Shown here: positions 1 to 64,000 of the stretch, piece by piece
How positions within the stretch are numbered: position 1 is the first letter of the stretch
How the letters are laid out: every line of letters starts with the position of its first letter
Source of the DNA: Obrimoposthia wandeli
Taxonomy: Eukaryota
Direction: 5' to 3'
NCBI GenBank assembly: GCA_977020255.1
Contig: CDROCS010006357.1
Coordinates: forward strand, 62,001-126,000
DNA length: 64,000 nucleotides
Notes under the pieces: model-generated
The model's input: the letters and a program-made list of their open reading frames with translations, nothing else
The model's database searches: none
What the model was told of the DNA's origin: nothing
Program-made: the position numbers and the translations under genes

Positions 1-261
1 ACACATAATGGCTAACGGAATACCCGGTAAACCCGGTCCCGTACCCACATCAATGAAATGCTCACCCTGAAGGTGAGCACTTACTACGATACTATCCATG
101 ATATGTTTTACTAACATCTCATTAGGATCGCGTACTGATGTAAGATTGTACGCTTTATTCCATTTATGAAGCAGTTCTACATAACCGACAAGCTGCTGAA
201 CTTGCAGTTCTGTGACTTGCAATTCAGTTTGTGCGATTAACTGCACTAAACGTTGTTTCAT
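1..261 (-). CDS. rsmG: 16S rRNA m7G527 methyltransferase RsmG (GidB), 5' part; runs off window start
   Basis: Not in ORF track. Manual translation from ATG at 261: [15 protein letters not shown]...[28 protein letters not shown]...[17 protein letters not shown] (WN..YNLT and SAM-binding [10 protein letters not shown] motifs); directly downstream of mnmG. Confidence 0.95.
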
Positions 262-270
262 TGATTATTC

Positions 271-2160
271 CTATTCGCCTTTTTTCAGCATACCGTGCTT
301 TTTCAAGTAAACCAGCAGCAAGGAGATTGCAGCAGGGGTAATACCTGAAATACGAGAAGCCATACCAATTGTTTCTGGTTTTGCATCGTTTAATTTTGCA
401 ATGACTTCATTTGATAAGCCTTTTACGATGCTGTATTCCAACTCTAAGGGTAGCTTTGTTGTTTCATGACGCAGTGATTTTTCAACTTCGTCTTTCTGGC
501 GATCAATATAACCTTGATATTTGACCTGAGTTTCAACTTGAGCACTTGCTTGTGTATCAATATGCGCAGGTGAAAAGTCTTCAAGTTGCGTTAATAATTT
601 ATACGTTATTTCAGGGCGACGTAAAAGATCTTCGCCATTGGCTTCTCGTGTGATCGGCGTTTTAAGGATCTTATTAATTTCGTCAACATGATCCGAGTTT
701 GGGTTGATCCAAATATCTTTTAAACGCTGACGCTCTTGTTCGATATTCTCAACTTTTTGATTGAGTCGAGCCCAACGATCATCATCGACTAAACCAAATT
801 CACGACCGATTTCAGTTAAACGTAAATCAGCATTGTCTTCACGCAGCAACAAACGGTATTCCGCGCGAGACGTAAACATACGGTACGGTTCTTTGGTACC
901 CATGGTAGACAAGTCATCTATCAATACGCCCATGTAGGCTTGATCACGACGAGGGCTCCAGCCTTCTTTGCCTTGCGACTGAAGGGCTGCATTCATGCCT
1001 GCGAGTAAGCCTTGTGCAGCAGCTTCTTCGTAGCCTGTAGTACCGTTTATTTGACCAGCAAAGAATAAACCGTCGATAAATTTGGTTTCAAATGTTTGTT
1101 TTAAATCACGAGGATCAAAGAAATCATATTCAATCGCATAACCAGGCCGCATGATGGTCGCATTTTCAAAACCATCCATTGAACGCACAATTTGCATCTG
1201 GACATCAAACGGTAAACTGGTTGAAATACCGTTTGGATATAATTCGTGAGTTGTTAACCCTTCCGGTTCAATGAAGATTTGGTGACTATTTTTGTCAGCA
1301 AAACGCATGACTTTATCTTCAATTGACGGACAGTAACGCGGACCAATACCTTCAATCACGCCAGAGTACATTGGGCTGCGATCTAGATTGTTGCGAATAA
1401 TGTCGTGCGTTTTTTCGTTTGTATAGGTGATATAACACGGGATCTGACGTGGATGATCCGATGTTTTACCCATAAACGAAAAAGTCGGAATTGGGTTATC
1501 GCCATGTTGCGTTTGGAGACGACTAAAATCGACCGTGCGCGCATCGATGCGTGGTGGCGTCCCCGTTTTCAAACGATCAACACGGAAAGGTAATTCACGC
1601 AGACGTGATGCTAGTGCGATCGACGGTGGATCACCGGCACGACCGCCGCTGTAATTTTCTAATCCAATGTGGATCTTACCGCCCAAGAATGTACCAACCG
1701 TTAATACAACCGATGTTGCACGAAATTTTAAACCCATTTCCGTAACGACACCGATGACACGATCGTTCTCAACGATCAAATCATCAACACCTTGTTGAAA
1801 AAGCATTAAATTGGGTTGATTTTCAAGTGTTTCACGCACTGCCGCTTTGTAAAGTGCACGGTCTGCTTGTGCACGAGTAGCACGAACAGCTGGACCTTTT
1901 GACGAATTTAGCGTTCTAAATTGGATCCCGCCTTTGTCAGTGGCTTTTGCCATCACGCCGCCAAGGGCATCCACTTCTTTAACCAGGTGTCCTTTCCCGA
2001 TCCCGCCAATTGCTGGGTTACAAGACATTTGACCTAACGTGTCGATGTTATGCGTCAAAAGTAAGGTTTTTTGTCCCATTCTGGCTGCGGCTAATGCGGC
2101 TTCAGTGCCTGCATGACCCCCACCAACAACGATGACATCAAAATTTTCCTGGTAAAACAT
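271..2160 (-). CDS. mnmG: tRNA uridine 5-carboxymethylaminomethyl modification enzyme MnmG (GidA)
   Basis: [19 protein letters not shown]-binding motif, [37 protein letters not shown]. Likely start is ATG at 2160 (MFYQENF) rather than the upstream TTG. Canonical oriC neighbour. Confidence 0.97.
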
Positions 2161-2255
2161 GAAACGACCTCTAGTAAGCAAAGAGCCAGTGAGTTACTAC
2201 GAGCAAAAGGGAGATTATTCTATCCTTTTTCTGATGAAGAAAGAATCTTTAGTGA

Positions 2256-2545
2256 AGATCATTTGATCAGCGAAAAACGATGTCGTTATTATATATAAGA
2301 TCTTTTTTAGAGATCCTTTATTAGATCTATTATTAGGATCGCCCGATCGTGTGGATAAGCGCTAAATGATCCTAATGATCATGGTGTTACTGTAGATCAT
2401 TAGCTGTGCAGTAGCTTTGATCATCATAAGGATTAGCTGGGATCAAAATGGCTACTTATGCACAGGGGTGGGATGTGGATAAAGTTATTCAATGGATAAC
2501 TATGGGTTGATCACCGTTTAGATCTATAGTTATCCACAGAAGAAA
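2256..2545. other. oriC: Chromosome I replication origin oriC (E. coli/Vibrio type)
   Basis: Between mnmG and mioC. 14 GATC sites counted in 2257-2524. Three AT-rich 12/13-mers: GATCTTTTTTAGA (2299), GATCCTTTATTA (2312), GATCTATTATTAG (2324). DnaA boxes TGTGGATAA 2350-2358 and 2474-2482, TTATGCACA 2456-2464, TTATCCACA 2530-2538. Confidence 0.95.
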
Positions 2546-2581
2546 GTTTAAAATTAGCCTAAAGATTGAGTACTTTTGACG

Positions 2582-3034
2582 CTATTTTTTACTACAAAGA
2601 TGTTTTTTCCACTCGTCGAACCAACTTTCAGCGGCATCTTCAGGCACAGAGTGTTGTGAAATATCGATGTCTAATCGTTCTCCAAGCTTCATGGCATGGA
2701 GAGAATTAAGTAAATTATCGATGTTAATTCCCGCCGCACAGAACGTATCGTAGCTGCTATCCCCCAATCCTATTACGCCATATTTCAGGGTTGATAAGTC
2801 TGGTTTTTGCACCATGAGTTGATTGATAAAGGGTTGGATATTGTCTGGGAAATCACCCGCACCATGTGTTGAGCAGACTAATAACCAGATAGAATCGGTA
2901 GTTAGTTCACTCAAATTCGCGTGATTGATGACTTCAGTACTATGGCCATCTTGCTCTAATAGCTCTGATAAATGGTCAGCGACGTACTCAGCGCCACCTA
3001 AGGTGCTGCCTGTGATTAAGGTTATATGGCTCAT
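2582..3034 (-). CDS. mioC: Flavodoxin-like FMN-binding protein MioC
   Basis: GSTLGGAEYVAD FMN loop, CSTHGAGDFPDN, GLGDSSYDTFC; position next to oriC. Confidence 0.95.
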   Translation of the reverse strand: MSHITLITGSTLGGAEYVADHLSELLEQDGHSTEVINHANLSELTTDSIWLLVCSTHGAGDFPDNIQPFINQLMVQKPDLSTLKYGVIGLGDSSYDTFCAAGINIDNLLNSLHAMKLGERLDIDISQHSVPEDAAESWFDEWKKHLCSKK

Positions 3035-3188
3035 ACTGTCCTCAGTATTCGAGATAATGACCTTGATTGTACTGTTTCGTGAGGGAGATAAAAAAGACTA
3101 AATGTAGGAAATTGAGCGAAGTTACTTATGGAGAAAAGCATCCACAGGGCAATAAATACCCTATGAATATGATCGGAGTATGATCGAA

Positions 3189-4556
3189 TTATTTACCAAT
3201 ACAGAAAGAAGTAAAGATCCTTCCTAGAAGATCATCGGAGGTGAATTCACCGGTGATCTCACCTAAATCTTGTTGTGCAAGACGAAGTTCTTCTGCCAAT
3301 ATTTCGCCTGCCATAAAACCTTCTAGCTGTTCTTTACCTGTTTCTAAGTGTTGAGCTGCTTGTTCCAGTGCTTCGAGGTGACGACGGCGTGCCATAAAAC
3401 CCCCTTCAGTTGTACCTGAGAAGCCCATACATTCTTTTAAATGCTCACGTAGGCTATCAACGCCTTCCCCTGTAAGGGCAGATAGACGGACAAGTGTAGG
3501 GTTGTTGACATGGCAAATTCCTGCTGCTTCACCCGTTAACTCCACTTTATTGCGAATAACGGTTAACCCCATGCTCTCTGGTAGGCGTTCAATAAAATCT
3601 GGCCAGATATCTTTTGGGTCGGTATCGTTGGTTGTGGTGCCATCAACCATGAACAGCACGCGATCTGCTTGTTGAATTTCTTTCCAAGCCCGTTCAATAC
3701 CAATGCGTTCCACTTCATCGGATGCTTCTCGTAAACCGGCGGTATCGATGATGTGCAATGGCATGCCATCGATGTGGATGTGTTCGCGTAGTACATCGCG
3801 TGTCGTGCCGGCAATATCGGTAACAATCGCGGAATCTTTGCCTGATAACGCATTCAGTAAGCTCGATTTACCTGCATTAGGGCGACCTGCGATAACTACC
3901 TTCATCCCTTCGCGAATAATTGACCCTTGGTTCGCTTCACGGCGTACAGCTTTAAGGGTATCAATGATGCCATGTAAGTCATTACTCACTTTTCCATCAG
4001 ACAAGAAGTCAATTTCTTCTTCTGGAAAGTCGATTGCGGCTTCCACATAAATACGCAGGTGAATAACGGCTTCTACTAGCTCATTCACTTTGGTTGAAAA
4101 TACTCCTTGAAGAGATTTGAAGGCACTTTTAGCGGCTTCTTCTGAGCTGGCATCAATTAAGTCTGCTATAGCCTCTGCTTGGGTTAAATCAAGCTTGTCG
4201 TTCATAAAAGCGCGTTCAGAGAACTCACCAGGGCGAGCAGGGCGAATGCCATCAAGTTTGAGAATACGACGAATCATCATATCCATCAGTACAGGGCCGC
4301 CGTGTCCTTGCAGTTCAAGAACATCTTCACCAGTGAAGGAGTTAGGACCTTTAAAAAAGAGTGCTATGCCCTGATCCAGAGCGCTGCCATCTTCATTTTT
4401 AAAAGGGAGGTATTCGGCGTAACGGGTTTTTAATTCACGACCAGCAACAGCAAGAGCAACCTCTTTAGCTTTTGGACCTGAAACGCGAATGATGCCTACA
4501 CCACCTCGACCAGGAGGTGTAGCTTGAGCAACGATGGTATCAGTATGTTCGTTCAT
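3189..4556 (-). CDS. mnmE: tRNA modification GTPase MnmE (TrmE)
   Basis: [31 protein letters not shown] (G1), DTAGLR (G3), C-terminal FCIGK. Confidence 0.97.
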
Positions 4557-4693
4557 ATCTTTGGCTTAGCTTAAAAAATTCGCAGCAATTGTAAACAGAG
4601 TCGGTAGGAAAGCCCAGTAATTGCTGACTCACCGCATAATGGCAATAGCTTTGAATATAGATGGAAAGAGGGGATTATGACCAATAGCACAAT

Positions 4694-4720
4694 AAAAAAG
4701 GCGACCCTTAGGCCGCCTTT
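4694..4720 (-). terminator. Intrinsic terminator after yidC
   Basis: Minus strand reads AAAGGCGGCCTAAGGGTCGCCTTTTTT (hairpin plus U-tract), 20 nt after the yidC stop. Confidence 0.7.
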
Positions 4721-4740
4721 CGATAACTTAGCTGGTCATG

Positions 4741-6357
4741 CTATTTAGTGTGTAGACCTTTCTTTTCCAGAGAACGATAAATTAACGTTTGCTGGAGCAA
4801 GGTAACTACGTTCGATACTAACCAGTATAGAACGAGACCGGATGGGAAAAATAGGAAGAAGAATGTGAACATAACAGGCATAAATGTCATGATCTTCTGC
4901 TGCATAGGATCCGTTACAGTTGTCGGGCTCATTTTCTGAATCATGAACATCGACACACCCATTAGCAATGGCAGGATGTAGTACGGGTCTTGTGCTGACA
5001 AGTCGTGAATCCAACCGAAGAACGGTGAGTGACGCAGTTCAACTGATTCCATCAGTGACCAGTACAATGCAATGAAAATTGGCATCTGCAATACAATTGG
5101 AAGACAGCCACCCAGTGGGTTCACTTTCTCTTTTTTGTACAGTTCCATCATTTCTTGGCTCATGCGCTGGCGGTCATCGCCTAGACGCTCACGCATTGCA
5201 GTCAGCTTAGGCTGAAGCATGCGCATTTTAGCCATTGAGGTGTACTGCGCTTTAGTTAGCGGGTACATCGCACCACGAACGATGAAAGTAAGCGTCATGA
5301 TCGCGATACCCCAGTTACCTACGATGCTCTGAATGAACGACAGTAGTTTATGTAACGGGCTTGCGATAAACCATAACCAACCGTAATCAACCGTTAGGTT
5401 TAGGTTCGCTGCAGTAGCTTCCATTTCTTTTTGTAGCTTAGGGCCAACCCAAAGTGTTGCTGTAATGGTTTGCTCTGTGCCAGCTGCAATTGTTGTGGTT
5501 GGAAGACGCACGCCGATGTAACCCAGGCCATTGCTAGCACGAGTAAATAGGTTTGATGCTTCTTCTGAACGTGGAATCCAAGCCGATACGAAGTAGTGTT
5601 GTAGCATTGCTGCCCAGCCGTTCGTCGTTGTCATGTTCAGGCTTTTATCCTGCATGTCATCGAAGCTGTACTTCTTATAGTTAGTTGTGTCAGTTGAATA
5701 TGCGCCACCACGGTACGTTGGCATCGTAAGGCTACCACCATCGTCCATCAGATTCTGACGAAGCTGCGCATACATTTGTACACTTGCTGCAGAAGCAGAT
5801 TGGTTATCAATGGTGTATTCAACATCAACGGCATAGCTGTTGCGTTTAAGTACGAATGTTTTGGTGTATGTAATGCCATCTTTTACGTATGTCATTGGTA
5901 CACGTAGTTCGTCTTGACCATCAGCCAGCGTAAAATCTTTTGCTGTTACAGCTAATTGTGCACGACCGTTAGCCGAATCAATACCATTAGCACCGATTAG
6001 ACCTGATTGCGCGATGTAGCTGAGACCAGGTTCGTCCTTAAGAAGAATGAATGGGTCGGCTGAATCTAATTCGTTATCGTAAGCTAATAACTTAGCTTCA
6101 GTAACATCACCACCTAGCGTATCGACAGAAAGAGCCAGTACATCGGTATTGATAGTGATTAAGTCTTTAGATGTTGTTTCTTGATCAGGAATTGGTTGAC
6201 CATCACCTGAATGTGAAGGGACATCACCACTATTGTTAACTTGTTGCTCTGTACCCTGGCCTTGCGGCTGTGGGTTGCTGTCCATATTCCACTGTTGAAA
6301 CAGTAGGAAAGAGACAAACAGTAGGGCAATTAACAGAATATTGCGTTGGGAATCCAT
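4741..6357 (-). CDS. yidC: Membrane protein insertase YidC
   Basis: [20 protein letters not shown]-terminal [31 protein letters not shown]. Confidence 0.97.
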
Positions 6358-6359
6358 CG

Positions 6360-6617
6360 TTAATTATCTCTGTCGTTATGCTTGGTTGGCGGAACGGGGT
6401 CAAAACCACCGTTGTTTAAAGGGTGACATCTTAATAGACGTTTCGCCGCGAACCAACAACCTTTTACGACTCCATGCATTTTTATTGCTTCAATAGCATA
6501 TTGAGAACATGTAGGAGTAAAACGACAACGCGGTCCAAGTAGCGGACTTATTATCAGTTGGTAAAGGCGGACCAGCCGGATGGCTAGCCACGCGAAGGGC
6601 GAGACAGGCGATGCCAT
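6360..6617 (-). CDS. yidD: Membrane protein insertion efficiency factor YidD
   Basis: [23 protein letters not shown]...RLLRCHP motif; overlaps the rnpA 3' end. Confidence 0.93.
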
Positions 6618-6940
6618 AATTTATCCAACAACTTAAATAACTCTTCGTTGCTCAACTCACTGGCACTTTTCTTTGCAATCACGACGAAATCGTTTGCTGG
6701 CAAATCATGTTGCTTTAAGCGGAAACTTTCTCGAACGATACGTTTGAAACGGTTTCTACCTGGGGCAGTTTTAATTTGTTTTTTGGGAACAGCAAGACCA
6801 AGACGAGGATGATTGAGGTCGTTAGGACGGGCTAGAATAGTTAAATGAGGAGAGCCAGCACGATGAGCTTGCTGGAAGACTTTTTTATAATGCTCGGGAG
6901 TTAACAAACGTAACTCCCGAGAGAAGGCTAGCTTATTCAA
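6584..6940 (-). CDS. rnpA: Ribonuclease P protein component
   Basis: [40 protein letters not shown] (RNR motif). Confidence 0.96.
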
Positions 6941-6952
6941 AATAATCAGAGA

Positions 6953-7087
6953 TTATTTAGAAAGGCGCTTACGGCCTTTTGCACGACGTGCATTGATTGT
7001 TGCGCGACCGTTCTTAGTTGCCATGCGAGCGCGGAAGCCGTGGCTGCGCTTGCGCTTTAGAACTGAAGGTTGAAAAGTGCGTTTCAT
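6953..7087 (-). CDS. rpmH: 50S ribosomal protein L34
   Basis: Not in ORF track. Manual translation [44 protein letters not shown] (44 aa). Confidence 0.97.
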
Positions 7088-7177
7088 TGGTATTACCTTA
7101 AATTAACTGATCAGTTTTTAAGTTTGTTATTTAGTTTCGGATATAAAAATATCCTCGACCTCTAACAAAGAGGCGGA

Positions 7178-7206
7178 ATTGTAATCACTGACTGCCAAAG
7201 AGTCAA
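7178..7206 (-). promoter_or_regulatory. sigma70 promoter of the rpmH-rnpA-yidD-yidC operon
   Basis: Minus strand TTGACT-N17-TACAAT followed by a GC-rich discriminator TCCGCC, typical of ribosomal-protein promoters. Confidence 0.75.
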
Positions 7207-7239
7207 TAATTATGCCCATATTGTCGTATGGGCGGTGAA

Positions 7240-8010
7240 TTATACTTTTTGTGAGCCAGAGCGCAAGGATCCTTCGTTGATCCCGACCTGATTTAAGAAC
7301 TTTTTTAATCTTGGATCGTTTGGTGTCGTGAAGATCTGCTCTGGTTTACCTTGTTCTACGAACTCACCATCGGCCATAAAGATCACTCTATCAGCAACTT
7401 CCCGTGCAAATTGCATTTCGTGAGTAACCACTAACATGGTTTGATGACGGGTTGCTAATTTTTTCATTAATGTCAGCACTTCACCGACCCATTCAGGGTC
7501 TAAAGCAGATGTTGGCTCATCAAATAGTAATAATTCGGCTTCTAATGCCATTGCGCGCCCGATCCCCACTCGTTGCTGTTGACCCCCAGAAAGTGCGGCA
7601 GGAAAGGCATCTCCCTTATCACCGAGCCCAATATCATCAAGAATTTGCTGAGCGCGCTGGTTGGCATCGTCTTTTTTCCAGCCTTTTACGGTGATTAAGC
7701 CTTCTGCGATGTTTTGCCGCGCTGTTAAATGGGCAAACAACGCATAATTTTGAAAAACAAAGCCCGTCTTACGGCGTAACGCTAAAATATCGTTCTTTTT
7801 AGCTTGAGTTGTATCAACCGTCACGTCATCAATGGTGATTTTTCCTTGATTAGCGGTCTCTAAAAAATTAATACAGCGTAATAACGTGGATTTTCCGGTG
7901 CCTGATGGGCCAATTACCACCACAATTTCACCCTTGGTGATAGTTAAGTCCAGATCTGAAAAGATGGTGCTATCGCCAAAGCGTTTGGTGAGTTTTTTTA
8001 TATCTATCAT
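7240..8010 (-). CDS. Polar amino-acid ABC transporter ATP-binding subunit
   Basis: GPSGTGKST Walker A, LSGGQQQRV signature, LLFDEPTSALDPE Walker B, VTHEM H-loop. Confidence 0.92.
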   Translation of the reverse strand: MIDIKKLTKRFGDSTIFSDLDLTITKGEIVVVIGPSGTGKSTLLRCINFLETANQGKITIDDVTVDTTQAKKNDILALRRKTGFVFQNYALFAHLTARQNIAEGLITVKGWKKDDANQRAQQILDDIGLGDKGDAFPAALSGGQQQRVGIGRAMALEAELLLFDEPTSALDPEWVGEVLTLMKKLATRHQTMLVVTHEMQFAREVADRVIFMADGEFVEQGKPEQIFTTPNDPRLKKFLNQVGINEGSLRSGSQKV

Positions 8011-8720
8011 CGTACATACGCCTTGTTGAGTTTTGCTTCAGCCCAGTTTTGTACTTGCGTTAGCACAAGCACTAATCCCCAATAGATAAAGGCGACAGCT
8101 AAGAAAGCTTCAAAAAATTTAAAGCTGGAAGACGCTTCCATTTGTGCTTTTGCCATAATTTCAGCCACCCCAAGCGTGAAGGCGAGTGAGGTGGATTTAA
8201 TCATATCGATAAAATAATTCATTAAAGACGGTAAAGCGATGCGAGTGGCTTGCGGTAAAATAATACGGCGCATTGCCTGCATTTCTGTCATACCAATGGC
8301 AAGGCTGGCTTCCCGTTGGCTGCGATCGACCCCAATAATGGCCGCTCGAATGCTCTCTGCCATATAGGCCGCGAAGTGTAAGCTCAATCCGATAACTGCT
8401 GCACTGAAAGCATCCAAACCAATAAATATCGGAAAGACTTGAGGTAAGCCGTAATAAAGCAGGAACAATTGCACAAGCAAGGGGGTTCCGCGAAAGAAAC
8501 TGATATAAAGCTGGCTCAGTTGGTTTAATACTGGCAGTTTATAAATCCGTACTAACGCCAGTGTTATCGAGATGATGAGTGCAAACCCTAATCCCCATAC
8601 TGCCATCGATAGTGTTGTACCAAGGTACTTCATCAAGATTGGCATCAGAGAAAGCATATAATTGAAATCGAAACCCATGATGGCTACTTGTCCGTTGATT
8701 GTGGATGTTGTCAGAGACAC
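8007..8720 (-). CDS. Polar amino-acid ABC transporter permease (HisM/GlnP family)
   Basis: YISFFRGTPLLVQLF and AYMAESIRAAIIGVDRSQREA (EAA loop). The start may be the internal MGFDF. Confidence 0.92.
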   Translation of the reverse strand: MSLTTSTINGQVAIMGFDFNYMLSLMPILMKYLGTTLSMAVWGLGFALIISITLALVRIYKLPVLNQLSQLYISFFRGTPLLVQLFLLYYGLPQVFPIFIGLDAFSAAVIGLSLHFAAYMAESIRAAIIGVDRSQREASLAIGMTEMQAMRRIILPQATRIALPSLMNYFIDMIKSTSLAFTLGVAEIMAKAQMEASSSFKFFEAFLAVAFIYWGLVLVLTQVQNWAEAKLNKAYVR

Positions 8721-8784
8721 AAAGACTCACCATTGGTGAGTCTTATTAGAGATAAAATGAATCGAAGCTTAACGTCGTTACATG

Positions 8785-9540
8785 TTACTTGGTAATATCA
8801 GTATCAAACCATTTCATTGAAATGTCAGCCAATGTGCCATCGTCACGCATTGCGTTTAGCGCGGTATTGACCTCATTACGTAACTTCTCGCCTTTTTCAC
8901 CTTTTACAAAAGGCCAAGCATTTTCAATGGTCTCAAATGGTTCACCTGCTAATTCTAGTGGTAAATTCGCTTTTTTAATCAATTCAATTGAAGAAAGGCG
9001 ATCCATCACAAATGCATCGGTACGGCCTAAAGCGACATCATGCTCGATACCCGTATCGTAGGTTTTAATGTTGATTTGCGCGGCATTATCAAGTTGACGT
9101 AATAGTTGCTCGTAATTAGAGCCTAAGTTTACCCCTACTGTTTTATCTGCAAGGTCAGCTGTCGATTTAATCTCGGTATTACCTTTACGCACGACTAGTT
9201 GTGCGCCATCGATAACGTAAGGTTCAGCAAAAAGGAATTTAGCTTGGCGTTCTGGCGTTATAGTGATTTGGTTTGAAATGGTATCAATACGGCCCGTATC
9301 GAGTAAGCCAAATAAACCAGAGAAGCTGGCGGTAACGTACTCAACGTTATAACCGTTACGTTTGCCGATTTCATCCCATAAATCGACTTCAAAACCCTGA
9401 AGTTGATCCAGCTTTACAAAAGTAAAAGGGAAATAGCGTCCTGACATACCAACTTTTACATCTGTTGCCGCCATTACTGTTTGGCTTACCGCTAAAGTTA
9501 GCGCTACCGCTGTAAATGTTGTCGTTATCCAGCTTTTCAT
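8785..9540 (-). CDS. Polar amino-acid ABC transporter periplasmic binding protein (family 3; cystine-type possible)
   Basis: Signal peptide ending VMA; VGMSGRYFPF, GFEVDL, QITITPERQAKFLF. Confidence 0.9.
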   Translation of the reverse strand: MKSWITTTFTAVALTLAVSQTVMAATDVKVGMSGRYFPFTFVKLDQLQGFEVDLWDEIGKRNGYNVEYVTASFSGLFGLLDTGRIDTISNQITITPERQAKFLFAEPYVIDGAQLVVRKGNTEIKSTADLADKTVGVNLGSNYEQLLRQLDNAAQINIKTYDTGIEHDVALGRTDAFVMDRLSSIELIKKANLPLELAGEPFETIENAWPFVKGEKGEKLRNEVNTALNAMRDDGTLADISMKWFDTDITK

Positions 9541-9657
9541 CCTGTTTACTCCATGTATGGCTTACATCATTATCTATTTCTGCCATCCTACTTGGTAGGC
9601 TTTGGTTTTTTTAAATAACTTAAAGTTATTTTACATAACGTAGAGTTAGGTTTGATG

Positions 9658-9790
9658 GATCTTAGCCCAATGTTAATAGTATTGTGGGTAATATCTGGGT
9701 AAAGTGTGTTGATCTAATGATTAGTGGTGCACTTTATGTGAATAAGTCTGATCTTATTCACTGGATCTGCGATCTCTTTGCTGGTGATCC
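9658..9790 (+). promoter_or_regulatory. dnaA promoter region with DnaA boxes and clustered GATC (Dam/SeqA) sites
   Basis: TGTGAATAA 9737-9745 (reverse complement TTATTCACA) and TTATTCACT 9754-9762. Six GATC sites at 9658, 9711, 9750, 9764, 9771 and 9786. Confidence 0.7.
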
Positions 9791-9852
9791 AGAGCCAGCA
9801 GGTATAAAATCACATCCCTTTTTGTGTTTTGTTATTCAGTGTGGAGTCGAAC

Positions 9853-11277
9853 TTGTCATCTTCGCTATGGTTGCAGTGCCTTCAACGCCTTCAAGAAGAG
9901 CTACCTGCGACAGAATTCAGTATGTGGGTTCGACCCCTACAAGCTGAGTTAAACGATAATACGCTGACCCTTTTTGCACCGAATCGTTTTGTTCTTGATT
10001 GGGTAAGGGATAAGTACCTTAATAATATTAACCGTCTACTGAATGAATTCTGTGGGACGGATATACCGATCTTGCGTTTTGAAGTGGGCAGCCTACAAGT
10101 TGTTGTTCCATCTTTTCAAACCACCGCACCAGCCGCACCAGCCGTGACGTTAGCGCGAAAGCCATCACCTGCAACGCAAATATTGCAAGATGATCCGCCA
10201 TCACGCTCATGGGAACCGGCACCATCACCCGTACAGCCTGAATCGAAATCAGGTTATCGTTCGAATGTGAATCCTAAACATAATTTTAATAATTTTGTTG
10301 AAGGTAAATCGAATCAACTGGGTTTGGCTGCTTGTCGTCAAGTGTCGGATAATCCTGGCGCAGCGTATAACCCTTTGTTTCTTTATGGCGGCACGGGTTT
10401 AGGTAAAACGCACTTATTACATGCGGTTGGAAATGCGATTGCTGATCGTAAACCCAATGCGCGTGTGGTTTACATGCACTCTGAACGTTTTGTACAAGAT
10501 ATGGTGAAAGCCCTGCAAAATAACGCCATTGAAGAATTTAAGCGTTATTACCGCAGTGTCGATGCATTATTGATTGATGACATTCAATTCTTTGCTAATA
10601 AAGAACGTTCACAAGAAGAATTTTTTCATACCTTTAATGCCTTGCTTGAAGGTAACCAACAGATCATTTTGACCTCCGATCGCTACCCTCGAGAAATTAA
10701 CGGAGTAGAAGACCGTTTGAAGTCTCGTTTTGGTTGGGGATTAACTGTTGCGATTGAGCCACCAGAGTTAGAAACTCGGGTCGCGATCTTAATGAAGAAA
10801 GCAGAGAATCATAATATTCGACTGCCCGATGAAGTTGCGTTCTTTATTGCTAAGCGTTTACGTTCAAACGTACGTGAGCTTGAAGGCGCATTGAATCGTG
10901 TTATCGCCAATGCCAACTTCACGGGACGCTCAATTACGATAGATTTTGTGCGTGAAGCCTTACGTGATTTGCTCGCGCTGCAAGAAAAGCTTGTTACCAT
11001 TGATAATATTCAGAAGACTGTTGCTGAATACTATAAAATAAAGATGTCTGACATGCTGTCGAAGCGTCGTTCACGTTCAGTGGCTCGACCGCGTCAAATG
11101 GCGATGGCACTGGCGAAAGAATTAACAAACCACAGTCTTCCTGAAATTGGTGATGCTTTTGGTGGTCGAGATCACACCACCGTCTTACATGCTTGCCGAA
11201 AAATAGTGCAGTTGCGTGAAGAAAGCCACGATATAAAAGAAGATTATTCAAACCTAATAAGAACATTATCGACCTGA
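9853..11277 (+). CDS. dnaA: Chromosomal replication initiator DnaA
   Basis: [17 protein letters not shown] Walker A, LLIDDIQF Walker B, C-terminal [12 protein letters not shown]. Probable start is TTG at 9853 after GGAG (MSSSLWLQC, Vibrio-type N-terminus). Confidence 0.98.
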
Positions 11278-11278
11278 T

Positions 11279-12379
11279 ATGAAATTTACCGTCGAACGCG
11301 AACATTTATTAAAGCCTTTGCAGCAGGTATCTGGTGCTTTAGGTGGTCGTCCTTCTTTACCTATCTTAGGTAATATTCTGCTTAAAGTGGAAGAGGGATA
11401 CCTGTCGATGACAGGAACCGATTTAGAAGTCGAACTGATTGCAAAATTAGCACTAGAAACTGATTTTGAAGTTGGGGCGGTGACAGTGCCTTCTCGTAAG
11501 TTTCTCGATATTTGTCGTGGCTTGCCTGATGGTGCCAAGATTGCGGTTACGCTAGAAGGCGATCGTATTCTAATCCGTTCTGGCCGTAGTCGTTACTCAC
11601 TATCGACATTACCTGCCGCTGATTTTCCTAATATAGAAGATTGGCAGAGTGAAGTTGAATTCACGTTACCGCAAGGTCGCATGAGTCAGCTGATCCAAAG
11701 CACACAATTTTCAATGGCGCATCAAGATGTACGCTATTACTTAAATGGTATGCTGTTTGAAACTGACGGCAGCCATTTACGATCGGTCGCGACAGATGGC
11801 CACCGTATGGCGGTGTGCGCAATCGACTTAGCGCAAGAGCTGACAACAAAGCAGATCATTGTACCGCGTAAAGGGGTATTAGAACTGGTGCGCTTGCTGG
11901 ATAACGCTGAAGCGATGGTTGATATCCAAATCGGTAATTCAAATATTCGAGCAACCGTGAATAATTTTGTATTCACCTCGAAGCTCGTGGATGGACGTTT
12001 TCCTGACTACCGCCGTGTTATGCCACAAAGCAGCAATAAGTTTGTGGAAGCGAGTTGTGACGAATTACGTAAAGCGTTCTCACGTGCTGCGATCTTATCA
12101 AACGAAAAATTCCGAGGTGTGCGCGTTAACGTGTCAAAAGGCGAAATGCGTATAACCGCCAATAACCCTGAGCAAGAAGAAGCGGAAGAGTTTCTTGATG
12201 TTGATTATCAGGGGGATGACTTAGAAATCGGTTTTAACGTTAGCTATGTATTGGATGTGCTTAACACCTTAAAATGTGACCGAGTACGTTTGTCGCTAAC
12301 CGATGCTAATGCCAGTGCATTAGTTGAGGATTGCGCCAATGATGAAGCGATGTATGTTGTGATGCCAATTAGATTATAA
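11279..12379 (+). CDS. dnaN: DNA polymerase III beta sliding clamp
   Basis: MKFTVEREHLLKPLQQV, VATDGHRMA, GRFPDYRRV, C-terminal YVVMPIRL. Confidence 0.98.
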   Translation: MKFTVEREHLLKPLQQVSGALGGRPSLPILGNILLKVEEGYLSMTGTDLEVELIAKLALETDFEVGAVTVPSRKFLDICRGLPDGAKIAVTLEGDRILIRSGRSRYSLSTLPAADFPNIEDWQSEVEFTLPQGRMSQLIQSTQFSMAHQDVRYYLNGMLFETDGSHLRSVATDGHRMAVCAIDLAQELTTKQIIVPRKGVLELVRLLDNAEAMVDIQIGNSNIRATVNNFVFTSKLVDGRFPDYRRVMPQSSNKFVEASCDELRKAFSRAAILSNEKFRGVRVNVSKGEMRITANNPEQEEAEEFLDVDYQGDDLEIGFNVSYVLDVLNTLKCDRVRLSLTDANASALVEDCANDEAMYVVMPIRL

Positions 12380-12382
12380 AGT

Positions 12383-13462
12383 ATGGCACTTACTCGTTTA
12401 ATCGTTAAAGATTTCAGAAACATTGAAGAGTGTGACTTAGCTTTGTCCCCACGCTTTAATTTTTTGGTTGGCGCGAATGGCAGTGGAAAAACCAGTGTAT
12501 TGGAAGCTATCCATTATCTGGGGCATGGCCGTTCGTTCCGAAGCCACCTTACCAGTCGTGTTATTCGTCATGAGCAGCAAGAGTTGTTTATTCATGGACG
12601 AGTACTGACTAACAACCAATTAGAGCTTCCGCTTGGCATCAATAAAAAACGTGATGGCACAACGGAAGTGAAAGTCTCTGGTGAAAGCGGTCAAAAGCTA
12701 TCGCAATTAGCCCAAGTATTGCCCCTGCAATTGATCACACCCGAAGGGTTTGAGCTTTTGATTGGCGGTCCGAAATACCGCCGTTCTTTTATTGATTGGG
12801 GTGTATTTCATATAGAGCCTAAGTTCTATAATGCTTGGAGCCGGATTAAGCGACTCACCAAACAACGTAATGCACTGTTAAAAACGGCACGCAGCTACCG
12901 TGAACTCAGTTATTGGGATCAAGAGTTAGCACTGTTAGCTGAAGATATCAGTGTATGGCGAGACGAATACCTTATCGCGGTAAAACAAAAAGCGGCTGAA
13001 ATCTGCCAAGGATTTTTACCTGAGTATGATATTCAATTGTCTTATTACCGTGGTTGGGAGAAAGAAACCCCTTATGCTGAGCTGCTAAAACGTAATTTTG
13101 AGCGTGATTGTCAGCTTGGCTATACCGTAAATGGTCCGCATAAGGCCGATTTACGAATGAAGGTGGCTGGTACGCCTGTTGAAGATGTGTTGTCACGTGG
13201 ACAACTTAAACTGATGGTATGCGCATTGCGTTTAGCGCAAGGACTTCATCTAACAGAAGCAACGGGCAAACAGTGTATTTACCTTCTTGATGATTTTGCT
13301 TCCGAGCTGGATAGCCATCGGCGTGCGCTGTTAGCGCAACGGTTAAAAGAAACCAACGCCCAGGTTTTCATTAGTGCGATCAGTGATGAACAAATTGCAG
13401 ATATGCATGATGAAAATGGCAAGATGTTTCATGTGGAACACGGTAAAATAACCGCAGGATAA
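12383..13462 (+). CDS. recF: DNA replication/repair protein RecF
   Basis: GANGSGKTS Walker [24 protein letters not shown]. Confidence 0.97.
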
Positions 13463-13466
13463 TTAA

Positions 13467-15899
<2,433 letters not shown>

Positions 15900-15928
15900 A
15901 ACGTTCGGTGTTAGCCTCGTAACAACAC

Positions 15929-15957
15929 AAAACGCCACTTTTCGAGTGGCGTTTTTT
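15929..15957. terminator. Bidirectional intrinsic terminator between gyrB and flhA
   Basis: AAAACGCCACT-TTTCG-AGTGGCGTTTTTT perfect stem with A/T tracts on both sides, between convergent genes. Confidence 0.85.
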
Positions 15958-15985
15958 ATTGCTTAAATTTCAAATTCTTCTGGGG

Positions 15986-18088
15986 TTATCCCATATTACC
16001 CACAACAGCGACGCCTCTGTCATCAGGAATTTCATTAAACGATAATACCTGCAGACCACGCGCACAGACCCTTGAATAACGGGCTAGCAGTGGGCGCAAT
16101 TGTGGCAAGACCAATAAGATTGGGGTGTGGCCATTAATGCGCATGTTATCTAACACTTCAGGTAAGCTCCGTTGTAATTTTTCAATCACCGTTGGCTCTA
16201 AGGCAAAGCCGTCTAACTGGACGTGTCCTCCTGATTGTGCTTGGCTTAATGCCCCTAATAGCATGTTTTCTAATTCCGAAGAAAGAGTAACGGCAGGGAC
16301 TTCGGTTTTCATGCCGATTAAATTATTGAGCAGTACGCGGCGTAAAATACAACGAACATCTGCGGCCAATAGAATTGGATCTTTGGATAGTTCTGCTGAC
16401 TCGACCATTGAATTTGCAATGCTGACGATGTCAGACAGTGATACGCCATCAACGGTTAACTGACGGAATACACGCAGTAATTGTTGAGGGGTCAATTTTT
16501 GTTGCAGATCGTCAGCTAATTTACTGTTCAGTGTCGCAAGGCGTTCAATAATCCCCGCGACTTCTTCGGGGCTAAGAATGTCTTCAATGTAATCATTAAT
16601 TACCTTGCTGACATGGGTCGAGATAATGGTCGCATGATCAACCACGGTATAGCCGAGATTTACCGCTTTGTCTTTTTCTTGCACTGATATCCAGACAGCT
16701 TCCATGCCATAGGCTGGGTCTTTGGTGAGAATACCATCGACATTGCCATACACTTGGCCGGGGTTAATTGCCAGTAGGCGATCTATTTCAAGCTCGGCCT
16801 GGACAATCGTCGCGCCTCTCACTGCAATTTGGTACTGGCTTGCTTCTAATGCCAGATCATCTTTGACATGAATTTTCGGGATCACAAAGCCACGTTGTTC
16901 GGTTAATGTCTTACGGATACCGACTAAGCGGCTTAGCAGCTCAGCCCCCTGACGGCGATCAATTAAGCTTACTAAGCGAAAGCCGACATTTAAGCTCAAA
17001 GCATGAATGAGGGGAATGTCACTAACAATCAGTTCTTTATTTTCTGGTTGGCCGTGTTGCTCTACAATCTCTTCGGCGCGGACTAAGTCATCATCATTAT
17101 TTGTTGAGTCTTCTTTTTTTGTCAGTCGCCAGCCAGCAAAAGCAACTACGGCAGAAAAACATAAGAATGCGAAGTGAGGCATGCCTGGGATCAAACCCAG
17201 AATTAACATGATACCCGCGACTACAAACAGCACGACTGGCGATGCTAGCATCTGCTTACTGATTTGCTGTGACAGGTCGCTACTGTCAGCGACACGGGTA
17301 ACAATGATTGCAGCCGCTGTTGCCAATAACAATGATGGGATCTGGGCGACAAGACCATCACCAATGGTTAATAACGCATAGGTTTGGAAAGCGTCAGAAA
17401 ATGATAGTCCGTATTCGAACACACCAATGCTGATACCACCGATGATGTTAATAAACAGGATCAGCATTCCGGCAATGGCATCACCGCGAACAAACTTTGA
17501 TGCACCATCCATCGAACCATAGAAATCGGCTTCTTGTGCAACATCTTCGCGGCGTTGTTTAGCTTGAAGGTGATCGATAATACCGGCATTTAAGTCCGCA
17601 TCGATGGCCATCTGCTTACCCGGCATCGCATCAAGAGTAAAGCGGGCACTTACTTCGGAAATACGCTCTCCACCTTTGGTAACCACTACAAAGTTAATGA
17701 TTATCAAGATGACAAAGACCACCATACCGACAACATAGTTACCGCCGATCACCACATCACCAAAGGCTTGGATCACTTTACCTGCAGCATCGCCCCCGTT
17801 CTGACCGTTCAATAAAACCACACGGGTAGAGGCAACGTTCAGTGCCAGACGTAGCAAGGTTGCAATCAGCAAGATGCTCGGGAATACCGAGAAATCAAGC
17901 GATCGCTTACTGTATACGCTAACCAGCATCACGAGCAGTGAAAGTACGATATTGAAGGTAAACAACATATCCAGCACCATAGGTGGGATAGGCAGCATGA
18001 TCATCGCCAAGATGATCATAAGGACCAGTGGGATCCCCAGTTGTCCTTTAGCTAATAGCGTTAGTAGTGGGGCTAGTTTCTGTTTCAT
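15986..18088 (-). CDS. flhA: Lateral flagellar export gate protein FlhA (LfhA)
   Basis: EVSARFTLDAMPGKQMAIDADLNAG, FYGSMDGASKFVRGDA, TIGDGLVAQIP. Confidence 0.96.
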   Translation of the reverse strand: MKQKLAPLLTLLAKGQLGIPLVLMIILAMIMLPIPPMVLDMLFTFNIVLSLLVMLVSVYSKRSLDFSVFPSILLIATLLRLALNVASTRVVLLNGQNGGDAAGKVIQAFGDVVIGGNYVVGMVVFVILIIINFVVVTKGGERISEVSARFTLDAMPGKQMAIDADLNAGIIDHLQAKQRREDVAQEADFYGSMDGASKFVRGDAIAGMLILFINIIGGISIGVFEYGLSFSDAFQTYALLTIGDGLVAQIPSLLLATAAAIIVTRVADSSDLSQQISKQMLASPVVLFVVAGIMLILGLIPGMPHFAFLCFSAVVAFAGWRLTKKEDSTNNDDDLVRAEEIVEQHGQPENKELIVSDIPLIHALSLNVGFRLVSLIDRRQGAELLSRLVGIRKTLTEQRGFVIPKIHVKDDLALEASQYQIAVRGATIVQAELEIDRLLAINPGQVYGNVDGILTKDPAYGMEAVWISVQEKDKAVNLGYTVVDHATIISTHVSKVINDYIEDILSPEEVAGIIERLATLNSKLADDLQQKLTPQQLLRVFRQLTVDGVSLSDIVSIANSMVESAELSKDPILLAADVRCILRRVLLNNLIGMKTEVPAVTLSSELENMLLGALSQAQSGGHVQLDGFALEPTVIEKLQRSLPEVLDNMRINGHTPILLVLPQLRPLLARYSRVCARGLQVLSFNEIPDDRGVAVVGNMG

Positions 18089-18104
18089 TGATGCTCAGTT
18101 CCAA

Positions 18105-19232
18105 TTAGCGGTGCAATTCTTTGGGAATAGAGACCTGTGGGAATTCAGGTTTACTCGGTTGTCGACCCTGCTTGTATTGTTCCATCTGAAAGACAAAAGT
18201 CAGTATATGGGCAACGGCGACATATAAAGGGGCTGGAATTTCCTGCCATTCATTTGTTGAATAATAAACTGCACGTGTCAGAGCCGGAATTTCGACGATC
18301 GGGCAATTGTGATGGAGGGCAATCTTCCGCATCTCCAATGCCATCTGATCGGTAGCTTTAGCCAAAACAAAAGGGGCGCTGGCTTTATCTAAATCGTATT
18401 TTAAAGCAATAGCATAATGGGTCGGGTTAGTGATCACTACGTCTGCTTGCGGCACGGTTTTATGCATTTGCCGTTGCGACATTTGTTGCTGTAGCTGTCT
18501 GATCTTGGCTTTGACCTCTGGCTTACCTTCGCTGTTTTTATGTTCTTCTTTTACTTCCTGCTTGGTCATTTTGAGCTGCTTAGTGTAGTCCCACCCTGCA
18601 TACGGCAACTCTAATACCGCAATCAGCAGCAGCGCCAAACCAAAACTAAATAGCCCCTGCCATAAAATATCGACTGTTTGCAAAATCGCTTCGGTCATAG
18701 GTAAGCGTTGCAGGGCAATAATTTGTGTTAGGTGGTTGCTCAGTAACCAATATAAGCTACCGCCAATCAGGCTGACTTTTAGAATGCTTTTAACCAGTTC
18801 GACGAGCGATTTGGTCGAAAACATTTTTTTGATCCCCGATATAGGATTCATTTTTGAGAATTTGGGTTGGGCGGCAGTGACAGAAACATTCCAGCCACCT
18901 CGAATAATATTGGCTAAAATAGTGACCAGTAACAGTAGCCCAAAAATGGGACTGATGGTAAATATCATCGATGTTAAGCTGAATGATAGATGCTTCAACA
19001 TGAACTCAGGTTCAAATGCTGCTTTTTTAGGAAGTGCCAGATTTAAGGTGGCGATTTCGTGGAACATATGTGCTAAATCACTGGAAAAGGCACTTAACAG
19101 TAATGCTGCACCTAAGGTCATCAGGGCCGTAACCAACTCTTTTGAGCGCGGAAGGTTACCTTCTTCGCGGGCTTTGCGAAGCTTCTGCTGACTGGGTTGT
19201 TCAGTTTTATCTTGGCTACTGTTCTCACTCAT
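18105..19232 (-). CDS. flhB: Lateral flagellar export specificity switch FlhB (LfhB)
   Basis: DKTEQPSQQKLRKAREEG, KMTKQEVKEEHK, autocleavage motif VITNPTHYA. Confidence 0.96.
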   Translation of the reverse strand: MSENSSQDKTEQPSQQKLRKAREEGNLPRSKELVTALMTLGAALLLSAFSSDLAHMFHEIATLNLALPKKAAFEPEFMLKHLSFSLTSMIFTISPIFGLLLLVTILANIIRGGWNVSVTAAQPKFSKMNPISGIKKMFSTKSLVELVKSILKVSLIGGSLYWLLSNHLTQIIALQRLPMTEAILQTVDILWQGLFSFGLALLLIAVLELPYAGWDYTKQLKMTKQEVKEEHKNSEGKPEVKAKIRQLQQQMSQRQMHKTVPQADVVITNPTHYAIALKYDLDKASAPFVLAKATDQMALEMRKIALHHNCPIVEIPALTRAVYYSTNEWQEIPAPLYVAVAHILTFVFQMEQYKQGRQPSKPEFPQVSIPKELHR

Positions 19233-20008
19233 GGTTGAACGGCCTCCAAATTCGCCATCATAGCCAATGTTTCACTGCATAACCGAGTGAAGTTTTCCGG
19301 AATACTTGAAGTGGTAATGAGCAGGCACATCAGGCCGAGTAACATGGTCATCGGAAAGCCGAGTGCAAAAACATTTAGCTGAGGAGCAGCGCGGTTCATC
19401 ATGCCGAAAGCACCGTTAACCAGTAGCATCGCGCATACAGCGGGAAGTGCTAATAGAAAGGCCGCCGCAATCAGCCAGCCTAACCGCATTACCACGGAAT
19501 ACAGTGCATCTTGGCTTGGCATTTCGCCAACGGGCCACACTTTAAAGCTTTGTATTACCACATCGAGTGCCACTAAATGACCATCTAGCGCGAGAAACAA
19601 CAGCAATATGTAGAGCTGGTAGTATTTGCCAAGTGTTGGAATACTAACGCCATTAATCGGGTCATTGCTCATCGCCATGCCTAGCCCCATTTGCATTGAT
19701 AATATCTGCCCCATGGTGGTAAACACCCCAAAGAGTAATTCCAGCATTAATCCCATGATGCCACCAATAATCATTTGCTGGACACCCAGTATTAATGCAT
19801 CTAGCGATAAGGGATCAACACTGGGCATGGGGGGCATTAGGGGGGCTGCGAGAAGGCTGATACAAAATGCCAGTCCGACTCGAACTTGAGTCGGAATGGT
19901 TGAGCCACCAAATACTGGCATCATTAGCATGGCGGCACCTAAACGGAAAAAGGGCCACCAGATTTGGCCTAGCCAAGCGGTAAGCTGAGCCGCAGAAACA
20001 TCAAGCAT
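19229..20008 (-). CDS. fliR: Lateral flagellar export protein FliR (LfiR)
   Basis: Hydrophobic; FLALDGHL, NRAAPQLNVFALGFP; located between fliQ and flhB. Confidence 0.93.
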   Translation of the reverse strand: MLDVSAAQLTAWLGQIWWPFFRLGAAMLMMPVFGGSTIPTQVRVGLAFCISLLAAPLMPPMPSVDPLSLDALILGVQQMIIGGIMGLMLELLFGVFTTMGQILSMQMGLGMAMSNDPINGVSIPTLGKYYQLYILLLFLALDGHLVALDVVIQSFKVWPVGEMPSQDALYSVVMRLGWLIAAAFLLALPAVCAMLLVNGAFGMMNRAAPQLNVFALGFPMTMLLGLMCLLITTSSIPENFTRLCSETLAMMANLEAVQP

Positions 20009-20012
20009 GTAT

Positions 20013-20282
20013 TTAGCCGATTAGGTGAGGGATGTTTAAAAATAAGCGTGTGAATAGGTCGCTTAGCGTGCGCAATAACCATGGACCGGCAAAGCCGAGC
20101 ATGGCAAACGTCATCAGCAGGCGAGGCAGAAAACTAAGGGTTTGCTCGTTAATCTGAGTTGCGGCTTGAAAAATACTGACCACCAAGCCAACCAGCAGGC
20201 TTGGTATAATTAATACACAAACCATGCTTACGATGATCATTAACGCATCACCAAAAAAAGTCGCGACAAATTCAGAATTCAT
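20013..20282 (-). CDS. fliQ: Lateral flagellar export protein FliQ (LfiQ)
   Basis: GLVVSIFQAATQINEQTLSFLPR; probable start is ATG at 20282 (MNSEF). Confidence 0.93.
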   Translation of the reverse strand: MNSEFVATFFGDALMIIVSMVCVLIIPSLLVGLVVSIFQAATQINEQTLSFLPRLLMTFAMLGFAGPWLLRTLSDLFTRLFLNIPHLIG

Positions 20283-20284
20283 AA

Positions 20285-21013
20285 TTAGCCAAAGCTCGCA
20301 CTTAATGTACCCACAGTCATCGACCAACCATCGACCATCACAAACACCATTAGCTTAAACGGCAATGAGATAATCAAGGGTGATAGCATCATCATCCCCA
20401 TTGCCATTAAGACACTGGCAACGACCATATCGATGATCAAAAATGGAATGAATAACATAAAGCCAATTTGAAACGCTGTTTTTAATTCACTCAAAATGAA
20501 GGCTGGCATTACGAGCAAGAAGTCTAGGTCATCAACATTGTCTGGTGCTGGTTCATCAGCAATCCGTAATATTTGTTCTAGATCGGTTTCTCGGGTCTGC
20601 TGTAGCATAAACTGACGCAATGGCTGTTCAGCAACTTTAGCGGCCTCGAACATCGTCATTTCACCTTTCTGGTAAGGTACAACGGCATTGTCGTAAATGT
20701 CGTGGATCACTGGTCGCATAATAAACAGTGATAATGTCAGTGCAATGCCAACCAATACTCGGTTCGGGGGGCTTTGCTGTAAGCCCATCGCTTGGCGCAA
20801 GATACCGAGCACAATGATAATACGGGTAAAACTGGTCGTCATCAGCAGCATCGCAGGCAAAAATGCCAGCGCGGTCATAAGTAAGAATATTTGCAGCTTG
20901 ACGCTATATTCCTCTTGGCCGTTAGGCCCATTGATGGTCAAAAGAGGGAGGTCTTGTGCAAAAGCTGGGTGACTAAATAACAGAAGTGCCAGCAATATTC
21001 CGAGCAAACGCAT
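20285..21013 (-). CDS. fliP: Lateral flagellar export protein FliP (LfiP)
   Basis: Signal peptide; MTTSFTRIIIVL, QQSPPNRVL, SELKTAFQIGF, MGMMMLSP, LPFKLMVFVMVDGW. Confidence 0.96.
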   Translation of the reverse strand: MRLLGILLALLLFSHPAFAQDLPLLTINGPNGQEEYSVKLQIFLLMTALAFLPAMLLMTTSFTRIIIVLGILRQAMGLQQSPPNRVLVGIALTLSLFIMRPVIHDIYDNAVVPYQKGEMTMFEAAKVAEQPLRQFMLQQTRETDLEQILRIADEPAPDNVDDLDFLLVMPAFILSELKTAFQIGFMLFIPFLIIDMVVASVLMAMGMMMLSPLIISLPFKLMVFVMVDGWSMTVGTLSASFG

Positions 21014-21375
21014 TACTTGGTTAAACCTTTTAGCATGTCGTTATCATCAACAACACTCACCAAGCGCAGGCCGTATTTATTATTCACAATAACGACTTCA
21101 GCGTGACCGAGTAGGGTACCATTCACTTTGACATCCATGGCTTCACCACTGATTTTATCTAACTCGATAACTGTTCCTAAACCGATATTCATCAAATCAC
21201 CCACCATTAACTCTGTACTGGCGACTTCAAGTGTCAGGTTAACCGGAATATTACGAATGAAGTTCATGTCTTGTGATGATGTGGCTTCGGGGGCTTGGAC
21301 TTGGCCCAATGTACCTAAATCCAGATCATCCAAATCATCTAGGTCAAGACTCAAATCATTATTTTTTTCAGACAT
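21013..21375 (-). CDS. fliN: Lateral flagellar C-ring switch protein FliN (LfiN)
   Basis: SpoA domain IPVNLTLEV...GTVIELDK...VKVNGTLLGHAEVVIVNNKYGLR. Confidence 0.92.
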   Translation of the reverse strand: MSEKNNDLSLDLDDLDDLDLGTLGQVQAPEATSSQDMNFIRNIPVNLTLEVASTELMVGDLMNIGLGTVIELDKISGEAMDVKVNGTLLGHAEVVIVNNKYGLRLVSVVDDNDMLKGLTK

Positions 21376-21386
21376 ATTGGTTCTTC

Positions 21387-22280
21387 CTACTGCTTGATAA
21401 TGCTTTGAATTTGAAGCACTAAACTTGCGTTGTTTTCGGCAATTCGTGCTGTAAATAGTGATGTTTTTCCAGCTCTTACTGTTACTTCACTGGGTAGTTC
21501 CACGGGAATAATATCGCCTGTCTTTAAATCCATGACTTTTCCCAGAGCTAAATTACGTTCGCATAACGTGGTGGTTAATCGCATCGGAGTTTGACAAATT
21601 TTGGTTTGGATCTTTGCTTGAAGCTCCGGGTCTGTTTCTATGTCAGCAGTTTTACATTGTTGATCGCGTAAAAAGTCTAACCCAGCAAAGGGTAAGGCGA
21701 TCTCAAACCAGCCTTTATGACCGCAAACATCAATCGTAAAACGACAAACCTGATACAACTGATTATTTTGCATTGGGTTGCCAAGTCGAAGCGTATTCTT
21801 TTCGGTCAAGTGGTTATGCCAGCTGGTAATGCTGTGCCAACCATGTGCAAATTGTTCCAGTGCTAGATTGAAAAAGCGCTCAACTAGACGTAATTCAGTA
21901 TCACTCATATCATTGTTGCGGCGGATGTTATTACCGTTACCACCAAAAAATAGATCGACCATGAAAAATAACAACTCACCATCAATTGAGACGGTGCCAT
22001 GTAAATCGTGAGGGCTAACAGTAAACTCACGATATAAACAGGGTTTTTTAAGTTGCTGTAGGTAGTCTTGTAATTTTAAGGTGTCTTGTTGATCAAAACT
22101 AAACTCAACAGGGTGACGCAAAAGGTGATGAAAAGACTGTCGTGCAGAACGTTCAAACTGCTTGCAAACATTGTCGATAATCGCTTGTAATGCACCAATG
22201 CGGTGTTCAGGACTTGCGAGATCAAAATCACGGACCTCTGTCTGATCAAGGTTTGAAATGATTTTGCTCTTTTTCATCAT
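21387..22280 (-). CDS. fliM: Lateral flagellar C-ring protein FliM (LfiM; no CheY-binding N-terminal LSQ.EID peptide evident)
   Basis: FMVDLFFGG, SDTELRLV, C-terminal SpoA-like LGKVMDLKTGDIIP; upstream of fliN. Confidence 0.85.
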   Translation of the reverse strand: MMKKSKIISNLDQTEVRDFDLASPEHRIGALQAIIDNVCKQFERSARQSFHHLLRHPVEFSFDQQDTLKLQDYLQQLKKPCLYREFTVSPHDLHGTVSIDGELLFFMVDLFFGGNGNNIRRNNDMSDTELRLVERFFNLALEQFAHGWHSITSWHNHLTEKNTLRLGNPMQNNQLYQVCRFTIDVCGHKGWFEIALPFAGLDFLRDQQCKTADIETDPELQAKIQTKICQTPMRLTTTLCERNLALGKVMDLKTGDIIPVELPSEVTVRAGKTSLFTARIAENNASLVLQIQSIIKQ

Positions 22281-22360
22281 GACCTTATTTTAAATAATGA
22301 GTTTAAATAATAAAAATATGGAATCAGCATCACACGAAACCTATGGTTTTTATTAAATTA

Positions 22361-22506
22361 TACAATTTCAAATTGAATGTAATTCAATTTATGTAATCGT
22401 AAATAATGATAAATTATAAACAATAAATCATATGAAACATGTATCAATGTTTGGTTTAATACAATTTTAAATTGAGTGTAATTCAACCTATGCCATCGTA
22501 AATAAT
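22361..22506. repeat. Two imperfect 47-bp direct repeats (41/47 identical, period 99 bp) in the AT-rich fliM-motY divergent intergenic region
   Basis: 22361-22407 TACAATTTCAAATTGAATGTAATTCAATTTATGTAATCGTAAATAAT vs 22460-22506 TACAATTTTAAATTGAGTGTAATTCAACCTATGCCATCGTAAATAAT. Confidence 0.85.
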
Positions 22507-23022
22507 ATAACTATATTAATAGAGTTATAGTAGTTGTTAATTTTTTGATTTATTTTTTATTTTTTTGTAAAAAAGAAGACATTATCTAAAAAACAAGAAA
22601 ATATATAACTGATTACTAATATAACTCTATATTAAGTCACGTGATGCGGGCGAGACTACCTTTTGACCACTAGGTTTGTCAATCCAAATATACCATACAT
22701 AAGCCGTCAAAATATTATCATATTTAACAATGTATTTACCGCAATATATTGACGCTTGACATATTGCTATAGATGGTTTCTTATTCAGCTAAATAACGAG
22801 AGTGAAAAAGCCATACTATTAACAACTAACAATACTAACAATAATGGTAATTACGCCTCTATTTTGTGTGTTTTTTATTCTAATATGTTTTATTTTTTAG
22901 TGTTGAGATGGCGTATAAATATCACCAAAAAGAATGATTAATTAATTTACGTTATTAATTGATCGCTCTATTGTAATTAGATTTTCTTTAAAATAAAAAA
23001 ACAGCGTTTTTAAGGTTTTTTA

Positions 23023-23922
23023 TTGTTGACTAAGGCTTTGAATATAATGGTTATAAAAAGCATTATTACAATATTAGCACTAGTGCTTTCTTGTACCTTA
23101 TGTGCAGGTGATAATGTTTGGATATCACCATTGGATAGTAGTACTTGGGTATTCTCCGGTAATAAAACTGAGTGTGTTATCTCTCATGATGTAGAGGGTT
23201 TTGGTGTTGTTAAAATAATCACCGAAGCAGGAATGGGTACACGCTTAGAAATAAAATCGAAAGAACTAAAAAATCTAACAGATGATCATGCTGTTGATTC
23301 AATGCCAGCATTCTGGGCTGTTGAAAAAGTAAACAATATAAACTATCAAGGTAACGTTTCTTTTTCTTTATTGACTAGCGAACTTGTTTTTAATAATGCT
23401 GATGAAATTTTTAAGCGTTTAGACCAAGGCGAATGGATTAAAATTGGTTTAAATAGGGGGAGTCAAAAAAATGACGCCGTTGTGATTTCTAATGTAAATT
23501 TCGAATTACCAGCAAAACGATTTCTATCGTGTAAAGACGATTTGATATCACTTAATTATCAGCAGGTTAGATCTTCTGAATTTTATTACCCATCAGGTTC
23601 AACGTTAGTTTCTAAATCAGAGGTTAGAACGGCATACGGTATAGCTGAGTATGTGAAAGTTATTCGATCAATTAACAAAGTCTTGATTGATGGTTATTCA
23701 GACAGCCAAGGACGATCGACGGTTAACTTACGAATTTCACGTGAGCGGGCTGAAGAAGTGGCTGCACTACTGATTGAATTTGGTGTTCCCCAGAAAATGA
23801 TTCAAATTCGCTCTCATGGCGATCGTTATCCAATCGCTGATAACGCGCTAGCGGATGGGCGAAAGAAAAATCGACGCGTCACGGTACGTTTAATCAAGAA
23901 CTCTGCGGCAGGTGTGCAATGA
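23023..23922 (+). CDS. motY: Lateral stator-associated protein MotY (LafY-type) with C-terminal OmpA/peptidoglycan-binding domain
   Basis: Signal peptide; [20 protein letters not shown] MotY-N-like region; GYSDSQG...ISRERA...HGDRYP...GRKKNRRV OmpA domain. Start is TTG 23023 or ATG 23047. Confidence 0.85.
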
Positions 23923-25358
23923 TAAATGAGTGGCAAGTGTTGATGTTTCAACCGCAAAGCTCTGCGCTTGAACAAGCATTATCAACGGGGAAAGCAAAGG
24001 GTTACAATTTGACACGTACTACCTGCGTGTTTGATTGCCTAAATTTGGTGGCTCAAAAAGAGTGGGACTTATTACTCTTACCGGCTTGCTTGAGTGACGG
24101 TACTGAAGCCGCTGACATGATTAAATTGTTTCAGCGTCATGGGTATCATGGCGCAGTTGTCGTGTTGTCTGAACTTCACAATTTTTCGGAAGTTACCCGA
24201 GCTTTACAACAGGGAGCGATGGATTACCTGTTGATCCCTTTTGGTCATACTCATTTAGCACAACTTGTCCAACGTTTGGTACAGACGCAGCAGCAACAAA
24301 ACATGGTTGCTGAATCGTGCAAAAGTAAGCAGATGTTTCAATTGGCACAACGTGTTGCGCAGACGGATGCCTCTGTTCTGATCACTGGTGAAAGTGGTAG
24401 TGGCAAAGAAGTATTGGCACAGTTCATTCATGACTCATCTCCGCGTGCTGCAGGGCCGTTCATTGCCATCAATTGCGCTGCTATTCCAGAAACTATGATT
24501 GAATCAATTTTATTTGGCCATACCAAAGGGGCGTTTACCGGAGCCACTTCAGCACAGGCGGGTAAATTAGAGGCTGCCAATGGCGGTACTCTTTTACTGG
24601 ATGAAATCGGTGAGTTGCCACTTGCCATGCAAACCAAATTATTAAGGGTGTTGCAGGAACGTGAAGTTGAGCGTTTAGGTAGTCATCAAAAAATTAAGCT
24701 AGATATCCATGTGTTAGCTGCAACCAATAAAGACTTAGAAAAAGCTATTGCTGATGGTTGCTTCCGGGCTGACCTGTATTACCGTCTGAATGTTTTTCCT
24801 CTTCACTGCGCGTCATTGAAAGATCGCAAAGACGATATTATTCCGTTAGCAAACAACTTACTTCGTCGTCATATGCCGCCAGGGCAGGCGAGTACGGAGT
24901 TTACCAAAGCGGCCCAAAAGGTATTGTGTAGCTACGATTGGCCGGGCAATGTCCGCGAATTGGAAAATGTTATTCAGCGCGCCTTAGTCATGAGCCGTGG
25001 TTGTTTGATCCGTGAAGAAGATTTGATGTTACCAACGTTCGAAAATATAACGAGCGAACGGAGCACGGTCGTTCCGACATCAGCCTCATTGAATGTGGTA
25101 AAAACTACTAGAAAATCAACGACCTCTTGCACTAAGCCCAACTTACAAAAAAGCCGTAAGCTTGCTGAATTTGACACTATCATTGAGACTCTGCGTCGTT
25201 TTGATGGTCATCGCAGCAAGACGGCAGAAGAGCTGGGTGTATCAACCCGGGCACTACGCTATAAAATTCAAACCATGCGCGAGCAAGGGCTAGATATCGA
25301 AAAAATCCTAACGGGGCAAAATGCAAATTTAGTCCCAACGAACTTTAATTTTTCCTAA
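23919..25358 (+). CDS. lafK: sigma54-dependent lateral flagellar master activator LafK (bEBP)
   Basis: GESGSGKE Walker A, GAFTGA, LLDEIGE Walker [19 protein letters not shown], Fis-type HTH ([18 protein letters not shown]); degenerate N-terminal receiver domain. Confidence 0.9.
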
Positions 25359-25378
25359 CCGTTATTACGAGAGCTGTC

Positions 25379-25723
25379 ATGCAAGACAATGTGATGAGCA
25401 TGAATCTGCCATTAAGTCAGATGAGCGAAATTCAAGCGCAAATGAAAACGCTAGAACCTATTCAGATCGCCCCAAACCCAATGACGGTTAATCAAGCGAA
25501 TTCTGTCAATTTTACCGATGTTATTTCTCAGTCACTCAATAGTGTTGATCTGCAAGGCAAAGAAGCATCGGCTTTAATGACAGCGGTAGATACGGGCAAA
25601 AGTGATGATTTAGTTGGTGCGATGGTTGCCAGTCAAAAAGCCAGTATTTCTTTTTCTGCTCTTGTACAAGTACGAAACAAGCTGCTGACCGCCTATGACG
25701 ATGTCATGAAAATGCCAGTTTAA
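25379..25723 (+). CDS. fliE: Flagellar basal-body protein FliE (LfiE)
   Basis: AMVASQKASISFSALVQVRNKLLTAYDDVMKMPV C-terminus. Confidence 0.93.
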   Translation: MQDNVMSMNLPLSQMSEIQAQMKTLEPIQIAPNPMTVNQANSVNFTDVISQSLNSVDLQGKEASALMTAVDTGKSDDLVGAMVASQKASISFSALVQVRNKLLTAYDDVMKMPV

Positions 25724-25736
25724 CGGGAACGTTTAA

Positions 25737-27419
25737 GTGACTGAATTAATGAAACAACGGCTGTCGAATATGGCGAGCCCTTCTGCGATGGGACGACTGC
25801 TTACGGGCACTCGTCTTATTGTGCTATTAGGTCTTATTGCTGCGTTAGTGACAACCGCCGTAGTGATTGGTTTGTGGCAAGGTAATAGCCAGTACCGTCC
25901 ACTGTATGGTGAACAAGAAAAATTTGACCGTAGCCAGGTGATTTCAGTTCTTGAACAACAAGGAATGGATTACTACATCGAGCCTCAGCAAGGCAACGTG
26001 ATGGTTGATCGCGATAGTGTAGGTAAAGCGCGTTTAGCGCTGGCCGCTGCGGGTATTGAAGCCCAATTACCAGCAGGACTTGACATTTTATCTCAAGATT
26101 CCAGTTTAGGGACCAGTCAGTTTATTGAAAATGCCCGTTATCGCCATGGTTTAGAAGGCGAGCTGGCATTGAGCATTATGGCGTTGGATGCCATTACCAA
26201 TGTGCGTGTTCACTTGGCTATTCCTAAGAAAACCTTATTTGTGCGCCGAGAGAAAGAGCAGCCATCGGCATCGGTTGTTTTATCGTTAAGTTCGGGGCGT
26301 GAACTGACGACCGAGCAAGTGACCGCCATTGTTAATTTAGTGGCAGGCAGTGTGCCTGAACTGAACGCTGAACGAGTGAATGTTATCGATCAGCAAGGCC
26401 GGTTATTGTCATCGGTGATTAACAGTGAGGGTAAGCATAGCCTTAACAGCAGCAGTTATTTGGAATACGTCCAAAAGCTCGAACAAAGCTATATCAAACG
26501 TGCGGCGCGCATGCTGCGACCAATGGTGGGTATTGATAACTTCCAAGTGGAAGTGGCTGCCGATATTAATTATGACCGCACTGAAGCAACAGAAGAAAGC
26601 TATGCGCCTGATGGCTCGGTTCGCAATGAATTTAACACGATAGATCGTCGTATCGGCAAAGCGGCCCAAGGTGTGCCCGGTGCATTAAGTAACCGTCCAC
26701 CGGAAGATGAGGAAGAGGAAGATCCAAATGCCGGTAATGAACGCAGTGAATCATCCCGTGATTACGCCTTAGATCGCGTACTTAAACATACCCTATACCA
26801 GCAAGGACAGGTGAAAAGTTTAAGCGTCTCTATCTTATTGAATGGTCAGTCAGACACCTTTCCCCCAGAGCAACTGGCAAACATTAAGCAAATGTTAGCC
26901 GATGCGATTGGGATCGATGAAGTCCGTGGCGATCAGTTCAGTGTATTGGTCTACCCATTCATCAAAGCAGAAGCCAACCTATTGGCTGACGAGCCAGTAT
27001 GGTGGATGCAGTTAATCTGGTTAGATTACTTACGCTATATATTATCTGCCGTTGTGGCATTGGTGATTTTGTTAGTGCTTGTACGTCCAGCGATTCGTCA
27101 GCTGTCTGGCAGTAACAAGTCGACAGCATTAACAGCACCCAATGATAAGCTAGCCGCCATCGCGGGTGAATCCGTCAGTGAAAATACAATGCTGAACAAT
27201 GACACCAGCCCAGAAATTGAAGCTATACCCGCGACCGAAAAAGCAGAAATCACAAGCTTAAGCTCGGTTGTAACGAGTGAAAATTATCTAGAATTGCCAA
27301 GCCCTGAAACGGGGTTAGAAGTGCAATCATCTTACCTTCAGATGTTATCTGAAAAAGAACCAGAGCGTGTTGCTCACGTCGTTAAACAATGGATTACGCC
27401 CAAAGATGATGACAACTGA
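25737..27419 (+). CDS. fliF: MS-ring protein FliF (LfiF)
   Basis: Two TM segments; LEGELALSI, RVHLAIPKKTLFVR, PSASVVLSL, GVPGALSNRPP. Confidence 0.95.
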   Translation: MTELMKQRLSNMASPSAMGRLLTGTRLIVLLGLIAALVTTAVVIGLWQGNSQYRPLYGEQEKFDRSQVISVLEQQGMDYYIEPQQGNVMVDRDSVGKARLALAAAGIEAQLPAGLDILSQDSSLGTSQFIENARYRHGLEGELALSIMALDAITNVRVHLAIPKKTLFVRREKEQPSASVVLSLSSGRELTTEQVTAIVNLVAGSVPELNAERVNVIDQQGRLLSSVINSEGKHSLNSSSYLEYVQKLEQSYIKRAARMLRPMVGIDNFQVEVAADINYDRTEATEESYAPDGSVRNEFNTIDRRIGKAAQGVPGALSNRPPEDEEEEDPNAGNERSESSRDYALDRVLKHTLYQQGQVKSLSVSILLNGQSDTFPPEQLANIKQMLADAIGIDEVRGDQFSVLVYPFIKAEANLLADEPVWWMQLIWLDYLRYILSAVVALVILLVLVRPAIRQLSGSNKSTALTAPNDKLAAIAGESVSENTMLNNDTSPEIEAIPATEKAEITSLSSVVTSENYLELPSPETGLEVQSSYLQMLSEKEPERVAHVVKQWITPKDDDN

Positions 27420-28413
27420 GAATAACCAGAACATTGAACAAGCTGCGATCCTACTGTTGAGCATGGGTGAAAATGCGGCTGCTAATGTCTTAAAACAACT
27501 TGATCGCGAGCAAGTGCGCCAACTATCGATTGTTATGGCGGGTATACCTGCGGTGAAAAAAGATCAGGCTGAACAAGTTTTCCAGCGTTTTTTTACTGAC
27601 TTTCAAAGTGAATCTGGTATTTCAGGTGCTTCACGTACCTACCTTGAGCGAACGTTAAATAAGGCGTTAGGTCAGTCATTGTCTCAGCCATTGCTGGATT
27701 CGATCTATGGCGATTCATTGAAGCATAATTTGCAACGTTTGCAGTGGTTAGAGCCTGCAAAATTAGCGGAATTGATCTCCGGTGAGCACCCACAGATGCA
27801 AGCTGTTTTTCTTGCTTATTTAGATCCTGACGTTGCCACTAATCTGCTGGACAGATTACCGCCAGAGAACCTCGATGACTTGCTATATCGCTTAGCGAAT
27901 CTGAAAGAAATTCACCCTAATATGATTGACGAAGTTCATGTCTTATTAGAGAAGTTCTTAGCGCAGGTTGGGCAGCAAAATAGTACGATTGTTGATGGTT
28001 CACAGAAAGCGAGTGAAATCATCAACCGCCTGAAAGGTGAGCAAAGCCAGAAAGTAATGACTGGGCTAAAAGTACTTGATCCTGAGTTGGTTACGAAGCT
28101 TGAATCGCAAATGTACAACTTCAGTATATTGGTTCGCCAGACGGAAGAAACCCTTGAGCGCTTGGTTGAAGAAGTCGATCAAGAACTATTGGCAACGGCA
28201 TTGAAAGGTTGCGAGCAAGCACTGCAAGATAAAATATTCGCCACCATGCCAAAACGTGCCGCACAATACTTACGTGAAGCAATGGAAGGCAAAGGCCGCG
28301 TGCGTCTTAGTGCGGTGGAAGATGCGAGAGAGCAACTTATTGCTGCATTGCGTCAGTTGGCTGAAGCTGGCGAGGTTGAATTACAACTATTTAGCGAACC
28401 TGTTGTGGAGTAG
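27406..28413 (+). CDS. fliG: Rotor switch protein FliG (LfiG)
   Basis: AAILLLSMGE, EHPQMQAVFLAYL, LATALKG, MPKRAA, VEDAREQLI; probable start MMTTEN at 27406. Confidence 0.94.
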   Translation: MMTTENNQNIEQAAILLLSMGENAAANVLKQLDREQVRQLSIVMAGIPAVKKDQAEQVFQRFFTDFQSESGISGASRTYLERTLNKALGQSLSQPLLDSIYGDSLKHNLQRLQWLEPAKLAELISGEHPQMQAVFLAYLDPDVATNLLDRLPPENLDDLLYRLANLKEIHPNMIDEVHVLLEKFLAQVGQQNSTIVDGSQKASEIINRLKGEQSQKVMTGLKVLDPELVTKLESQMYNFSILVRQTEETLERLVEEVDQELLATALKGCEQALQDKIFATMPKRAAQYLREAMEGKGRVRLSAVEDAREQLIAALRQLAEAGEVELQLFSEPVVE

Positions 28414-28415
28414 TT

Positions 28416-29117
28416 ATGAAAAAATCAGCAATGAATATTATTCATCCGCAATCGGGTCAATATCGCTCATATCATTTTCCACCATTAGTTGAGCCAGAAG
28501 AAGATCTGTTTGGTGATGAAGGTGGTGGCTCATATCAAGATGAATTTCATAATGGCTTTCAAGAAGGTCAACAAAAAGGTCATGAACAGGGCTATCAAGA
28601 AGGATTAGCGCAGGGACTGCAAGCGGGTCAGCAGCAAGGTATCGAACAGGGACGCCAGCAAGGTGTCCGTGAAGGTGTCGACCAAGTCAGGCAGGAAATG
28701 GGTGGAACCGTGAGTTCAGTCGATGGCATCATGCAGCAGGTTCAGCAGGTATTTCATCAACATGTTCGTCTGCAAAGTGAAATGATTTGTGATTTGGTGC
28801 AGAAGGTTGCGCGTCAGGTTATTCGCGCTGAACTGACCTTAAAACCAAGTCAGATGGTGCATTTAATTGAAGAAACCCTCGCGCAAATGCCAGAGCAAAA
28901 ACCAGATCTTGTGATTTATCTTAACCCCCAAGATTGCCAACGGTTGGTTGACTTAGTGCCTGAGCACGTTGCAACGTGGAACTTAACGTCAGATGATAGT
29001 CTCGCCATCGGTAGTTGCCGTGTGGTGACGAAAGATTCTGAAGCCTTTTCTGATAGTGAAGAGCGTCTAGAGGCGTGTATGGATTCAGTTAAAGATAACT
29101 TGTTAACTAATGCATGA
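28416..29117 (+). CDS. fliH: Flagellar export protein FliH (LfiH)
   Basis: GxxxG repeats (GFQEGQQKGHEQGYQEG...), IYLNPQD, DDSLAIGSCRVVT. Confidence 0.9.
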   Translation: MKKSAMNIIHPQSGQYRSYHFPPLVEPEEDLFGDEGGGSYQDEFHNGFQEGQQKGHEQGYQEGLAQGLQAGQQQGIEQGRQQGVREGVDQVRQEMGGTVSSVDGIMQQVQQVFHQHVRLQSEMICDLVQKVARQVIRAELTLKPSQMVHLIEETLAQMPEQKPDLVIYLNPQDCQRLVDLVPEHVATWNLTSDDSLAIGSCRVVTKDSEAFSDSEERLEACMDSVKDNLLTNA

Positions 29118-30450
29118 TTTATTCCAAGAGCTAAATGCTCGCCTATCTTCAGCTGTTGAGCATATGCCTGATGTGCCTATTGCCCGAACCTATGGGCGAT
29201 TAACACGCATGGCTGGGTTAACATTGGAAGCGGTTGGTTGCCGTTTGTGTACCGGTCAACGGTGTATGATTGAAACCGATCATGGCACCTTAGTGGAAGC
29301 TGAAGTGGTTGGTTTTGATCGTAACGCATCGGTATTGATGCCGATCCGCCATACCACCGGGTTACGGCCTGGTAGTCGAGTATTTCCATTACACGGTGAC
29401 AGCAAAATTAATGTTGGTTATAGCATGCTTGGCCGAGTCTTAAATGGCTTAGGCGAGCCATTAGATAGTCGTGGTCCTATTACTGCTGATCAGCGAATAA
29501 ACCTGCAAGGTGAAACGATTAACCCATTGCAACGCTTACCTATTTCAACTCAGTTGGATGTTGGCGTCCGTGTCATTAATGGTATGCTCAGCGTCGGCAA
29601 AGGCCAGCGCATGGGGTTGTTTGCCGGCAGTGGTGTCGGTAAGAGTGTGCTGTTAGGCATGATGACTCGCAACACCACTGCAGAAATTACCGTGGTTGGA
29701 TTAATAGGTGAGCGTGGTCGAGAAGTGCGTGAGTTTATTGAGCATTCATTAGGCCCTGAAGGGATGAAGAATGCAGTAGTGATAGCATCGCCTGCCGATG
29801 ATCCACCATTAATGCGTTTGCGTGCTGCAATGCTCTGTCATCGTATTGCCGAGTTTTTCCGCGACCAAGGCCATGATGTGTTGTTGCTTATGGATTCGTT
29901 AACCCGTTATGCCCAAGCTCAGCGTGAAATCGCCTTGGCTGTTGGTGAGCCACCAGCAACCAAAGGGTATCCGCCTTCGGTGTTTAGCATGCTGCCTCAA
30001 CTTGTTGAGCGTGCGGGTAATGGTGCTACGGAAAAAGGCTCTATTACCGCGTTTTATACCGTGCTATCAGAAGGCGATGATCAACAAGACCCGATAGCTG
30101 ATGCCGCCCGAGCTATTTTGGACGGTCACATCGTATTGAACCGTGAATTAGCCGAACAAGGTCATTACCCAGCCATTGATATTGAACAATCAATCAGTCG
30201 AGCAATGCCGCAAGTGGTTACTCCTGAGCAGTTACAAAAAGCGCAACAAGTAAAGCAGTTGTATGCCCGTTATCGCCAGGTACAAGATTTAATCTCGCTA
30301 GGCGGATACCAGCAAGGGCAAGATCAAAATCTCGATATGGCAGTGCATTACTACCCTGAAATCTGTGGTTTCCTGCAGCAAGGAATGAATGATCGGATAC
30401 TTCTTGCAGATAGTCAGCAGCAATTAATGCAGCTGATCGGAGGGCAATAA
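29110..30450 (+). CDS. fliI: Flagellar export ATPase FliI (LfiI)
   Basis: AGSGVGKS Walker A, LIGERGREVREF, LLMDSLTRYAQAQRE, GYPPSVF, DGHIVL. Confidence 0.97.
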   Translation: MHDLFQELNARLSSAVEHMPDVPIARTYGRLTRMAGLTLEAVGCRLCTGQRCMIETDHGTLVEAEVVGFDRNASVLMPIRHTTGLRPGSRVFPLHGDSKINVGYSMLGRVLNGLGEPLDSRGPITADQRINLQGETINPLQRLPISTQLDVGVRVINGMLSVGKGQRMGLFAGSGVGKSVLLGMMTRNTTAEITVVGLIGERGREVREFIEHSLGPEGMKNAVVIASPADDPPLMRLRAAMLCHRIAEFFRDQGHDVLLLMDSLTRYAQAQREIALAVGEPPATKGYPPSVFSMLPQLVERAGNGATEKGSITAFYTVLSEGDDQQDPIADAARAILDGHIVLNRELAEQGHYPAIDIEQSISRAMPQVVTPEQLQKAQQVKQLYARYRQVQDLISLGGYQQGQDQNLDMAVHYYPEICGFLQQGMNDRILLADSQQQLMQLIGGQ

Positions 30451-30453
30451 CCG

Positions 30454-30888
30454 ATGATGAAGCGAGTCAAAATCGTTCAAAGTTGGCGCGATCAACAGCA
30501 GCGACAATTTAACAAATTGCAACAGCAACAGGGACAGATCAATCAGCAAATGAATGCCCATCAACAACGCTTATCGTTGCTGGAAGATTTATCGGGGCAG
30601 TATTCTGTCGCCAGTGGTAGTCAGGCTTCGGCTTTATTATTGAAAGGCATAGGTCGTTTCCGGCATCAACTCGATAACCTGACTAACCTTCAGCGTCAAG
30701 AACTTGCGTTATCGCAGGTTGAATTACGCAGTATGAATGAGCGCTTGGTCAAGCAGCATTGCCAAGTCCAAATGGGCAATAAGCTCATTGATAAGCGGTT
30801 AACGAAAATTCAAAATCAGCATGATAAGCAAGAGCAAAAAGTGCTCGATGAATTATCGATAATCCGTTTCTTTCATCGCCGTTCTTGA
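30454..30888 (+). CDS. fliJ: Flagellar export chaperone FliJ (LfiJ)
   Basis: Gln-rich coiled coil of ~144 aa directly after fliI, ending EQKVLDEL. Confidence 0.8.
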   Translation: MMKRVKIVQSWRDQQQRQFNKLQQQQGQINQQMNAHQQRLSLLEDLSGQYSVASGSQASALLLKGIGRFRHQLDNLTNLQRQELALSQVELRSMNERLVKQHCQVQMGNKLIDKRLTKIQNQHDKQEQKVLDELSIIRFFHRRS

Positions 30889-30919
30889 TCGGTATAGGCA
30901 CATGATTCACACATGAACA

Positions 30920-31354
30920 TTAAATGTTTGGGCTATAGCTGTATTGTTGTTGTGGTTTTAGCAGTTTATCCATCATTTGTTTTTGTTGTGCCAATAAACG
31001 GCCATTAGCATTATTTTTTTCTTGGCATTGCAGCGTAACGTCATACAGTTGCTGCCATAATTGGCGAGCTTGCTGACTATATTGGGTAGGTAAAGCGGCG
31101 AGTAAACACTTCATTCCTGCGTCATCGGCTGTCATACCTAATGCGATAAGGTGCTCACCACGGTGTTGTGCATGGTTATTTAATTGCTGCATTAACAGCT
31201 GAAGTTCGACGTTATGTGTTAGCAAGGCCTTACTGTCACGATTTTGTAATAGCAGTTGTTGATGCTTAAGTTGTTGAGCCAGCTGTTGATAGCTTTTCAC
31301 ATCCTGTGCTAGCTCAGTGATGAGTGCTTTAACCAGTTCAGCTTGAGTCGCCAT
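30920..31354 (-). CDS. flgN: Flagellar chaperone FlgN (LfgN)
   Basis: Helical; CQEKNNANGRLL motif; follows flgM. Confidence 0.8.
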   Translation of the reverse strand: MATQAELVKALITELAQDVKSYQQLAQQLKHQQLLLQNRDSKALLTHNVELQLLMQQLNNHAQHRGEHLIALGMTADDAGMKCLLAALPTQYSQQARQLWQQLYDVTLQCQEKNNANGRLLAQQKQMMDKLLKPQQQYSYSPNI

Positions 31355-31392
31355 GCATTGTTACCTTTATTAACGTTTATATTGTGTCGTTA

Positions 31393-31674
31393 TTATTCGT
31401 TGTCTTGGTAAAAATCGAGCATGCTACCAGCCAGATCATCAAGGTTAATTGATACCTTTCCCGTACTGAGCATTGCTTTCATTTCAGCCACTTTATTCAT
31501 ATCGACATCACTGGTTTTATCCATTGATTCTTTTGCCGACTGTAGCGATTTTAACTCGCTGCTTAGCTCAACCTGTGCGACATTTGAAGTGCTAGGTTTT
31601 GCTGTTTTGTTCGTCACTTCCGGTGGTAAAACCATCGGAAGTGAATGCGATATTTTTCCAATCATAGGGTTCAC
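31393..31674 (-). CDS. flgM: Anti-sigma28 factor FlgM (LfgM)
   Basis: VELSSELK...DVDMNKVAEMKAMLSTGKVSINLDDLAGSML, typical FlgM C-terminus. Confidence 0.85.
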   Translation of the reverse strand: MNPMIGKISHSLPMVLPPEVTNKTAKPSTSNVAQVELSSELKSLQSAKESMDKTSDVDMNKVAEMKAMLSTGKVSINLDDLAGSMLDFYQDNE

Positions 31675-31703
31675 ATAAAACAGTAGTTGCGGTTATAGAG
31701 ATA

Positions 31704-31730
31704 AGAGCGACCAGAGATAGAAACTCTTAA
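31704..31730 (-). promoter_or_regulatory. Candidate LafS (sigma28-type) promoter of flgMN
   Basis: Minus strand TTAAG-N14-GTCGCTCT; the same TTAAG-N14-GTCGC spacing occurs upstream of lafA. Confidence 0.55.
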
Positions 31731-31767
31731 ATTATTTTTCATTGCACAAAGAGGGAGAATACTAGCA

Positions 31768-32487
31768 TCAAAAGTTGGTTCGGACTTTTTGAGGCCCTAC
31801 AATGATGGCATAAATTTCTTTTTGGGAAGACAGATTACGTACTCGAATCGAATCACCTTTCACGCCTGACTCCAAAGCTACCCCTTTCATTGTTGCATTC
31901 ATTTTGCCAAATTTAGCCTCAATAAGCACTCCATCATTACGTTGCACGAGTTTCGGCAGTTCGACCATTCTTGGGCTAATGATTTTACCTGCAACAATCT
32001 TTCGTCGGCTCGTTAGTCCGGTCAGCGCTTGTTTTGAGGTGAAATACCCATGGCGTAAATACGCCACATCACTGCGTTTGAGACTGAGCATTGCTGGGGT
32101 GATTTTTTGGTGGCGATTGAAGGTGTTTTTGGCCACAACTAATTGGCGATAAATCGCTACCTTTGCCTTTGCCCGAGCTTTCCAATAAGTCGGTTTCTGG
32201 CATTCCAATGTGATGGTTAATCGCCCTGCAGGTTGTTGTGGATCGCTCAAAGATTGGCTAATCGGCGTATCACAAGCGGGAATATCGGATAGCGGCTGCA
32301 AGGTTATTTTGTAATCTTGGCTACCTAATGTTGCGGCATAACGACTAACATTTTTTTTCAGATAACGCTTAACCGCGCGTTCGGTCTTGGCGGTTGCTTC
32401 AGTGACTTGCTCGATGTGGCTGGTGGCAGCTTGCACTGTAGACGTGAGGAAACCGCCGCTCATGATTAAGCTTGCAATGAGTACCAT
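31768..32487 (-). CDS. flgA: P-ring assembly chaperone FlgA (LfgA)
   Basis: SAF domain; LVQRNDGVLI...GVALESGVKGDSIRVRNLSSQK. Signal peptide follows ATG 32487 (ORF track starts at upstream TTG 32529). Confidence 0.88.
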   Translation of the reverse strand: MVLIASLIMSGGFLTSTVQAATSHIEQVTEATAKTERAVKRYLKKNVSRYAATLGSQDYKITLQPLSDIPACDTPISQSLSDPQQPAGRLTITLECQKPTYWKARAKAKVAIYRQLVVAKNTFNRHQKITPAMLSLKRSDVAYLRHGYFTSKQALTGLTSRRKIVAGKIISPRMVELPKLVQRNDGVLIEAKFGKMNATMKGVALESGVKGDSIRVRNLSSQKEIYAIIVGPQKVRTNF

Positions 32488-32494
32488 TTCCGAT

Positions 32495-32511
32495 CGGAAG
32501 TGACACTTCCG
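32495..32511. promoter_or_regulatory. Palindrome CGGAAGT-N3-ACTTCCG, candidate LafK enhancer site for the flgB promoter
   Basis: CGGAAGTGACACTTCCG; centre 71 bp upstream of the sigma54 TGG at 32574. A twin site exists at 44477. Confidence 0.6.
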
Positions 32512-32573
32512 CTTTATTGTTAGCCGCACGTTTTTTGTACCGTTAAGTTGCTAATATTAAACAAGTAAAGTAT

Positions 32574-32589
32574 TGGCATAATTATTGCT
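32574..32589 (+). promoter_or_regulatory. sigma54 (-24/-12) promoter of the flgB-L operon
   Basis: TGGCAT-AATTA-TTGCT matches TGGCAC-N5-TTGCW, 38 nt upstream of the flgB ATG. Confidence 0.85.
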
Positions 32590-32627
32590 TATTACTGGTT
32601 GAATTTCACCATCATGCGGTTTGTAGT

Positions 32628-33005
32628 ATGGCAATAAATTTTGAGCAAGCATTAGGGGTACACCCTAATACATTGGCGTTTCGAACACAACGCGCAAAAG
32701 TACTGGCAAGTAACCTCGCCAATGTCGATACCCCTAATTATAAGGCTCGTGATATCAGTTTTGAAGATGCGATGAGCCAAATCGCGGGTGAAGCAAGAGC
32801 GAAACATCAAGCTCGCTTTCGCTCACAATCACCAAAAACTGAATTGCTGTACCGCAATCCACAACAGCCAAGTCAAGATGGTAATACGGTCGAACTGGGT
32901 ACTGAACAAGCAAAATTTGCCTCAAATGCGATGGCGTTTGAAACCAGTATGAGCTTTTTGAATATGAAGATTAGCGGCTTAAAGCAGGCCATTAAAGGAC
33001 AGTAA
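32628..33005 (+). CDS. flgB: Proximal rod protein FlgB (LfgB)
   Basis: RAKVLASNLANVDTPNYKARD, DGNTVEL. Confidence 0.95.
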   Translation: MAINFEQALGVHPNTLAFRTQRAKVLASNLANVDTPNYKARDISFEDAMSQIAGEARAKHQARFRSQSPKTELLYRNPQQPSQDGNTVELGTEQAKFASNAMAFETSMSFLNMKISGLKQAIKGQ

Positions 33006-33010
33006 TTACG

Positions 33011-33427
33011 ATGTCATTTTCCACGATATACGACATTGCAGGTTCTGCGATGTCGGCTCAAACCATTCGCCTGAACACCGTGGCAAGTAACTTAGCCAAT
33101 GCCGATGTTGTTTCTGGCTCTGATAAGACGGGCTATCACGCCAAACGTCCTATTTTTTCGACCGTGATGACCGATATGGACAGTCAGGTACCCGGTGCGA
33201 AAGTACAGGTTGATGATGTCATTGAAAGTACCGAGCCGCTGCGTCGCCGTTATGAACCCAATCACCCGAAAGCGAATGACGAGGGTTATGTGTTTCATTC
33301 TACGGTGAATGTAGTTGAAGAAATGGCTGACATGATGGCCGCCTCACGTAACTTTGAAACCAACGTTAATGTGATGAGCCGAGCACGCAGCATGCAACAA
33401 AGTATTTTACGTCTAGGCCAAAGTTAG
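33011..33427 (+). CDS. flgC: Proximal rod protein FlgC (LfgC)
   Basis: RLNTVASNLANAD, YEPNHPKAND.GYV, VNVVEEMADMMAASRNFE. Confidence 0.95.
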   Translation: MSFSTIYDIAGSAMSAQTIRLNTVASNLANADVVSGSDKTGYHAKRPIFSTVMTDMDSQVPGAKVQVDDVIESTEPLRRRYEPNHPKANDEGYVFHSTVNVVEEMADMMAASRNFETNVNVMSRARSMQQSILRLGQS

Positions 33428-33436
33428 GAGCCATAA

Positions 33437-34111
33437 ATGAGTTTGCCCCACGTTAATACCGTTAACCAATACAGCCATGGTTCGACTGAGCAAAAAAACC
33501 AGCAAGTGGCTGGTAATGGCATGAACCCATCAAGTAATGAATTTCTTACCATGATGGTGGCACAGATCCAAAACCAGAACCCCCTTGAGCCAGCGGATGG
33601 TACGCAGTACCTCACCCAGCTTGGCATGATGTCGGCGGTGGAAAGTTTGGAGGGCGTCAAAACGGGCATGATGAACATGAACATCGGCATTACTAACCTT
33701 GAAATGCTTCAAGCCACCAATTTAGTGGGCAAGAAAGTATTGATGGAAGCAAATCAAGGCGTGGATGTTTCAGAAGGTCAAATCATTGATGGTCGTGTGC
33801 AGTTTGATCAGCCGGCAGATACCGCCAAAGTCATGGTTTATGACGAAGAAGGTAAAGTGGTTGATGAAATTAAATTAGGGCCACAGGCTACTGGCATGGC
33901 TGAATTTAAAATTGATGGCGACAAGCTAGGAAAGGGTACTTATACCTTTGAAGTGGTTGCTGAAAAGGGTGATGACGCCTGGACCCAGAAAATGATGATT
34001 GCTGCCGACGTTGAATCGGTCAACATTCCTGCTGATGGTGGCACGATCATGCTGAGCTTAAAAGGCCTTGGCAAGATGTCTATGTTCGACATGCGTGAAA
34101 TTACAGCTTAA
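33437..34111 (+). CDS. flgD: Hook capping protein FlgD (LfgD)
   Basis: EFLTMMVAQIQNQNPLEP.D..QYLTQL. Confidence 0.93.
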   Translation: MSLPHVNTVNQYSHGSTEQKNQQVAGNGMNPSSNEFLTMMVAQIQNQNPLEPADGTQYLTQLGMMSAVESLEGVKTGMMNMNIGITNLEMLQATNLVGKKVLMEANQGVDVSEGQIIDGRVQFDQPADTAKVMVYDEEGKVVDEIKLGPQATGMAEFKIDGDKLGKGTYTFEVVAEKGDDAWTQKMMIAADVESVNIPADGGTIMLSLKGLGKMSMFDMREITA

Positions 34112-34173
34112 AGCAGTAATTACAGCTCAAAACCATTAGAAAATTAAAATAATTCAAAAAGGTAACAACGGCT

Positions 34174-35373
34174 ATGTCTATGAATATCGGTATGAGTGGT
34201 CTGATAGCGACCTCTGAACAAATGAACTCTATCAGCCACAATATTGCGAACGTTGGTACGGCTGGCTATAAATCGTCACGTACTGAGTTCCAAGATATCT
34301 ATGCGCCTGAATTTGGTGGCGGTGAGATGAACGGTGTCGAAGTTGCCGCTATTCGTCAGAGCTTCAAAAATGGCACCACCACCCCGACAGGCCGTAACGG
34401 TGATTTGGCAATTAACGGTGAAGGTTTCTTCATGGTTGAAAATAATGGCCAAAATATGTTTACCCGTAATGGTGTATTTAACCTTGATAAAGATGGCAAT
34501 TTAGTCGCAAGTGACGGCAGCCATCTGCAAGGTTATGGCGTGTCTGGCACTGGTCAAATTCAAACCGGTACGATTACTGACCTCACGGTTGAGACGGGTG
34601 ATATGCCGGCGCGAAGTTCAACAAAAGTGAATATGGAGGTGAATTTAGATGCGAATTCCTCTGCCATTGATCCCAAAACACCATTTGATCCAGAAAACCC
34701 TTCGACATTTACCTCAAGTGCAACCACGACGGTATATGACTCGTTAGGTGCCGAGCATGAAGTGACGCAGTATTACGTTAAAACCGCAGATAACACATGG
34801 GATGTTAACTATGTTGTTGACGGTGATAAAGCAAGTGCTCAGAAAACAACATTGGCCTTTGATGATAAGGGTAAATTAACGACAAATGATACTTTTGATT
34901 TGGCGTTCATCCCCCAAAATGGTTCAGCGGCACAGACCATTAAGTTTGATGCAGCAGAAACTACTCAGTTTGGTAAGGAATTTGCCATTACCAAAAACAG
35001 CCAAGATGGTCACGCACCCGGTCAGGTTGCAGGTTGGTATTTTGAAGGCGATGGCCGCGTATTTGCTCGTTATTCTAACGGCCAGACTAAAGTGCAAGGC
35101 CAAGTAGCTCTTGCACGATTCCCGAATCAAGAAGGTTTGCAGCAAGCGGGTAATACCCGTTGGACCGAAAGCTTCTCTTCTGGTGCAGCACTGGTGGGCG
35201 CGGCAGGTACCGGTCAGCTTGGTAATGTTCGTACTGGTATGTATGAAAACTCGAACGTTGATTTGAGTAGTGAAATGGTCAATTTGATGTCGGCACAAAG
35301 TAACTATCAAGCGAATGCCAAAACCATCAAAGTGGCTCAGGAAATGACTCAAATTCTGTTCCAGAACCTGTAA
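34174..35373 (+). CDS. flgE: Hook protein FlgE (LfgE)
   Basis: GMSGL...ISHNIANVGTAGYKS, DLAINGEGFF, YDSLG, ENSNVDLSSEMVNLM. Confidence 0.95.
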   Translation: MSMNIGMSGLIATSEQMNSISHNIANVGTAGYKSSRTEFQDIYAPEFGGGEMNGVEVAAIRQSFKNGTTTPTGRNGDLAINGEGFFMVENNGQNMFTRNGVFNLDKDGNLVASDGSHLQGYGVSGTGQIQTGTITDLTVETGDMPARSSTKVNMEVNLDANSSAIDPKTPFDPENPSTFTSSATTTVYDSLGAEHEVTQYYVKTADNTWDVNYVVDGDKASAQKTTLAFDDKGKLTTNDTFDLAFIPQNGSAAQTIKFDAAETTQFGKEFAITKNSQDGHAPGQVAGWYFEGDGRVFARYSNGQTKVQGQVALARFPNQEGLQQAGNTRWTESFSSGAALVGAAGTGQLGNVRTGMYENSNVDLSSEMVNLMSAQSNYQANAKTIKVAQEMTQILFQNL

Positions 35374-35387
35374 TCGGAGCCTAGCAA

Positions 35388-36122
35388 ATGGATAAGATGT
35401 TATTTACTGCCATGTCGGGCGCGAGTCGCGTAATGATGGCGCAGCAGGTGCATGCTAATAATCTGGCTAACGTCAACACTGCAGGTTTTCGTGCCGATAT
35501 TGAACAAGCTGAAAGTGTGGCAGTAAAAGGTAATGGTTTTGAGACCCGAACTCTGGTCGCAGCGCGAGCGGGTGGTACCGACTTTTCACAGGGCGCCTTA
35601 CAGCATACTGATAATCCATTTGATATGGCGATTCGTGGTGACGGTTTTTTTGCGGTTGAAGCCGGAGACAATGACGAAGCGTATACCCGTACAGGTAACT
35701 TCCACTTAGACGCTGAAGGCACATTGCTGTTGGGCGACCGCCCCGTATTGGGCACGGGTGGCCCTATAGTGATCCCTGAATATCAACAGTTAGATATCGG
35801 TGCTGATGGCACCATTTCTATCGTACCGTCAGGTAGCAGCTTGGTTCAGGAAGTGGGTCAATTAAAGCTGGTGAAGCCAGATTTAGCGAATTTGCATAAA
35901 AGCGAAGATGGTTTATTCCGTGTCGCTGGGCAAGGGGGTCAGGCTGAAGCGGATGAGAACGTAACAGTGGCCTCTGGTTACATTGAAACCAGTAACGTTA
36001 ATGCGGTTGAATCGATGATTAACAACATGTCTTTGTCTCGAAATTTTGAATTTCAAATCAAAATGATGAAAACCGCGGAAGACTTAGCGAGAGCGGGTAA
36101 TCAAATTGTTCGCGGTAGCTAA
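35388..36122 (+). CDS. flgF: Proximal rod protein FlgF (LfgF)
   Basis: HANNLANVNTAGFRAD, DMAIRGDGFFAV, YIETSNVNAVESM. Confidence 0.94.
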   Translation: MDKMLFTAMSGASRVMMAQQVHANNLANVNTAGFRADIEQAESVAVKGNGFETRTLVAARAGGTDFSQGALQHTDNPFDMAIRGDGFFAVEAGDNDEAYTRTGNFHLDAEGTLLLGDRPVLGTGGPIVIPEYQQLDIGADGTISIVPSGSSLVQEVGQLKLVKPDLANLHKSEDGLFRVAGQGGQAEADENVTVASGYIETSNVNAVESMINNMSLSRNFEFQIKMMKTAEDLARAGNQIVRGS

Positions 36123-36132
36123 TTCATCTCCG

Positions 36133-36195
36133 TCAATAAAGCCGTTCGTCGATAAAACAGTTCATCGATAAAACAGTTCGTAGCGAAAATAGTAC
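36133..36195 (+). repeat. Tandem 16-bp-period repeat (about 4 units) between flgF and flgG
   Basis: TCAATAAAGCCGTTC (36133), TCGATAAAACAGTTC (36149), TCGATAAAACAGTTC (36165), degenerate TAGCGAAAATAGTAC (36181). Confidence 0.75.
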
Positions 36196-36213
36196 TTTTC
36201 AGGAGTAACACAC

Positions 36214-36999
36214 ATGCACGCAGCTCTTTGGGTCAGTAAAACTGGTCTGGCGGCACAAGATACCCAAATGCAGGTTATTTCAAATAACCTAGCAAACGTT
36301 AATACGGTTGGCTTTAAACAAGATCGCGCTGTATTTGAAGATCTGTTTTATCAAATGAAGAAACAGCCAGGTGCAATGACCGATCAGCAAAATGAGAACC
36401 CAGGTGGTCTTCAGTTAGGTAACGGCGTACGTGTTGTTGGTACCCAAAAGCTGATGAAAACGGGGGCTTACCAAAATACCGAGCAAGCAACCGATTTAGC
36501 GGTGCTGGGTTCTGGTTTTTTCCAAATTGAACTGGCAGATGGTAATACCGGCTATACCCGTAATGGTCAGTTCCACCGCAATTCAGAAGGTATGATGGTG
36601 ACGGCTGCGGGTTTACCGTTAATGCCAAACATCGAAATCCCAGAAAATGCGACTAACTTCAGTGTGGGTACCGATGGCATGGTTACCATCTCAACTGCTG
36701 ATGATCCACAACCGCAGGAAATCGGTCAGATTACGTTAGCTAACTTTGCCAACGCTGCGGGCTTACAGTCGCTAGGTGGTAACTTGTTTAAAGAAACTGG
36801 CGCATCGGGCGCACCGATTGAAGGTGTGGGTGGTGAAGATGGATTAGGTCAAATTAGTCAGTTTAGCCTTGAAGGTTCAAACGTTAACGTTGTTGAAGAA
36901 ATGGTTAATATGATCACGACTCAACGTGCGTATGAAATGAATGCCAAAGTGGTCTCAAGTGCCGATCAAATGCTGAAATTTGTCAGTCAATCAATGTGA
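36214..36999 (+). CDS. flgG: Distal rod protein FlgG (LfgG)
   Basis: ISNNLANVNTVGFK, YTRNGQF, LEGSNVNVVEEMVNMITTQRAYEMNAKV. Confidence 0.96.
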   Translation: MHAALWVSKTGLAAQDTQMQVISNNLANVNTVGFKQDRAVFEDLFYQMKKQPGAMTDQQNENPGGLQLGNGVRVVGTQKLMKTGAYQNTEQATDLAVLGSGFFQIELADGNTGYTRNGQFHRNSEGMMVTAAGLPLMPNIEIPENATNFSVGTDGMVTISTADDPQPQEIGQITLANFANAAGLQSLGGNLFKETGASGAPIEGVGGEDGLGQISQFSLEGSNVNVVEEMVNMITTQRAYEMNAKVVSSADQMLKFVSQSM

Positions 37000-37009
37000 G
37001 TATAGCGGC

Positions 37010-37669
37010 ATGTTACGCGTTATTTTTTTACTCGGTATGTTATTTCTGACGGGTTGTGCGCCAGTTTCAAGCTTTGTTGAGGTGCAGCCGAAAGAGAATG
37101 TGCCTGCGATGGAGCTTCCTGAATATATTATTGATCCTGACGGCAGTTTATTCAGTGCCAACTATAGCATGGCACTGTTTCAGGATCGCCGGGCCTTTCG
37201 TATCGGAGATATCTTAACGGTTGATCTCTCTGAGCAGACTCGCTCCAGTAAGAAAGCAGATACCAGTTATGGTAAAGACAGTAATCTCGGGATTGCCGCT
37301 CCAATGATTGCTGGCAAATTACAACCGAAAGGGCAATTTTCTCTAGATGCAGAGCGTGACTTTAAAGGGTCTGCATCAAGCTCACAGCAAAACTCACTGT
37401 CGGGCAGTATTACCGTGATGGTGGTAGACGTGTTGCCTAATGGAGTACTGCGGATCCGTGGTGAAAAATGGCTGAAGCTCAATCAAGGCGATGAATATAT
37501 TCGCTTATCAGGTCTCGTGCGTGTCGATGATATCGACGGTACGAACCGCGTGTCTTCCCAACGTTTGGGTGATGCCCGAATTACCTATTCTGGCCGAGGT
37601 GCACTCGCGGATGCGAATGAATCTGGCTGGTTATCTCGATTCTTTAATAGCTCTTGGTTCCCAATTTAA
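37010..37669 (+). CDS. flgH: L-ring lipoprotein FlgH (LfgH)
   Basis: Lipobox FLTGC after ATG 37010; [36 protein letters not shown]. Confidence 0.94.
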
Positions 37670-38778
37670 TGGTTATAAAAAAACACCTTATTGGTTTACT
37701 CCTTATTCTGTGTCCGCTATCGCTTCAAGCGCAACCATTATTCAGTGTGGTTGATATTCAGGGAATTCGTGAGAACCAACTCGTTGGTTATGGTTTAGTG
37801 GTGGGCTTAAGTGGCACCGGGGACAAAAGTCAGACCAAATTCACCTCACAGTCGGTTAAAAACATGCTGAGCCAGTTTGGTGTTCAGTTACCGGCAAATG
37901 TCGATCCAAAATTAAAGAACGTCGCAGCGGTGGCGGTTAATGCCACTCTTCCAGCCCTTGCCAGTAAAGGTCAGTCACTGGATATCACCGTGTTATCGAT
38001 TGGTGATGCGAAAAGCTTGCGCGGCGGTACGTTGTTGCTTACTCCGCTAAAAGGGGCCGATGGTCAGATCTATGCCATTGCACAAGGTAACTTAGTTGTC
38101 GGTGGTGTAGTCGCGCAAGGCAATAGTGGTAGCGGTATTACCATTAATATTCCCACCGCGGGTTTAATTCCCAATGGCGGTATTATTGAGCGTGAAATTA
38201 CATCTTCGTTTTTAACCGCTTCAACGGTTGTTCTTAACTTGAAGAAACCTGGGTTTAACACCGCCAGAAATATCGAAAAGGGGATCAACGAACTCTTTGG
38301 TCCCGATGTTGCTTTGGCGCAAAGCCATGCACGTATTAATGTTCGTGCCCCGCATGATCCGAGTCAGCGGGTGACATTTTTGGCGATGCTTGAAAATTTA
38401 GATATTGAAACTGGCCCTCGCCCAGCACGGGTAGTGTTTAATGCCCGAACCGGTACCATCGTGGTGGGGAAAAATGTCAAAGTACATACCGCAGCAGTAA
38501 GCCACGGTAACCTGACAGTGAGTGTGATGGAAAGCTTCAATGTTAGCCAACCTAATCCTTTTGGCCGTGGTAATACAGCGGTAACACCTGAATCGGATGT
38601 GTCGATCGATCAAGAGCGCGGCAAAGTGTTTATCTGGCCTGACAGCGATGAAGGTACCTCGCTGCAAACGATTGTTGATGCAGTTAATAGCCTTGGCGCT
38701 ACCCCCAACGATCTAATGGCTATTTTAATCGCATTAGATGAAGCGGGTGCACTCGATGGTGAGTTGGTGGTGTTGTAA
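37669..38778 (+). CDS. flgI: P-ring protein FlgI (LfgI)
   Basis: [45 protein letters not shown]; probable start ATG 37669. Confidence 0.95.
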
Positions 38779-39302
38779 TGAAAATTATTGATAGTGAAAA
38801 CAACTCCACACTGTATAACGACTTAACCAGCATTCAGAACATCAAAGCCAACTCTAATAAGCAAGAAGCGTTAGAACAGGCCGCAGGGCAGTTTGAAGCG
38901 GTGTTTTTACAAACGGTATTGAAGCACATGCGTCAGGCATCAGATGCGATGCAAGATGAAGAAGACGGTTTATTTAATAGTCGTCAGCAAAAGTTTTATC
39001 GTTCGATGCATGACAGCCAGATTGCGGTTGAAATGAGCCAGCAGCAGAGCTTAGGTATTGCAGACATGTTGATTAAGCAACTGGGTCAACATGAAGCATT
39101 TAAGCCACAGCAACAACTGGTCGCTGTTAATCTACAGGGTGAGGCGCTGCCTTCAGGGGCCCATTTACCGTCAGCGGCGGTGAGTCCGGTTATTAATGAA
39201 ACAGATCGTCCTTACAGTAAAGCATCGCAGCCACATTGGTGGCGAGATAGCACGCCCTTGTCTCTGCAACTTAATAACCATTTTGATGACGAAGAATTAT
39301 GA
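38778..39302 (+). CDS. flgJ: Rod-capping protein FlgJ (LfgJ), N-terminal domain only (no muramidase)
   Basis: ALEQAAGQFEAVFLQTVLKHMR...MHDSQIA...LGIADMLIKQL; only 174 aa. Confidence 0.88.
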   Translation: MKIIDSENNSTLYNDLTSIQNIKANSNKQEALEQAAGQFEAVFLQTVLKHMRQASDAMQDEEDGLFNSRQQKFYRSMHDSQIAVEMSQQQSLGIADMLIKQLGQHEAFKPQQQLVAVNLQGEALPSGAHLPSAAVSPVINETDRPYSKASQPHWWRDSTPLSLQLNNHFDDEEL

Positions 39303-40705
39303 GCTTAATTAATATCGGTTTATCAGGCTTGAATGCCTCCAATGCGGGGCTTTCAGTCACATCACATAACATTGCTAATGCGATGACGCCCGGTTTCAGC
39401 CGCCAGCGTGTCGGCTTTGGTGCGCAGATGGATAATGGCTCTCAAGGCGCAGGCGTCGGTGTCAGCAGTGTTGAGCGTATGGCCGATAATTATCTTAATC
39501 AGCAGATCTATAAACAGAACGGCTCATGGGGATTCAACAAAATCAGCTCTCAATATATGCAGAAAACCGAGAGCTTACTCAATAATGCCAGCACCAATAT
39601 TAATACCGGTCTCGATCGTTTTTATGCGGCATTAAGTGAAGCGTCAGCCGCTCCACAAGATATCGCATTTCGTCAGACCATTGTTAGTCAAAGCGAATCG
39701 ATGGTACAGCGTTTCAATAACCTGAGCTCGCAGCTTGAGGGTCAGACCAAGCAAATAAGCGGGCAGTTAGATGCCACCGTCTCTGAAGCTAATACCTTAA
39801 TGGCGGGCATTGCCAGCATGAACGAGAGTATTCGTGATGCAGGTGCCAGTGGTAAAAGCATGACTGACTTGCTTGATGCGAGAGACGAATCTGTTCGCCA
39901 GCTATCGGCACTGGTAGATGTGAATACGACTTACAATGACGACGGTACAATTAGCCTCACCTTAGACAAAGGGCAACCGTTAGTCAGTGGTAGCAGTGCC
40001 AGCGAGCTGAAAAAAGACAATGATGGTTCGTTATCATTACAACGTGGTAATGGCACTTTAGTGCTCGATGATAATATCGGCGGCACCATTGGTGGTTTGG
40101 TTGACTATCGTGATGGCGAGCTTAACGAGCTGAAACGTGAATTAGATGTAATGGCATACAGTTTTGCTACTCAGTTTAATGAAGCACACCAAGCGGGTTT
40201 TGATCTTAATGGTGATCCGGGTAAGGCGGTATTTGGTGGAGTTGATAGCATTGACGGTGCCGCTGAAAATTTAACGCTATTGGTTGATGATCCTAATCAA
40301 CTGGCTTTTGCCTCTAAGGCTGGCGAGCCTGGCAACAGTGAAAATCTTCAGCAGCTGATTGATCTGAAAAATGCGCCAGTAACGATTGATCAGGCCAAAC
40401 TCAGTATTAAAGATGCTGAAACCTACCAGATAGCTATCGCGAAATTGGAGGGTAAATCCCTCAATAACGGTTACACCGGTTTAACTGGTGACTGGGCGAT
40501 CAAAACCGCACAAATTGAGGCTGATACTGAAGCTTCAAAAGCATTGGCGGGGCAAGCTCAGGGTGAACGCGACAGCATTAGCGGGGTAAACCTTGATGAA
40601 GAAGCCGCGAGCATCATGATGTATACCCAGATGTATCAGGCCAATGCAAAAGTAATTTCAACTGCGCAACAGTTGTTTGATGTCACCCTATCGATGTTTC
40701 GTTAA
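39299..40705 (+). CDS. flgK: Hook-filament junction protein FlgK (LfgK)
   Basis: GLSGLNAS...TSHNIANAMTPGFSRQ, LLDARDE, SGVNLDEEAASIM.YTQMYQANAKVI. Confidence 0.95.
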   Translation: MSLINIGLSGLNASNAGLSVTSHNIANAMTPGFSRQRVGFGAQMDNGSQGAGVGVSSVERMADNYLNQQIYKQNGSWGFNKISSQYMQKTESLLNNASTNINTGLDRFYAALSEASAAPQDIAFRQTIVSQSESMVQRFNNLSSQLEGQTKQISGQLDATVSEANTLMAGIASMNESIRDAGASGKSMTDLLDARDESVRQLSALVDVNTTYNDDGTISLTLDKGQPLVSGSSASELKKDNDGSLSLQRGNGTLVLDDNIGGTIGGLVDYRDGELNELKRELDVMAYSFATQFNEAHQAGFDLNGDPGKAVFGGVDSIDGAAENLTLLVDDPNQLAFASKAGEPGNSENLQQLIDLKNAPVTIDQAKLSIKDAETYQIAIAKLEGKSLNNGYTGLTGDWAIKTAQIEADTEASKALAGQAQGERDSISGVNLDEEAASIMMYTQMYQANAKVISTAQQLFDVTLSMFR

Positions 40706-40732
40706 TCGGTATTAAAGTAAAAGGAAAGAAAG

Positions 40733-41647
40733 ATGCGTTTAAGTACAGCTCAGCTTAATACCGTCATGCTAACCAGCATGCAAAGTTCGACAACCGGGGT
40801 GAACAAATCATTTATGCAGATGAACTCGGGCGAAAAGATGCTCAAACCATCTGATGATCCGCTGGGTTCGGTACAGTTAATGATGCTGGATCGCGAACAG
40901 GCTAATATCGGTCAGTTCCAGAAGAACATTACCAACCTTGAAGCGCAACTGGGTAAAACTGAATCACATCTCGATGCGTCAAACAACGCAGTATTGCGCG
41001 TACAAGAGTTGGTCACCAGTGTACTGAATGCCAGTAACAGTACAGTGGAAGGGCGTGAAGCTATCGCGACCGAATTAGAATCGCTGCTTGATCAGTTAAC
41101 CGATACTGCCAACAGTAAAAACCCCAATGGTGATTACATTTTTGCGGGCACCAAGACAGATACCCAGCCAATCACGAAAGATTCGGCAACCGGTAAGTAT
41201 GTTTACAATGGCAATGGTGATAAAAGGATGGTAAAAGTGGCTGAATCGATGAGTATTCCAGCCAACCAGACCGCAGAAGATATTTTCTTTAACGGTGGAA
41301 GTGATATATTCAACGCCCTTGATAAAACCATCGCTGATTTACGTAATCCGGCAATTGAAGGTGCCAGCTTAACGGCCAGCGTAACAGCGGCTCAAAGTGA
41401 TATTGATGGCACATTAAAATCAATCAACCAGATCTGGACAGACGTCGGTGGCCAGCGTAATGCCTTGACCATGGTGCAAGGTTCTCATGCAGATAACAAA
41501 CTGGTGAACAGTAAGTTGATAGGTGATGTAAAAGATTTGGACTACAGTGAAGCTATTTTAGAATTAAACTCTCAAATGGCCGCGTTGCAAGCCACCCAGA
41601 TGACCTACAGCAAAGTCCAGAATTTATCCCTGTTTAAATTGCTATAA
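40733..41647 (+). CDS. flgL: Hook-filament junction protein FlgL (LfgL)
   Basis: SGEKMLKPSDDP, GDYIFAG, DLDYSEAI, AALQATQMTYSKVQNLSLFKLL. Confidence 0.94.
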   Translation: MRLSTAQLNTVMLTSMQSSTTGVNKSFMQMNSGEKMLKPSDDPLGSVQLMMLDREQANIGQFQKNITNLEAQLGKTESHLDASNNAVLRVQELVTSVLNASNSTVEGREAIATELESLLDQLTDTANSKNPNGDYIFAGTKTDTQPITKDSATGKYVYNGNGDKRMVKVAESMSIPANQTAEDIFFNGGSDIFNALDKTIADLRNPAIEGASLTASVTAAQSDIDGTLKSINQIWTDVGGQRNALTMVQGSHADNKLVNSKLIGDVKDLDYSEAILELNSQMAALQATQMTYSKVQNLSLFKLL

Positions 41648-41702
41648 CTGGGGTCACCCGAATGAGCTAGAACAGGCTCTGCCAACAGAAGATGAGGCCA
41701 CC

Positions 41703-42788
41703 TTGGTTAATCATATAACCTCCAGTCATAGTACGCTGCGCAGTAGTGATAGTACCCAAACCGATCGCATTGCGAAGCAACAGCCCGTTGCTGCTGTCGC
41801 GAAAGTTGTAGAAAAAAAATCCAAACAAGAACAACAGCACTCGGCGACAAGCGGTAAGAAACGCAGTTTATTGGTGCAAACTAGCGAGGCGCACCAACAA
41901 GCTGCGCAAGCACAAAGTGCACAAAAAGCCCTGCAAAAAGCCAATGATATGCTGGGCCAATTACGCCAGTTAGCGCGCCGTTCGCTGAATACGCAAGAAG
42001 GTAAAAAAGATCAGCTGCAGCAGTCGCTTCACCAGTTGAAAAGTAAACTGACTAAGCTGACCCGTGAAGCCAAATATGAAGGCGAGCCGGTACTGCATCA
42101 CGATCTTACTCCACGCTTGAGTGGTGAACAGCACAGAGAAGAATTTTCATTTAAAGGCATGCGCTTAAATACCTTGCGCCAACAAGATGAAGTTTTACGC
42201 TTTCAGTTTGACTCTGGTGTACCAAGTTCAGTTCGTAGCCGTATTGATAATGATGAAAACAATCATGAGATTGCCGAGAAGCTTAATAAAGCATTTGCTC
42301 CACGCAGTATTCAGGTAGAAGTCGATAAATACGGTGATTTGGCCTTCAATGTACCCAAGGCGCAGTGGCCAGAAATCAAAAAAGGTATCTGGATGTCTGG
42401 TGGCGGGCAAATTTTACCGGCAGGTAATCCGATAAAAGCCAAGCTTGAACAACATGATAAAACCGCGGTCGAACCGCAAGACTTAGAATTTGGTAAACCA
42501 CAATCAACCCGCAAGGCGCTGGCTGATATTGAACGTATGATGCAAAAAATACAGCAATCATTGGTACATATCAGCAAAGTACAAAGTCAGGTGAGTCAAG
42601 ATTTAGAACGGTTGGTAGCAACCAATATGATGAAGTCTGGAGTAATCAACGACGAAGGGGTCATTGAATCTAGCTGGTTAGAAGCGCCGAATAATGTCTC
42701 TTTGCAGTTGCTTGATAACGCGGTACCGACCTTGCTCGCTCAGGCCAATGCCTCGCGCCACAATGTGGTGGCATTGCTAGAGCCCTAG
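41703..42788 (+). CDS. Divergent flagellin-like protein of unknown function
   Basis: Segment AQSAQKALQKANDMLGQLRQLARRS resembles the flagellin N-terminal helix (AQTAEG.L.E....LQR.R.LA.QS). C-terminus LLAQANASRHNVVALLE resembles the flagellin end (VL.QANQ.P..V..LL). Starts at TTG. Confidence 0.6.
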   Translation: MVNHITSSHSTLRSSDSTQTDRIAKQQPVAAVAKVVEKKSKQEQQHSATSGKKRSLLVQTSEAHQQAAQAQSAQKALQKANDMLGQLRQLARRSLNTQEGKKDQLQQSLHQLKSKLTKLTREAKYEGEPVLHHDLTPRLSGEQHREEFSFKGMRLNTLRQQDEVLRFQFDSGVPSSVRSRIDNDENNHEIAEKLNKAFAPRSIQVEVDKYGDLAFNVPKAQWPEIKKGIWMSGGGQILPAGNPIKAKLEQHDKTAVEPQDLEFGKPQSTRKALADIERMMQKIQQSLVHISKVQSQVSQDLERLVATNMMKSGVINDEGVIESSWLEAPNNVSLQLLDNAVPTLLAQANASRHNVVALLEP

Positions 42789-42843
42789 CCATTATTTACC
42801 TGACGTCTACTTACGTCCTTATCTACGACATCAGTCATGACAT

Positions 42844-42870
42844 AAAAAAGCGAGCTTCGGCTCGCTTTTT
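42844..42870 (+). terminator. Intrinsic terminator after the flagellin-like gene
   Basis: AAAAAAGCGAGC-TTCG-GCTCGCTTTTT. Confidence 0.85.
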
Positions 42871-43019
42871 GCTTTTTAGGGCTAGTCAACTAGACAGACA
42901 AAAAACGTCGTTAGATAGTCGTCAGCCATTTGCAGATAAGCATTCAGCCTTGAACCTTGAACTTTGGCAGTAATGTCACTCTTACTTAGGTTCATTATCA
43001 ATAAAGTGAGAAAAAGTGT

Positions 43020-43046
43020 TTAAGCAATTAAAAAATGGGTCGCATT
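43020..43046 (+). promoter_or_regulatory. Candidate LafS (sigma28-type) promoter of lafA
   Basis: TTAAG-N14-GTCGCATT about 100 nt upstream of the lafA ATG; motif shared with the flgM upstream region. Confidence 0.55.
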
Positions 43047-43149
43047 AGTAAGGTAACGACAGAGAAGTAATGTCTTCATCGCCCCGATAGAGATGTTGCT
43101 TGTTTAATTAAAAATAACATTTTTATACCGAATTAAAGGAAGACCTATC

Positions 43150-44427
43150 ATGGCGATGACCATCAACACTAACTTTGCATCAATGAATGCACAGCGTAAC
43201 CTGCAAACTACGCAGGGTTCACTAAACGGTTCACTAGAGCGTCTGTCTACTGGCTTGCGTATTAACAGCGCAAAAGATGATGCGGCGGGTATGCAAATTG
43301 CTAACCGTATGACTTCTCAAGTTAACGGCCTGAAAGTCGCGCAACGTAACGCTAACGATGGCATCTCTATGGCGCAAACCGCTGAAGGTTCTCTGCAAGA
43401 ATTCACCAACATCCTGCAGCGTCAGCGTGATCTGGCTGTTCAGTCTAAAAATGGTTCTAACTCAGATTCAGACCGTACAGCACTGAATAAAGAATTCCAA
43501 GCGCTGACCAAAGAGCTGGATCGTATCGTAGATACGACTACTTTCGGTAAAGGCGAGAAGCTGTTTGACAAGCTGTCTACTGGTATTGATTTCCAGGTGG
43601 GTGCTGATGTTGATACCGTTATGTTGAAAGGCAGCGTAGCTGATGCGACAGTTGCTACGGATGCATCGAGTGCTACAACATCTGATATTGGGGCTGCACT
43701 AAGCGGTCTGTTGGGCGGCGATAAATCTGCTGCTGAACTGGCACTAATGACTACGCAAATCGCTGCGTTAGCCGCTACAGATGTAAAAGCGGATGAAGCA
43801 CTGGCTGCTGGTGGTGTGGATGCGTTTGCTGCGCTGGGCATTACTGAAACTAAAGACGGTGCCGCAATCAGTGCAACAACTAAGTATGGTGAGCTGGATC
43901 TTCCGAGTGATATTTCAAAGCAGCTAACGGATCTGGGTACGCTAGTAACAGCGGCTACTGCCTATGCTGGTTCAGGTAGCACAGCAACGCCTCAAGCTAA
44001 GACCTTAGTTCTTGCAGACCCTATGATTACAGCAGTGAATGATTATGCTAAAGCGGGTGGTAGTGCTAATTCCGGTAACACCATCAATGTTAAAGTTGAC
44101 TCAGGAGACCTAGATACAACGAATATCGGTGCGATTGATACAGCCGTTGGTGCTGGCATGGCGGTAAGTCAAATTGACACAATGATTGAAAACGTTGGCT
44201 CTATCCAGGCTGACCTAGGTGCAACCCAAAACCGCTTCGGTTCTACTATCAACAACCTTGGCAACATCGCAGAGAACATGTCTGTTGCTAAAGGCCGTAT
44301 CATGGATGCAGACATCGCGGCAGAATCTGCCAACATGACTAAGCAGAATACTATGATGCAAGCGGGTATCACGGTGCTTTCACAAGCAAACCAGATGCCA
44401 AGCATGGTTTCTCAGCTACTACGTTAA
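43150..44427 (+). CDS. lafA: Lateral flagellin LafA
   Basis: [63 protein letters not shown]; large Ala/Thr/Gly-rich variable domain. Confidence 0.95.
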
Positions 44428-44474
44428 TTTTCGTAGTCAGCCTGTGGTAAGCCACGGTTTATCACACCTACCTG

Positions 44475-44504
44475 AGCGGAAGTATTACTTCCGCTTTCTT
44501 TTTA
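44475..44504 (+). terminator. Intrinsic terminator after lafA whose stem is also the CGGAAGT-N3-ACTTCCG palindrome
   Basis: AGCGGAAGTA-T-TACTTCCGCT followed by TTCTTTTTT; centre 70 bp upstream of the sigma54 TGG at 44555. Confidence 0.65.
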
Positions 44505-44554
44505 TCTGGCCTTTATGAAACTGACCACGCCCTTTAAAATCAATAAATTAAATG

Positions 44555-44570
44555 TGGTATGTTTTTTGCT
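44555..44570 (+). promoter_or_regulatory. sigma54 (-24/-12) promoter of the fliD-motB(-fliB) operon
   Basis: TGGTAT-GTTTT-TTGCT matches TGGYRY-N5-TTGCW. Confidence 0.8.
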
Positions 44571-44689
44571 TGTTGTCGTTAGCGTAATGGCTTGTGCACT
44601 ATATCGCGCAGCGTACGCTATAGGCGATTTAAAGCTGATATAGGTAAATATTCTCCTTGGCGGAGATTCAAGTTGGCGGAGAGTAAATC

Positions 44690-46240
44690 ATGTTAATGAC
44701 AGGAATAGGTTCAGGTATTGACTACGAAAGTATGATTGCCGCAATCGTGGGTGCCGAGCGTGCTCCGAAAGATAATCAGCTTGCACGCCAAGAGGGCATG
44801 AACCATGCCGAGAAGGATGCGCTGAAAGAAATTCAGTTCACCCTCAACAGTTTTCGCGACAAAGTTGAAGATCTGAACTCCAGCCGCGAGCTCCAAAAAT
44901 TAAAGGCGGAGTTAAGCAACGATGATGTGCTATCAGCGTCGGTAGACAGCAATGCGGTAACCGGCGAATACAGCTTCGAAGTCATCCAGCTAGCACAAAC
45001 CCAGCGCGATCAGCTGTTCAAGACGAGTGAAGGCAGTACGTTCTCTAAGGGCACCATCAGCTTTGGTGCGGTCAGCATAGATATTGCGACCGTGAAACGC
45101 GATTTGATCACTGCTGAGGGGGGCAAGAAAATTGCTCACCACGATCAGGTTTACCAAGATATTGCTGATAAGCACGGCTTAGATGTGGTGGCCGATGCGG
45201 CGGCAATCAAAGATATTCTGGAGACATCGACCAATCCGGATTTTGACCAAGCTCGGTTGGATAGCTATACCAGCCAGCAGCAAGGCTACCAAGATACGAT
45301 CGACCGTCTGACCAGGGATGGCGTGACCGTCGAAGAGTTACAGTCGGCAATCAATAGCGATCCGACCAATGATGGCGTGAAAGCCACTCTGGTACGCTCT
45401 GGTGACGGTATCAGCATGGTGCTGAACGGCAAAGATACCGGTGTGAAAAATGCCATCGGTGCAATTACGGTGACGGTAGCGCCGGCAGATATCAAAGGTA
45501 ATACCCTGGATCTTGCTTTGCCTGTGAATGGTCAGAAATCGCTGCAGACTGCCGAAGATGCCACGGTGCAGTTCGGTTCGATGACCCTGACCTCGGCCAC
45601 CAACAAAATGGGAAACGTGATCGATGGTATCAACCTAAATATCAAGGAAAAGGGAACGGTTAACGTCAAGGTCGAGCGTGATGAGGCATCGGTCAACAGC
45701 ACCATCAAGTCGTTTGTTGCTGACTATAACAAGATTATCGAAACCGTTAATACCTACACCAAGTCGAGTGAAGATAAGGCCGCGGCGCTGTCGGGTGATT
45801 CTGCAACTCGCAGCATGGTCAGCCGCTTACGAGGCGTGATTGGTGCTGAATACGGTTCTTCAACCTATAACACCCTGTCTCAGCTGGGCATTACGACTAC
45901 CCGTCAGGGTACGTTGGAAATTGACCAGAAGAAGCTGGATAAGGCGTTAGAAGATGACTTCGAGGCGGTCTCCAATTTGTTTATAGGTGACGGTGTTCAG
46001 ACCGGCATGATGGATAAAATGATGGTAGTCCTTGATGATTACCACAAAAATGGTGGTACTTACGATCGCCGTATTGATCAGCTAGAAATCAACAATAAAC
46101 AAATAGCGGAAGATCGTGAAAAATTAGATTCACGAATGGAAGCCAAAACCCTGTCGTTACGTGCCTATTACGCGCGAATGGACAGCCAAATCGCCCAAAT
46201 GAACCAGACACAGAGCATGCTGGTCAGTATGCTGATGTAG
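44690..46240 (+). CDS. fliD: Lateral filament cap FliD (LafB)
   Basis: GIGSGIDYESMI, VIQLAQ, SATNKMGNVIDGINL, FVADYN, LSGDSATRSM, LSQLGITTTRQGTLEID. Confidence 0.93.
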   Translation: MLMTGIGSGIDYESMIAAIVGAERAPKDNQLARQEGMNHAEKDALKEIQFTLNSFRDKVEDLNSSRELQKLKAELSNDDVLSASVDSNAVTGEYSFEVIQLAQTQRDQLFKTSEGSTFSKGTISFGAVSIDIATVKRDLITAEGGKKIAHHDQVYQDIADKHGLDVVADAAAIKDILETSTNPDFDQARLDSYTSQQQGYQDTIDRLTRDGVTVEELQSAINSDPTNDGVKATLVRSGDGISMVLNGKDTGVKNAIGAITVTVAPADIKGNTLDLALPVNGQKSLQTAEDATVQFGSMTLTSATNKMGNVIDGINLNIKEKGTVNVKVERDEASVNSTIKSFVADYNKIIETVNTYTKSSEDKAAALSGDSATRSMVSRLRGVIGAEYGSSTYNTLSQLGITTTRQGTLEIDQKKLDKALEDDFEAVSNLFIGDGVQTGMMDKMMVVLDDYHKNGGTYDRRIDQLEINNKQIAEDREKLDSRMEAKTLSLRAYYARMDSQIAQMNQTQSMLVSMLM

Positions 46241-46260
46241 CAAAGAGTGAAGCACAATAA

Positions 46261-46668
46261 ATGATGAACAATGAAGGCCTAGGTGCCTACCAACATTCGC
46301 AAAACCATGCCCAAGCCGCGGCTGCTAGCCCACACCGTCTGATCCAGATGTTGTTAGAAGGCCTGCTGGATAATTTAAGCCGTGCCCGTGGCTTTATGGA
46401 GCGTGGCCAGATTGCTGATAAAGGCATGATGATTTCAAAATGTCTCGACATTTTAAATGGCCTTAGCTCGGTATTAGATGAAGAAAAAGGCGGCGATGTT
46501 ACCGTCGAACTGTTTCGTTTATATGATTACTGTGGCCGCCGCCTGTTTGAAGCCAATATCAATGATGAGCTCGAAGGCATTGATGAAGTCACCCGCTTAA
46601 TTACCGACATTCTTGACGGTTGGGTGGTTCTTAAGCCAAACCGAGTGCAGGTTGGTAATGAGTCTTGA
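46261..46668 (+). CDS. fliS: Flagellin chaperone FliS (LafC)
   Basis: ASPHRLIQMLLEG, ILNGLSSVLDEEKGG, LYDYC.RRL..AN. Confidence 0.93.
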   Translation: MMNNEGLGAYQHSQNHAQAAAASPHRLIQMLLEGLLDNLSRARGFMERGQIADKGMMISKCLDILNGLSSVLDEEKGGDVTVELFRLYDYCGRRLFEANINDELEGIDEVTRLITDILDGWVVLKPNRVQVGNES

Positions 46669-46945
46669 GCAGCAACTTCAGGGCATTATAGGCAGTTTTG
46701 AAAAGGCTTTGGCCAAGCAAGACTGGCAAACCCTTGGAGTGCTAGACAGCAAGTTGCAGCACGCGATTCCCAAAATTAAACAACAATCACTAACGGTTGC
46801 TGATAAACAGCAGCTGCAGCGGTTGAATGCGTTTTATAGCACCATGATTGCAGCAGGTGAGCGCGAAAAAGCGTACACCCAGCAGCAGATCCAGCAGCAA
46901 GAATGCAATAAAGAAGGCGTACTTGCGTACTTGCAAAACAGTTAA
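46658..46945 (+). CDS. Putative FliT-like chaperone (LafD)
   Basis: Short helical ORF with QDWQTL motif between fliS and fliK, ending AY; probable start ATG 46658. Confidence 0.65.
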   Translation: MSLEQQLQGIIGSFEKALAKQDWQTLGVLDSKLQHAIPKIKQQSLTVADKQQLQRLNAFYSTMIAAGEREKAYTQQQIQQQECNKEGVLAYLQNS

Positions 46946-46948
46946 TGA

Positions 46949-48190
46949 ATGAGTGACATGAATATTTCAGCCACTATCGCTGCGCAACAGAGCGCGACAA
47001 GCAATGTAAAAACAAGCCATGTTGCAGAAAAAAGCGTCAGCTCAAATAAAGCGTCATCATCGACAGCAACGTCTGATGTTAAGTCCAATGAGTTGGATGG
47101 CGACTCGGTGAGTTTTACTCAGTTCGAGCAAAAGATAAAACAACAGCCAGAGCAATCGGAAGAACCTGCGAAAGCGGATGATAATGCGCTACCGTCAGCA
47201 GAAGAGCTGGCACTGCAAATTGAGCAGTTATTGGCGCAAGTTGCCGATCCCGCTGCACAGCCACAAGCGGCTTTGTTAGCGAACGGTCAGTTAGCGAATG
47301 GTCAGGCGGAAGCCGCTAGAACCGAAGCGTTAACGTTGGCCCAGCAAGTGTTGGCTGCTTCAACGGCGACAGTTGCTCAACCGTTATCGGCGATGAACCT
47401 ATTACCTGGCCAAGCGTTGTCAACAGGGGCAGATAAAGCGGCTTTGCTGGAAAGCGCACAGCAATTTCTGACTCAGAACTCGGATTCTTTTGCTCAGGCA
47501 AAAGCGGGGGACGGTTCTTTTGCGTTGGCGAAACATGCCGTGATGTCGCGAGATGGATCGCTATTGTCTGCAGATAACCCAATGGCGATGAATGAGACGG
47601 CACTGATGGATAAGTTAGCCAATACGCTGCTGCCTACCTCATCCACCTCGCCATTAGCGATGAATGTGGCGAATAATATTAATAGTAGCCATGCGCTTAA
47701 CGGCCAGAGCCCGTCACAATTGGTTGCCGCTTCTTCAAGTGTCAGCCAGCAGCTGCAGGCGAGTGTAGATATTACCAAGCCCGAATGGGGGCGCGATCTT
47801 GTTGAGCAGCTTCGTTCTCGACTACAGCTGAGCAAAAGTGATCAAATTCAACATGCTCATATACGTTTAGACCCGCCTGAACTGGGGCGTTTAGATGTTA
47901 GCCTGCGCATGGATGGTGACAAAGTCTCGGTGCATTTTACCGCGGCACACCCGCAACTACGCGAAGCATTGGCTGCTAATGCCGATCGCCTTCGGTTTGA
48001 TTTTGACGGTAGCCAGATGCAGTTAACCGATGTTTCGGTTTCTAGTGGTATGTACCAACAGTCGCAACAGCAATCAGGTCAAAGAGATGAACCAAAAATC
48101 ATGACTAACCAGTTTATAACTGCCAGTGAAAAAACAGAACAGAGGTCAGCAATGGCGACATCTGTTGGCCGTTATGAATCCATGATTTAA
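46949..48190 (+). CDS. fliK: Hook-length control protein FliK (LafE)
   Basis: Low-complexity Ala/Ser/Gln N-terminal region; C-terminal AHIRLDPPELGRLDVSLRMDGDKVSVHF. Confidence 0.9.
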   Translation: MSDMNISATIAAQQSATSNVKTSHVAEKSVSSNKASSSTATSDVKSNELDGDSVSFTQFEQKIKQQPEQSEEPAKADDNALPSAEELALQIEQLLAQVADPAAQPQAALLANGQLANGQAEAARTEALTLAQQVLAASTATVAQPLSAMNLLPGQALSTGADKAALLESAQQFLTQNSDSFAQAKAGDGSFALAKHAVMSRDGSLLSADNPMAMNETALMDKLANTLLPTSSTSPLAMNVANNINSSHALNGQSPSQLVAASSSVSQQLQASVDITKPEWGRDLVEQLRSRLQLSKSDQIQHAHIRLDPPELGRLDVSLRMDGDKVSVHFTAAHPQLREALAANADRLRFDFDGSQMQLTDVSVSSGMYQQSQQQSGQRDEPKIMTNQFITASEKTEQRSAMATSVGRYESMI

Positions 48191-48210
48191 ATAAATTTAA
48201 AGGTTTTGCT

Positions 48211-48705
48211 ATGGCTGATGAAGCTAAACAAGAAAATAAAAGTAAAAAGATCCCACTGATTATTGCAGCGATCGTATTGGTTATTGCTTTAGTGGGTGCT
48301 GGCAGCTGGTGGTATTTTCAGCAACAAGCGAAGAGCATGGCAATGGCAATAGAGCTTGAGCCTCAAGTGCCGGTTGCTGCTCTGGTTAAAAAACCAGTAT
48401 TCCTCGAGCTGAAAAAATTTGTGGTGAGCGTACCTGGTGACGATCGCCTTCATTATTTAATGATGGAAATGTCGGTAATGAGTTACGACCAAGATGAGCT
48501 CGATAAGCTACGAGATTTCCTGCCCGTTATTCGTAATGCAGTGATTACGTTATTGAGTAAACAGCATTACAACGACCTGACGCAACTCGGCGTGATGGAG
48601 CCGTTGCAAATTGCATTGCGCGATAAGCTACGCAGAGTCATGAATGATATGGCGAGCAGTAATGGTATCGATCAAGTGCTGATCACCAAAATGGTGATTC
48701 AGTAA
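48211..48705 (+). CDS. fliL: Stator-associated protein FliL (LafF)
   Basis: Single N-terminal TM; LKKFVVSV, PVIRNAVITLL, VLITKMVIQ. Confidence 0.88.
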   Translation: MADEAKQENKSKKIPLIIAAIVLVIALVGAGSWWYFQQQAKSMAMAIELEPQVPVAALVKKPVFLELKKFVVSVPGDDRLHYLMMEMSVMSYDQDELDKLRDFLPVIRNAVITLLSKQHYNDLTQLGVMEPLQIALRDKLRRVMNDMASSNGIDQVLITKMVIQ

Positions 48706-48716
48706 AGGAGACAGAT

Positions 48717-49472
48717 GTGCACAGTGCAGCAATGCCTTATGACGCGCAAGGGCTTCATGCTTATCAAAAAAGCCATCAACTTGGGCAGAAGGCGCGTGAA
48801 CAGCGGTTAGTGAGCAAACATGCAAGGTTAGTTAAGCGTGTGGTTCGCCACCTTACCGCGCAAGTCACAACGGTGATGTCGCTAGAAGATATGGAGCAAA
48901 TCGGCCTAATGGCACTGCTCGATGTTATTCGTCGTTATTCTGATGAAGATGATGCGTCATTAGAGCGTCTGGCTGTGCAACGGATCCGCGGTGCGATTCT
49001 TGATGAGTTACGCCGTATGGATTGGCGTTCGCGACGTTCACGCCAAAAAAGCCATGAATTACGAGATACCGAGCGGGTTTTAGCTCGTCAGCTAGGGCGT
49101 AAACCAACTGATCAAGAAATTGCCGCCGAATTGGATATAGAGCTGGGAGATGTTAAGCAACGTCGGGTTGATACCCAGGCCGAAAGCCTTACCAGTATGG
49201 AAGCCTTACAAGAAGGCGGTGAACAATTTTTTGGTTTGAGTTTTCAATGTAACAGCTACGAGCGCGTGGCATTGAAAAAAGCAATGGCTCAGGCCTTAGC
49301 GCGATTATCGAAACGAGAACAAGTCATGTTGAGTTTTTACTACGAACATGAAATGAATTTAAAAGAGATCGGCTTAGTGTTTGAGTTAACCGAGGCTCGT
49401 GTTAGTCAGATCCATAAGAAAGCCCTGAAAAATTTAAACAGTATGTTAACGGATTGGCGAGAGTCAGTTTAG
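48717..49472 (+). CDS. fliA: Lateral flagellar sigma28 factor LafS (FliA family)
   Basis: LEDMEQIGLMAL, RIRGAILDELRRMDW, LSKREQVMLSFYYEHEMNLKEIG.VFELTEARVSQIH. Confidence 0.93.
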   Translation: MHSAAMPYDAQGLHAYQKSHQLGQKAREQRLVSKHARLVKRVVRHLTAQVTTVMSLEDMEQIGLMALLDVIRRYSDEDDASLERLAVQRIRGAILDELRRMDWRSRRSRQKSHELRDTERVLARQLGRKPTDQEIAAELDIELGDVKQRRVDTQAESLTSMEALQEGGEQFFGLSFQCNSYERVALKKAMAQALARLSKREQVMLSFYYEHEMNLKEIGLVFELTEARVSQIHKKALKNLNSMLTDWRESV

Positions 49473-49484
49473 CGGAGTTATCAC

Positions 49485-50333
49485 ATGCAAATTATTATTG
49501 GTTTCATTATTGTATTCGGAAGCATTGTCTATGGTTACACCCATGCATCAGGGCGATTATTAGCCCTTTGGCAGCCCGCTGAATTTATTATCATTCTTGG
49601 TGCGGGCTTTGGGGCTCTGGTGATCTCAAATCCACCTTATGTCCTAAAAAACATACTTACTCGTCTTAAGATGATGTTTGGTAAAGGGTATGGCGAAAAT
49701 TATTACAAATCCGTGTTAGAGCTAATGTTTGAGTTGCTTGAAATCATCCGAAAAGACGGTATTAAAAAGCTCGATGATCATATCGAGAATCCACAAAACA
49801 GTAGCATCTTCAATAAATACCCGGAAGCAATTCGATCCAATGTACTGGTTAGTTTTATTACCGATAATTTACGTATGATGGCGATGGGAAAAATGAACCA
49901 CCATGATCTGGAAGCGGTGTTAGAGCTTGAACTTCATGCTTTAGAAGGGGATTTGATTCGCCCTGCGAAAGCGTTAGGTAAAGTGGGTGAGGCAATGCCG
50001 GGTTTTGGTATTGTTGCCGCAGTACTTGGTATCGTGGTTACCATGCAGAGTATCGGTGGTGACCTAGCACTGATCGGAGTAAAAGTTGCAGCGGCATTAG
50101 TGGGAACCTTCTTTGGTATTTTAATGTGTTACGGTGTATTCGAGCCCCTGGCTGCCGGCGTTGCGAACCTAGTTAAAAAAGAGATGATGGCGATGCACAT
50201 GGTTTCGGCTATTTTGGTCTCTCAGGCTCAGGGTAAGCCAACGTTACTGGCTTTAGATGCCGGGCGAAAAGTCTTGCATACTGAGGTTAAACCGTCTTTT
50301 GCAGAGATGGAAAACTGGATGACAGGGCAATAG
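49485..50333 (+). CDS. motA: Stator subunit MotA (LafT)
   Basis: WQPAEFIIILG, PGFGIVAAVLGIV, AALVGTFFGILMCYG. Confidence 0.95.
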   Translation: MQIIIGFIIVFGSIVYGYTHASGRLLALWQPAEFIIILGAGFGALVISNPPYVLKNILTRLKMMFGKGYGENYYKSVLELMFELLEIIRKDGIKKLDDHIENPQNSSIFNKYPEAIRSNVLVSFITDNLRMMAMGKMNHHDLEAVLELELHALEGDLIRPAKALGKVGEAMPGFGIVAAVLGIVVTMQSIGGDLALIGVKVAAALVGTFFGILMCYGVFEPLAAGVANLVKKEMMAMHMVSAILVSQAQGKPTLLALDAGRKVLHTEVKPSFAEMENWMTGQ

Positions 50334-50339
50334 TCAATC

Positions 50340-51332
50340 ATGAGTAAAGAACCCCATATTATTATCGTTAAAAAAAGGGCGCGCGGCCATCATGATGAGC
50401 ACCATGGTGGAGCTTGGAAGGTTGCTTTCGCCGATTTTGCTATCGCGATGATGGCGTTTTTTATGGTTCTGTGGCTGATGGGGATCACAACCCAAGAGGA
50501 GCGGATCGAAATTGAGCAGCGGCTGCAAACCGCCTCTGTTTTTGATAATATTTTCGAAATCACCAACAGCTCACATCCCATTAATTTTGATGGTAATGCT
50601 TCTCCATTTGAAAACCCTATCAATAGTAGTACCAATAGTAAAAGAAAGAGGGATGCGTCTGTTGCGCAGCAAACTCCTCAGGGAGATGACAAGGCGAGTG
50701 CGGGTCGCGGGCCTAAATTAAATTCGATGTTGGCAGGTAAACATCTTTCAACGGCCCAGTTGGCAATGCTAGCTAAAGGGTTGAAAGAGATGGCGGAAGC
50801 ACTGTCGGCGTCTAATAATATTGTGTTGGAAATTGTACCGCAAGGTCTGCGAATTTTGATCCAAGATGATGATGATCATTTCATGTTTCAGCGTGGCGGC
50901 ATTGAAATGACCCCTTTCTTTGAAGATATGCTGTACAACCTTGCTCCGGTGCTGGGCCAGATAAAAAACCGGATGGTGATCAGTGGCCATACAGACAGTA
51001 TCCCTTTTCATCGTCGTGATTACAGTAACTGGGACTTATCGGGATCTCGGGCATTGAAAGCGCGTCAGGTGTTGGTTGACTCCGGTCTTCCGGCTGCGAA
51101 TATCCTGCAAGTGGCCGCGATGGCCGCACGTATGCCAGTAAATAAACAAGATCCTAAAAGTGGTAAGAACCGTCGTATTGAAATGATGGTTTTAACCAAG
51201 AGCGCTGATGATCAACTTGCGCAACTCTTTGGTAAAGAACAATTAGAGGCGAAAGGCCCTGCTGTTAGTAAGGCACGACGTTATGCCGAATCTAACCGCC
51301 CGGTGTCACGGCTTGATGTGATGGTGAACTGA
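50340..51332 (+). CDS. motB: Stator subunit MotB (LafU)
   Basis: HHGGAWKVAFADFAIAMMAFF (ion-binding Asp); OmpA-like GHTD..., NWDLS..RA, NRRIE. Confidence 0.95.
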   Translation: MSKEPHIIIVKKRARGHHDEHHGGAWKVAFADFAIAMMAFFMVLWLMGITTQEERIEIEQRLQTASVFDNIFEITNSSHPINFDGNASPFENPINSSTNSKRKRDASVAQQTPQGDDKASAGRGPKLNSMLAGKHLSTAQLAMLAKGLKEMAEALSASNNIVLEIVPQGLRILIQDDDDHFMFQRGGIEMTPFFEDMLYNLAPVLGQIKNRMVISGHTDSIPFHRRDYSNWDLSGSRALKARQVLVDSGLPAANILQVAAMAARMPVNKQDPKSGKNRRIEMMVLTKSADDQLAQLFGKEQLEAKGPAVSKARRYAESNRPVSRLDVMVN

Positions 51333-51340
51333 GAAAATAG

Positions 51341-52522
51341 ATGAAATACTGTATAACCCCTGAATTTGTAAATAAATTTTCCTGCATCGCCGAGCACTGT
51401 GAAGATCATTGCTGCCATGGTTGGAATATTCATATCGATAGAGCCACTTACGGCTTTATGATCAAAAAAAGTGACTTAAAAGTAAAATCACTGCAGGTGA
51501 TTGAGCGAACGAAAGGTCAGTCGAGCTACGCTAAAATAAAGCTTGATGACAGTGGTGTTTGTCCGTTTCGTGAAAGAGGCGGCTTGTGTGAAGTACACAA
51601 AGCCCATGGCCATAAGCGGCTGTCAACCACGTGCCAGACTTATCCGCGCTTAAGCAAAGTGCGGGGAAATCAACAAGAGTCGAGCTTGACTCTATCTTGT
51701 CCGGAAGCGGCTCGTCAGGTTTTATTAAACCCATCGGCGATGAATTTTCACCGTGAGGCGGTAGCAGATACTAGCTTTGTTGCCGTCAAGCAGACTCGTC
51801 CTTTATGGTATGAGCAGGTACGTCAATTATTTATTGATGTGTTGTTATTAGATGCACTGCCTTTAGAAGAACGCTTATTTATTCTGGGGATGACGTTAAA
51901 GCAACTTGATGGCCATAAAGATGATATTGATTCATTTAATAGTACGTTGGTTTTTTGCTGTGAAAAAATAACCAATGGTGAGTTTAGTGCCTTATTTGCC
52001 AACTTGTCATCGTCATTGAACTTACATGCGGCATTTTTAATTAAAGTATTTAATGTTCAGCTGGCGCTTGGCATTGTGGGTAAACATGAAAAAGTACTTA
52101 CCCGTATGCATCTTTTGCATGAGCAATTAGTTGATACATTAGCCCCCGCGGGGGATGATGAAGCTAAGCAAAAAGAAATATTACTGCAAGGCTTTAATGG
52201 GAATTATCAAGACTATATTCATGCGAATCCCCATGTTTGGCTCAACTATTTTATCTACGGAATGTATCAACATGATTTTCCGACAGATAATATGTATGAA
52301 GTTTTTAGCGAATTAGTGACCGACTTTTTTATTTTGCGTGGTGCCTTAGTAGCCATTGCTTCTCAGCGTCCGCTGCAAGATAATGACCTCATTCTGGCAG
52401 TACAGACCTACCACAGATCACGAAGCCATGGCGCAAGATTTGGGCAGGGAATTGAAGGCATTCGCAAGGTATTAAATGTGGATGACCAGATGTTTCCGTT
52501 GATGTTGCTGAAAGTATTATAA
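51341..52522 (+). CDS. fliB: Flagellin lysine-N-methylase FliB
   Basis: F.C....C.DHCCHGWNIHID, CPF.....LCEVH, CQTYPR, LTLSCPEAAR cysteine pattern; starts 8 nt after the motB stop. Confidence 0.88.
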   Translation: MKYCITPEFVNKFSCIAEHCEDHCCHGWNIHIDRATYGFMIKKSDLKVKSLQVIERTKGQSSYAKIKLDDSGVCPFRERGGLCEVHKAHGHKRLSTTCQTYPRLSKVRGNQQESSLTLSCPEAARQVLLNPSAMNFHREAVADTSFVAVKQTRPLWYEQVRQLFIDVLLLDALPLEERLFILGMTLKQLDGHKDDIDSFNSTLVFCCEKITNGEFSALFANLSSSLNLHAAFLIKVFNVQLALGIVGKHEKVLTRMHLLHEQLVDTLAPAGDDEAKQKEILLQGFNGNYQDYIHANPHVWLNYFIYGMYQHDFPTDNMYEVFSELVTDFFILRGALVAIASQRPLQDNDLILAVQTYHRSRSHGARFGQGIEGIRKVLNVDDQMFPLMLLKVL

Positions 52523-52530
52523 GTTTATTT

Positions 52531-52558
52531 TAAGGAAGACTCGTGCTTCCTTATTTTT
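52531..52558 (+). terminator. Probable terminator after fliB
   Basis: TAAGGAAG-ACTCGTG-CTTCCTTA followed by TTTTT. Confidence 0.55.
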
Positions 52559-52689
52559 ATTGGGTTTTTACTATTTTAAATAAAACCCTTTGCATTGTTT
52601 TTTTTAAAGTAATTAACTTTTCATGACGATATCACCATTTGGATATTGTTATAAAAAGGGCGTTACTAATTATTATTGTGAGTGAAGTT

Positions 52690-53736
52690 ATGACGGTATC
52701 GGCGTTTAAAATTGCGGTTGACGATGGTTCAACAAATGTAAAAGTAAGCTGGATTGAAAACAACCAGTTAAAAACCATCGTTTCTCCAAATTCTTTCCGT
52801 AAAGATTGGAAAAGTGCAGCGCTGCGACGCGATAAAAAAGTTTATAACTACACCATTGGTACAACAAAATATACTTACGATGCAACGTCAGATAAAGCAT
52901 TGGCAACGACGCATGTTGATTATCAATACGATGATCTGAATCTGCTTGCTGTGCATCATGCATTAATGCAAACCGGCCTAAAACCATGCACCGTTACGTT
53001 AGTCGTCACACTGCCAATTACTGAGTTCTATAACTCAGAAGACTGCCAGCGTAATGAAGAAAAAATCAGCAAGAAACGTGCGAACTTAATGCGTGAAATC
53101 AGCTTAAATAAAGGCGAGCTATTTGAAGTTGCTGATGTTGAAGTTATGCCTGAGAGCTTACCTGCAGTGCTATCAACCTTGATAAACTCAGATTGTAATG
53201 AATTCTCACGTTCACTGGTTGTTGACTGTGGCGGTACAACGTTAGATATGGGTGTTATCGTTGGTCCGTTTGATGATGTTTCTGCTGTTTATGGTAATAA
53301 CGAAATTGGCGTTTCAATGGTTACTGATGCCGCGCGTAAGGCGTTGGCCTCTGCAGATAGCGACTCTAGCTACTTAGTGGCAAATGAACTGATTAAACGT
53401 CGCCATGATTTAGACTTCGTTAAAGAAGTCGTCAACGACGAATCACAGATAGATAATATTCTTGATAAGATTGAAATTAAAATTCAAGAGTTGGGTTCAG
53501 CGGTTGCTTATGAAGCAAAGAAATTTGCCAAAAACCCTAACCGTGTTTACTTAGTTGGTGGTGGTGCGCCGTTGGTATATGCTGCGATTCAAGCGGCTTA
53601 TGAAGTATTAGGCGATCGTGTGGTGTTGATTAAAGATGCGCAATCAGCATTGGCTCGTGAATTATGCCTATACAATACCGACGTTAAAGAGGTTCACATT
53701 GAGCGTGAAACCTTAGTTGAGGTCGAAGATGAGTAG
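52690..53736 (+). CDS. parM: ParM/StbA-family actin-like ATPase (plasmid R1-type)
   Basis: IAVDDGSTNVK (phosphate 1), SPNSFRKDW, YQYDDLNLLAVHHAL, VTLPITEFY, VMPESLPA (catalytic Glu), VDCGGTTLD (phosphate 2), GVSMVT, LVGGGA (adenosine); collinear with R1 ParM as recalled. Probable start ATG 52690. Confidence 0.92.
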   Translation: MTVSAFKIAVDDGSTNVKVSWIENNQLKTIVSPNSFRKDWKSAALRRDKKVYNYTIGTTKYTYDATSDKALATTHVDYQYDDLNLLAVHHALMQTGLKPCTVTLVVTLPITEFYNSEDCQRNEEKISKKRANLMREISLNKGELFEVADVEVMPESLPAVLSTLINSDCNEFSRSLVVDCGGTTLDMGVIVGPFDDVSAVYGNNEIGVSMVTDAARKALASADSDSSYLVANELIKRRHDLDFVKEVVNDESQIDNILDKIEIKIQELGSAVAYEAKKFAKNPNRVYLVGGGAPLVYAAIQAAYEVLGDRVVLIKDAQSALARELCLYNTDVKEVHIERETLVEVEDE

Positions 53737-54427
53737 TCGTCCGTTAAAGCGAGTTAATTACTCAATTTATCTGGATCCTGTCAATTCTAATGCTGACCGC
53801 TATGCGGTTGGCGTTATGCAGGGCTGGGCGAAAGATCGTAAAGAGATGATGTCAGATCCAAGTGCAGGCGTAGCCCTGCATTACAGTTTGCATATGCATA
53901 AGAATATTTATCTAGCAGGAATGTTTCTTTACTTACTTAGCCCCGCACTTAGTAATGCCCTTGCGGGATCGTTAACTGAAGAAAGAATTAAGATAGACAC
54001 GCTAGAACAACAGTTAGAAAACTGTGGGCTAGCATTACCCTCTACCAAGTCGTCATCGCCAGTGCTTGATACTCATGCATTGATTGATGAGTTGAAGGCT
54101 GTGGTAAATATGAAAGCGTTGATGGATGAAATTCAACAGATCAAAGCAGGGTTAGTTGAATCCAATACTGTAACTACAGCGGTACAAGACGGACTATCAG
54201 AAAGTGATATAGCGACATTGCAGCAGAATTTGGCAGCTGAAGTAAAAGCGCATAGTCAGCATCGAGAAATTGCTGAATTAAAAGCGCTACTGAAAACACA
54301 AAATCAGCTGATTAAGTCGCTTTCAAATGGGCAACCATTACCTGAAATTGAAAAGTCTGAACCTGAACTGGATTTATCACAACAAATTGCGAATATTCAG
54401 AAGGTGAAAAAGAAAGGTATTTTTTAA
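53729..54427 (+). CDS. ParR/StbB-like DNA-binding adaptor with long coiled-coil C-terminal extension
   Basis: Overlaps the parM stop by 8 nt (translational coupling). N-terminus RVNYSIYLDPVNSNADRYA...IYLAGMFLYLLSP resembles R1 ParR RTIAFKLNPDVNQTDKIV...ALTAGLALYRQDP by eye. Confidence 0.65.
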   Translation: MSSRPLKRVNYSIYLDPVNSNADRYAVGVMQGWAKDRKEMMSDPSAGVALHYSLHMHKNIYLAGMFLYLLSPALSNALAGSLTEERIKIDTLEQQLENCGLALPSTKSSSPVLDTHALIDELKAVVNMKALMDEIQQIKAGLVESNTVTTAVQDGLSESDIATLQQNLAAEVKAHSQHREIAELKALLKTQNQLIKSLSNGQPLPEIEKSEPELDLSQQIANIQKVKKKGIF

Positions 54428-54626
54428 TTATTATCAATAAAACCGCACGCTCTGCCAACCGATAATGCCTAGGGCGAAGTAACCGATCAGGTTGCTCATC
54501 CATCATGTTTTTATCGGTGAGTACTGCGCTTTGAATGAGGTGACTCGCATCAACAACAAGGCGTCGATTCAGAGTGTGGGCATTGATGGAATCGGATCGT
54601 TCTACAACAGTTTGCTCAGATATAGC

Positions 54627-54655
54627 CTTGAAAAATACCTTTCTTCCCCTTATAT
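54627..54655 (+). promoter_or_regulatory. sigma32 heat-shock promoter of ibpA
   Basis: CTTGAAA-N12/13-CCC(C)TTAT, similar to the CTTGAAA...CCCCATNT consensus. Confidence 0.75.
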
Positions 54656-54740
54656 CTATTAATGAAGAGCAAGACGCCTCAAGTAGGGTTATGTGCTTGG
54701 TTTGTCCTTTCAGGAAAATCACTTCATTACTTATATTATT

Positions 54741-54772
54741 TATATTGCTTCATTAGAAGGATAGGTATTATG
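54741..54772 (+). promoter_or_regulatory. ROSE-like RNA thermometer hairpin over the ibpA ribosome-binding site
   Basis: TTGCTT (54745-54750) can pair with AAGGA (54757-54761) with a bulged G, the U(U/C)GCU motif of ROSE elements; ATG at 54770. Confidence 0.6.
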
Positions 54773-55207
54773 CGCAACGTAGATTTCACTCCTCTTTATC
54801 GTTCAGCTATTGGCTTTGATCGTTTATTCAATCAAATGGAAAAAAACGTGAGTAACGCAAATACTGGTTACCCGCCATATAACATTGAGCAACAAGATGA
54901 TAATCACTACCGTATAACAATGGCTGTTGCAGGTTTTGCTGAAGAACAACTCGATATTACACAGCAACAGAATAAACTGATTGTGCGCGGTATTCGCGAA
55001 AGTGAAAAAGAAGAACGCCAATATTTATACCAAGGTATTGCTGAACGTGATTTTGAGCGTAAGTTCCAGCTCGCTGATTATGTCAAAGTTATTGATGCTC
55101 AAATGGTGAATGGTTTACTTCATATTGATCTTGAACGTGAGATCCCAGAAGAGCAGCAACCAAGAAAAATCGCCATTAATGGTCGTCGTATCGTTGAGGG
55201 TGAATAA
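54770..55207 (+). CDS. ibpA: Small heat-shock protein IbpA (Hsp20)
   Basis: [63 protein letters not shown]. Confidence 0.96.
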
Positions 55208-55245
55208 AGACTAAGTCACTTTATTCATAAAAGAAAAGAGTAGTG

Positions 55246-55271
55246 AAGGTCAGCTTATGCTGACCTTTTTT
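55246..55271 (+). terminator. Intrinsic terminator after ibpA
   Basis: AAGGTCAGC-TTAT-GCTGACCTTTTTT. Confidence 0.85.
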
Positions 55272-55328
55272 GTATCTATAGGTTTGGTTTGCAAGCTGAC
55301 CTGCCATTGCTAAAAGATCTGCTATCAA

Positions 55329-55344
55329 TATTTCATGTGAAACA
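55329..55344. other. parS: parS1-type centromere site (2 mismatches)
   Basis: TATTTCATGTGAAACA vs consensus TGTTTCACGTGAAACA; intergenic between ibpA and avtA. Confidence 0.65.
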
Positions 55345-55414
55345 TAGCGAAAGGGAATCGTTGAGCTTTAGTAAAAAGAATAGGCGGTATTACTATCACC
55401 TATTATTCGATTAA

Positions 55415-56665
55415 TTAGCCTTCAGCATACGCCTTGGCAACTTCTTCAGCGATAACAGTTATGCCTTTTTGCATGTCTTCGTCACTTTGAACATAGTTCA
55501 TCCGCAAACATTCATGGCTATGTTGCCAGTCATCATCTAAGCCAATAAAAAAGTATTCGCCCGGAACAATTAATACTCCCCGCGATTTTAAACGGCGGTA
55601 GAGTTCCATTGTTGTAATCGGGAGTTCTTTAAACCATAACCATAAGAACATCGCGCCTTCGGGTTTATGAATACGAAAACGTGGATCTGTAATCGCGGTT
55701 TGTAACAGCTTTACCGCATCCTGTGATTTTTGTAAGTAAAAAGGTTTGATGACTTTTTCACTTAAAGTCAGTAAATCATTTCTCTCCATCATCTTATTGA
55801 TGATGGCCGGACCAACGCCCCCTGGCGCTAAACTGAGTACGCCATTCATATTGATTATTGCTGTGGTGATTTCTTCACTCGCGATTACAATGCCACACCG
55901 AACGCCCGGTAAGCCTAATTTTGAAAGGCTCATGCATAGGATGGTATTTTCATTCCAGAAAGGGGTGACATCAGCAAAAATAATATCAGGAAACGGCATT
56001 CCGTAAGCATTATCAATGATTAATGGAATTTTATGCTCTTGGGCCAGCTGATCTAAATGGTGAATTTCTTCATCGGTAAGTACATTACCGGTTGGATTCG
56101 TTGGGCGAGAGGCGCAAATAACCCCGATACTGCTATCAACTTTTAACTTTTTAAAGTCGATGTGGTATTTGAATTGACCGTTATCCAGTAAGGTGATTTC
56201 AGGGTGATAAGAAATAAACATATTATCGCTTAACCCTGAATCGCCGTAGCCAATATATTCAGGTGCTAACGGGAGTAATACTTTTTTCTTGCTGCCGTCT
56301 GGAAATTCACCTGCCAGCAAATTGAAAAGGTTAAAGAATGCACTTTGGCTACCGTTTGTCAGCGCAATATTTTTTGCGCTAATATCCCAGCCATACGTGT
56401 CACGGAGTAAATCGGCGAGGGCATTGATGAAGGTATTTTTCCCTTGGGGACCATCATAATTTGTCATTGCCGCTGCGAGTTCACCCGTGCTAACCATCTC
56501 TTTGGCTATATAGTTAAAGTAATCCATCATGAAGGGAATTTGTGCGGGATTACCGCCACCTAGCATGATTGCGTCTGGATTTCTTAGGCCATCATTCAAA
56601 TCATCCATCAATTGGGTGATACCTGAATAACGAGCGAACTTATCTCCGAATGTAGAAAACTCCAT
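55415..56665 (-). CDS. avtA: Valine-pyruvate aminotransferase AvtA
   Basis: MEFSTFGDKFARYSGITQLMDDL, LGGGNPA, SRPTNPTGN, DNAYG, SLSKLGLPGVRCG (PLP lysine). Confidence 0.95.
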   Translation of the reverse strand: MEFSTFGDKFARYSGITQLMDDLNDGLRNPDAIMLGGGNPAQIPFMMDYFNYIAKEMVSTGELAAAMTNYDGPQGKNTFINALADLLRDTYGWDISAKNIALTNGSQSAFFNLFNLLAGEFPDGSKKKVLLPLAPEYIGYGDSGLSDNMFISYHPEITLLDNGQFKYHIDFKKLKVDSSIGVICASRPTNPTGNVLTDEEIHHLDQLAQEHKIPLIIDNAYGMPFPDIIFADVTPFWNENTILCMSLSKLGLPGVRCGIVIASEEITTAIINMNGVLSLAPGGVGPAIINKMMERNDLLTLSEKVIKPFYLQKSQDAVKLLQTAITDPRFRIHKPEGAMFLWLWFKELPITTMELYRRLKSRGVLIVPGEYFFIGLDDDWQHSHECLRMNYVQSDEDMQKGITVIAEEVAKAYAEG

Positions 56666-56798
56666 GTGTACTACCGACCTCAGTGTATTGTTCTAATCAT
56701 TATTTGTTAAATAACTGTATAAGTTGTATTCACATTTCAACATACATGATTGTACTGCAGAGGGAAAGAACAAGAAGCAACCAATTTTTCTGGTCTGA

Positions 56799-56814
56799 TG
56801 TTTCATGTGAAACA
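56799..56814. other. parS: parS1-type centromere site (1 mismatch)
   Basis: TGTTTCATGTGAAACA, intergenic between avtA and glyS. Confidence 0.8.
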
Positions 56815-56878
56815 ATGCGTTTTGATTTTAAAGACTCACTTTCGATGAGTGGCTGGTGGTTGTATTTCACTGTTATTC

Positions 56879-56894
56879 TGTTTCACGTGAAACA
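56879..56894. other. parS: parS1-type centromere site (perfect)
   Basis: TGTTTCACGTGAAACA, 80 bp from the previous site. Confidence 0.9.
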
Positions 56895-56901
56895 CAGGCA
56901 T

Positions 56902-56933
56902 AAAAAAACCCCACACTAAAAAGTGTAGGGCTT
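56902..56933 (-). terminator. Intrinsic terminator after glyS
   Basis: Minus strand AAGCCCTACACT-TTTT-AGTGTGGGGTTTTTTT. Confidence 0.75.
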
Positions 56934-56952
56934 ATATTCTTTTGGGTGCGCG

Positions 56953-59022
56953 TTATTTCTGAACTAAAGAAATATCTGCCACTTTTAAGAATTCGTTACG
57001 TAGTAGGTTAAGCATCGTTAGACGGTTAACTTTAAGTTTTTCGTCATCCGCCATAACCATTACGTTATCGAAGAATGCGTCTACTGGTTCACGTAGCGTT
57101 GCTAGCTCAGATAATGCTTGTTGGTAGTTACCTTCAGCAAAGACTGGTGCTAACGCTGCAATCATAGCTTCTACTTTATCCGCTAATGCTTTTTCTGCAT
57201 CTTCAATCAGTAGTGAGCGATCTACAGCTAATGGCAATTCGCCATCAAATTTAGCTAAGATATTACCAACACGTTTATTGGCTGCGGCTAATGATTCAGC
57301 GGCATCTAATGAACGGAAGTGGCTAACGGCTTTAACACGCTTATCGAAATCAGCTGGCTGTGTTGGGCGTAATGCTAATACCGCTAGAATTACGTCGACA
57401 CTATGACCTTCATCTTGATACCAAGCACGGAAGCGACCTAGCATAAAGTCGATCACGTCATCTTCCACGTTAGCATTTGTTAGCTTGTCACCAAACTGAG
57501 CGCGTGCCTTCGCGATAAGATCAACTAAGTCTAGGTTGTAACCTTTCTCTACGATGATGCGTAGCACACCGAGTGCTGCTCGGCGTAGGGCGAATGGGTC
57601 GCTACCTTTTGGTGCTTGACCAATACCGAAGATACCCACTAGCGTATCAATCTTATCTGCCATCGCGACAGCTGCTGAAACTCCAGTACTTGGTAGTTCG
57701 TCACCTGCAAAGCGTGGCATGTACTGTTCATATAACGCTAATGCTACATCTTCAGCTTCACCATCATGGCGAGCGTAATGCATGCCCATCACACCTTGGG
57801 TATCGGTAAACTCGAATACCATTGATGTCATTAGGTCACATTTGGCTAATAGGCCAGCGCGTTTAGCGTTCGTTACGTCGGCATCGATTTTCTCTGCAAT
57901 GTAACCAGCAAGCTCAGTAATACGATCTGTCTTATCTTTAATCGTACCAAGTTGCTTTTGGAAGATAGCCGTTTCTAGTTCAGGAAGGCGATCAACCAAT
58001 GGGCGTTTACGGTCAGTTTTAAAGAAGAACTCAGCATCCGCTAGGCGAGGGCGAACAACCTTTTCATTACCTTCGATGATCTGACGTGGGTCTTTCGACT
58101 CAATGTTTGTCACGAAAATAAACTTAGGTATTAGGTTGCCTTCAGCATCGTAAACCGGGAAGTACTTCTGATCACCTTTCATGGTGTAAACCAGTGCTTC
58201 AGTCGGTACGTTTAGGAAGTTTTCTTCAAATGATGCTGTTAATACAACAGGCCATTCAACTAAAGATGTCACTTCTTCAACTAGCTCATCTTCAAGATCA
58301 GCAATGCCACCCACTTCCAGTGCCGCTTTCTTAGCACCTTCAAGAATGATTGCTTTACGTGCTTCGTAATTTGCCATTACTTTGCCACGTTCTTCAAGAA
58401 TAGCAGGGTACTGATCGGCATTATCAATCGTAAATTCTGCTTCACCCATGAAACGGTGACCACGAATGATACGTGCTGAGTCTGCACCTAGAATATTGCC
58501 TTCGATTAATTCGTCACCTAACAGCATGGTTAGGGTTTTAACTGGGCGAATAAATTGTATTTCGTTGTTACCCCAACGCATAGGCTTAGGGATCGGTAAT
58601 TTAGCCAGTGCTGCTGCTGCAAGACCACTCAGTAGTGCTTGAGCGGGCTTACCTTTTACTTCTTGCTTGTACAGTAACCATTCGCCTTTCTCTGTTTTCA
58701 GAGTATCAGCTTGCTCGACAGTAATACCATTACCACGTGCCCAGCCTTGAGCGGCTTTCGTTGGGTTACCTTCTGCATCAAAAGCGGCAGAGATAGCAGG
58801 TCCACGTTTTTCAACGACGCTATCACCTTGACCTGTAGCCAGTGCTGTTACTTTAAGCGCTAAACGACGAGGCGTTGCAAACCATTCGATACCTTGGTGT
58901 ACAAGCGAGGCTGCTTTTAACTCTGCTTCAAAGTTTGATGAAAATGCTTCAGCAAGTGTGCGAAGAGCTTTAGGTGGTAGCTCTTCAGTACCTAATTCGA
59001 TAAGGAAATTTCTTTCAGTCAT
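56953..59022 (-). CDS. glyS: Glycine-tRNA ligase beta subunit
   Basis: [52 protein letters not shown]. Confidence 0.98.
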
Positions 59023-59031
59023 GCGACGTCC

Positions 59032-59943
59032 TTACTTATCTTTTTTGCACATCGGGAAGCCAAGAGCTTCACGAGACGCGTAGTAAGCTTCAGCAACTTG
59101 TTTAGTCAGGTTGCGAATACGTAGGATGTAACGTTGGCGCTCGGTAACCGAGATCGCTTTACGCGCATCAAGCAAGTTAAACGCATGACCTGCTTTTAGA
59201 ATACGTTCGTAGGCAGGAAGAGATAACGGAGTCTCTAGTGCCAATAGTTCCTTACATTCTTTCTCGCACTGGTCGAAGAAAGTGAATAAGAAATCTACGT
59301 CAGCGTGTTCAAAGTTATACGTTGATTGCTCAACTTCATTTTGGTGAAAGATATCGCCATAGGTTACTTTACCTAATGGACCATCAGTCCAAACGAGGTC
59401 GTAAACTGAGTCAACGTTTTGGATGTACATCGCCAAACGTTCGATACCGTAAGTGATTTCACCTGTTACAGGTTTACACTCAATACCACCAACCTGCTGG
59501 AAGTAAGTAAACTGTGTTACTTCCATACCGTTTAGCCAAACTTCCCAGCCAAGACCCCAGGCACCCAGTGTTGGGTTTTCCCAGTTATCTTCAACGAAGC
59601 GGATGTCATGTACCTGAGTATCAACACCCAGTACTTCAAGTGAGCCAAGGTATAGTTCCTGAATATTGTCAGGTGATGGTTTTAGCATTACTTGGAACTG
59701 GTAGTAGTGCTGTAGGCGGTTTGGGTTTTCACCGTAACGGCCATCAGTAGGACGACGTGATGGTTGTACATATGCTGCTGCAATTGGCTCTGGACCTAAA
59801 GCGCGAAGACATGTCATTGGGTGAGAAGTACCAGCACCAACTTCCATGTCTAGAGGTTGAACTATTGTACAACCCTGCTTGCCCCAGTAATCCTGCAGTG
59901 CGAGGATCATACCTTGAAAGGTTTTAATATCGTAATTCTGCAT
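59032..59943 (-). CDS. glyQ: Glycine-tRNA ligase alpha subunit
   Basis: [52 protein letters not shown]; probable start ATG 59943 (MQNYD). Confidence 0.98.
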
Positions 59944-60232
59944 TGTGAACTTCGCGAGATTAGTGGATGAAAAGTAATATTCCAGTATACCTCGCATGGC
60001 TTTTACCGAGTAGGGTTAGTGAGTGTTTTTTATTCGTCTTTGGCTATTTTACAGGACTATTTTTTTAAACATCGATGTGTTTATATCTCCACTGTGTTTT
60101 TTGACATTATCTTGATGTGCAAAAAATCAGTGTTCATTATAATAGAAGCAGTTTCTGGCTCATTATCTTTAAAATAATGAGTGAGTGGTAGTGATTAGAC
60201 ATCGATCATAAATCGAGAATATGGAATAAAAA

Positions 60233-60958
60233 ATGGTGAAGGCAATGGATTTTTCAATGGTATCCAATCAAACATTATCAAAGAATAAAGTATCCAATAA
60301 GTGGGTACGTACAGCGGTATTTGCAGTGATGACATCTGTTGTTGCTACTGGCTGTACAACGGTAAACCCATACTCGCGTGAAGAGCAAACTGCGAAATCA
60401 ACCAGTGGGGCACTTATCGGCGCTATTTCTGGTGCTGTTATTGGTGTGGCTTCTTCAAGTAAAAGTGACCGCGGTAAAGGTGCCTTAATTGGCGCTGCAT
60501 CAGGTGCTGCACTTGGTGGTGGTATCGGTTATTACATGGACGTGCAAGAAACCAAATTACGTCAGCAATTAGAATCTACGGGTATTAGCGTTACCCGTGA
60601 TGGCGATAATATTGTATTAAATATGCCGAACGAAATTACATTTGGTATTGATCAGTCTGATCTCAGTTCACGCGCTGTTGCCGCGTTAAAGAATGTTGCT
60701 CTTGTCGCGAAAGAGTACGACAAGACGCTTATTAATGTTTACGGCTTCACTGATAGCACTGGCTCTGCATCTTATAATCAACGTTTATCGCAGGTTCGCG
60801 CAAGTGAAGTGAGTAGTAACTTGATGCGTGGTGGTGTTGCGGCTAATCGTGTTATTACCAAAGGTATGGGTGAAGCAAAGCCAATTTCCTCAAATAAAAC
60901 TGAGCAAGGTCGTGCTGAAAATCGCCGTGTAGAAATCGTGTTAAGCCCAACGTCTTAA
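60233..60958 (+). CDS. OmpA-family lipoprotein (YiaD-like)
   Basis: Lipobox VATGC, glycine zipper (GALIGA...GGGIGYYMD), OmpA domain GFTDSTGS..YNQRLSQ.RA..V, RAENRRVEI. Exact start uncertain. Confidence 0.88.
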   Translation: MVKAMDFSMVSNQTLSKNKVSNKWVRTAVFAVMTSVVATGCTTVNPYSREEQTAKSTSGALIGAISGAVIGVASSSKSDRGKGALIGAASGAALGGGIGYYMDVQETKLRQQLESTGISVTRDGDNIVLNMPNEITFGIDQSDLSSRAVAALKNVALVAKEYDKTLINVYGFTDSTGSASYNQRLSQVRASEVSSNLMRGGVAANRVITKGMGEAKPISSNKTEQGRAENRRVEIVLSPTS

Positions 60959-61067
60959 TCTCGATGCTTATCTGATTGCCAACTGTTAGCTTAACGGTTG
61001 GTAATATTCTTACCTTATTCTTCTCTTTTATTCTTGTATCCTTTTATCTCTCTCGTTATTATGCCGT

Positions 61068-61187
61068 TTCCTTTGGGGAGTAGCCTCTCGATCTATCGAG
61101 ATAATCGTCAACATACTTGAAGCAAAATCTTCATGGCGATTATGACTCACACTAATCCTACTTTAGTGAGTTTGGCGAGACCATTGG
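61068..61187 (+). ncRNA. yybP-ykoY Mn2+ riboswitch
   Basis: TTTGGGGAGTAGCC...CGTCAACATAC...TGGCG...GGCGAGACCA hallmark segments upstream of a UPF0016 gene. Confidence 0.9.
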
Positions 61188-61265
61188 TAAACCAGCATGA
61201 ACCGGGGTGGGGCATGTGCGTTTACCTGTGGTTTTTATAAATATCCTCACCCCCAAGTGCATGTC

Positions 61266-61823
61266 GTGAGCGTATTAGCTATATCCATTACTACTGTTGC
61301 CTTAGCTGAAATTGGCGATAAAACCCAACTACTATCTCTACTGTTAGCGAGCCGCTATCGTAAACCTGTACCCATTATTCTGGCTATTTTCTTTGCGACG
61401 ATTGCTAATCACGCACTGGCTGCTTGGCTTGGTGTCGTCGTTGCTGACTATCTAACGCCTGATGTATTGAAATGGGTACTTGTCGTGAGTTTTGTGGTGA
61501 TGGCGGGTTGGATCCTCATTCCCGATAAACTGGATGATGATGAAAGCATTTCTAATCGTGGTCCGTTTGTCGCCAGTTTTATTGCTTTTTTTATTGCGGA
61601 GATTGGGGACAAAACCCAAGTCGCGACAACCATGCTAGGCGCTAAATACAGTGATGCGTTATTACTTGTCGTATTAGGAACAACGGTAGGCATGTTATTA
61701 GCGAATGTACCTGTGGTGTTGATTGGTAAATTATCAGCAGATAAAATGCCGCTAGCGTTGATCCGTAAAGTGACCGCAACCTTGTTTGCTGGTCTTGCTT
61801 TGACTGCTGCATTTGGTTTGTAA
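61266..61823 (+). CDS. mneA: UPF0016 / TMEM165-GDT1 family Mn2+ exporter (MneA-like)
   Basis: Two EIGDKTQ motifs in a 6-TM protein, downstream of the yybP-ykoY riboswitch; probable start GTG 61266. Confidence 0.88.
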   Translation: MSVLAISITTVALAEIGDKTQLLSLLLASRYRKPVPIILAIFFATIANHALAAWLGVVVADYLTPDVLKWVLVVSFVVMAGWILIPDKLDDDESISNRGPFVASFIAFFIAEIGDKTQVATTMLGAKYSDALLLVVLGTTVGMLLANVPVVLIGKLSADKMPLALIRKVTATLFAGLALTAAFGL

Positions 61824-61833
61824 TTTCTGATTG

Positions 61834-61849
61834 TGTTTCACGTGAAACG
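61834..61849. other. parS: parS1-type centromere site
   Basis: TGTTTCACGTGAAACG, 10 nt after the mneA stop. Confidence 0.85.
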
Positions 61850-61973
61850 CGCCACTATCATCTTAACTACCAGATAGTATGACTGTTTTGTGAATTGTGA
61901 TACTGATTGCTATGTGGAAAAAAACGCCATGGTACAGTGATATCACTAGCATGGTGTTTAGTAGGAGGAAGGT

Positions 61974-62225
61974 ATGAACCGGTTTCTCGCTATATCTACA
62001 CAGAGTCAGTTTTGGTTGTTTAACACTGCACTTATTCTTAATATTTTAGGAATGGTACTAACGGATATGTGGCTACCTATGGTGGTTGGTGCCATTGTGA
62101 CAACTTACTTATCGGTCGATGCGCTTGTTCGGCTGCGTTATGTGATCCCAATGAAAAAGGAGATCCGTGACTTACGGCATGAATTAGAAAGTGCGCGCAA
62201 AGAAGTAAAAGAAAGCTACGAGTAG
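61974..62225 (+). CDS. Small hypothetical membrane protein (2 TM segments plus charged tail)
   Basis: Strong RBS AGGAGG upstream; hydrophobic segments then KKEIRDLRHELESARKE; followed by a terminator. Confidence 0.7.
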   Translation: MNRFLAISTQSQFWLFNTALILNILGMVLTDMWLPMVVGAIVTTYLSVDALVRLRYVIPMKKEIRDLRHELESARKEVKESYE

Positions 62226-62261
62226 GCGATGGTAATCAGATTTGTGTGTGTGTCTAGTCCT

Positions 62262-62292
62262 AAAAAAGGCAGCTCTTAGAGCTGCCTTTTTT
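62262..62292. terminator. Bidirectional terminator between the small membrane ORF and tusA
   Basis: AAAAAAGGCAGCTC-TTA-GAGCTGCCTTTTTT. Confidence 0.85.
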
Positions 62293-62539
62293 AATTTGAA
62301 CCTTTACGGATTAGAAAACGGTATGGCAGAGTTTCTGTATCAGCGGCGACAAGTGTGTGATCCATAAAGCGACAAAAGCTTGGTATGTCTCTTGTTGTCG
62401 ATGGGTCATCTGCAAGTATTAGTAATGTCTCGCCTTCTTCCATTTTTCTGACTGTTTTACGTACCATCATTACAGGTTCTGGACAGCGCAATCCTTGTGC
62501 TTCCAAGTTATGTGTTGGGTTTTCAAATAATGCTGTCAT
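62291..62539 (-). CDS. tusA: Sulfur carrier protein TusA (SirA)
   Basis: [20 protein letters not shown] (CPxP motif), [17 protein letters not shown]. Confidence 0.96.
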
Positions 62540-62678
62540 AACGATTATATTCCGGTTTCGATGGCTTGATCATACTTATGGATAAGAATTAATCAATAAG
62601 GGTTGGCAAATAAGAATAAACTGTGTAACTTATTTAACAGGTATTTAACATTTCTTCTGAAGGATTAGGAGGTATCAA

Positions 62679-62861
62679 ATGCTGACACAGATTGATCGAT
62701 TAACTATTTATTGCGTGCTGTGCTTTATAACTTTTTGTTCTCTCGTTTTACGCAGCCCTAATGATATGAGTATTTTTGCGCTTGGTGGGTTAATTGCCAC
62801 CGCGATTGGACTTTGGTTCGAATTAACCAATTCACCAGAACTCGAAGAGGAAGATGGTTAA
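62679..62861 (+). CDS. Small hypothetical membrane protein (60 aa)
   Basis: RBS AGGAGG, two hydrophobic segments, acidic tail, downstream terminator. Confidence 0.6.
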   Translation: MLTQIDRLTIYCVLCFITFCSLVLRSPNDMSIFALGGLIATAIGLWFELTNSPELEEEDG

Positions 62862-62914
62862 CTTTTCCCTCTTACACGATACATCTACTACACTCCCCCT
62901 AGTTTTCTTGGGCT

Positions 62915-62940
62915 TCCCCGCTTTTTTGCGGGATTTTTTT
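62915..62940 (+). terminator. Probable intrinsic terminator
   Basis: CCCGC-loop-GCGGG followed by ATTTTTTT. Confidence 0.6.
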
Positions 62941-62996
62941 TATCTGTCCCTTCATAATCTAATTGTCTTGGTAACGGTGCTGTTATCGCTAAGTAA

Positions 62997-63950
62997 GTGA
63001 AGCTTGATATGGAATTAGAAGAAGTCTACCGCCGTGATTTAAATTTATTGGTGGCATTGAAAGTATTACTTGATGAATGCAGTGTCAGCCGGGCTGCTAT
63101 ACGATTGAACTTGAGTCAATCGGCGATGAGTCGGGTTTTAGGTCGCCTACGTGATTTATTGGCTGATCCGCTATTTACTCGGCAAGGGCAGCACTTGATT
63201 CCGACACAACGTGCATTAGAAATAAATGAATCATTAAATGAGCCCTTAGAAGCACTGCGTATTTTACTTACACCAAGTGACTTTCGACCTGAGTTATGCG
63301 ATCAACGGTTTGTTATCGCGACTACCGATTATGCGATGCAAACCATTTTACCTTTTGCCTTACCGCGCATTTATGAAGAAGCCCCAAATATCTCATTGAA
63401 GTTTGAGCCGTTGCAGCATGATCATTTACTTACTCAGCTCACAACAGACGGGTGCGATATGGCAATATGTCGCCCAACCAGTATCGATACCTCATTATGT
63501 CGAGATCATCTTGGCTTAGTCAGTGTTTTTTGCTTGCTCTCCAGAAACCACCCAATGGCTGATAAAGATCTTACCCTTGATGATTATCTGTCATTTCCTC
63601 ATGCAATGATTGCGATAAGCGATGGGGTGAAATCGTTAATTGATGAAGCATTACGTGGCTACCCCGAACGGAAAATGGCCTTACGCGCATCGCATTTAGA
63701 AGCTGCCTTAGCTATCGTAGATAAGATGCCACTGATCATTACGGTGCCTGCTGATTTAGCGTATTTAGTGGCCGATAAATATGATGTCGTCGTGAAGCCT
63801 TTACCCTTTGAATTTGAGCCGTTTGATTATTCACTACTGTGGCATCCACGTTGTGAACATTCTGCTTCTCAGGTGTGGTTGCGGAATTTGATAAAGGAAG
63901 AATGCAGCCGCCTTATTGGTCAGCGTATTAGCGACATGGGGTTAGCGTGA
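62997..63950 (+). CDS. LysR-family transcriptional regulator (NodD/LeuO/YidZ-like)
   Basis: DLNLLVALKVLLDECSVSRAAIRLNLSQSAMSRVLGRLRDLLADPLFTR HTH; LLWHPR near the C-terminus. Start is GTG 62997 or ATG 63009. Confidence 0.92.
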   Translation: MKLDMELEEVYRRDLNLLVALKVLLDECSVSRAAIRLNLSQSAMSRVLGRLRDLLADPLFTRQGQHLIPTQRALEINESLNEPLEALRILLTPSDFRPELCDQRFVIATTDYAMQTILPFALPRIYEEAPNISLKFEPLQHDHLLTQLTTDGCDMAICRPTSIDTSLCRDHLGLVSVFCLLSRNHPMADKDLTLDDYLSFPHAMIAISDGVKSLIDEALRGYPERKMALRASHLEAALAIVDKMPLIITVPADLAYLVADKYDVVVKPLPFEFEPFDYSLLWHPRCEHSASQVWLRNLIKEECSRLIGQRISDMGLA

Positions 63951-64000
63951 GTAATCACTTTTAGGCTTGTTCTTTTTCGGGTTATACCATTCTTGGTAAG

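Follow-up and report, generated by a model that had tools for sequence, protein, structure and literature searches.

In a Photobacterium lateral-flagella cluster and its relatives, we found a 17-bp palindrome that very probably serves as a docking site, previously undescribed, for the activator LafK, because it stands at a fixed, helix-phased distance before sigma-54 promoters, here as well as in Vibrio, Aeromonas, Grimontia and E. coli. Our favoured account is that the element, generalized as cGGAAR-N5-YTTCCg, probably acts as the upstream activator sequence of both sigma-54-dependent middle-class lateral flagellar promoters and is bound there by LafK. In Vibrio, Aeromonas, Photobacterium and the Enterobacterales Flag-2 islands, lateral (swarming) flagella are under the master activator LafK; a literature search found no published DNA site for it, nor did it turn up footprints or binding, ChIP or reporter experiments with any LafK. 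The window, that is, the whole 64-kb stretch of DNA that we analysed, contains the following features.

23919 to 25358, plus strand: lafK, encoding the proposed binder of both sites
31768 to 32529, minus strand: flgA, divergent from flgB, its 5' end holding site 1
32487 to 32512: site 1, three half-sites, TTTCCG-AT-CGGAAGT-GAC-ACTTCCG-C, with the palindrome proper at 32495-32511; proposed LafK upstream activator sequence for the flgB operon
32544 to 32556, minus strand: weak IHF-like site with 2 mismatches to YAANNNNTTGATW, between site 1 and the flgB promoter
32574 to 32589, plus strand: sigma-54 promoter of flgBCDEFGHIJKL, TGGCAT-N5-TTGCT, 71 bp 3' of the site 1 centre
43150 to 44427, plus strand: lafA, lateral flagellin, its stop codon 49 nt before site 2
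44474 to 44506, plus strand: site 2, a hairpin with a 10-bp stem and a T tract, with the palindrome proper at 44477-44493
44538 to 44550, plus strand: IHF consensus AATCAATAAATTA (WATCAANNNNTTR), between site 2 and the fliD promoter
44555 to 44570, plus strand: sigma-54 promoter of the fliD operon, 70 bp 3' of the site 2 centre

The palindrome CGGAAGT-N3-ACTTCCG occurs as two exact copies in the window, where none is expected, and both have perfect dyad symmetry with arms of 7+7. They lie where an earlier sequence-only reading of this DNA had located them, and its remark that no other full copy was noticed in the window agrees with our count. The core CGGAAG-N5-CTTCCG also gave two exact matches, versus none in 100 dinucleotide-preserving shuffles, which bears out the earlier view that the pair is unlikely to be chance; the probability that the 14 specified bases of site 1 would recur as site 2 within 64 kb is about 2e-4. 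With up to three mismatches allowed, two additional weak matches appeared in the window, both within coding sequence. A third inverted pair, inside flgM (31617-31641), was treated as chance, since apart from the window only P. frigidiphilum has it.

The distances from palindrome centre to promoter TGG that had been given, 71 bp for flgB and 70 bp for fliD, came out the same on recomputation. Among the intergenic -24/-12 matches of the flagellar cluster, TGGCATAATTATTGCT (32574) and TGGTATGTTTTTTGCT (44555) rank highest, and a search of the 740-bp fliM/motY spacer and of the gaps between the other genes of the cluster gave no further sigma-54 promoter. The earlier claim that these are the only two good promoters found needs one qualification: within the 3' end of lafA, on the minus strand (44385-44400), there is a consensus match just as good, built of conserved flagellin C-terminal codons and probably fortuitous. 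The GGCA and TGCT blocks of the flgB promoter are kept in 9 genomes. As for the spacers, the position aligned with the weak IHF-like site of the window carries a perfect match in P. sagamiensis, and perfect matches occupy the place equivalent to 44538-44550 in E. coli Flag-2 and in a Vibrio sp. Across the 25 sites that we compared, an exact WATCAANNNNTTR match is found in the spacer at 9, including site 2 of the window, E. coli and Vibrio, and the others are near matches. That the exact IHF consensus occurs at some sites only counts against a LafK enhancer.

We then compared the two loci across genera. In nine Photobacterium/Parasalinivibrio genomes, whose FlgI proteins are 77-98% identical, and in Grimontia, both palindromes form invariant islands within diverged spacers, and the arms are kept in all relatives compared. 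In the alignment of 9 genomes at site 1, 19 of the 26 columns are invariant versus 23 of 125 (18%) in the remaining spacer; at site 2 the figures are 18 of 19 versus 35 of 258 (14%). A recognisable core, GGAAR-N5-YTTCC, stands before the corresponding promoters of Vibrio, of E. coli Flag-2 and, for flgB only, of Aeromonas. The earlier reading had named a lack of positional conservation in homologous clusters as grounds for refutation; checked in Flag-2 clusters, the position proved to be kept from Photobacterium to E. coli. Specifically, the distances in Grimontia are 70 bp for site 1 and 50 bp for site 2; in E. coli Flag-2 the fliD promoter is preceded at 48 bp by CGGAAA-N5-TTTCCG, with its perfect IHF site between, and the flgB promoter at 59 bp by a 2-mismatch palindrome; Aeromonas flgB is preceded by GGAAGT-N3-ACTTCC at 73 bp; the Vibrio sp. 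has a copy at 59 bp before fliD_L; and V. parahaemolyticus has a degenerate copy at 49 bp before flgB_L. At Aeromonas fliD we found neither a clear palindrome copy nor a sigma-54 consensus, and the motif was not found in the searched part of Ferrimonas region 2, which lies outside flgB and fliD.

Taken over 25 sites in 14 genomes, the palindrome centre lies 48-73 bp before the TGG, or about -75 to -100 from the transcription start; upstream activator sequences of enhancer-binding proteins (bEBPs) typically lie 70-150 bp from the start. A metagenome scan for the palindrome followed after 36-66 nt by a sigma-54 consensus returned 120 matches. Forty-seven were at lateral flagellar genes (35 with FlgB or FliD starting just downstream, 12 beside lateral flagellar genes), and these loci likewise place the palindrome upstream of a -24/-12 promoter. 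Their spacings are 48-51, 59-63 or 69-71 bp only, one helical turn apart, and the Rayleigh R at 10.5 bp is 0.81 (0.76-0.81 across our phasing tests), a value computed on sequence variants, which are not phylogenetically independent. The 58 non-flagellar variants showed uniform spacing (R 0.13) and stood before unrelated genes. A second coherent regulon among the non-flagellar matches was considered and rejected, since the downstream genes (Ig-like protein, Na/H exchanger, glycosyltransferase, collagen-like protein, Mur ligase) are unrelated.

LafK is the only enhancer-binding protein encoded in the cluster, as the earlier reading had said. It is made up of a degenerate receiver, a sigma-54 AAA+ domain (aa 130-295, GAFTGA) and a Fis-type HTH_8 domain (aa 415-451), and it scores well on the NCBIfam FlbD model. 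The recognition helix, ..RALRYK.., is the same in 14 orthologues, which span Photobacterium to E. coli. We infer LafK as the binder because it is the sole enhancer-binding protein of the cluster and because its recognition helix does not vary. Element and activator are also inherited together, as expected of a cognate pair: across families the motif accompanies clusters that contain lafK, and the one lateral cluster having lost lafK, that of Plesiomonas (PMC11242183), lacks it; there we found no such palindrome within 20 kb although the sigma-54 promoter is kept.

These observations bear on a rival account, which we regard as unlikely, that the palindrome is bound by a regulator other than LafK, either through cross-talk from FlaK/FlrC or as another repressor or co-activator gating both class-2 promoters. 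What the data establish is the DNA element and its tie to sigma-54 promoters, and the identity of the protein is a deduction; the polar regulators FlaK and FlrC, which have related HTH domains, could share the palindrome or compete for it. Cross-activation between LafK and FlaK has been reported for V. parahaemolyticus, according to a citation in PMC11242183, and the same paper proposes, pending validation, that FlaK has taken over control of the lateral genes in Plesiomonas. Against such a regulator, besides the co-inheritance with lafK and the loss of the motif in lafK-less Plesiomonas, the horizontally distributed E. coli Flag-2 islands have the motif without a polar FlaK/FlrC system, and the LafK recognition helix is invariant wherever the motif is kept.

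The description of the palindrome as a candidate LafK enhancer is therefore supported by positional conservation, phasing and lafK co-occurrence, but it was incomplete: the terminator shape of site 2 behind lafA and the position of site 1 within the 5' end of flgA had been missed, as had a third half-site, TTTCCG (32487-32492), adjoining site 1 and the T tract behind site 2.

Site 2, and site 2 only, has the make-up of an intrinsic (rho-independent) terminator, with a G+C-rich 10-bp stem, a 3-nt loop and then a U tract, downstream of the co-directional lafA. The RNA fold z-score of the region is -4.4, and the T tract is kept in 10 genomes. Since site 2 would be conserved as a terminator anyway, its conservation alone is no evidence of protein binding. 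We propose a double role for it, as lafA intrinsic terminator and as LafK upstream activator sequence for the fliD operon: in the Photobacterium/Grimontia lineage the fliD-proximal palindrome would have merged with the lafA transcription terminator, so that the same 17 bp would also form the RNA terminator stem. A farther-reaching version, in which the element works as LafK enhancer in DNA and as lafA terminator or 3'-UTR hairpin in RNA and thereby closes a late-to-middle feedback loop, seems to us quite unlikely. If it were true, heavy sigma-28-driven lafA transcription entering the enhancer would feed back on middle-gene expression; by an alternative route, a lafA 3'-UTR fragment would base-pair with the same palindrome where it occurs at the beginning of flgA, in its first codons.

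It is very unlikely, in our assessment, that both copies are RNA hairpins only, acting as intrinsic terminators or mRNA stabilisers, with the nearby sigma-54 promoters incidental. A terminator scan does detect both sites, the features of site 2 fit, and Grimontia has an extra palindrome copy, with a compensatory C...G change, after the first of its two lafA genes and with no sigma-54 promoter behind it. However, site 1 lacks a co-directional upstream gene, a conserved T tract and a significant RNA fold on either strand (z-scores -0.8 and -1.2), and thus does not have the form of an intrinsic terminator. Terminator stems are free to vary in sequence, but these arms match exactly between the two loci and from genus to genus. 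The lafA terminator hairpin of E. coli and of the Vibrio sp. is physically apart from the palindrome, which still stands before the fliD promoter, and helical phasing to a promoter would be meaningless for a terminator.

The location of site 2 in the lafA 3' UTR and of site 1 in the flgA translation start region also allows an RNA-RNA account, in which a lafA 3'-UTR fragment that bears the palindrome pairs with the identical, self-complementary stretch in the first codons of the flgA mRNA and thereby adjusts how much FlgA is made. In polar systems of Vibrio, flagellin 3' UTRs have been documented as a source of small RNAs (bioRxiv 10.64898/2026.08.28.747715). We consider this highly improbable here, as the arms would be locked within a strong terminator stem, the palindrome lies beyond the lafA terminator in E. 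coli and the Vibrio sp., and the promoter phasing would be left unexplained; no expression evidence for it was found in the sole RNA run matching the stretch, sediment metatranscriptome contigs from 90-95% relatives that show no transcript starts or ends.

Site 1 is coding sequence as well if flgA starts at the GTG at 32529; it then covers codons of about 6-14 (an alternative ATG lies at 32488). The flgA reading frame is open across it, with a start codon upstream, in all lineages. It is hardly credible that site 1 is kept only for the positive charges that it encodes at the beginning of the FlgA signal peptide (R-K-x-x-F-R), its likeness to site 2 being a coincidence: R-K-x-x-F-(R/L) does recur even in E. 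coli, but an n-region requires charge only, the synonymous positions are frozen (always CGG, AAG and TTC) while the FlgA codons on either side can hardly be aligned, and the same specified bases reappear in the non-coding site 2.

For the proposed LafK enhancer, the precedents of NtrC, NifA and PspF suggest the following course. LafK, as a dimer, would use its C-terminal Fis-type helix-turn-helix to dock on the dyad and would go on to form an active AAA+ ring; bending of the 50-70 bp spacer by IHF would carry this ring to the closed sigma-54 holoenzyme, and ATP hydrolysis by the ring would open the promoter. The LafK site would have to face the promoter, so its distance would shift only in steps of about one helical turn. 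Activation in this way would switch on the rod and hook genes from the flgB promoter and, from the fliD promoter, an operon that holds fliD, fliS and the following genes, among them the sigma-28 gene fliA_L and motAB.

Upstream activator sequences with an IHF bend are known for NtrC, NifA and PspF at glnHp2, nifH and pspA. The arrangement proposed here resembles them in its dyad, placed some 75-100 bp before the start of a -24/-12 promoter, in a phased spacing that recalls their face-of-helix dependence, in an AAA+ activator with a C-terminal Fis-type HTH and, at some sites, in an exact IHF consensus within the spacer. It differs in its half-site, GGAAR, and in having a single dyad per promoter (plus a half-site at flgB) and not a tandem. 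Classical bEBP enhancers often carry at least two dyads, and the presence of one full dyad per promoter, plus the third half-site at site 1, counts against a LafK enhancer. Among flagellar systems, the sigma-54 activator FlbD of Caulobacter binds the palindromic ftr element about 100 bp from middle and late promoters, with IHF between; the likeness lies in a flagellar sigma-54 activator paired with a palindromic element, and in the fit of LafK to the FlbD model, whereas the sequence of ftr is different. An ftr element can overlap the control region of a neighbouring gene and repress that gene, and by the same token site 1 might repress flgA. FleQ, FlrA and FlrC of the Pseudomonas and Vibrio polar systems belong to the same bEBP family as LafK and control flgB- and fliD-type operons, but the FleQ box is unrelated in sequence to the palindrome, and reported FlrC sites lie downstream of their promoters. 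Site 2 shares with Rho-independent terminators a stem, a loop and a U tract, and like them it directly follows a gene of high expression; it departs from them in a stem sequence that does not change between genera and that recurs at site 1, a locus without terminator form.

This element would be a further bEBP upstream activator sequence and leaves the general view of sigma-54 activation as it was. In the Photobacterium/Grimontia lineage it would be an economical design, with terminator and enhancer on the same bases. A "LafK box" with a spacing rule of about 50, 60 or 70 bp would make the direct LafK regulon predictable from sequence, would supply probes and mutations for binding and reporter assays, and would allow silent Flag-2 islands to be checked for working control regions.

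The window contains an entire lateral flagellar cluster of the Flag-2 type, and its host is a Photobacterium near P. profundum (FliD shares 96% identity with PBPRA0042). The cluster is arranged as follows:

15986-22280, minus strand: fliM to flhA
23023-30888: motY_L, lafK and fliE to fliJ
30920-32529, minus strand: flgN, flgM and flgA
32628-41647: flgB to flgL
between flgL and fliD: a flagellin-like orphan gene, next lafA (43150-44427)
from 44690: fliD, fliS and the following genes, fliA_L and motAB

LafK is the sole sigma-54 activator encoded in the cluster. Its receiver is degenerate, its sigma-54 AAA+ domain carries GAFTGA, and its C-terminal HTH is of the Fis type, with a recognition helix (..RALRYK..) unchanged in all 14 orthologues, whose hosts range from Photobacterium to E. 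coli. The AT-rich, 740-bp spacer that separates fliM from motY-lafK holds two 48-nt direct repeats (22360-22407 and 22459-22506), 88% alike and 99 bp apart; each contains the inner palindrome AATTGAAT..ATTCAATT, and they could be operators for a switch turning lafK on.

The sequence-only reading had placed the palindrome CGGAAGT-N3-ACTTCCG at 32495-32511 (site 1, flgB side) and 44477-44493 (site 2, fliD side), and both positions proved exact. Its core, CGGAAG-N5-CTTCCG, occurs twice in the 64 kb and in none of 100 shuffles. The sigma-54 consensus sequences at 32574 and 44555 were the top intergenic matches of the flagellar cluster, and the palindrome centres lie 71 and 70 bp from them, just as had been claimed. 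A single full dyad per promoter, as here, is unusual for sigma-54 activator enhancers. Several features had escaped that reading. At site 1, a third half-site, TTTCCG, is followed by 2 nt and then the palindrome, and if flgA starts at GTG 32529, the site falls within the first dozen codons of the divergent flgA. At site 2, the palindrome folds into a hairpin with a 10-bp stem, 49 nt past the lafA stop, and a T tract follows.

In form, site 2 is a textbook intrinsic terminator, and in the window genome it very probably also terminates lafA, so that one set of bases would serve as both RNA stem and protein site. The one public RNA run that covers the stretch, a sediment metatranscriptome in the form of contigs from relatives 90-95% alike, showed no transcript starts or ends. 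A second hairpin (44443-44466) lies upstream of it in the lafA 3' UTR and is kept in the closest relatives only. We also noted a minus-strand sigma-54 consensus match (TGGCATCTGGTTTGCT, 44385-44400), antisense to the lafA 3' end and 85 bp from the site 2 centre; an antisense lafA transcript driven from it is possible, and the match is probably fortuitous because it is made of conserved flagellin C-terminal codons. On the flgB side, a minus-strand sigma-70-like match directed at flgA (32581-32609; GTGAAA, 17 nt, AATAAT) overlaps the flgB sigma-54 promoter back to back; if it is real, flgA transcription crosses site 1. The 8-mers of site 1 recur in reversed order inside flgM (CACTTCCG, 9 nt, CGGAAGTG; 31617-31641); outside the window this pair is present in P. 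frigidiphilum only, not in P. indicum or others, and is likely due to chance.

A FlgI-based scan recovered eight orthologous clusters, from seven Photobacterium species and Parasalinivibrio latis (FlgI identity 77-98%), and all eight kept both palindromes. When the two spacers were aligned, the palindromes emerged as conserved islands, with 19 of 26 columns invariant at site 1 (rest of the spacer, 23 of 125) and 18 of 19 at site 2 (35 of 258). What little variation site 1 shows affects only the loop and the innermost position of the arms. Conservation of the T tract is limited to site 2, and an IHF-consensus block sits in the gap from site 2 to the promoter. Spacing in these relatives is 70-71 bp at site 1 and, at site 2, 68-70 bp, or 50-52 bp following a 20-bp deletion.

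The motif could be followed into more distant lineages. In Grimontia hollisae the distances to the promoters are 70 bp for site 1 and 50 bp for site 2. A tandem lafA duplication there brought the palindrome/terminator along; this extra copy (L084 12718-12734), after the first lafA, has no sigma-54 promoter behind it and shows a compensatory T..A to C..G change of the innermost stem pair, and we therefore regard it as a duplicated terminator. In E. coli Flag-2 the fliD promoter is preceded, at 48 bp, by TTTCCG-N6-CGGAAA-N5-TTTCCG, and a perfect IHF site occurs in the gap. The lafA terminator hairpin is separate there and, like a REP element, lies upstream of the palindrome. The 5' end of flgA holds a copy with two mismatches, 59 bp before the flgB_L promoter, which reads TGACAC for TGGCAC (L085 17549-17564), its GG decayed to GA. 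In strain FDAARGOS_944, LafK (L085 2584-3561) has just 325 aa and no receiver domain, and an IS element interrupts the flagellin-modification genes; this looks like a decaying island with its fliD control region intact.

A parahaemolyticus-type Vibrio carries TGGAAA-N5-CTTCCG upstream of fliD_L at a distance of 59 bp; a perfect IHF site accompanies this palindrome, which is separate from the lafA terminator. The version at flgB_L of V. parahaemolyticus, at 49 bp, is a degenerate one with three half-sites. In Vibrio sp. L089 (parahaemolyticus-type), about eight GAAGCTA copies lie between lafA and fliD_L (11068-11124), and a perfect CGGAAA-N5-CTTCCG in the motY_L 5' end (2039-2055), ~480 bp upstream of the divergent fliM_L, may be a further LafK site. 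Aeromonas sobria has TTTCCA-N3-GGGAAGT-N3-ACTTCCT 73 bp before flgB and no clear copy before fliD. Its orphan gene between flgL and lafA holds TGGAAGTGACACTTCCG (L090 17744-17760), near-identical to site 1, with no properly spaced sigma-54 site; at the search depth used, chance alone should yield one-mismatch matches. At -12, the sigma-54 promoters of lateral genes in Vibrio and Aeromonas (L083, L086, L089) have TTGA or TTGT, not TTGC. Plesiomonas, which lacks lafK (PMC11242183), retains the flgB sigma-54 promoter, and the 20 kb searched held no such palindrome. There, an inverted repeat of 18 nt (L082 2275-2330; GTGCCATTAATTAGTCAA with its complement) overlaps the fliE_L sigma-54 promoter and may be the site of a regulator replacing LafK.

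We scanned a metagenome collection for CGGAAR-N5-YTTCCG, a 36-66 nt gap and TGGYAY-N5-TTGC. A FlgB or FliD homologue begins right after the -12 element in 35 of 120 matches. Twelve more adjoin lafA, fliD or flgA/flgB homologues, mostly without a placed downstream start because the contig ends or the downstream-gene match is too weak; two lie near LafK-like activators. Spacings of the flagellar matches were only 48-51, 59-63 and 69-71 bp. The phasing contrast is clear: for a period of 10.5 bp, Rayleigh R was 0.81 among the flagellar matches (20 distinct variants) and 0.13 in the internal control, 58 non-flagellar variants spread evenly over 45-75 bp, although the p-values are indicative only as variants are not phylogenetically independent. 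The genes behind the non-flagellar variants are unrelated, and these variants are best taken as chance background. Eight lineage-level spacings from fetched genomes gave R 0.76.

The palindrome stays with the promoter where lafA has its own terminator, indicating that it belongs to the sigma-54 promoters and not to the lafA 3' end. Its distance to the promoter shifts only by whole helical turns, and the flgB copy has nothing to terminate and no significant RNA fold. Together these features are characteristic of an enhancer at which a sigma-54 activator acts. Four alternatives, jointly unlikely, are binding by another protein, FlgA coding constraint (the flgA frame is open across the palindrome, with a start codon upstream, in all lineages examined), RNA-RNA pairing between the lafA 3' UTR and flgA, and a purely RNA role. 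The last fits neither the flgB copy nor the fliD palindromes of E. coli and Vibrio.

LafK is the obvious candidate binder, being the only activator in the cluster, inherited with the motif and invariant in its recognition helix. The motif and lafK are co-inherited even in E. coli islands without the polar FlaK/FlrC system, and both are missing from the Plesiomonas cluster. IHF looping and ATP-driven promoter opening are established for NtrC, NifA and PspF; by analogy, IHF would loop the DNA between palindrome and promoter, and ATP would drive opening of the sigma-54 promoter. A search of the accessible literature found no experiment placing LafK on such DNA. The LafK-enhancer proposal is thus supported at the sequence level by a promoter-tied, helically spaced element co-inherited with lafK, and the binding motif with its spacing rule would be a conventional kind of feature, previously undescribed, of a known regulator.

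Follow-up and report, generated by a model that had tools for sequence, protein, structure and literature searches.

The parM/parR-like pair at the end of a lateral flagellar gene cluster

We examined a 64,000-nt stretch of contig CDROCS010006357.1 (in the following, the window), in which a lateral flagellar (Flag-2) gene cluster is followed by a gene for an actin-like protein of the ParM type and an overlapping gene for a ParR-like adaptor. The features are as follows.

51341..52522 (+): fliB, flagellin lysine-N-methylase (NF038110, 3.7e-77), the last gene of the lateral flagellar cluster, given for context
52523..52689 (+): 167-bp leader with the fliB terminator hairpin (52531-52553), a TTGCAT box conserved in Photobacterium (52590-52595) and a weak sigma28-like TAAAG(52605)-N15-GACGATAT(52625-52632)
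52690..53736 (+): parM, actin-fold ATPase of the R1 ParM type, 348 aa
53717..53736 (+): junction consistent with translational coupling, with the GAGG Shine-Dalgarno and the parR ATG inside the codons for the ParM tail VEVEDE
53729..54427 (+): parR-like adaptor gene, 232 aa, overlapping parM by 8 nt (53729-53736)
53729..54043 (+): N-terminal ParR domain (about residues 1-105), predicted ribbon strand KRVNYSIYL followed by five helices
54044..54373 (+): variable middle region (about residues 106-215), predicted helices 115-148 and 158-199, the latter long and containing the conserved REIAELKALLK segment, then a disordered linker
54374..54424 (+): predicted C-terminal helix (residues 216-228) plus the family signature ...QKVKKKGIF-COOH, the inferred ParM-binding peptide
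43019..43046 (+): reference promoter-like element TTTAAG-N14-GTCGCATT upstream of lafA, recurring at 39099 (+, before flgK) and 31731 (-, before flgM)

The observation made in the first-pass annotation, i.e. an intact ParM gene followed by an extended ParR-like partner, is confirmed. ParM contains the nucleotide-binding motifs DDGSTNVK, PES, DCGGTT (in the alignment DCGGTTLD) and GGGA, which align with those of R1 ParM and are invariant in the clade described below, and it ends in the acidic tail ...ETLVEVEDE. It matches both ParM Pfam domains (StbA_N, PF06406, 7e-62; C-terminal domain, PF21523, 2.5e-37) and aligns over 314 residues to residues 3-311 of R1 ParM (1mwk, E 2e-68) with 45% identity. 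By contrast, searches of Pfam, NCBIfam and the PDB with the partner sequence alone returned no hit (for Pfam at E<=1), and homology appeared only with a family profile, which hits pB171 ParR (2JD3, E 3e-6). Family members from Ferrimonas (3e-13) and Pantoea (2e-6) pass the cut-off for PF10784. In the AF2 model of the partner, pLDDT is above 93 for residues 11-100. While Foldseek with the full-length model gave no match, the domain-tolerant aligner VIA-align returned pB171 ParR as the best PDB match (2jd3_B, Z 8.8, rmsd 3.1 A, 90 of 90 residues, next hit at Z 5.6), with residues 7-114 aligning to the whole ParR chain. Based on these profile and fold matches, the partner is a ParR/StbB homologue. 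W33, Y61 and G64 are invariant across 75 family members, the ribbon strand is conserved, and length varies from 176 to 392 aa across the family. The first-pass annotation had pointed out that the partner is about twice the length of R1 ParR; this is not special because the nearest plasmid ParR, a tandem protein to which the partner shows no similarity, is 220 aa. The idea that the acidic ParM tail pairs with the basic ParR tail was set aside because the codons of the ParM tail, which is conserved across the clade, contain the parR ribosome-binding site and start codon, and its conservation may reflect translational coupling rather than protein function.

A search for repeats in 52523-52689 and 54428-54766 found only short two-copy matches typical of chance, and no parC-type iterons were seen in 30 related leaders, including an alignment of 15. 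The sigma28-like element in the window's leader scores 9/14 and is not significant against shuffled sequences. A parS-like site lies at 55329, 902 bp after the adaptor stop codon, and is one of five such sites in the window, against 0.07 expected by chance. No integrase, replicon or transfer gene was met among the ORFs examined, and PADLOC gave no defence-system match.

A slowly evolving chromosomal clade

The pair belongs to a discrete chromosomal clade that occurs in Vibrionaceae, Aeromonas, Enterobacterales and Alteromonadales. Within the clade, ParM is 68-99% identical (about 70% across four orders), while the identity to plasmid ParMs is at most 54%. The pair is chromosomal in every clade locus, on contigs up to 5 Mb, and both genes are intact in all loci examined. 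All clade adaptors, and no plasmid-type ParR, end in [KR]x[KR]xKG[ILV][FW]; among 103 representatives of the adaptor family, 79 do so. About 170 alignment columns are invariant across 13 ParM sequences from four orders. The dN/dS of ParM is 0.02-0.05, equal to or lower than that of the stator gene lafT, and that of the partner is 0.15-0.27. Between Photobacterium and Enterobacterales, ParM is 72-75% identical, while LafT, LafU and FliA are 42-49% identical (43-49% for the stator proteins). The ParM tree, in which the clade comprises 22 lineages, follows host orders, and the plasmid outgroup sits on a very long branch. Contigs from RNA libraries cover parM and parR including the overlap, i.e. 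the pair is transcribed. Metatranscriptome depth is higher over the pair than over lafT/lafU, hinting at independent expression, although assembler depth is a poor measure.

Linkage to Flag-2 genes and a shared promoter-like motif

The first-pass annotation had proposed that presence at this locus irrespective of Flag-2 would refute the flagellar link. The link passes this test: in all 20 related species of Photobacterium, Enterovibrio and Parasalinivibrio, the pair follows lafU(-fliB), while ibpA/avtA/glyS are shared only by the two closest relatives. In P. profundum, the region missing from strain 3TCK (13,500-51,360) extends about 2.1 kb beyond the reported end of the flagellar cluster at 49,254, room enough for a pair of this size, although the paper does not name the genes there (PMC1239915). 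In Pantoea, Citrobacter and another Enterobacteriaceae contig, the pair lies after lafU-NlpC/P60, and in V. diazotrophicus it is convergent with flhB. Because the partner alignment is diverse and lacks a conserved stretch, metagenomes were scanned with the ParM alignment; here, the pair was found directly after fliJ with a 30-bp gap (lineage L039, inside the fliE-J operon), upstream of convergently oriented flhA, and upstream of convergently oriented fliG-fliF. After dereplication, 10 of 19 informative clade lineages place the pair next to or inside Flag-2 clusters, in at least five different arrangements, against 0 of 4 plasmid-type lineages. The short distances in L039 and in Enterobacterales (45-70 bp between the NlpC/P60 gene and parM) suggest co-transcription, whereas in the window a terminator separates fliB from parM.

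The remaining nine informative lineages have no flagellar gene within 8-10 kb, a count that does not exclude, for most of them (e.g. Shewanella pealeana, Ferrimonas, Moritella and Thaumasiovibrio), a Flag-2 cluster elsewhere in the genome. A. schubertii and A. simiae do carry lafA elsewhere (PMC7250499). Five of these nine lineages carry the promoter-like motif TTTAAG-N15-GTCGC, with significant or high scores. In a scan of the whole window, this motif precedes lafA, flgK and flgM, and upstream sequences of lafA in relatives were also compared. It is upstream of stand-alone parM in A. schubertii (shuffle p 0.009), A. simiae (0.002), S. pealeana (0.022) and F. balearica (<0.001), and in another stand-alone group. 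Eight of 25 stand-alone metagenome loci score 11 or more out of 14, while none of the 36 Flag-adjacent metagenome loci and none of the 12 plasmid-type loci do so. Lateral sigma28 promoters have been defined previously (PMC165745, PMC3624516); the putative assignment of the motif to the lateral sigma28 rests on its position before these classical late flagellar genes and not on experiment. The pair is an accessory and not a core Flag-2 component: none of 5,426 complete E. coli genomes holds it, and V. parahaemolyticus was not among the 120 best ParM hits, i.e. Flag-2 works without the pair in some hosts.

A model for a proposed domesticated ParM/ParR module and its alternatives

Based on these data, we suggest with moderate confidence that the pair is a chromosomally domesticated type II (ParM/ParR) actin-like module that belongs to the lateral-flagellar, swarmer-cell gene set rather than a plasmid or chromosome-origin partition locus, i.e. 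a plasmid-segregation machine re-used for a cellular job linked to surface motility. Our analysis demonstrates that ParM retains every nucleotide-binding motif and is under very strong purifying selection, that the partner is a ParR homologue, and that the linkage and promoter-like elements exist as sequence patterns. The remaining steps of the model are inferred. ParM would most likely form ATP-driven dynamic filaments like R1 ParM; the N-terminal ribbon-helix-helix domain of the adaptor would dimerise and bind a target, most probably DNA; the coiled-coil and linker of variable length would act as a tether; and the C-terminal helix ...KVKKKG(I/L)(F/W) would dock onto ParM filament ends as the C-terminal helix of R1 ParR and CorR does. 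Expression appears to be coupled to that of lateral flagellar genes, in some lineages by location in or just after flagellar operons and, in about half of the unlinked lineages, by the element shared with lafA, flgK and flgM, although this regulation is also inferred. In this model, the likely role is to space or move an as yet unidentified cargo, which could be a DNA locus, the nucleoid or flagellar assembly sites, along the elongated, multi-nucleoid, laterally flagellated cell. We found no paper describing this link.

The interpretation in the first-pass annotation, which considered the pair either a fixed remnant of the mobile element that delivered the flagellar cluster or a domesticated cytoskeletal pair that could position lateral flagella or help segregate origin-proximal DNA, is supported only in part: the domesticated alternative is favored and the flagellar link passes the refutation test proposed there, while a tie to the origin-proximal gyrB-ibpA site or the parS cluster is not supported because the pair sits elsewhere in other genera.

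Other explanations are less likely. A general chromosomal ParMR cytoskeleton with a role unrelated to flagella, e.g. in cell shape or organisation, in which case proximity to Flag-2 would reflect shared history on an island or insertion at a permissive cluster edge, is the strongest of these but remains unlikely. It is in agreement with the stand-alone pairs among housekeeping genes in Aeromonas (where the site is syntenic), Shewanella, Ferrimonas, Moritella, Thaumasiovibrio and Photobacterium sp. DA100 chromosome 2, with the precedent of CorMR, a repurposed chromosomal ParMR (bioRxiv 10.1101/2025.06.27.661541), and with expression that appears not to be proportional to that of the laf genes. 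However, by our rough estimate, a random locus would lie that close to a 40-kb cluster in about 1% of cases, and here at least five juxtapositions exist, one of them inside the fliE-J operon, while five of the nine stand-alone lineages carry the lafA/flgK/flgM-type motif.

Even less likely is a working ParMRC system that segregates chromosomal DNA, either the origin-proximal region in this genome or the Flag-2 island itself, through a centromere bound by the ParR domain. While the ParR fold with its conserved ribbon strand is retained and the pair lies within the cluster of five parS-like sites near gyrB, no parC-type iterons were found upstream or downstream, only 30-70 bp lie upstream of parM in several lineages, the genomic position varies widely and is not origin-proximal in general, parS belongs to the unrelated ParABS system, and no replicon or excision genes were met nearby among the ORFs examined. 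Finally, a decaying or selfish passenger without current function is very unlikely. The closest characterised relatives are plasmid ParM/ParR, the flagellar cluster is a variable island in P. profundum (PMC1239915), and GC content dips to 0.35 at 52500-53000, covering the AT-rich leader and the start of parM; nevertheless, the selection and distribution data, the conserved adaptor motif and the transcription of the pair largely refute this reading.

The pair shares with ParM/ParR/parC of plasmid R1 and ParR (StbB) of pB171 the ParM fold and motifs, the gene order parM-parR, the N-terminal adaptor domain, and a basic and hydrophobic C-terminal helix like the ParM-binding helix of ParR. However, it is chromosomal and associated with flagellar genes, with no replicon and no detectable parC iterons; its adaptor is twice as long, with a coiled-coil insert and an invariant KKKG(I/L)(F/W) end that plasmid ParRs lack; and its ParM evolves far more slowly than plasmid ParMs. 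CorMR of Anabaena, which controls cell shape, is also a chromosome-encoded pair without parC repeats, is vertically conserved in one group of bacteria, and its adaptor C-terminal helix binds the filament. However, CorR has an N-terminal amphipathic membrane helix and CorM a 40-aa N-terminal disordered region, while, as judged from sequence without an amphipathicity calculation, the adaptor described here begins MSSRPLKRVNYS with the ribbon strand directly following at about residue 7, and ParM begins MTVSAFKIAVDDGST, starting 7 residues before DDGST. Moreover, CorMR shares only 20-30% identity with other ParMR proteins, whereas this ParM is R1-like, and CorMR has no flagellar link. The genome-encoded cParMs of Desulfitobacterium hafniense and Clostridium botulinum (PMC12270681) and the chromosomal ParMR reported in K. 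pneumoniae are likewise chromosomal ParMs of unknown function; the cParMs are from Firmicutes and distant in sequence, the K. pneumoniae ParM is described as about 54% identical to R1 ParM, which is the plasmid-type level, and none of these is reported with flagellar genes. The FlhF/FlhG system, an SRP-type GTPase and a MinD/ParA-type ATPase that set the place and number of polar flagella, is similar by analogy only, i.e. as a nucleotide-driven positioning module encoded within a flagellar gene cluster; the protein families are unrelated, and no experimental link between ParMR and flagellar placement exists.

How bacteria place many lateral (peritrichous) flagella and how long swarmer cells organise their contents is largely unknown, and only polar flagella have a known positioning system. 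We speculate that the pair is a dedicated actin-like cytoskeleton of the lateral-flagellar/swarmer programme, in which ParM filaments captured by a tethering ParR would space flagellar assembly sites or nucleoids along the elongated surface-adapted cell. This tentative possibility, which the data do not exclude, would make the pair the lateral-flagella counterpart of FlhF/FlhG and, after cyanobacterial CorMR, a second independent case of a plasmid-segregation machine becoming a cellular cytoskeleton. Because the clade is compact and clearly bounded, it provides a concrete two-gene candidate that can be deleted and imaged in tractable hosts such as Photobacterium profundum, Citrobacter, Pantoea and Aeromonas. 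Genome annotation currently labels all these genes "plasmid segregation protein ParM" or "hypothetical protein", which is misleading.

An intact ParM gene and a ParR homologue

The region holds two co-oriented genes directly after the last lateral flagellar genes lafT, lafU and fliB:

52690-53736, parM, encoding a protein of 348 aa
53729-54427, the partner gene, encoding a protein of 232 aa and overlapping parM by 8 nt

The ParM protein matches both Pfam ParM domains (7e-62 and 2.5e-37) and aligns end to end with R1 ParM (1mwk, E 2e-68) with all nucleotide-binding motifs in place. The GAGG ribosome-binding site and the ATG of the partner gene are embedded in the codons of the ParM tail VEVEDE. 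Every feature listed in the first-pass annotation, which described an intact actin-type partition module at the end of the lateral flagellar island, is present, and its observation is correct. The annotation also placed a parS site approximately 900 bp downstream of the pair. This parS-like site, 902 bp downstream, is real and is one of five in the window (TGTTTCACGTGAAACA with up to 2 mismatches), against 0.07 expected by chance:

13425-13440, parS-like site
55329-55344, parS-like site
56799-56814, parS-like site
56879-56894, parS-like site
61834-61849, parS-like site

Because these sites lie on both sides of the lateral flagellar island, the island, including parMR, appears to be inserted within the origin-proximal parS cluster of the ParABS system.

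On its own, the partner protein had no hit in Pfam, NCBIfam or PDB sequences. Its homologues form a small, sharply bounded family, with 30 clusters in a word-indexed search, all annotated as hypothetical, and about 100 representatives among 1.84 billion proteins. However, family members from Ferrimonas and Pantoea pass the threshold of the Pfam Plasmid_stab_B (StbB/ParR) model, and a profile built from 75 sequences hits pB171 ParR (2JD3) at E 3e-6. The AlphaFold2 model of the partner has a mean pLDDT of 82, and above 93 for residues 11-100. A search with the whole model in Foldseek missed the ParR similarity, while in a comparison with 48,161 PDB chains the best match was pB171 ParR, with a Z score of 8.8 and 90 of 90 residues aligned, and with the next hit at Z 5.6. 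Based on these data, we conclude that the partner is a ParR. Its architecture comprises a ParR domain at about residues 1-105, a middle region of variable length with a long helix (residues 158-199) in the model, a disordered linker, and a terminal helix ending in KVKKKGIF. Of 103 family representatives, 79 end in [KR]x[KR]xKG[ILV][FW].

Conservation of the pair and its separation from plasmid-type systems

The pair is neither a remnant nor a feature specific to this locus. The dN/dS of ParM against five to seven relatives is 0.02-0.05, which is as low as or lower than that of the stator gene lafT, while that of the partner is 0.15-0.27. Between Photobacterium and Enterobacterales, ParM is 72-75% identical, while LafT is 48-49%, LafU 42-44%, FliA_L 42-43% and FliD 29% identical. 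Moreover, 13 ParM proteins from four orders share about 170 invariant columns.

The best plasmid ParM is 54% identical, and a metagenome scan shows a clean gap between at least 68% identity for the clade and at most 54% for the plasmid type. In the ParM tree, Aeromonas, Enterobacterales, Alteromonadales and Vibrionaceae group separately, while the plasmid outgroup sits on a very long branch. All clade adaptors carry the terminal motif, and no plasmid-type ParR does. By contrast, the length of the partner, which the first-pass annotation had put at about twice that of R1 ParR, is not distinctive on its own, because the nearest plasmid ParR is itself 220 aa. This protein, encoded next to the closest plasmid ParM on the Enterobacter asburiae plasmid pTMTA61661 (locus L030, 3475-4137), has no sequence similarity to the partner and looks like an internal tandem duplication of the ribbon-helix-helix unit (YSFYLHSDDRTD... 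and YTLTLQDDRSSE...).

Linkage to lateral flagellar genes

A scan of one genome per species returned 20 loci from Photobacterium, Enterovibrio and Parasalinivibrio. In all 20, the pair follows lafT-lafU(-fliB), while the downstream genes ibpA, avtA and glyS are shared only by the two closest relatives. Thus, the pair travels with the flagellar cluster and not with the gyrB-ibpA/parS site. Among these loci, fliB is present in some and absent in others. P. frigidiphilum and P. indicum (loci L001:8592-8962 and L002:8605-8962, compared with 51341-52522 in the window) lack a full fliB but keep its last ~50 bp in front of the same terminator, which indicates a recent internal deletion of fliB in those species. 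In P. profundum, the region absent from strain 3TCK spans 13,500-51,360, while the flagellar genes are reported to end at 49,254, and the extra 2.1 kb is enough for a pair of this size (PMC1239915).

Outside this group, the pair takes several positions. In Pantoea, Citrobacter and another Enterobacteriaceae contig, it follows lafU-NlpC/P60 with only 45-70 bp before parM. In these Enterobacterales Flag-2 clusters (loci L023:9308-9928, L027:9145-9957 and L035:7244-7945), the gene for the NlpC/P60-family peptidoglycan hydrolase sits between lafU and parM in the same orientation and with short gaps, and it may be part of the same accessory module. In V. diazotrophicus (locus L028), the pair is convergent with flhB of the lateral cluster. 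Here, the lateral export operon next to the pair ends with flhB, and no flhA homologue was detected between flhB and the pair (12232-16279), unlike in the window, where flhA follows flhB. In the metagenome contig L039, the pair lies directly after fliJ with a 30-bp gap, as the last genes of fliEFGHIJ. Finally, it lies upstream of a convergently oriented flhA in an Aeromonas aquatica-like contig and upstream of convergently oriented fliG and fliF in another contig.

After dereplication at 90% ParM identity, 10 of 19 informative clade lineages are adjacent to Flag-2-type genes, in at least five architectures, while none of the 4 informative plasmid-type lineages is. By our own rough estimate, a random locus lies within 10 kb of a 40-kb cluster in about 1% of cases. 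However, Flag-2 exists without the pair in E. coli, in which none of 5,426 complete genomes has it.

Promoter-like motifs and a possible role in the lateral flagellar programme

To address the unlinked copies, we scanned the whole window with TTTAAG-N14/15-GTCGCATT. The only sites scoring 12 or more out of 14 precede three genes:

43019, before lafA
39099-39127 (+), inside the end of flgJ just before flgK
31731-31704 (-), between flgA and flgM, before flgM

lafA, flgK and flgM are classical late (sigma28-class) flagellar genes, and the element TTTAAG-N14/15-GTCGC(T)xT gives a three-site set for the lateral late-class promoter, as inferred from position, in this genome. We then applied the same fixed consensus to parM leaders and found that it is significant against dinucleotide shuffles in four stand-alone loci, i.e. 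in A. schubertii (11/14, p 0.009), A. simiae (12/14, p 0.002), S. pealeana (11/14, p 0.022) and F. balearica (13/14, p < 0.001). In the two Aeromonas species, the two boxes are conserved while the spacer differs, and both species possess lafA elsewhere in their genomes (PMC7250499). Another stand-alone group carries TTTTAG-N15-GTCGCCxT. Among the metagenome loci, 8 of the 25 stand-alone loci score 11 or more out of 14, while none of the 36 Flag-adjacent loci and none of the 12 plasmid-type loci do so. The pattern is complementary in that the pair has its own late-flagellar-type promoter-like motif when unlinked and none when it is inside or behind flagellar operons. This is what membership of the lateral flagellar regulon would predict, although four stand-alone lineages show no motif and the regulation itself is inferred from these sequence patterns.

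The 167-bp leader in the window has a terminator after fliB, a TTGCAT box conserved in Photobacterium, and only a weak sigma28-like match (9/14, not significant). In marine-sediment RNA libraries, contigs from close relatives cover parM and parR, with one spanning the gene overlap and one starting at 52584, and their depth is higher than over lafT/lafU. This argues for expression, but perhaps not in proportion to the flagellar genes; contig depth is a poor measure and DNA carry-over cannot be excluded.

The first-pass annotation had proposed that the pair is either a fixed remnant of the mobile element that delivered the flagellar cluster or a domesticated cytoskeletal pair that could position lateral flagella or help segregate the origin-proximal DNA. 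Our data support this interpretation in part. A domesticated cytoskeletal pair linked to lateral flagella is the best supported reading, and we consider it somewhat more likely than not, while a role tied to the origin or the parS sites and the remnant reading are not supported. The intact genes, the ParR homology of the partner, the conservation of the clade and its recurrent linkage to Flag-2 genes are direct results of the analysis, whereas the cytoskeletal function is inferred from sequence alone. No parC-type iterons were found near the pair in any lineage, so no cargo can be assigned to it. Chromosomal ParMR systems have been described, including CorMR of Anabaena, which is repurposed for cell shape through a membrane-binding helix in the adaptor, the cParMs of Desulfitobacterium and C. 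botulinum, and a K. pneumoniae chromosomal ParMR without an assigned function. None of these papers mentions flagella, the comparative Flag-2 study of Enterobacterales does not mention ParM, StbA or actin, and full-text searches combining ParM, StbA or actin-like with lateral flagella or Flag-2 found no description of this link. The pair is best regarded as part of a chromosomal ParMR clade associated with Flag-2.

The sequence flanking the pair has two further features. The GC content drops to 0.35 at 52500-53000, which is the lowest value in the 44-64 kb part of the window, and this stretch covers the AT-rich parM leader and the first codons of parM. At the other end, an 18-nt inverted repeat (94% complementary) pairs the last codons of parR (KKGIF-stop; 54410-54427) with a site 200 bp downstream (54628-54645). 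The intervening stretch is rich in indels among close relatives and is overlapped by a 136-aa minus-strand ORF (54312-54722), and it could be a gene remnant or the junction of the island.
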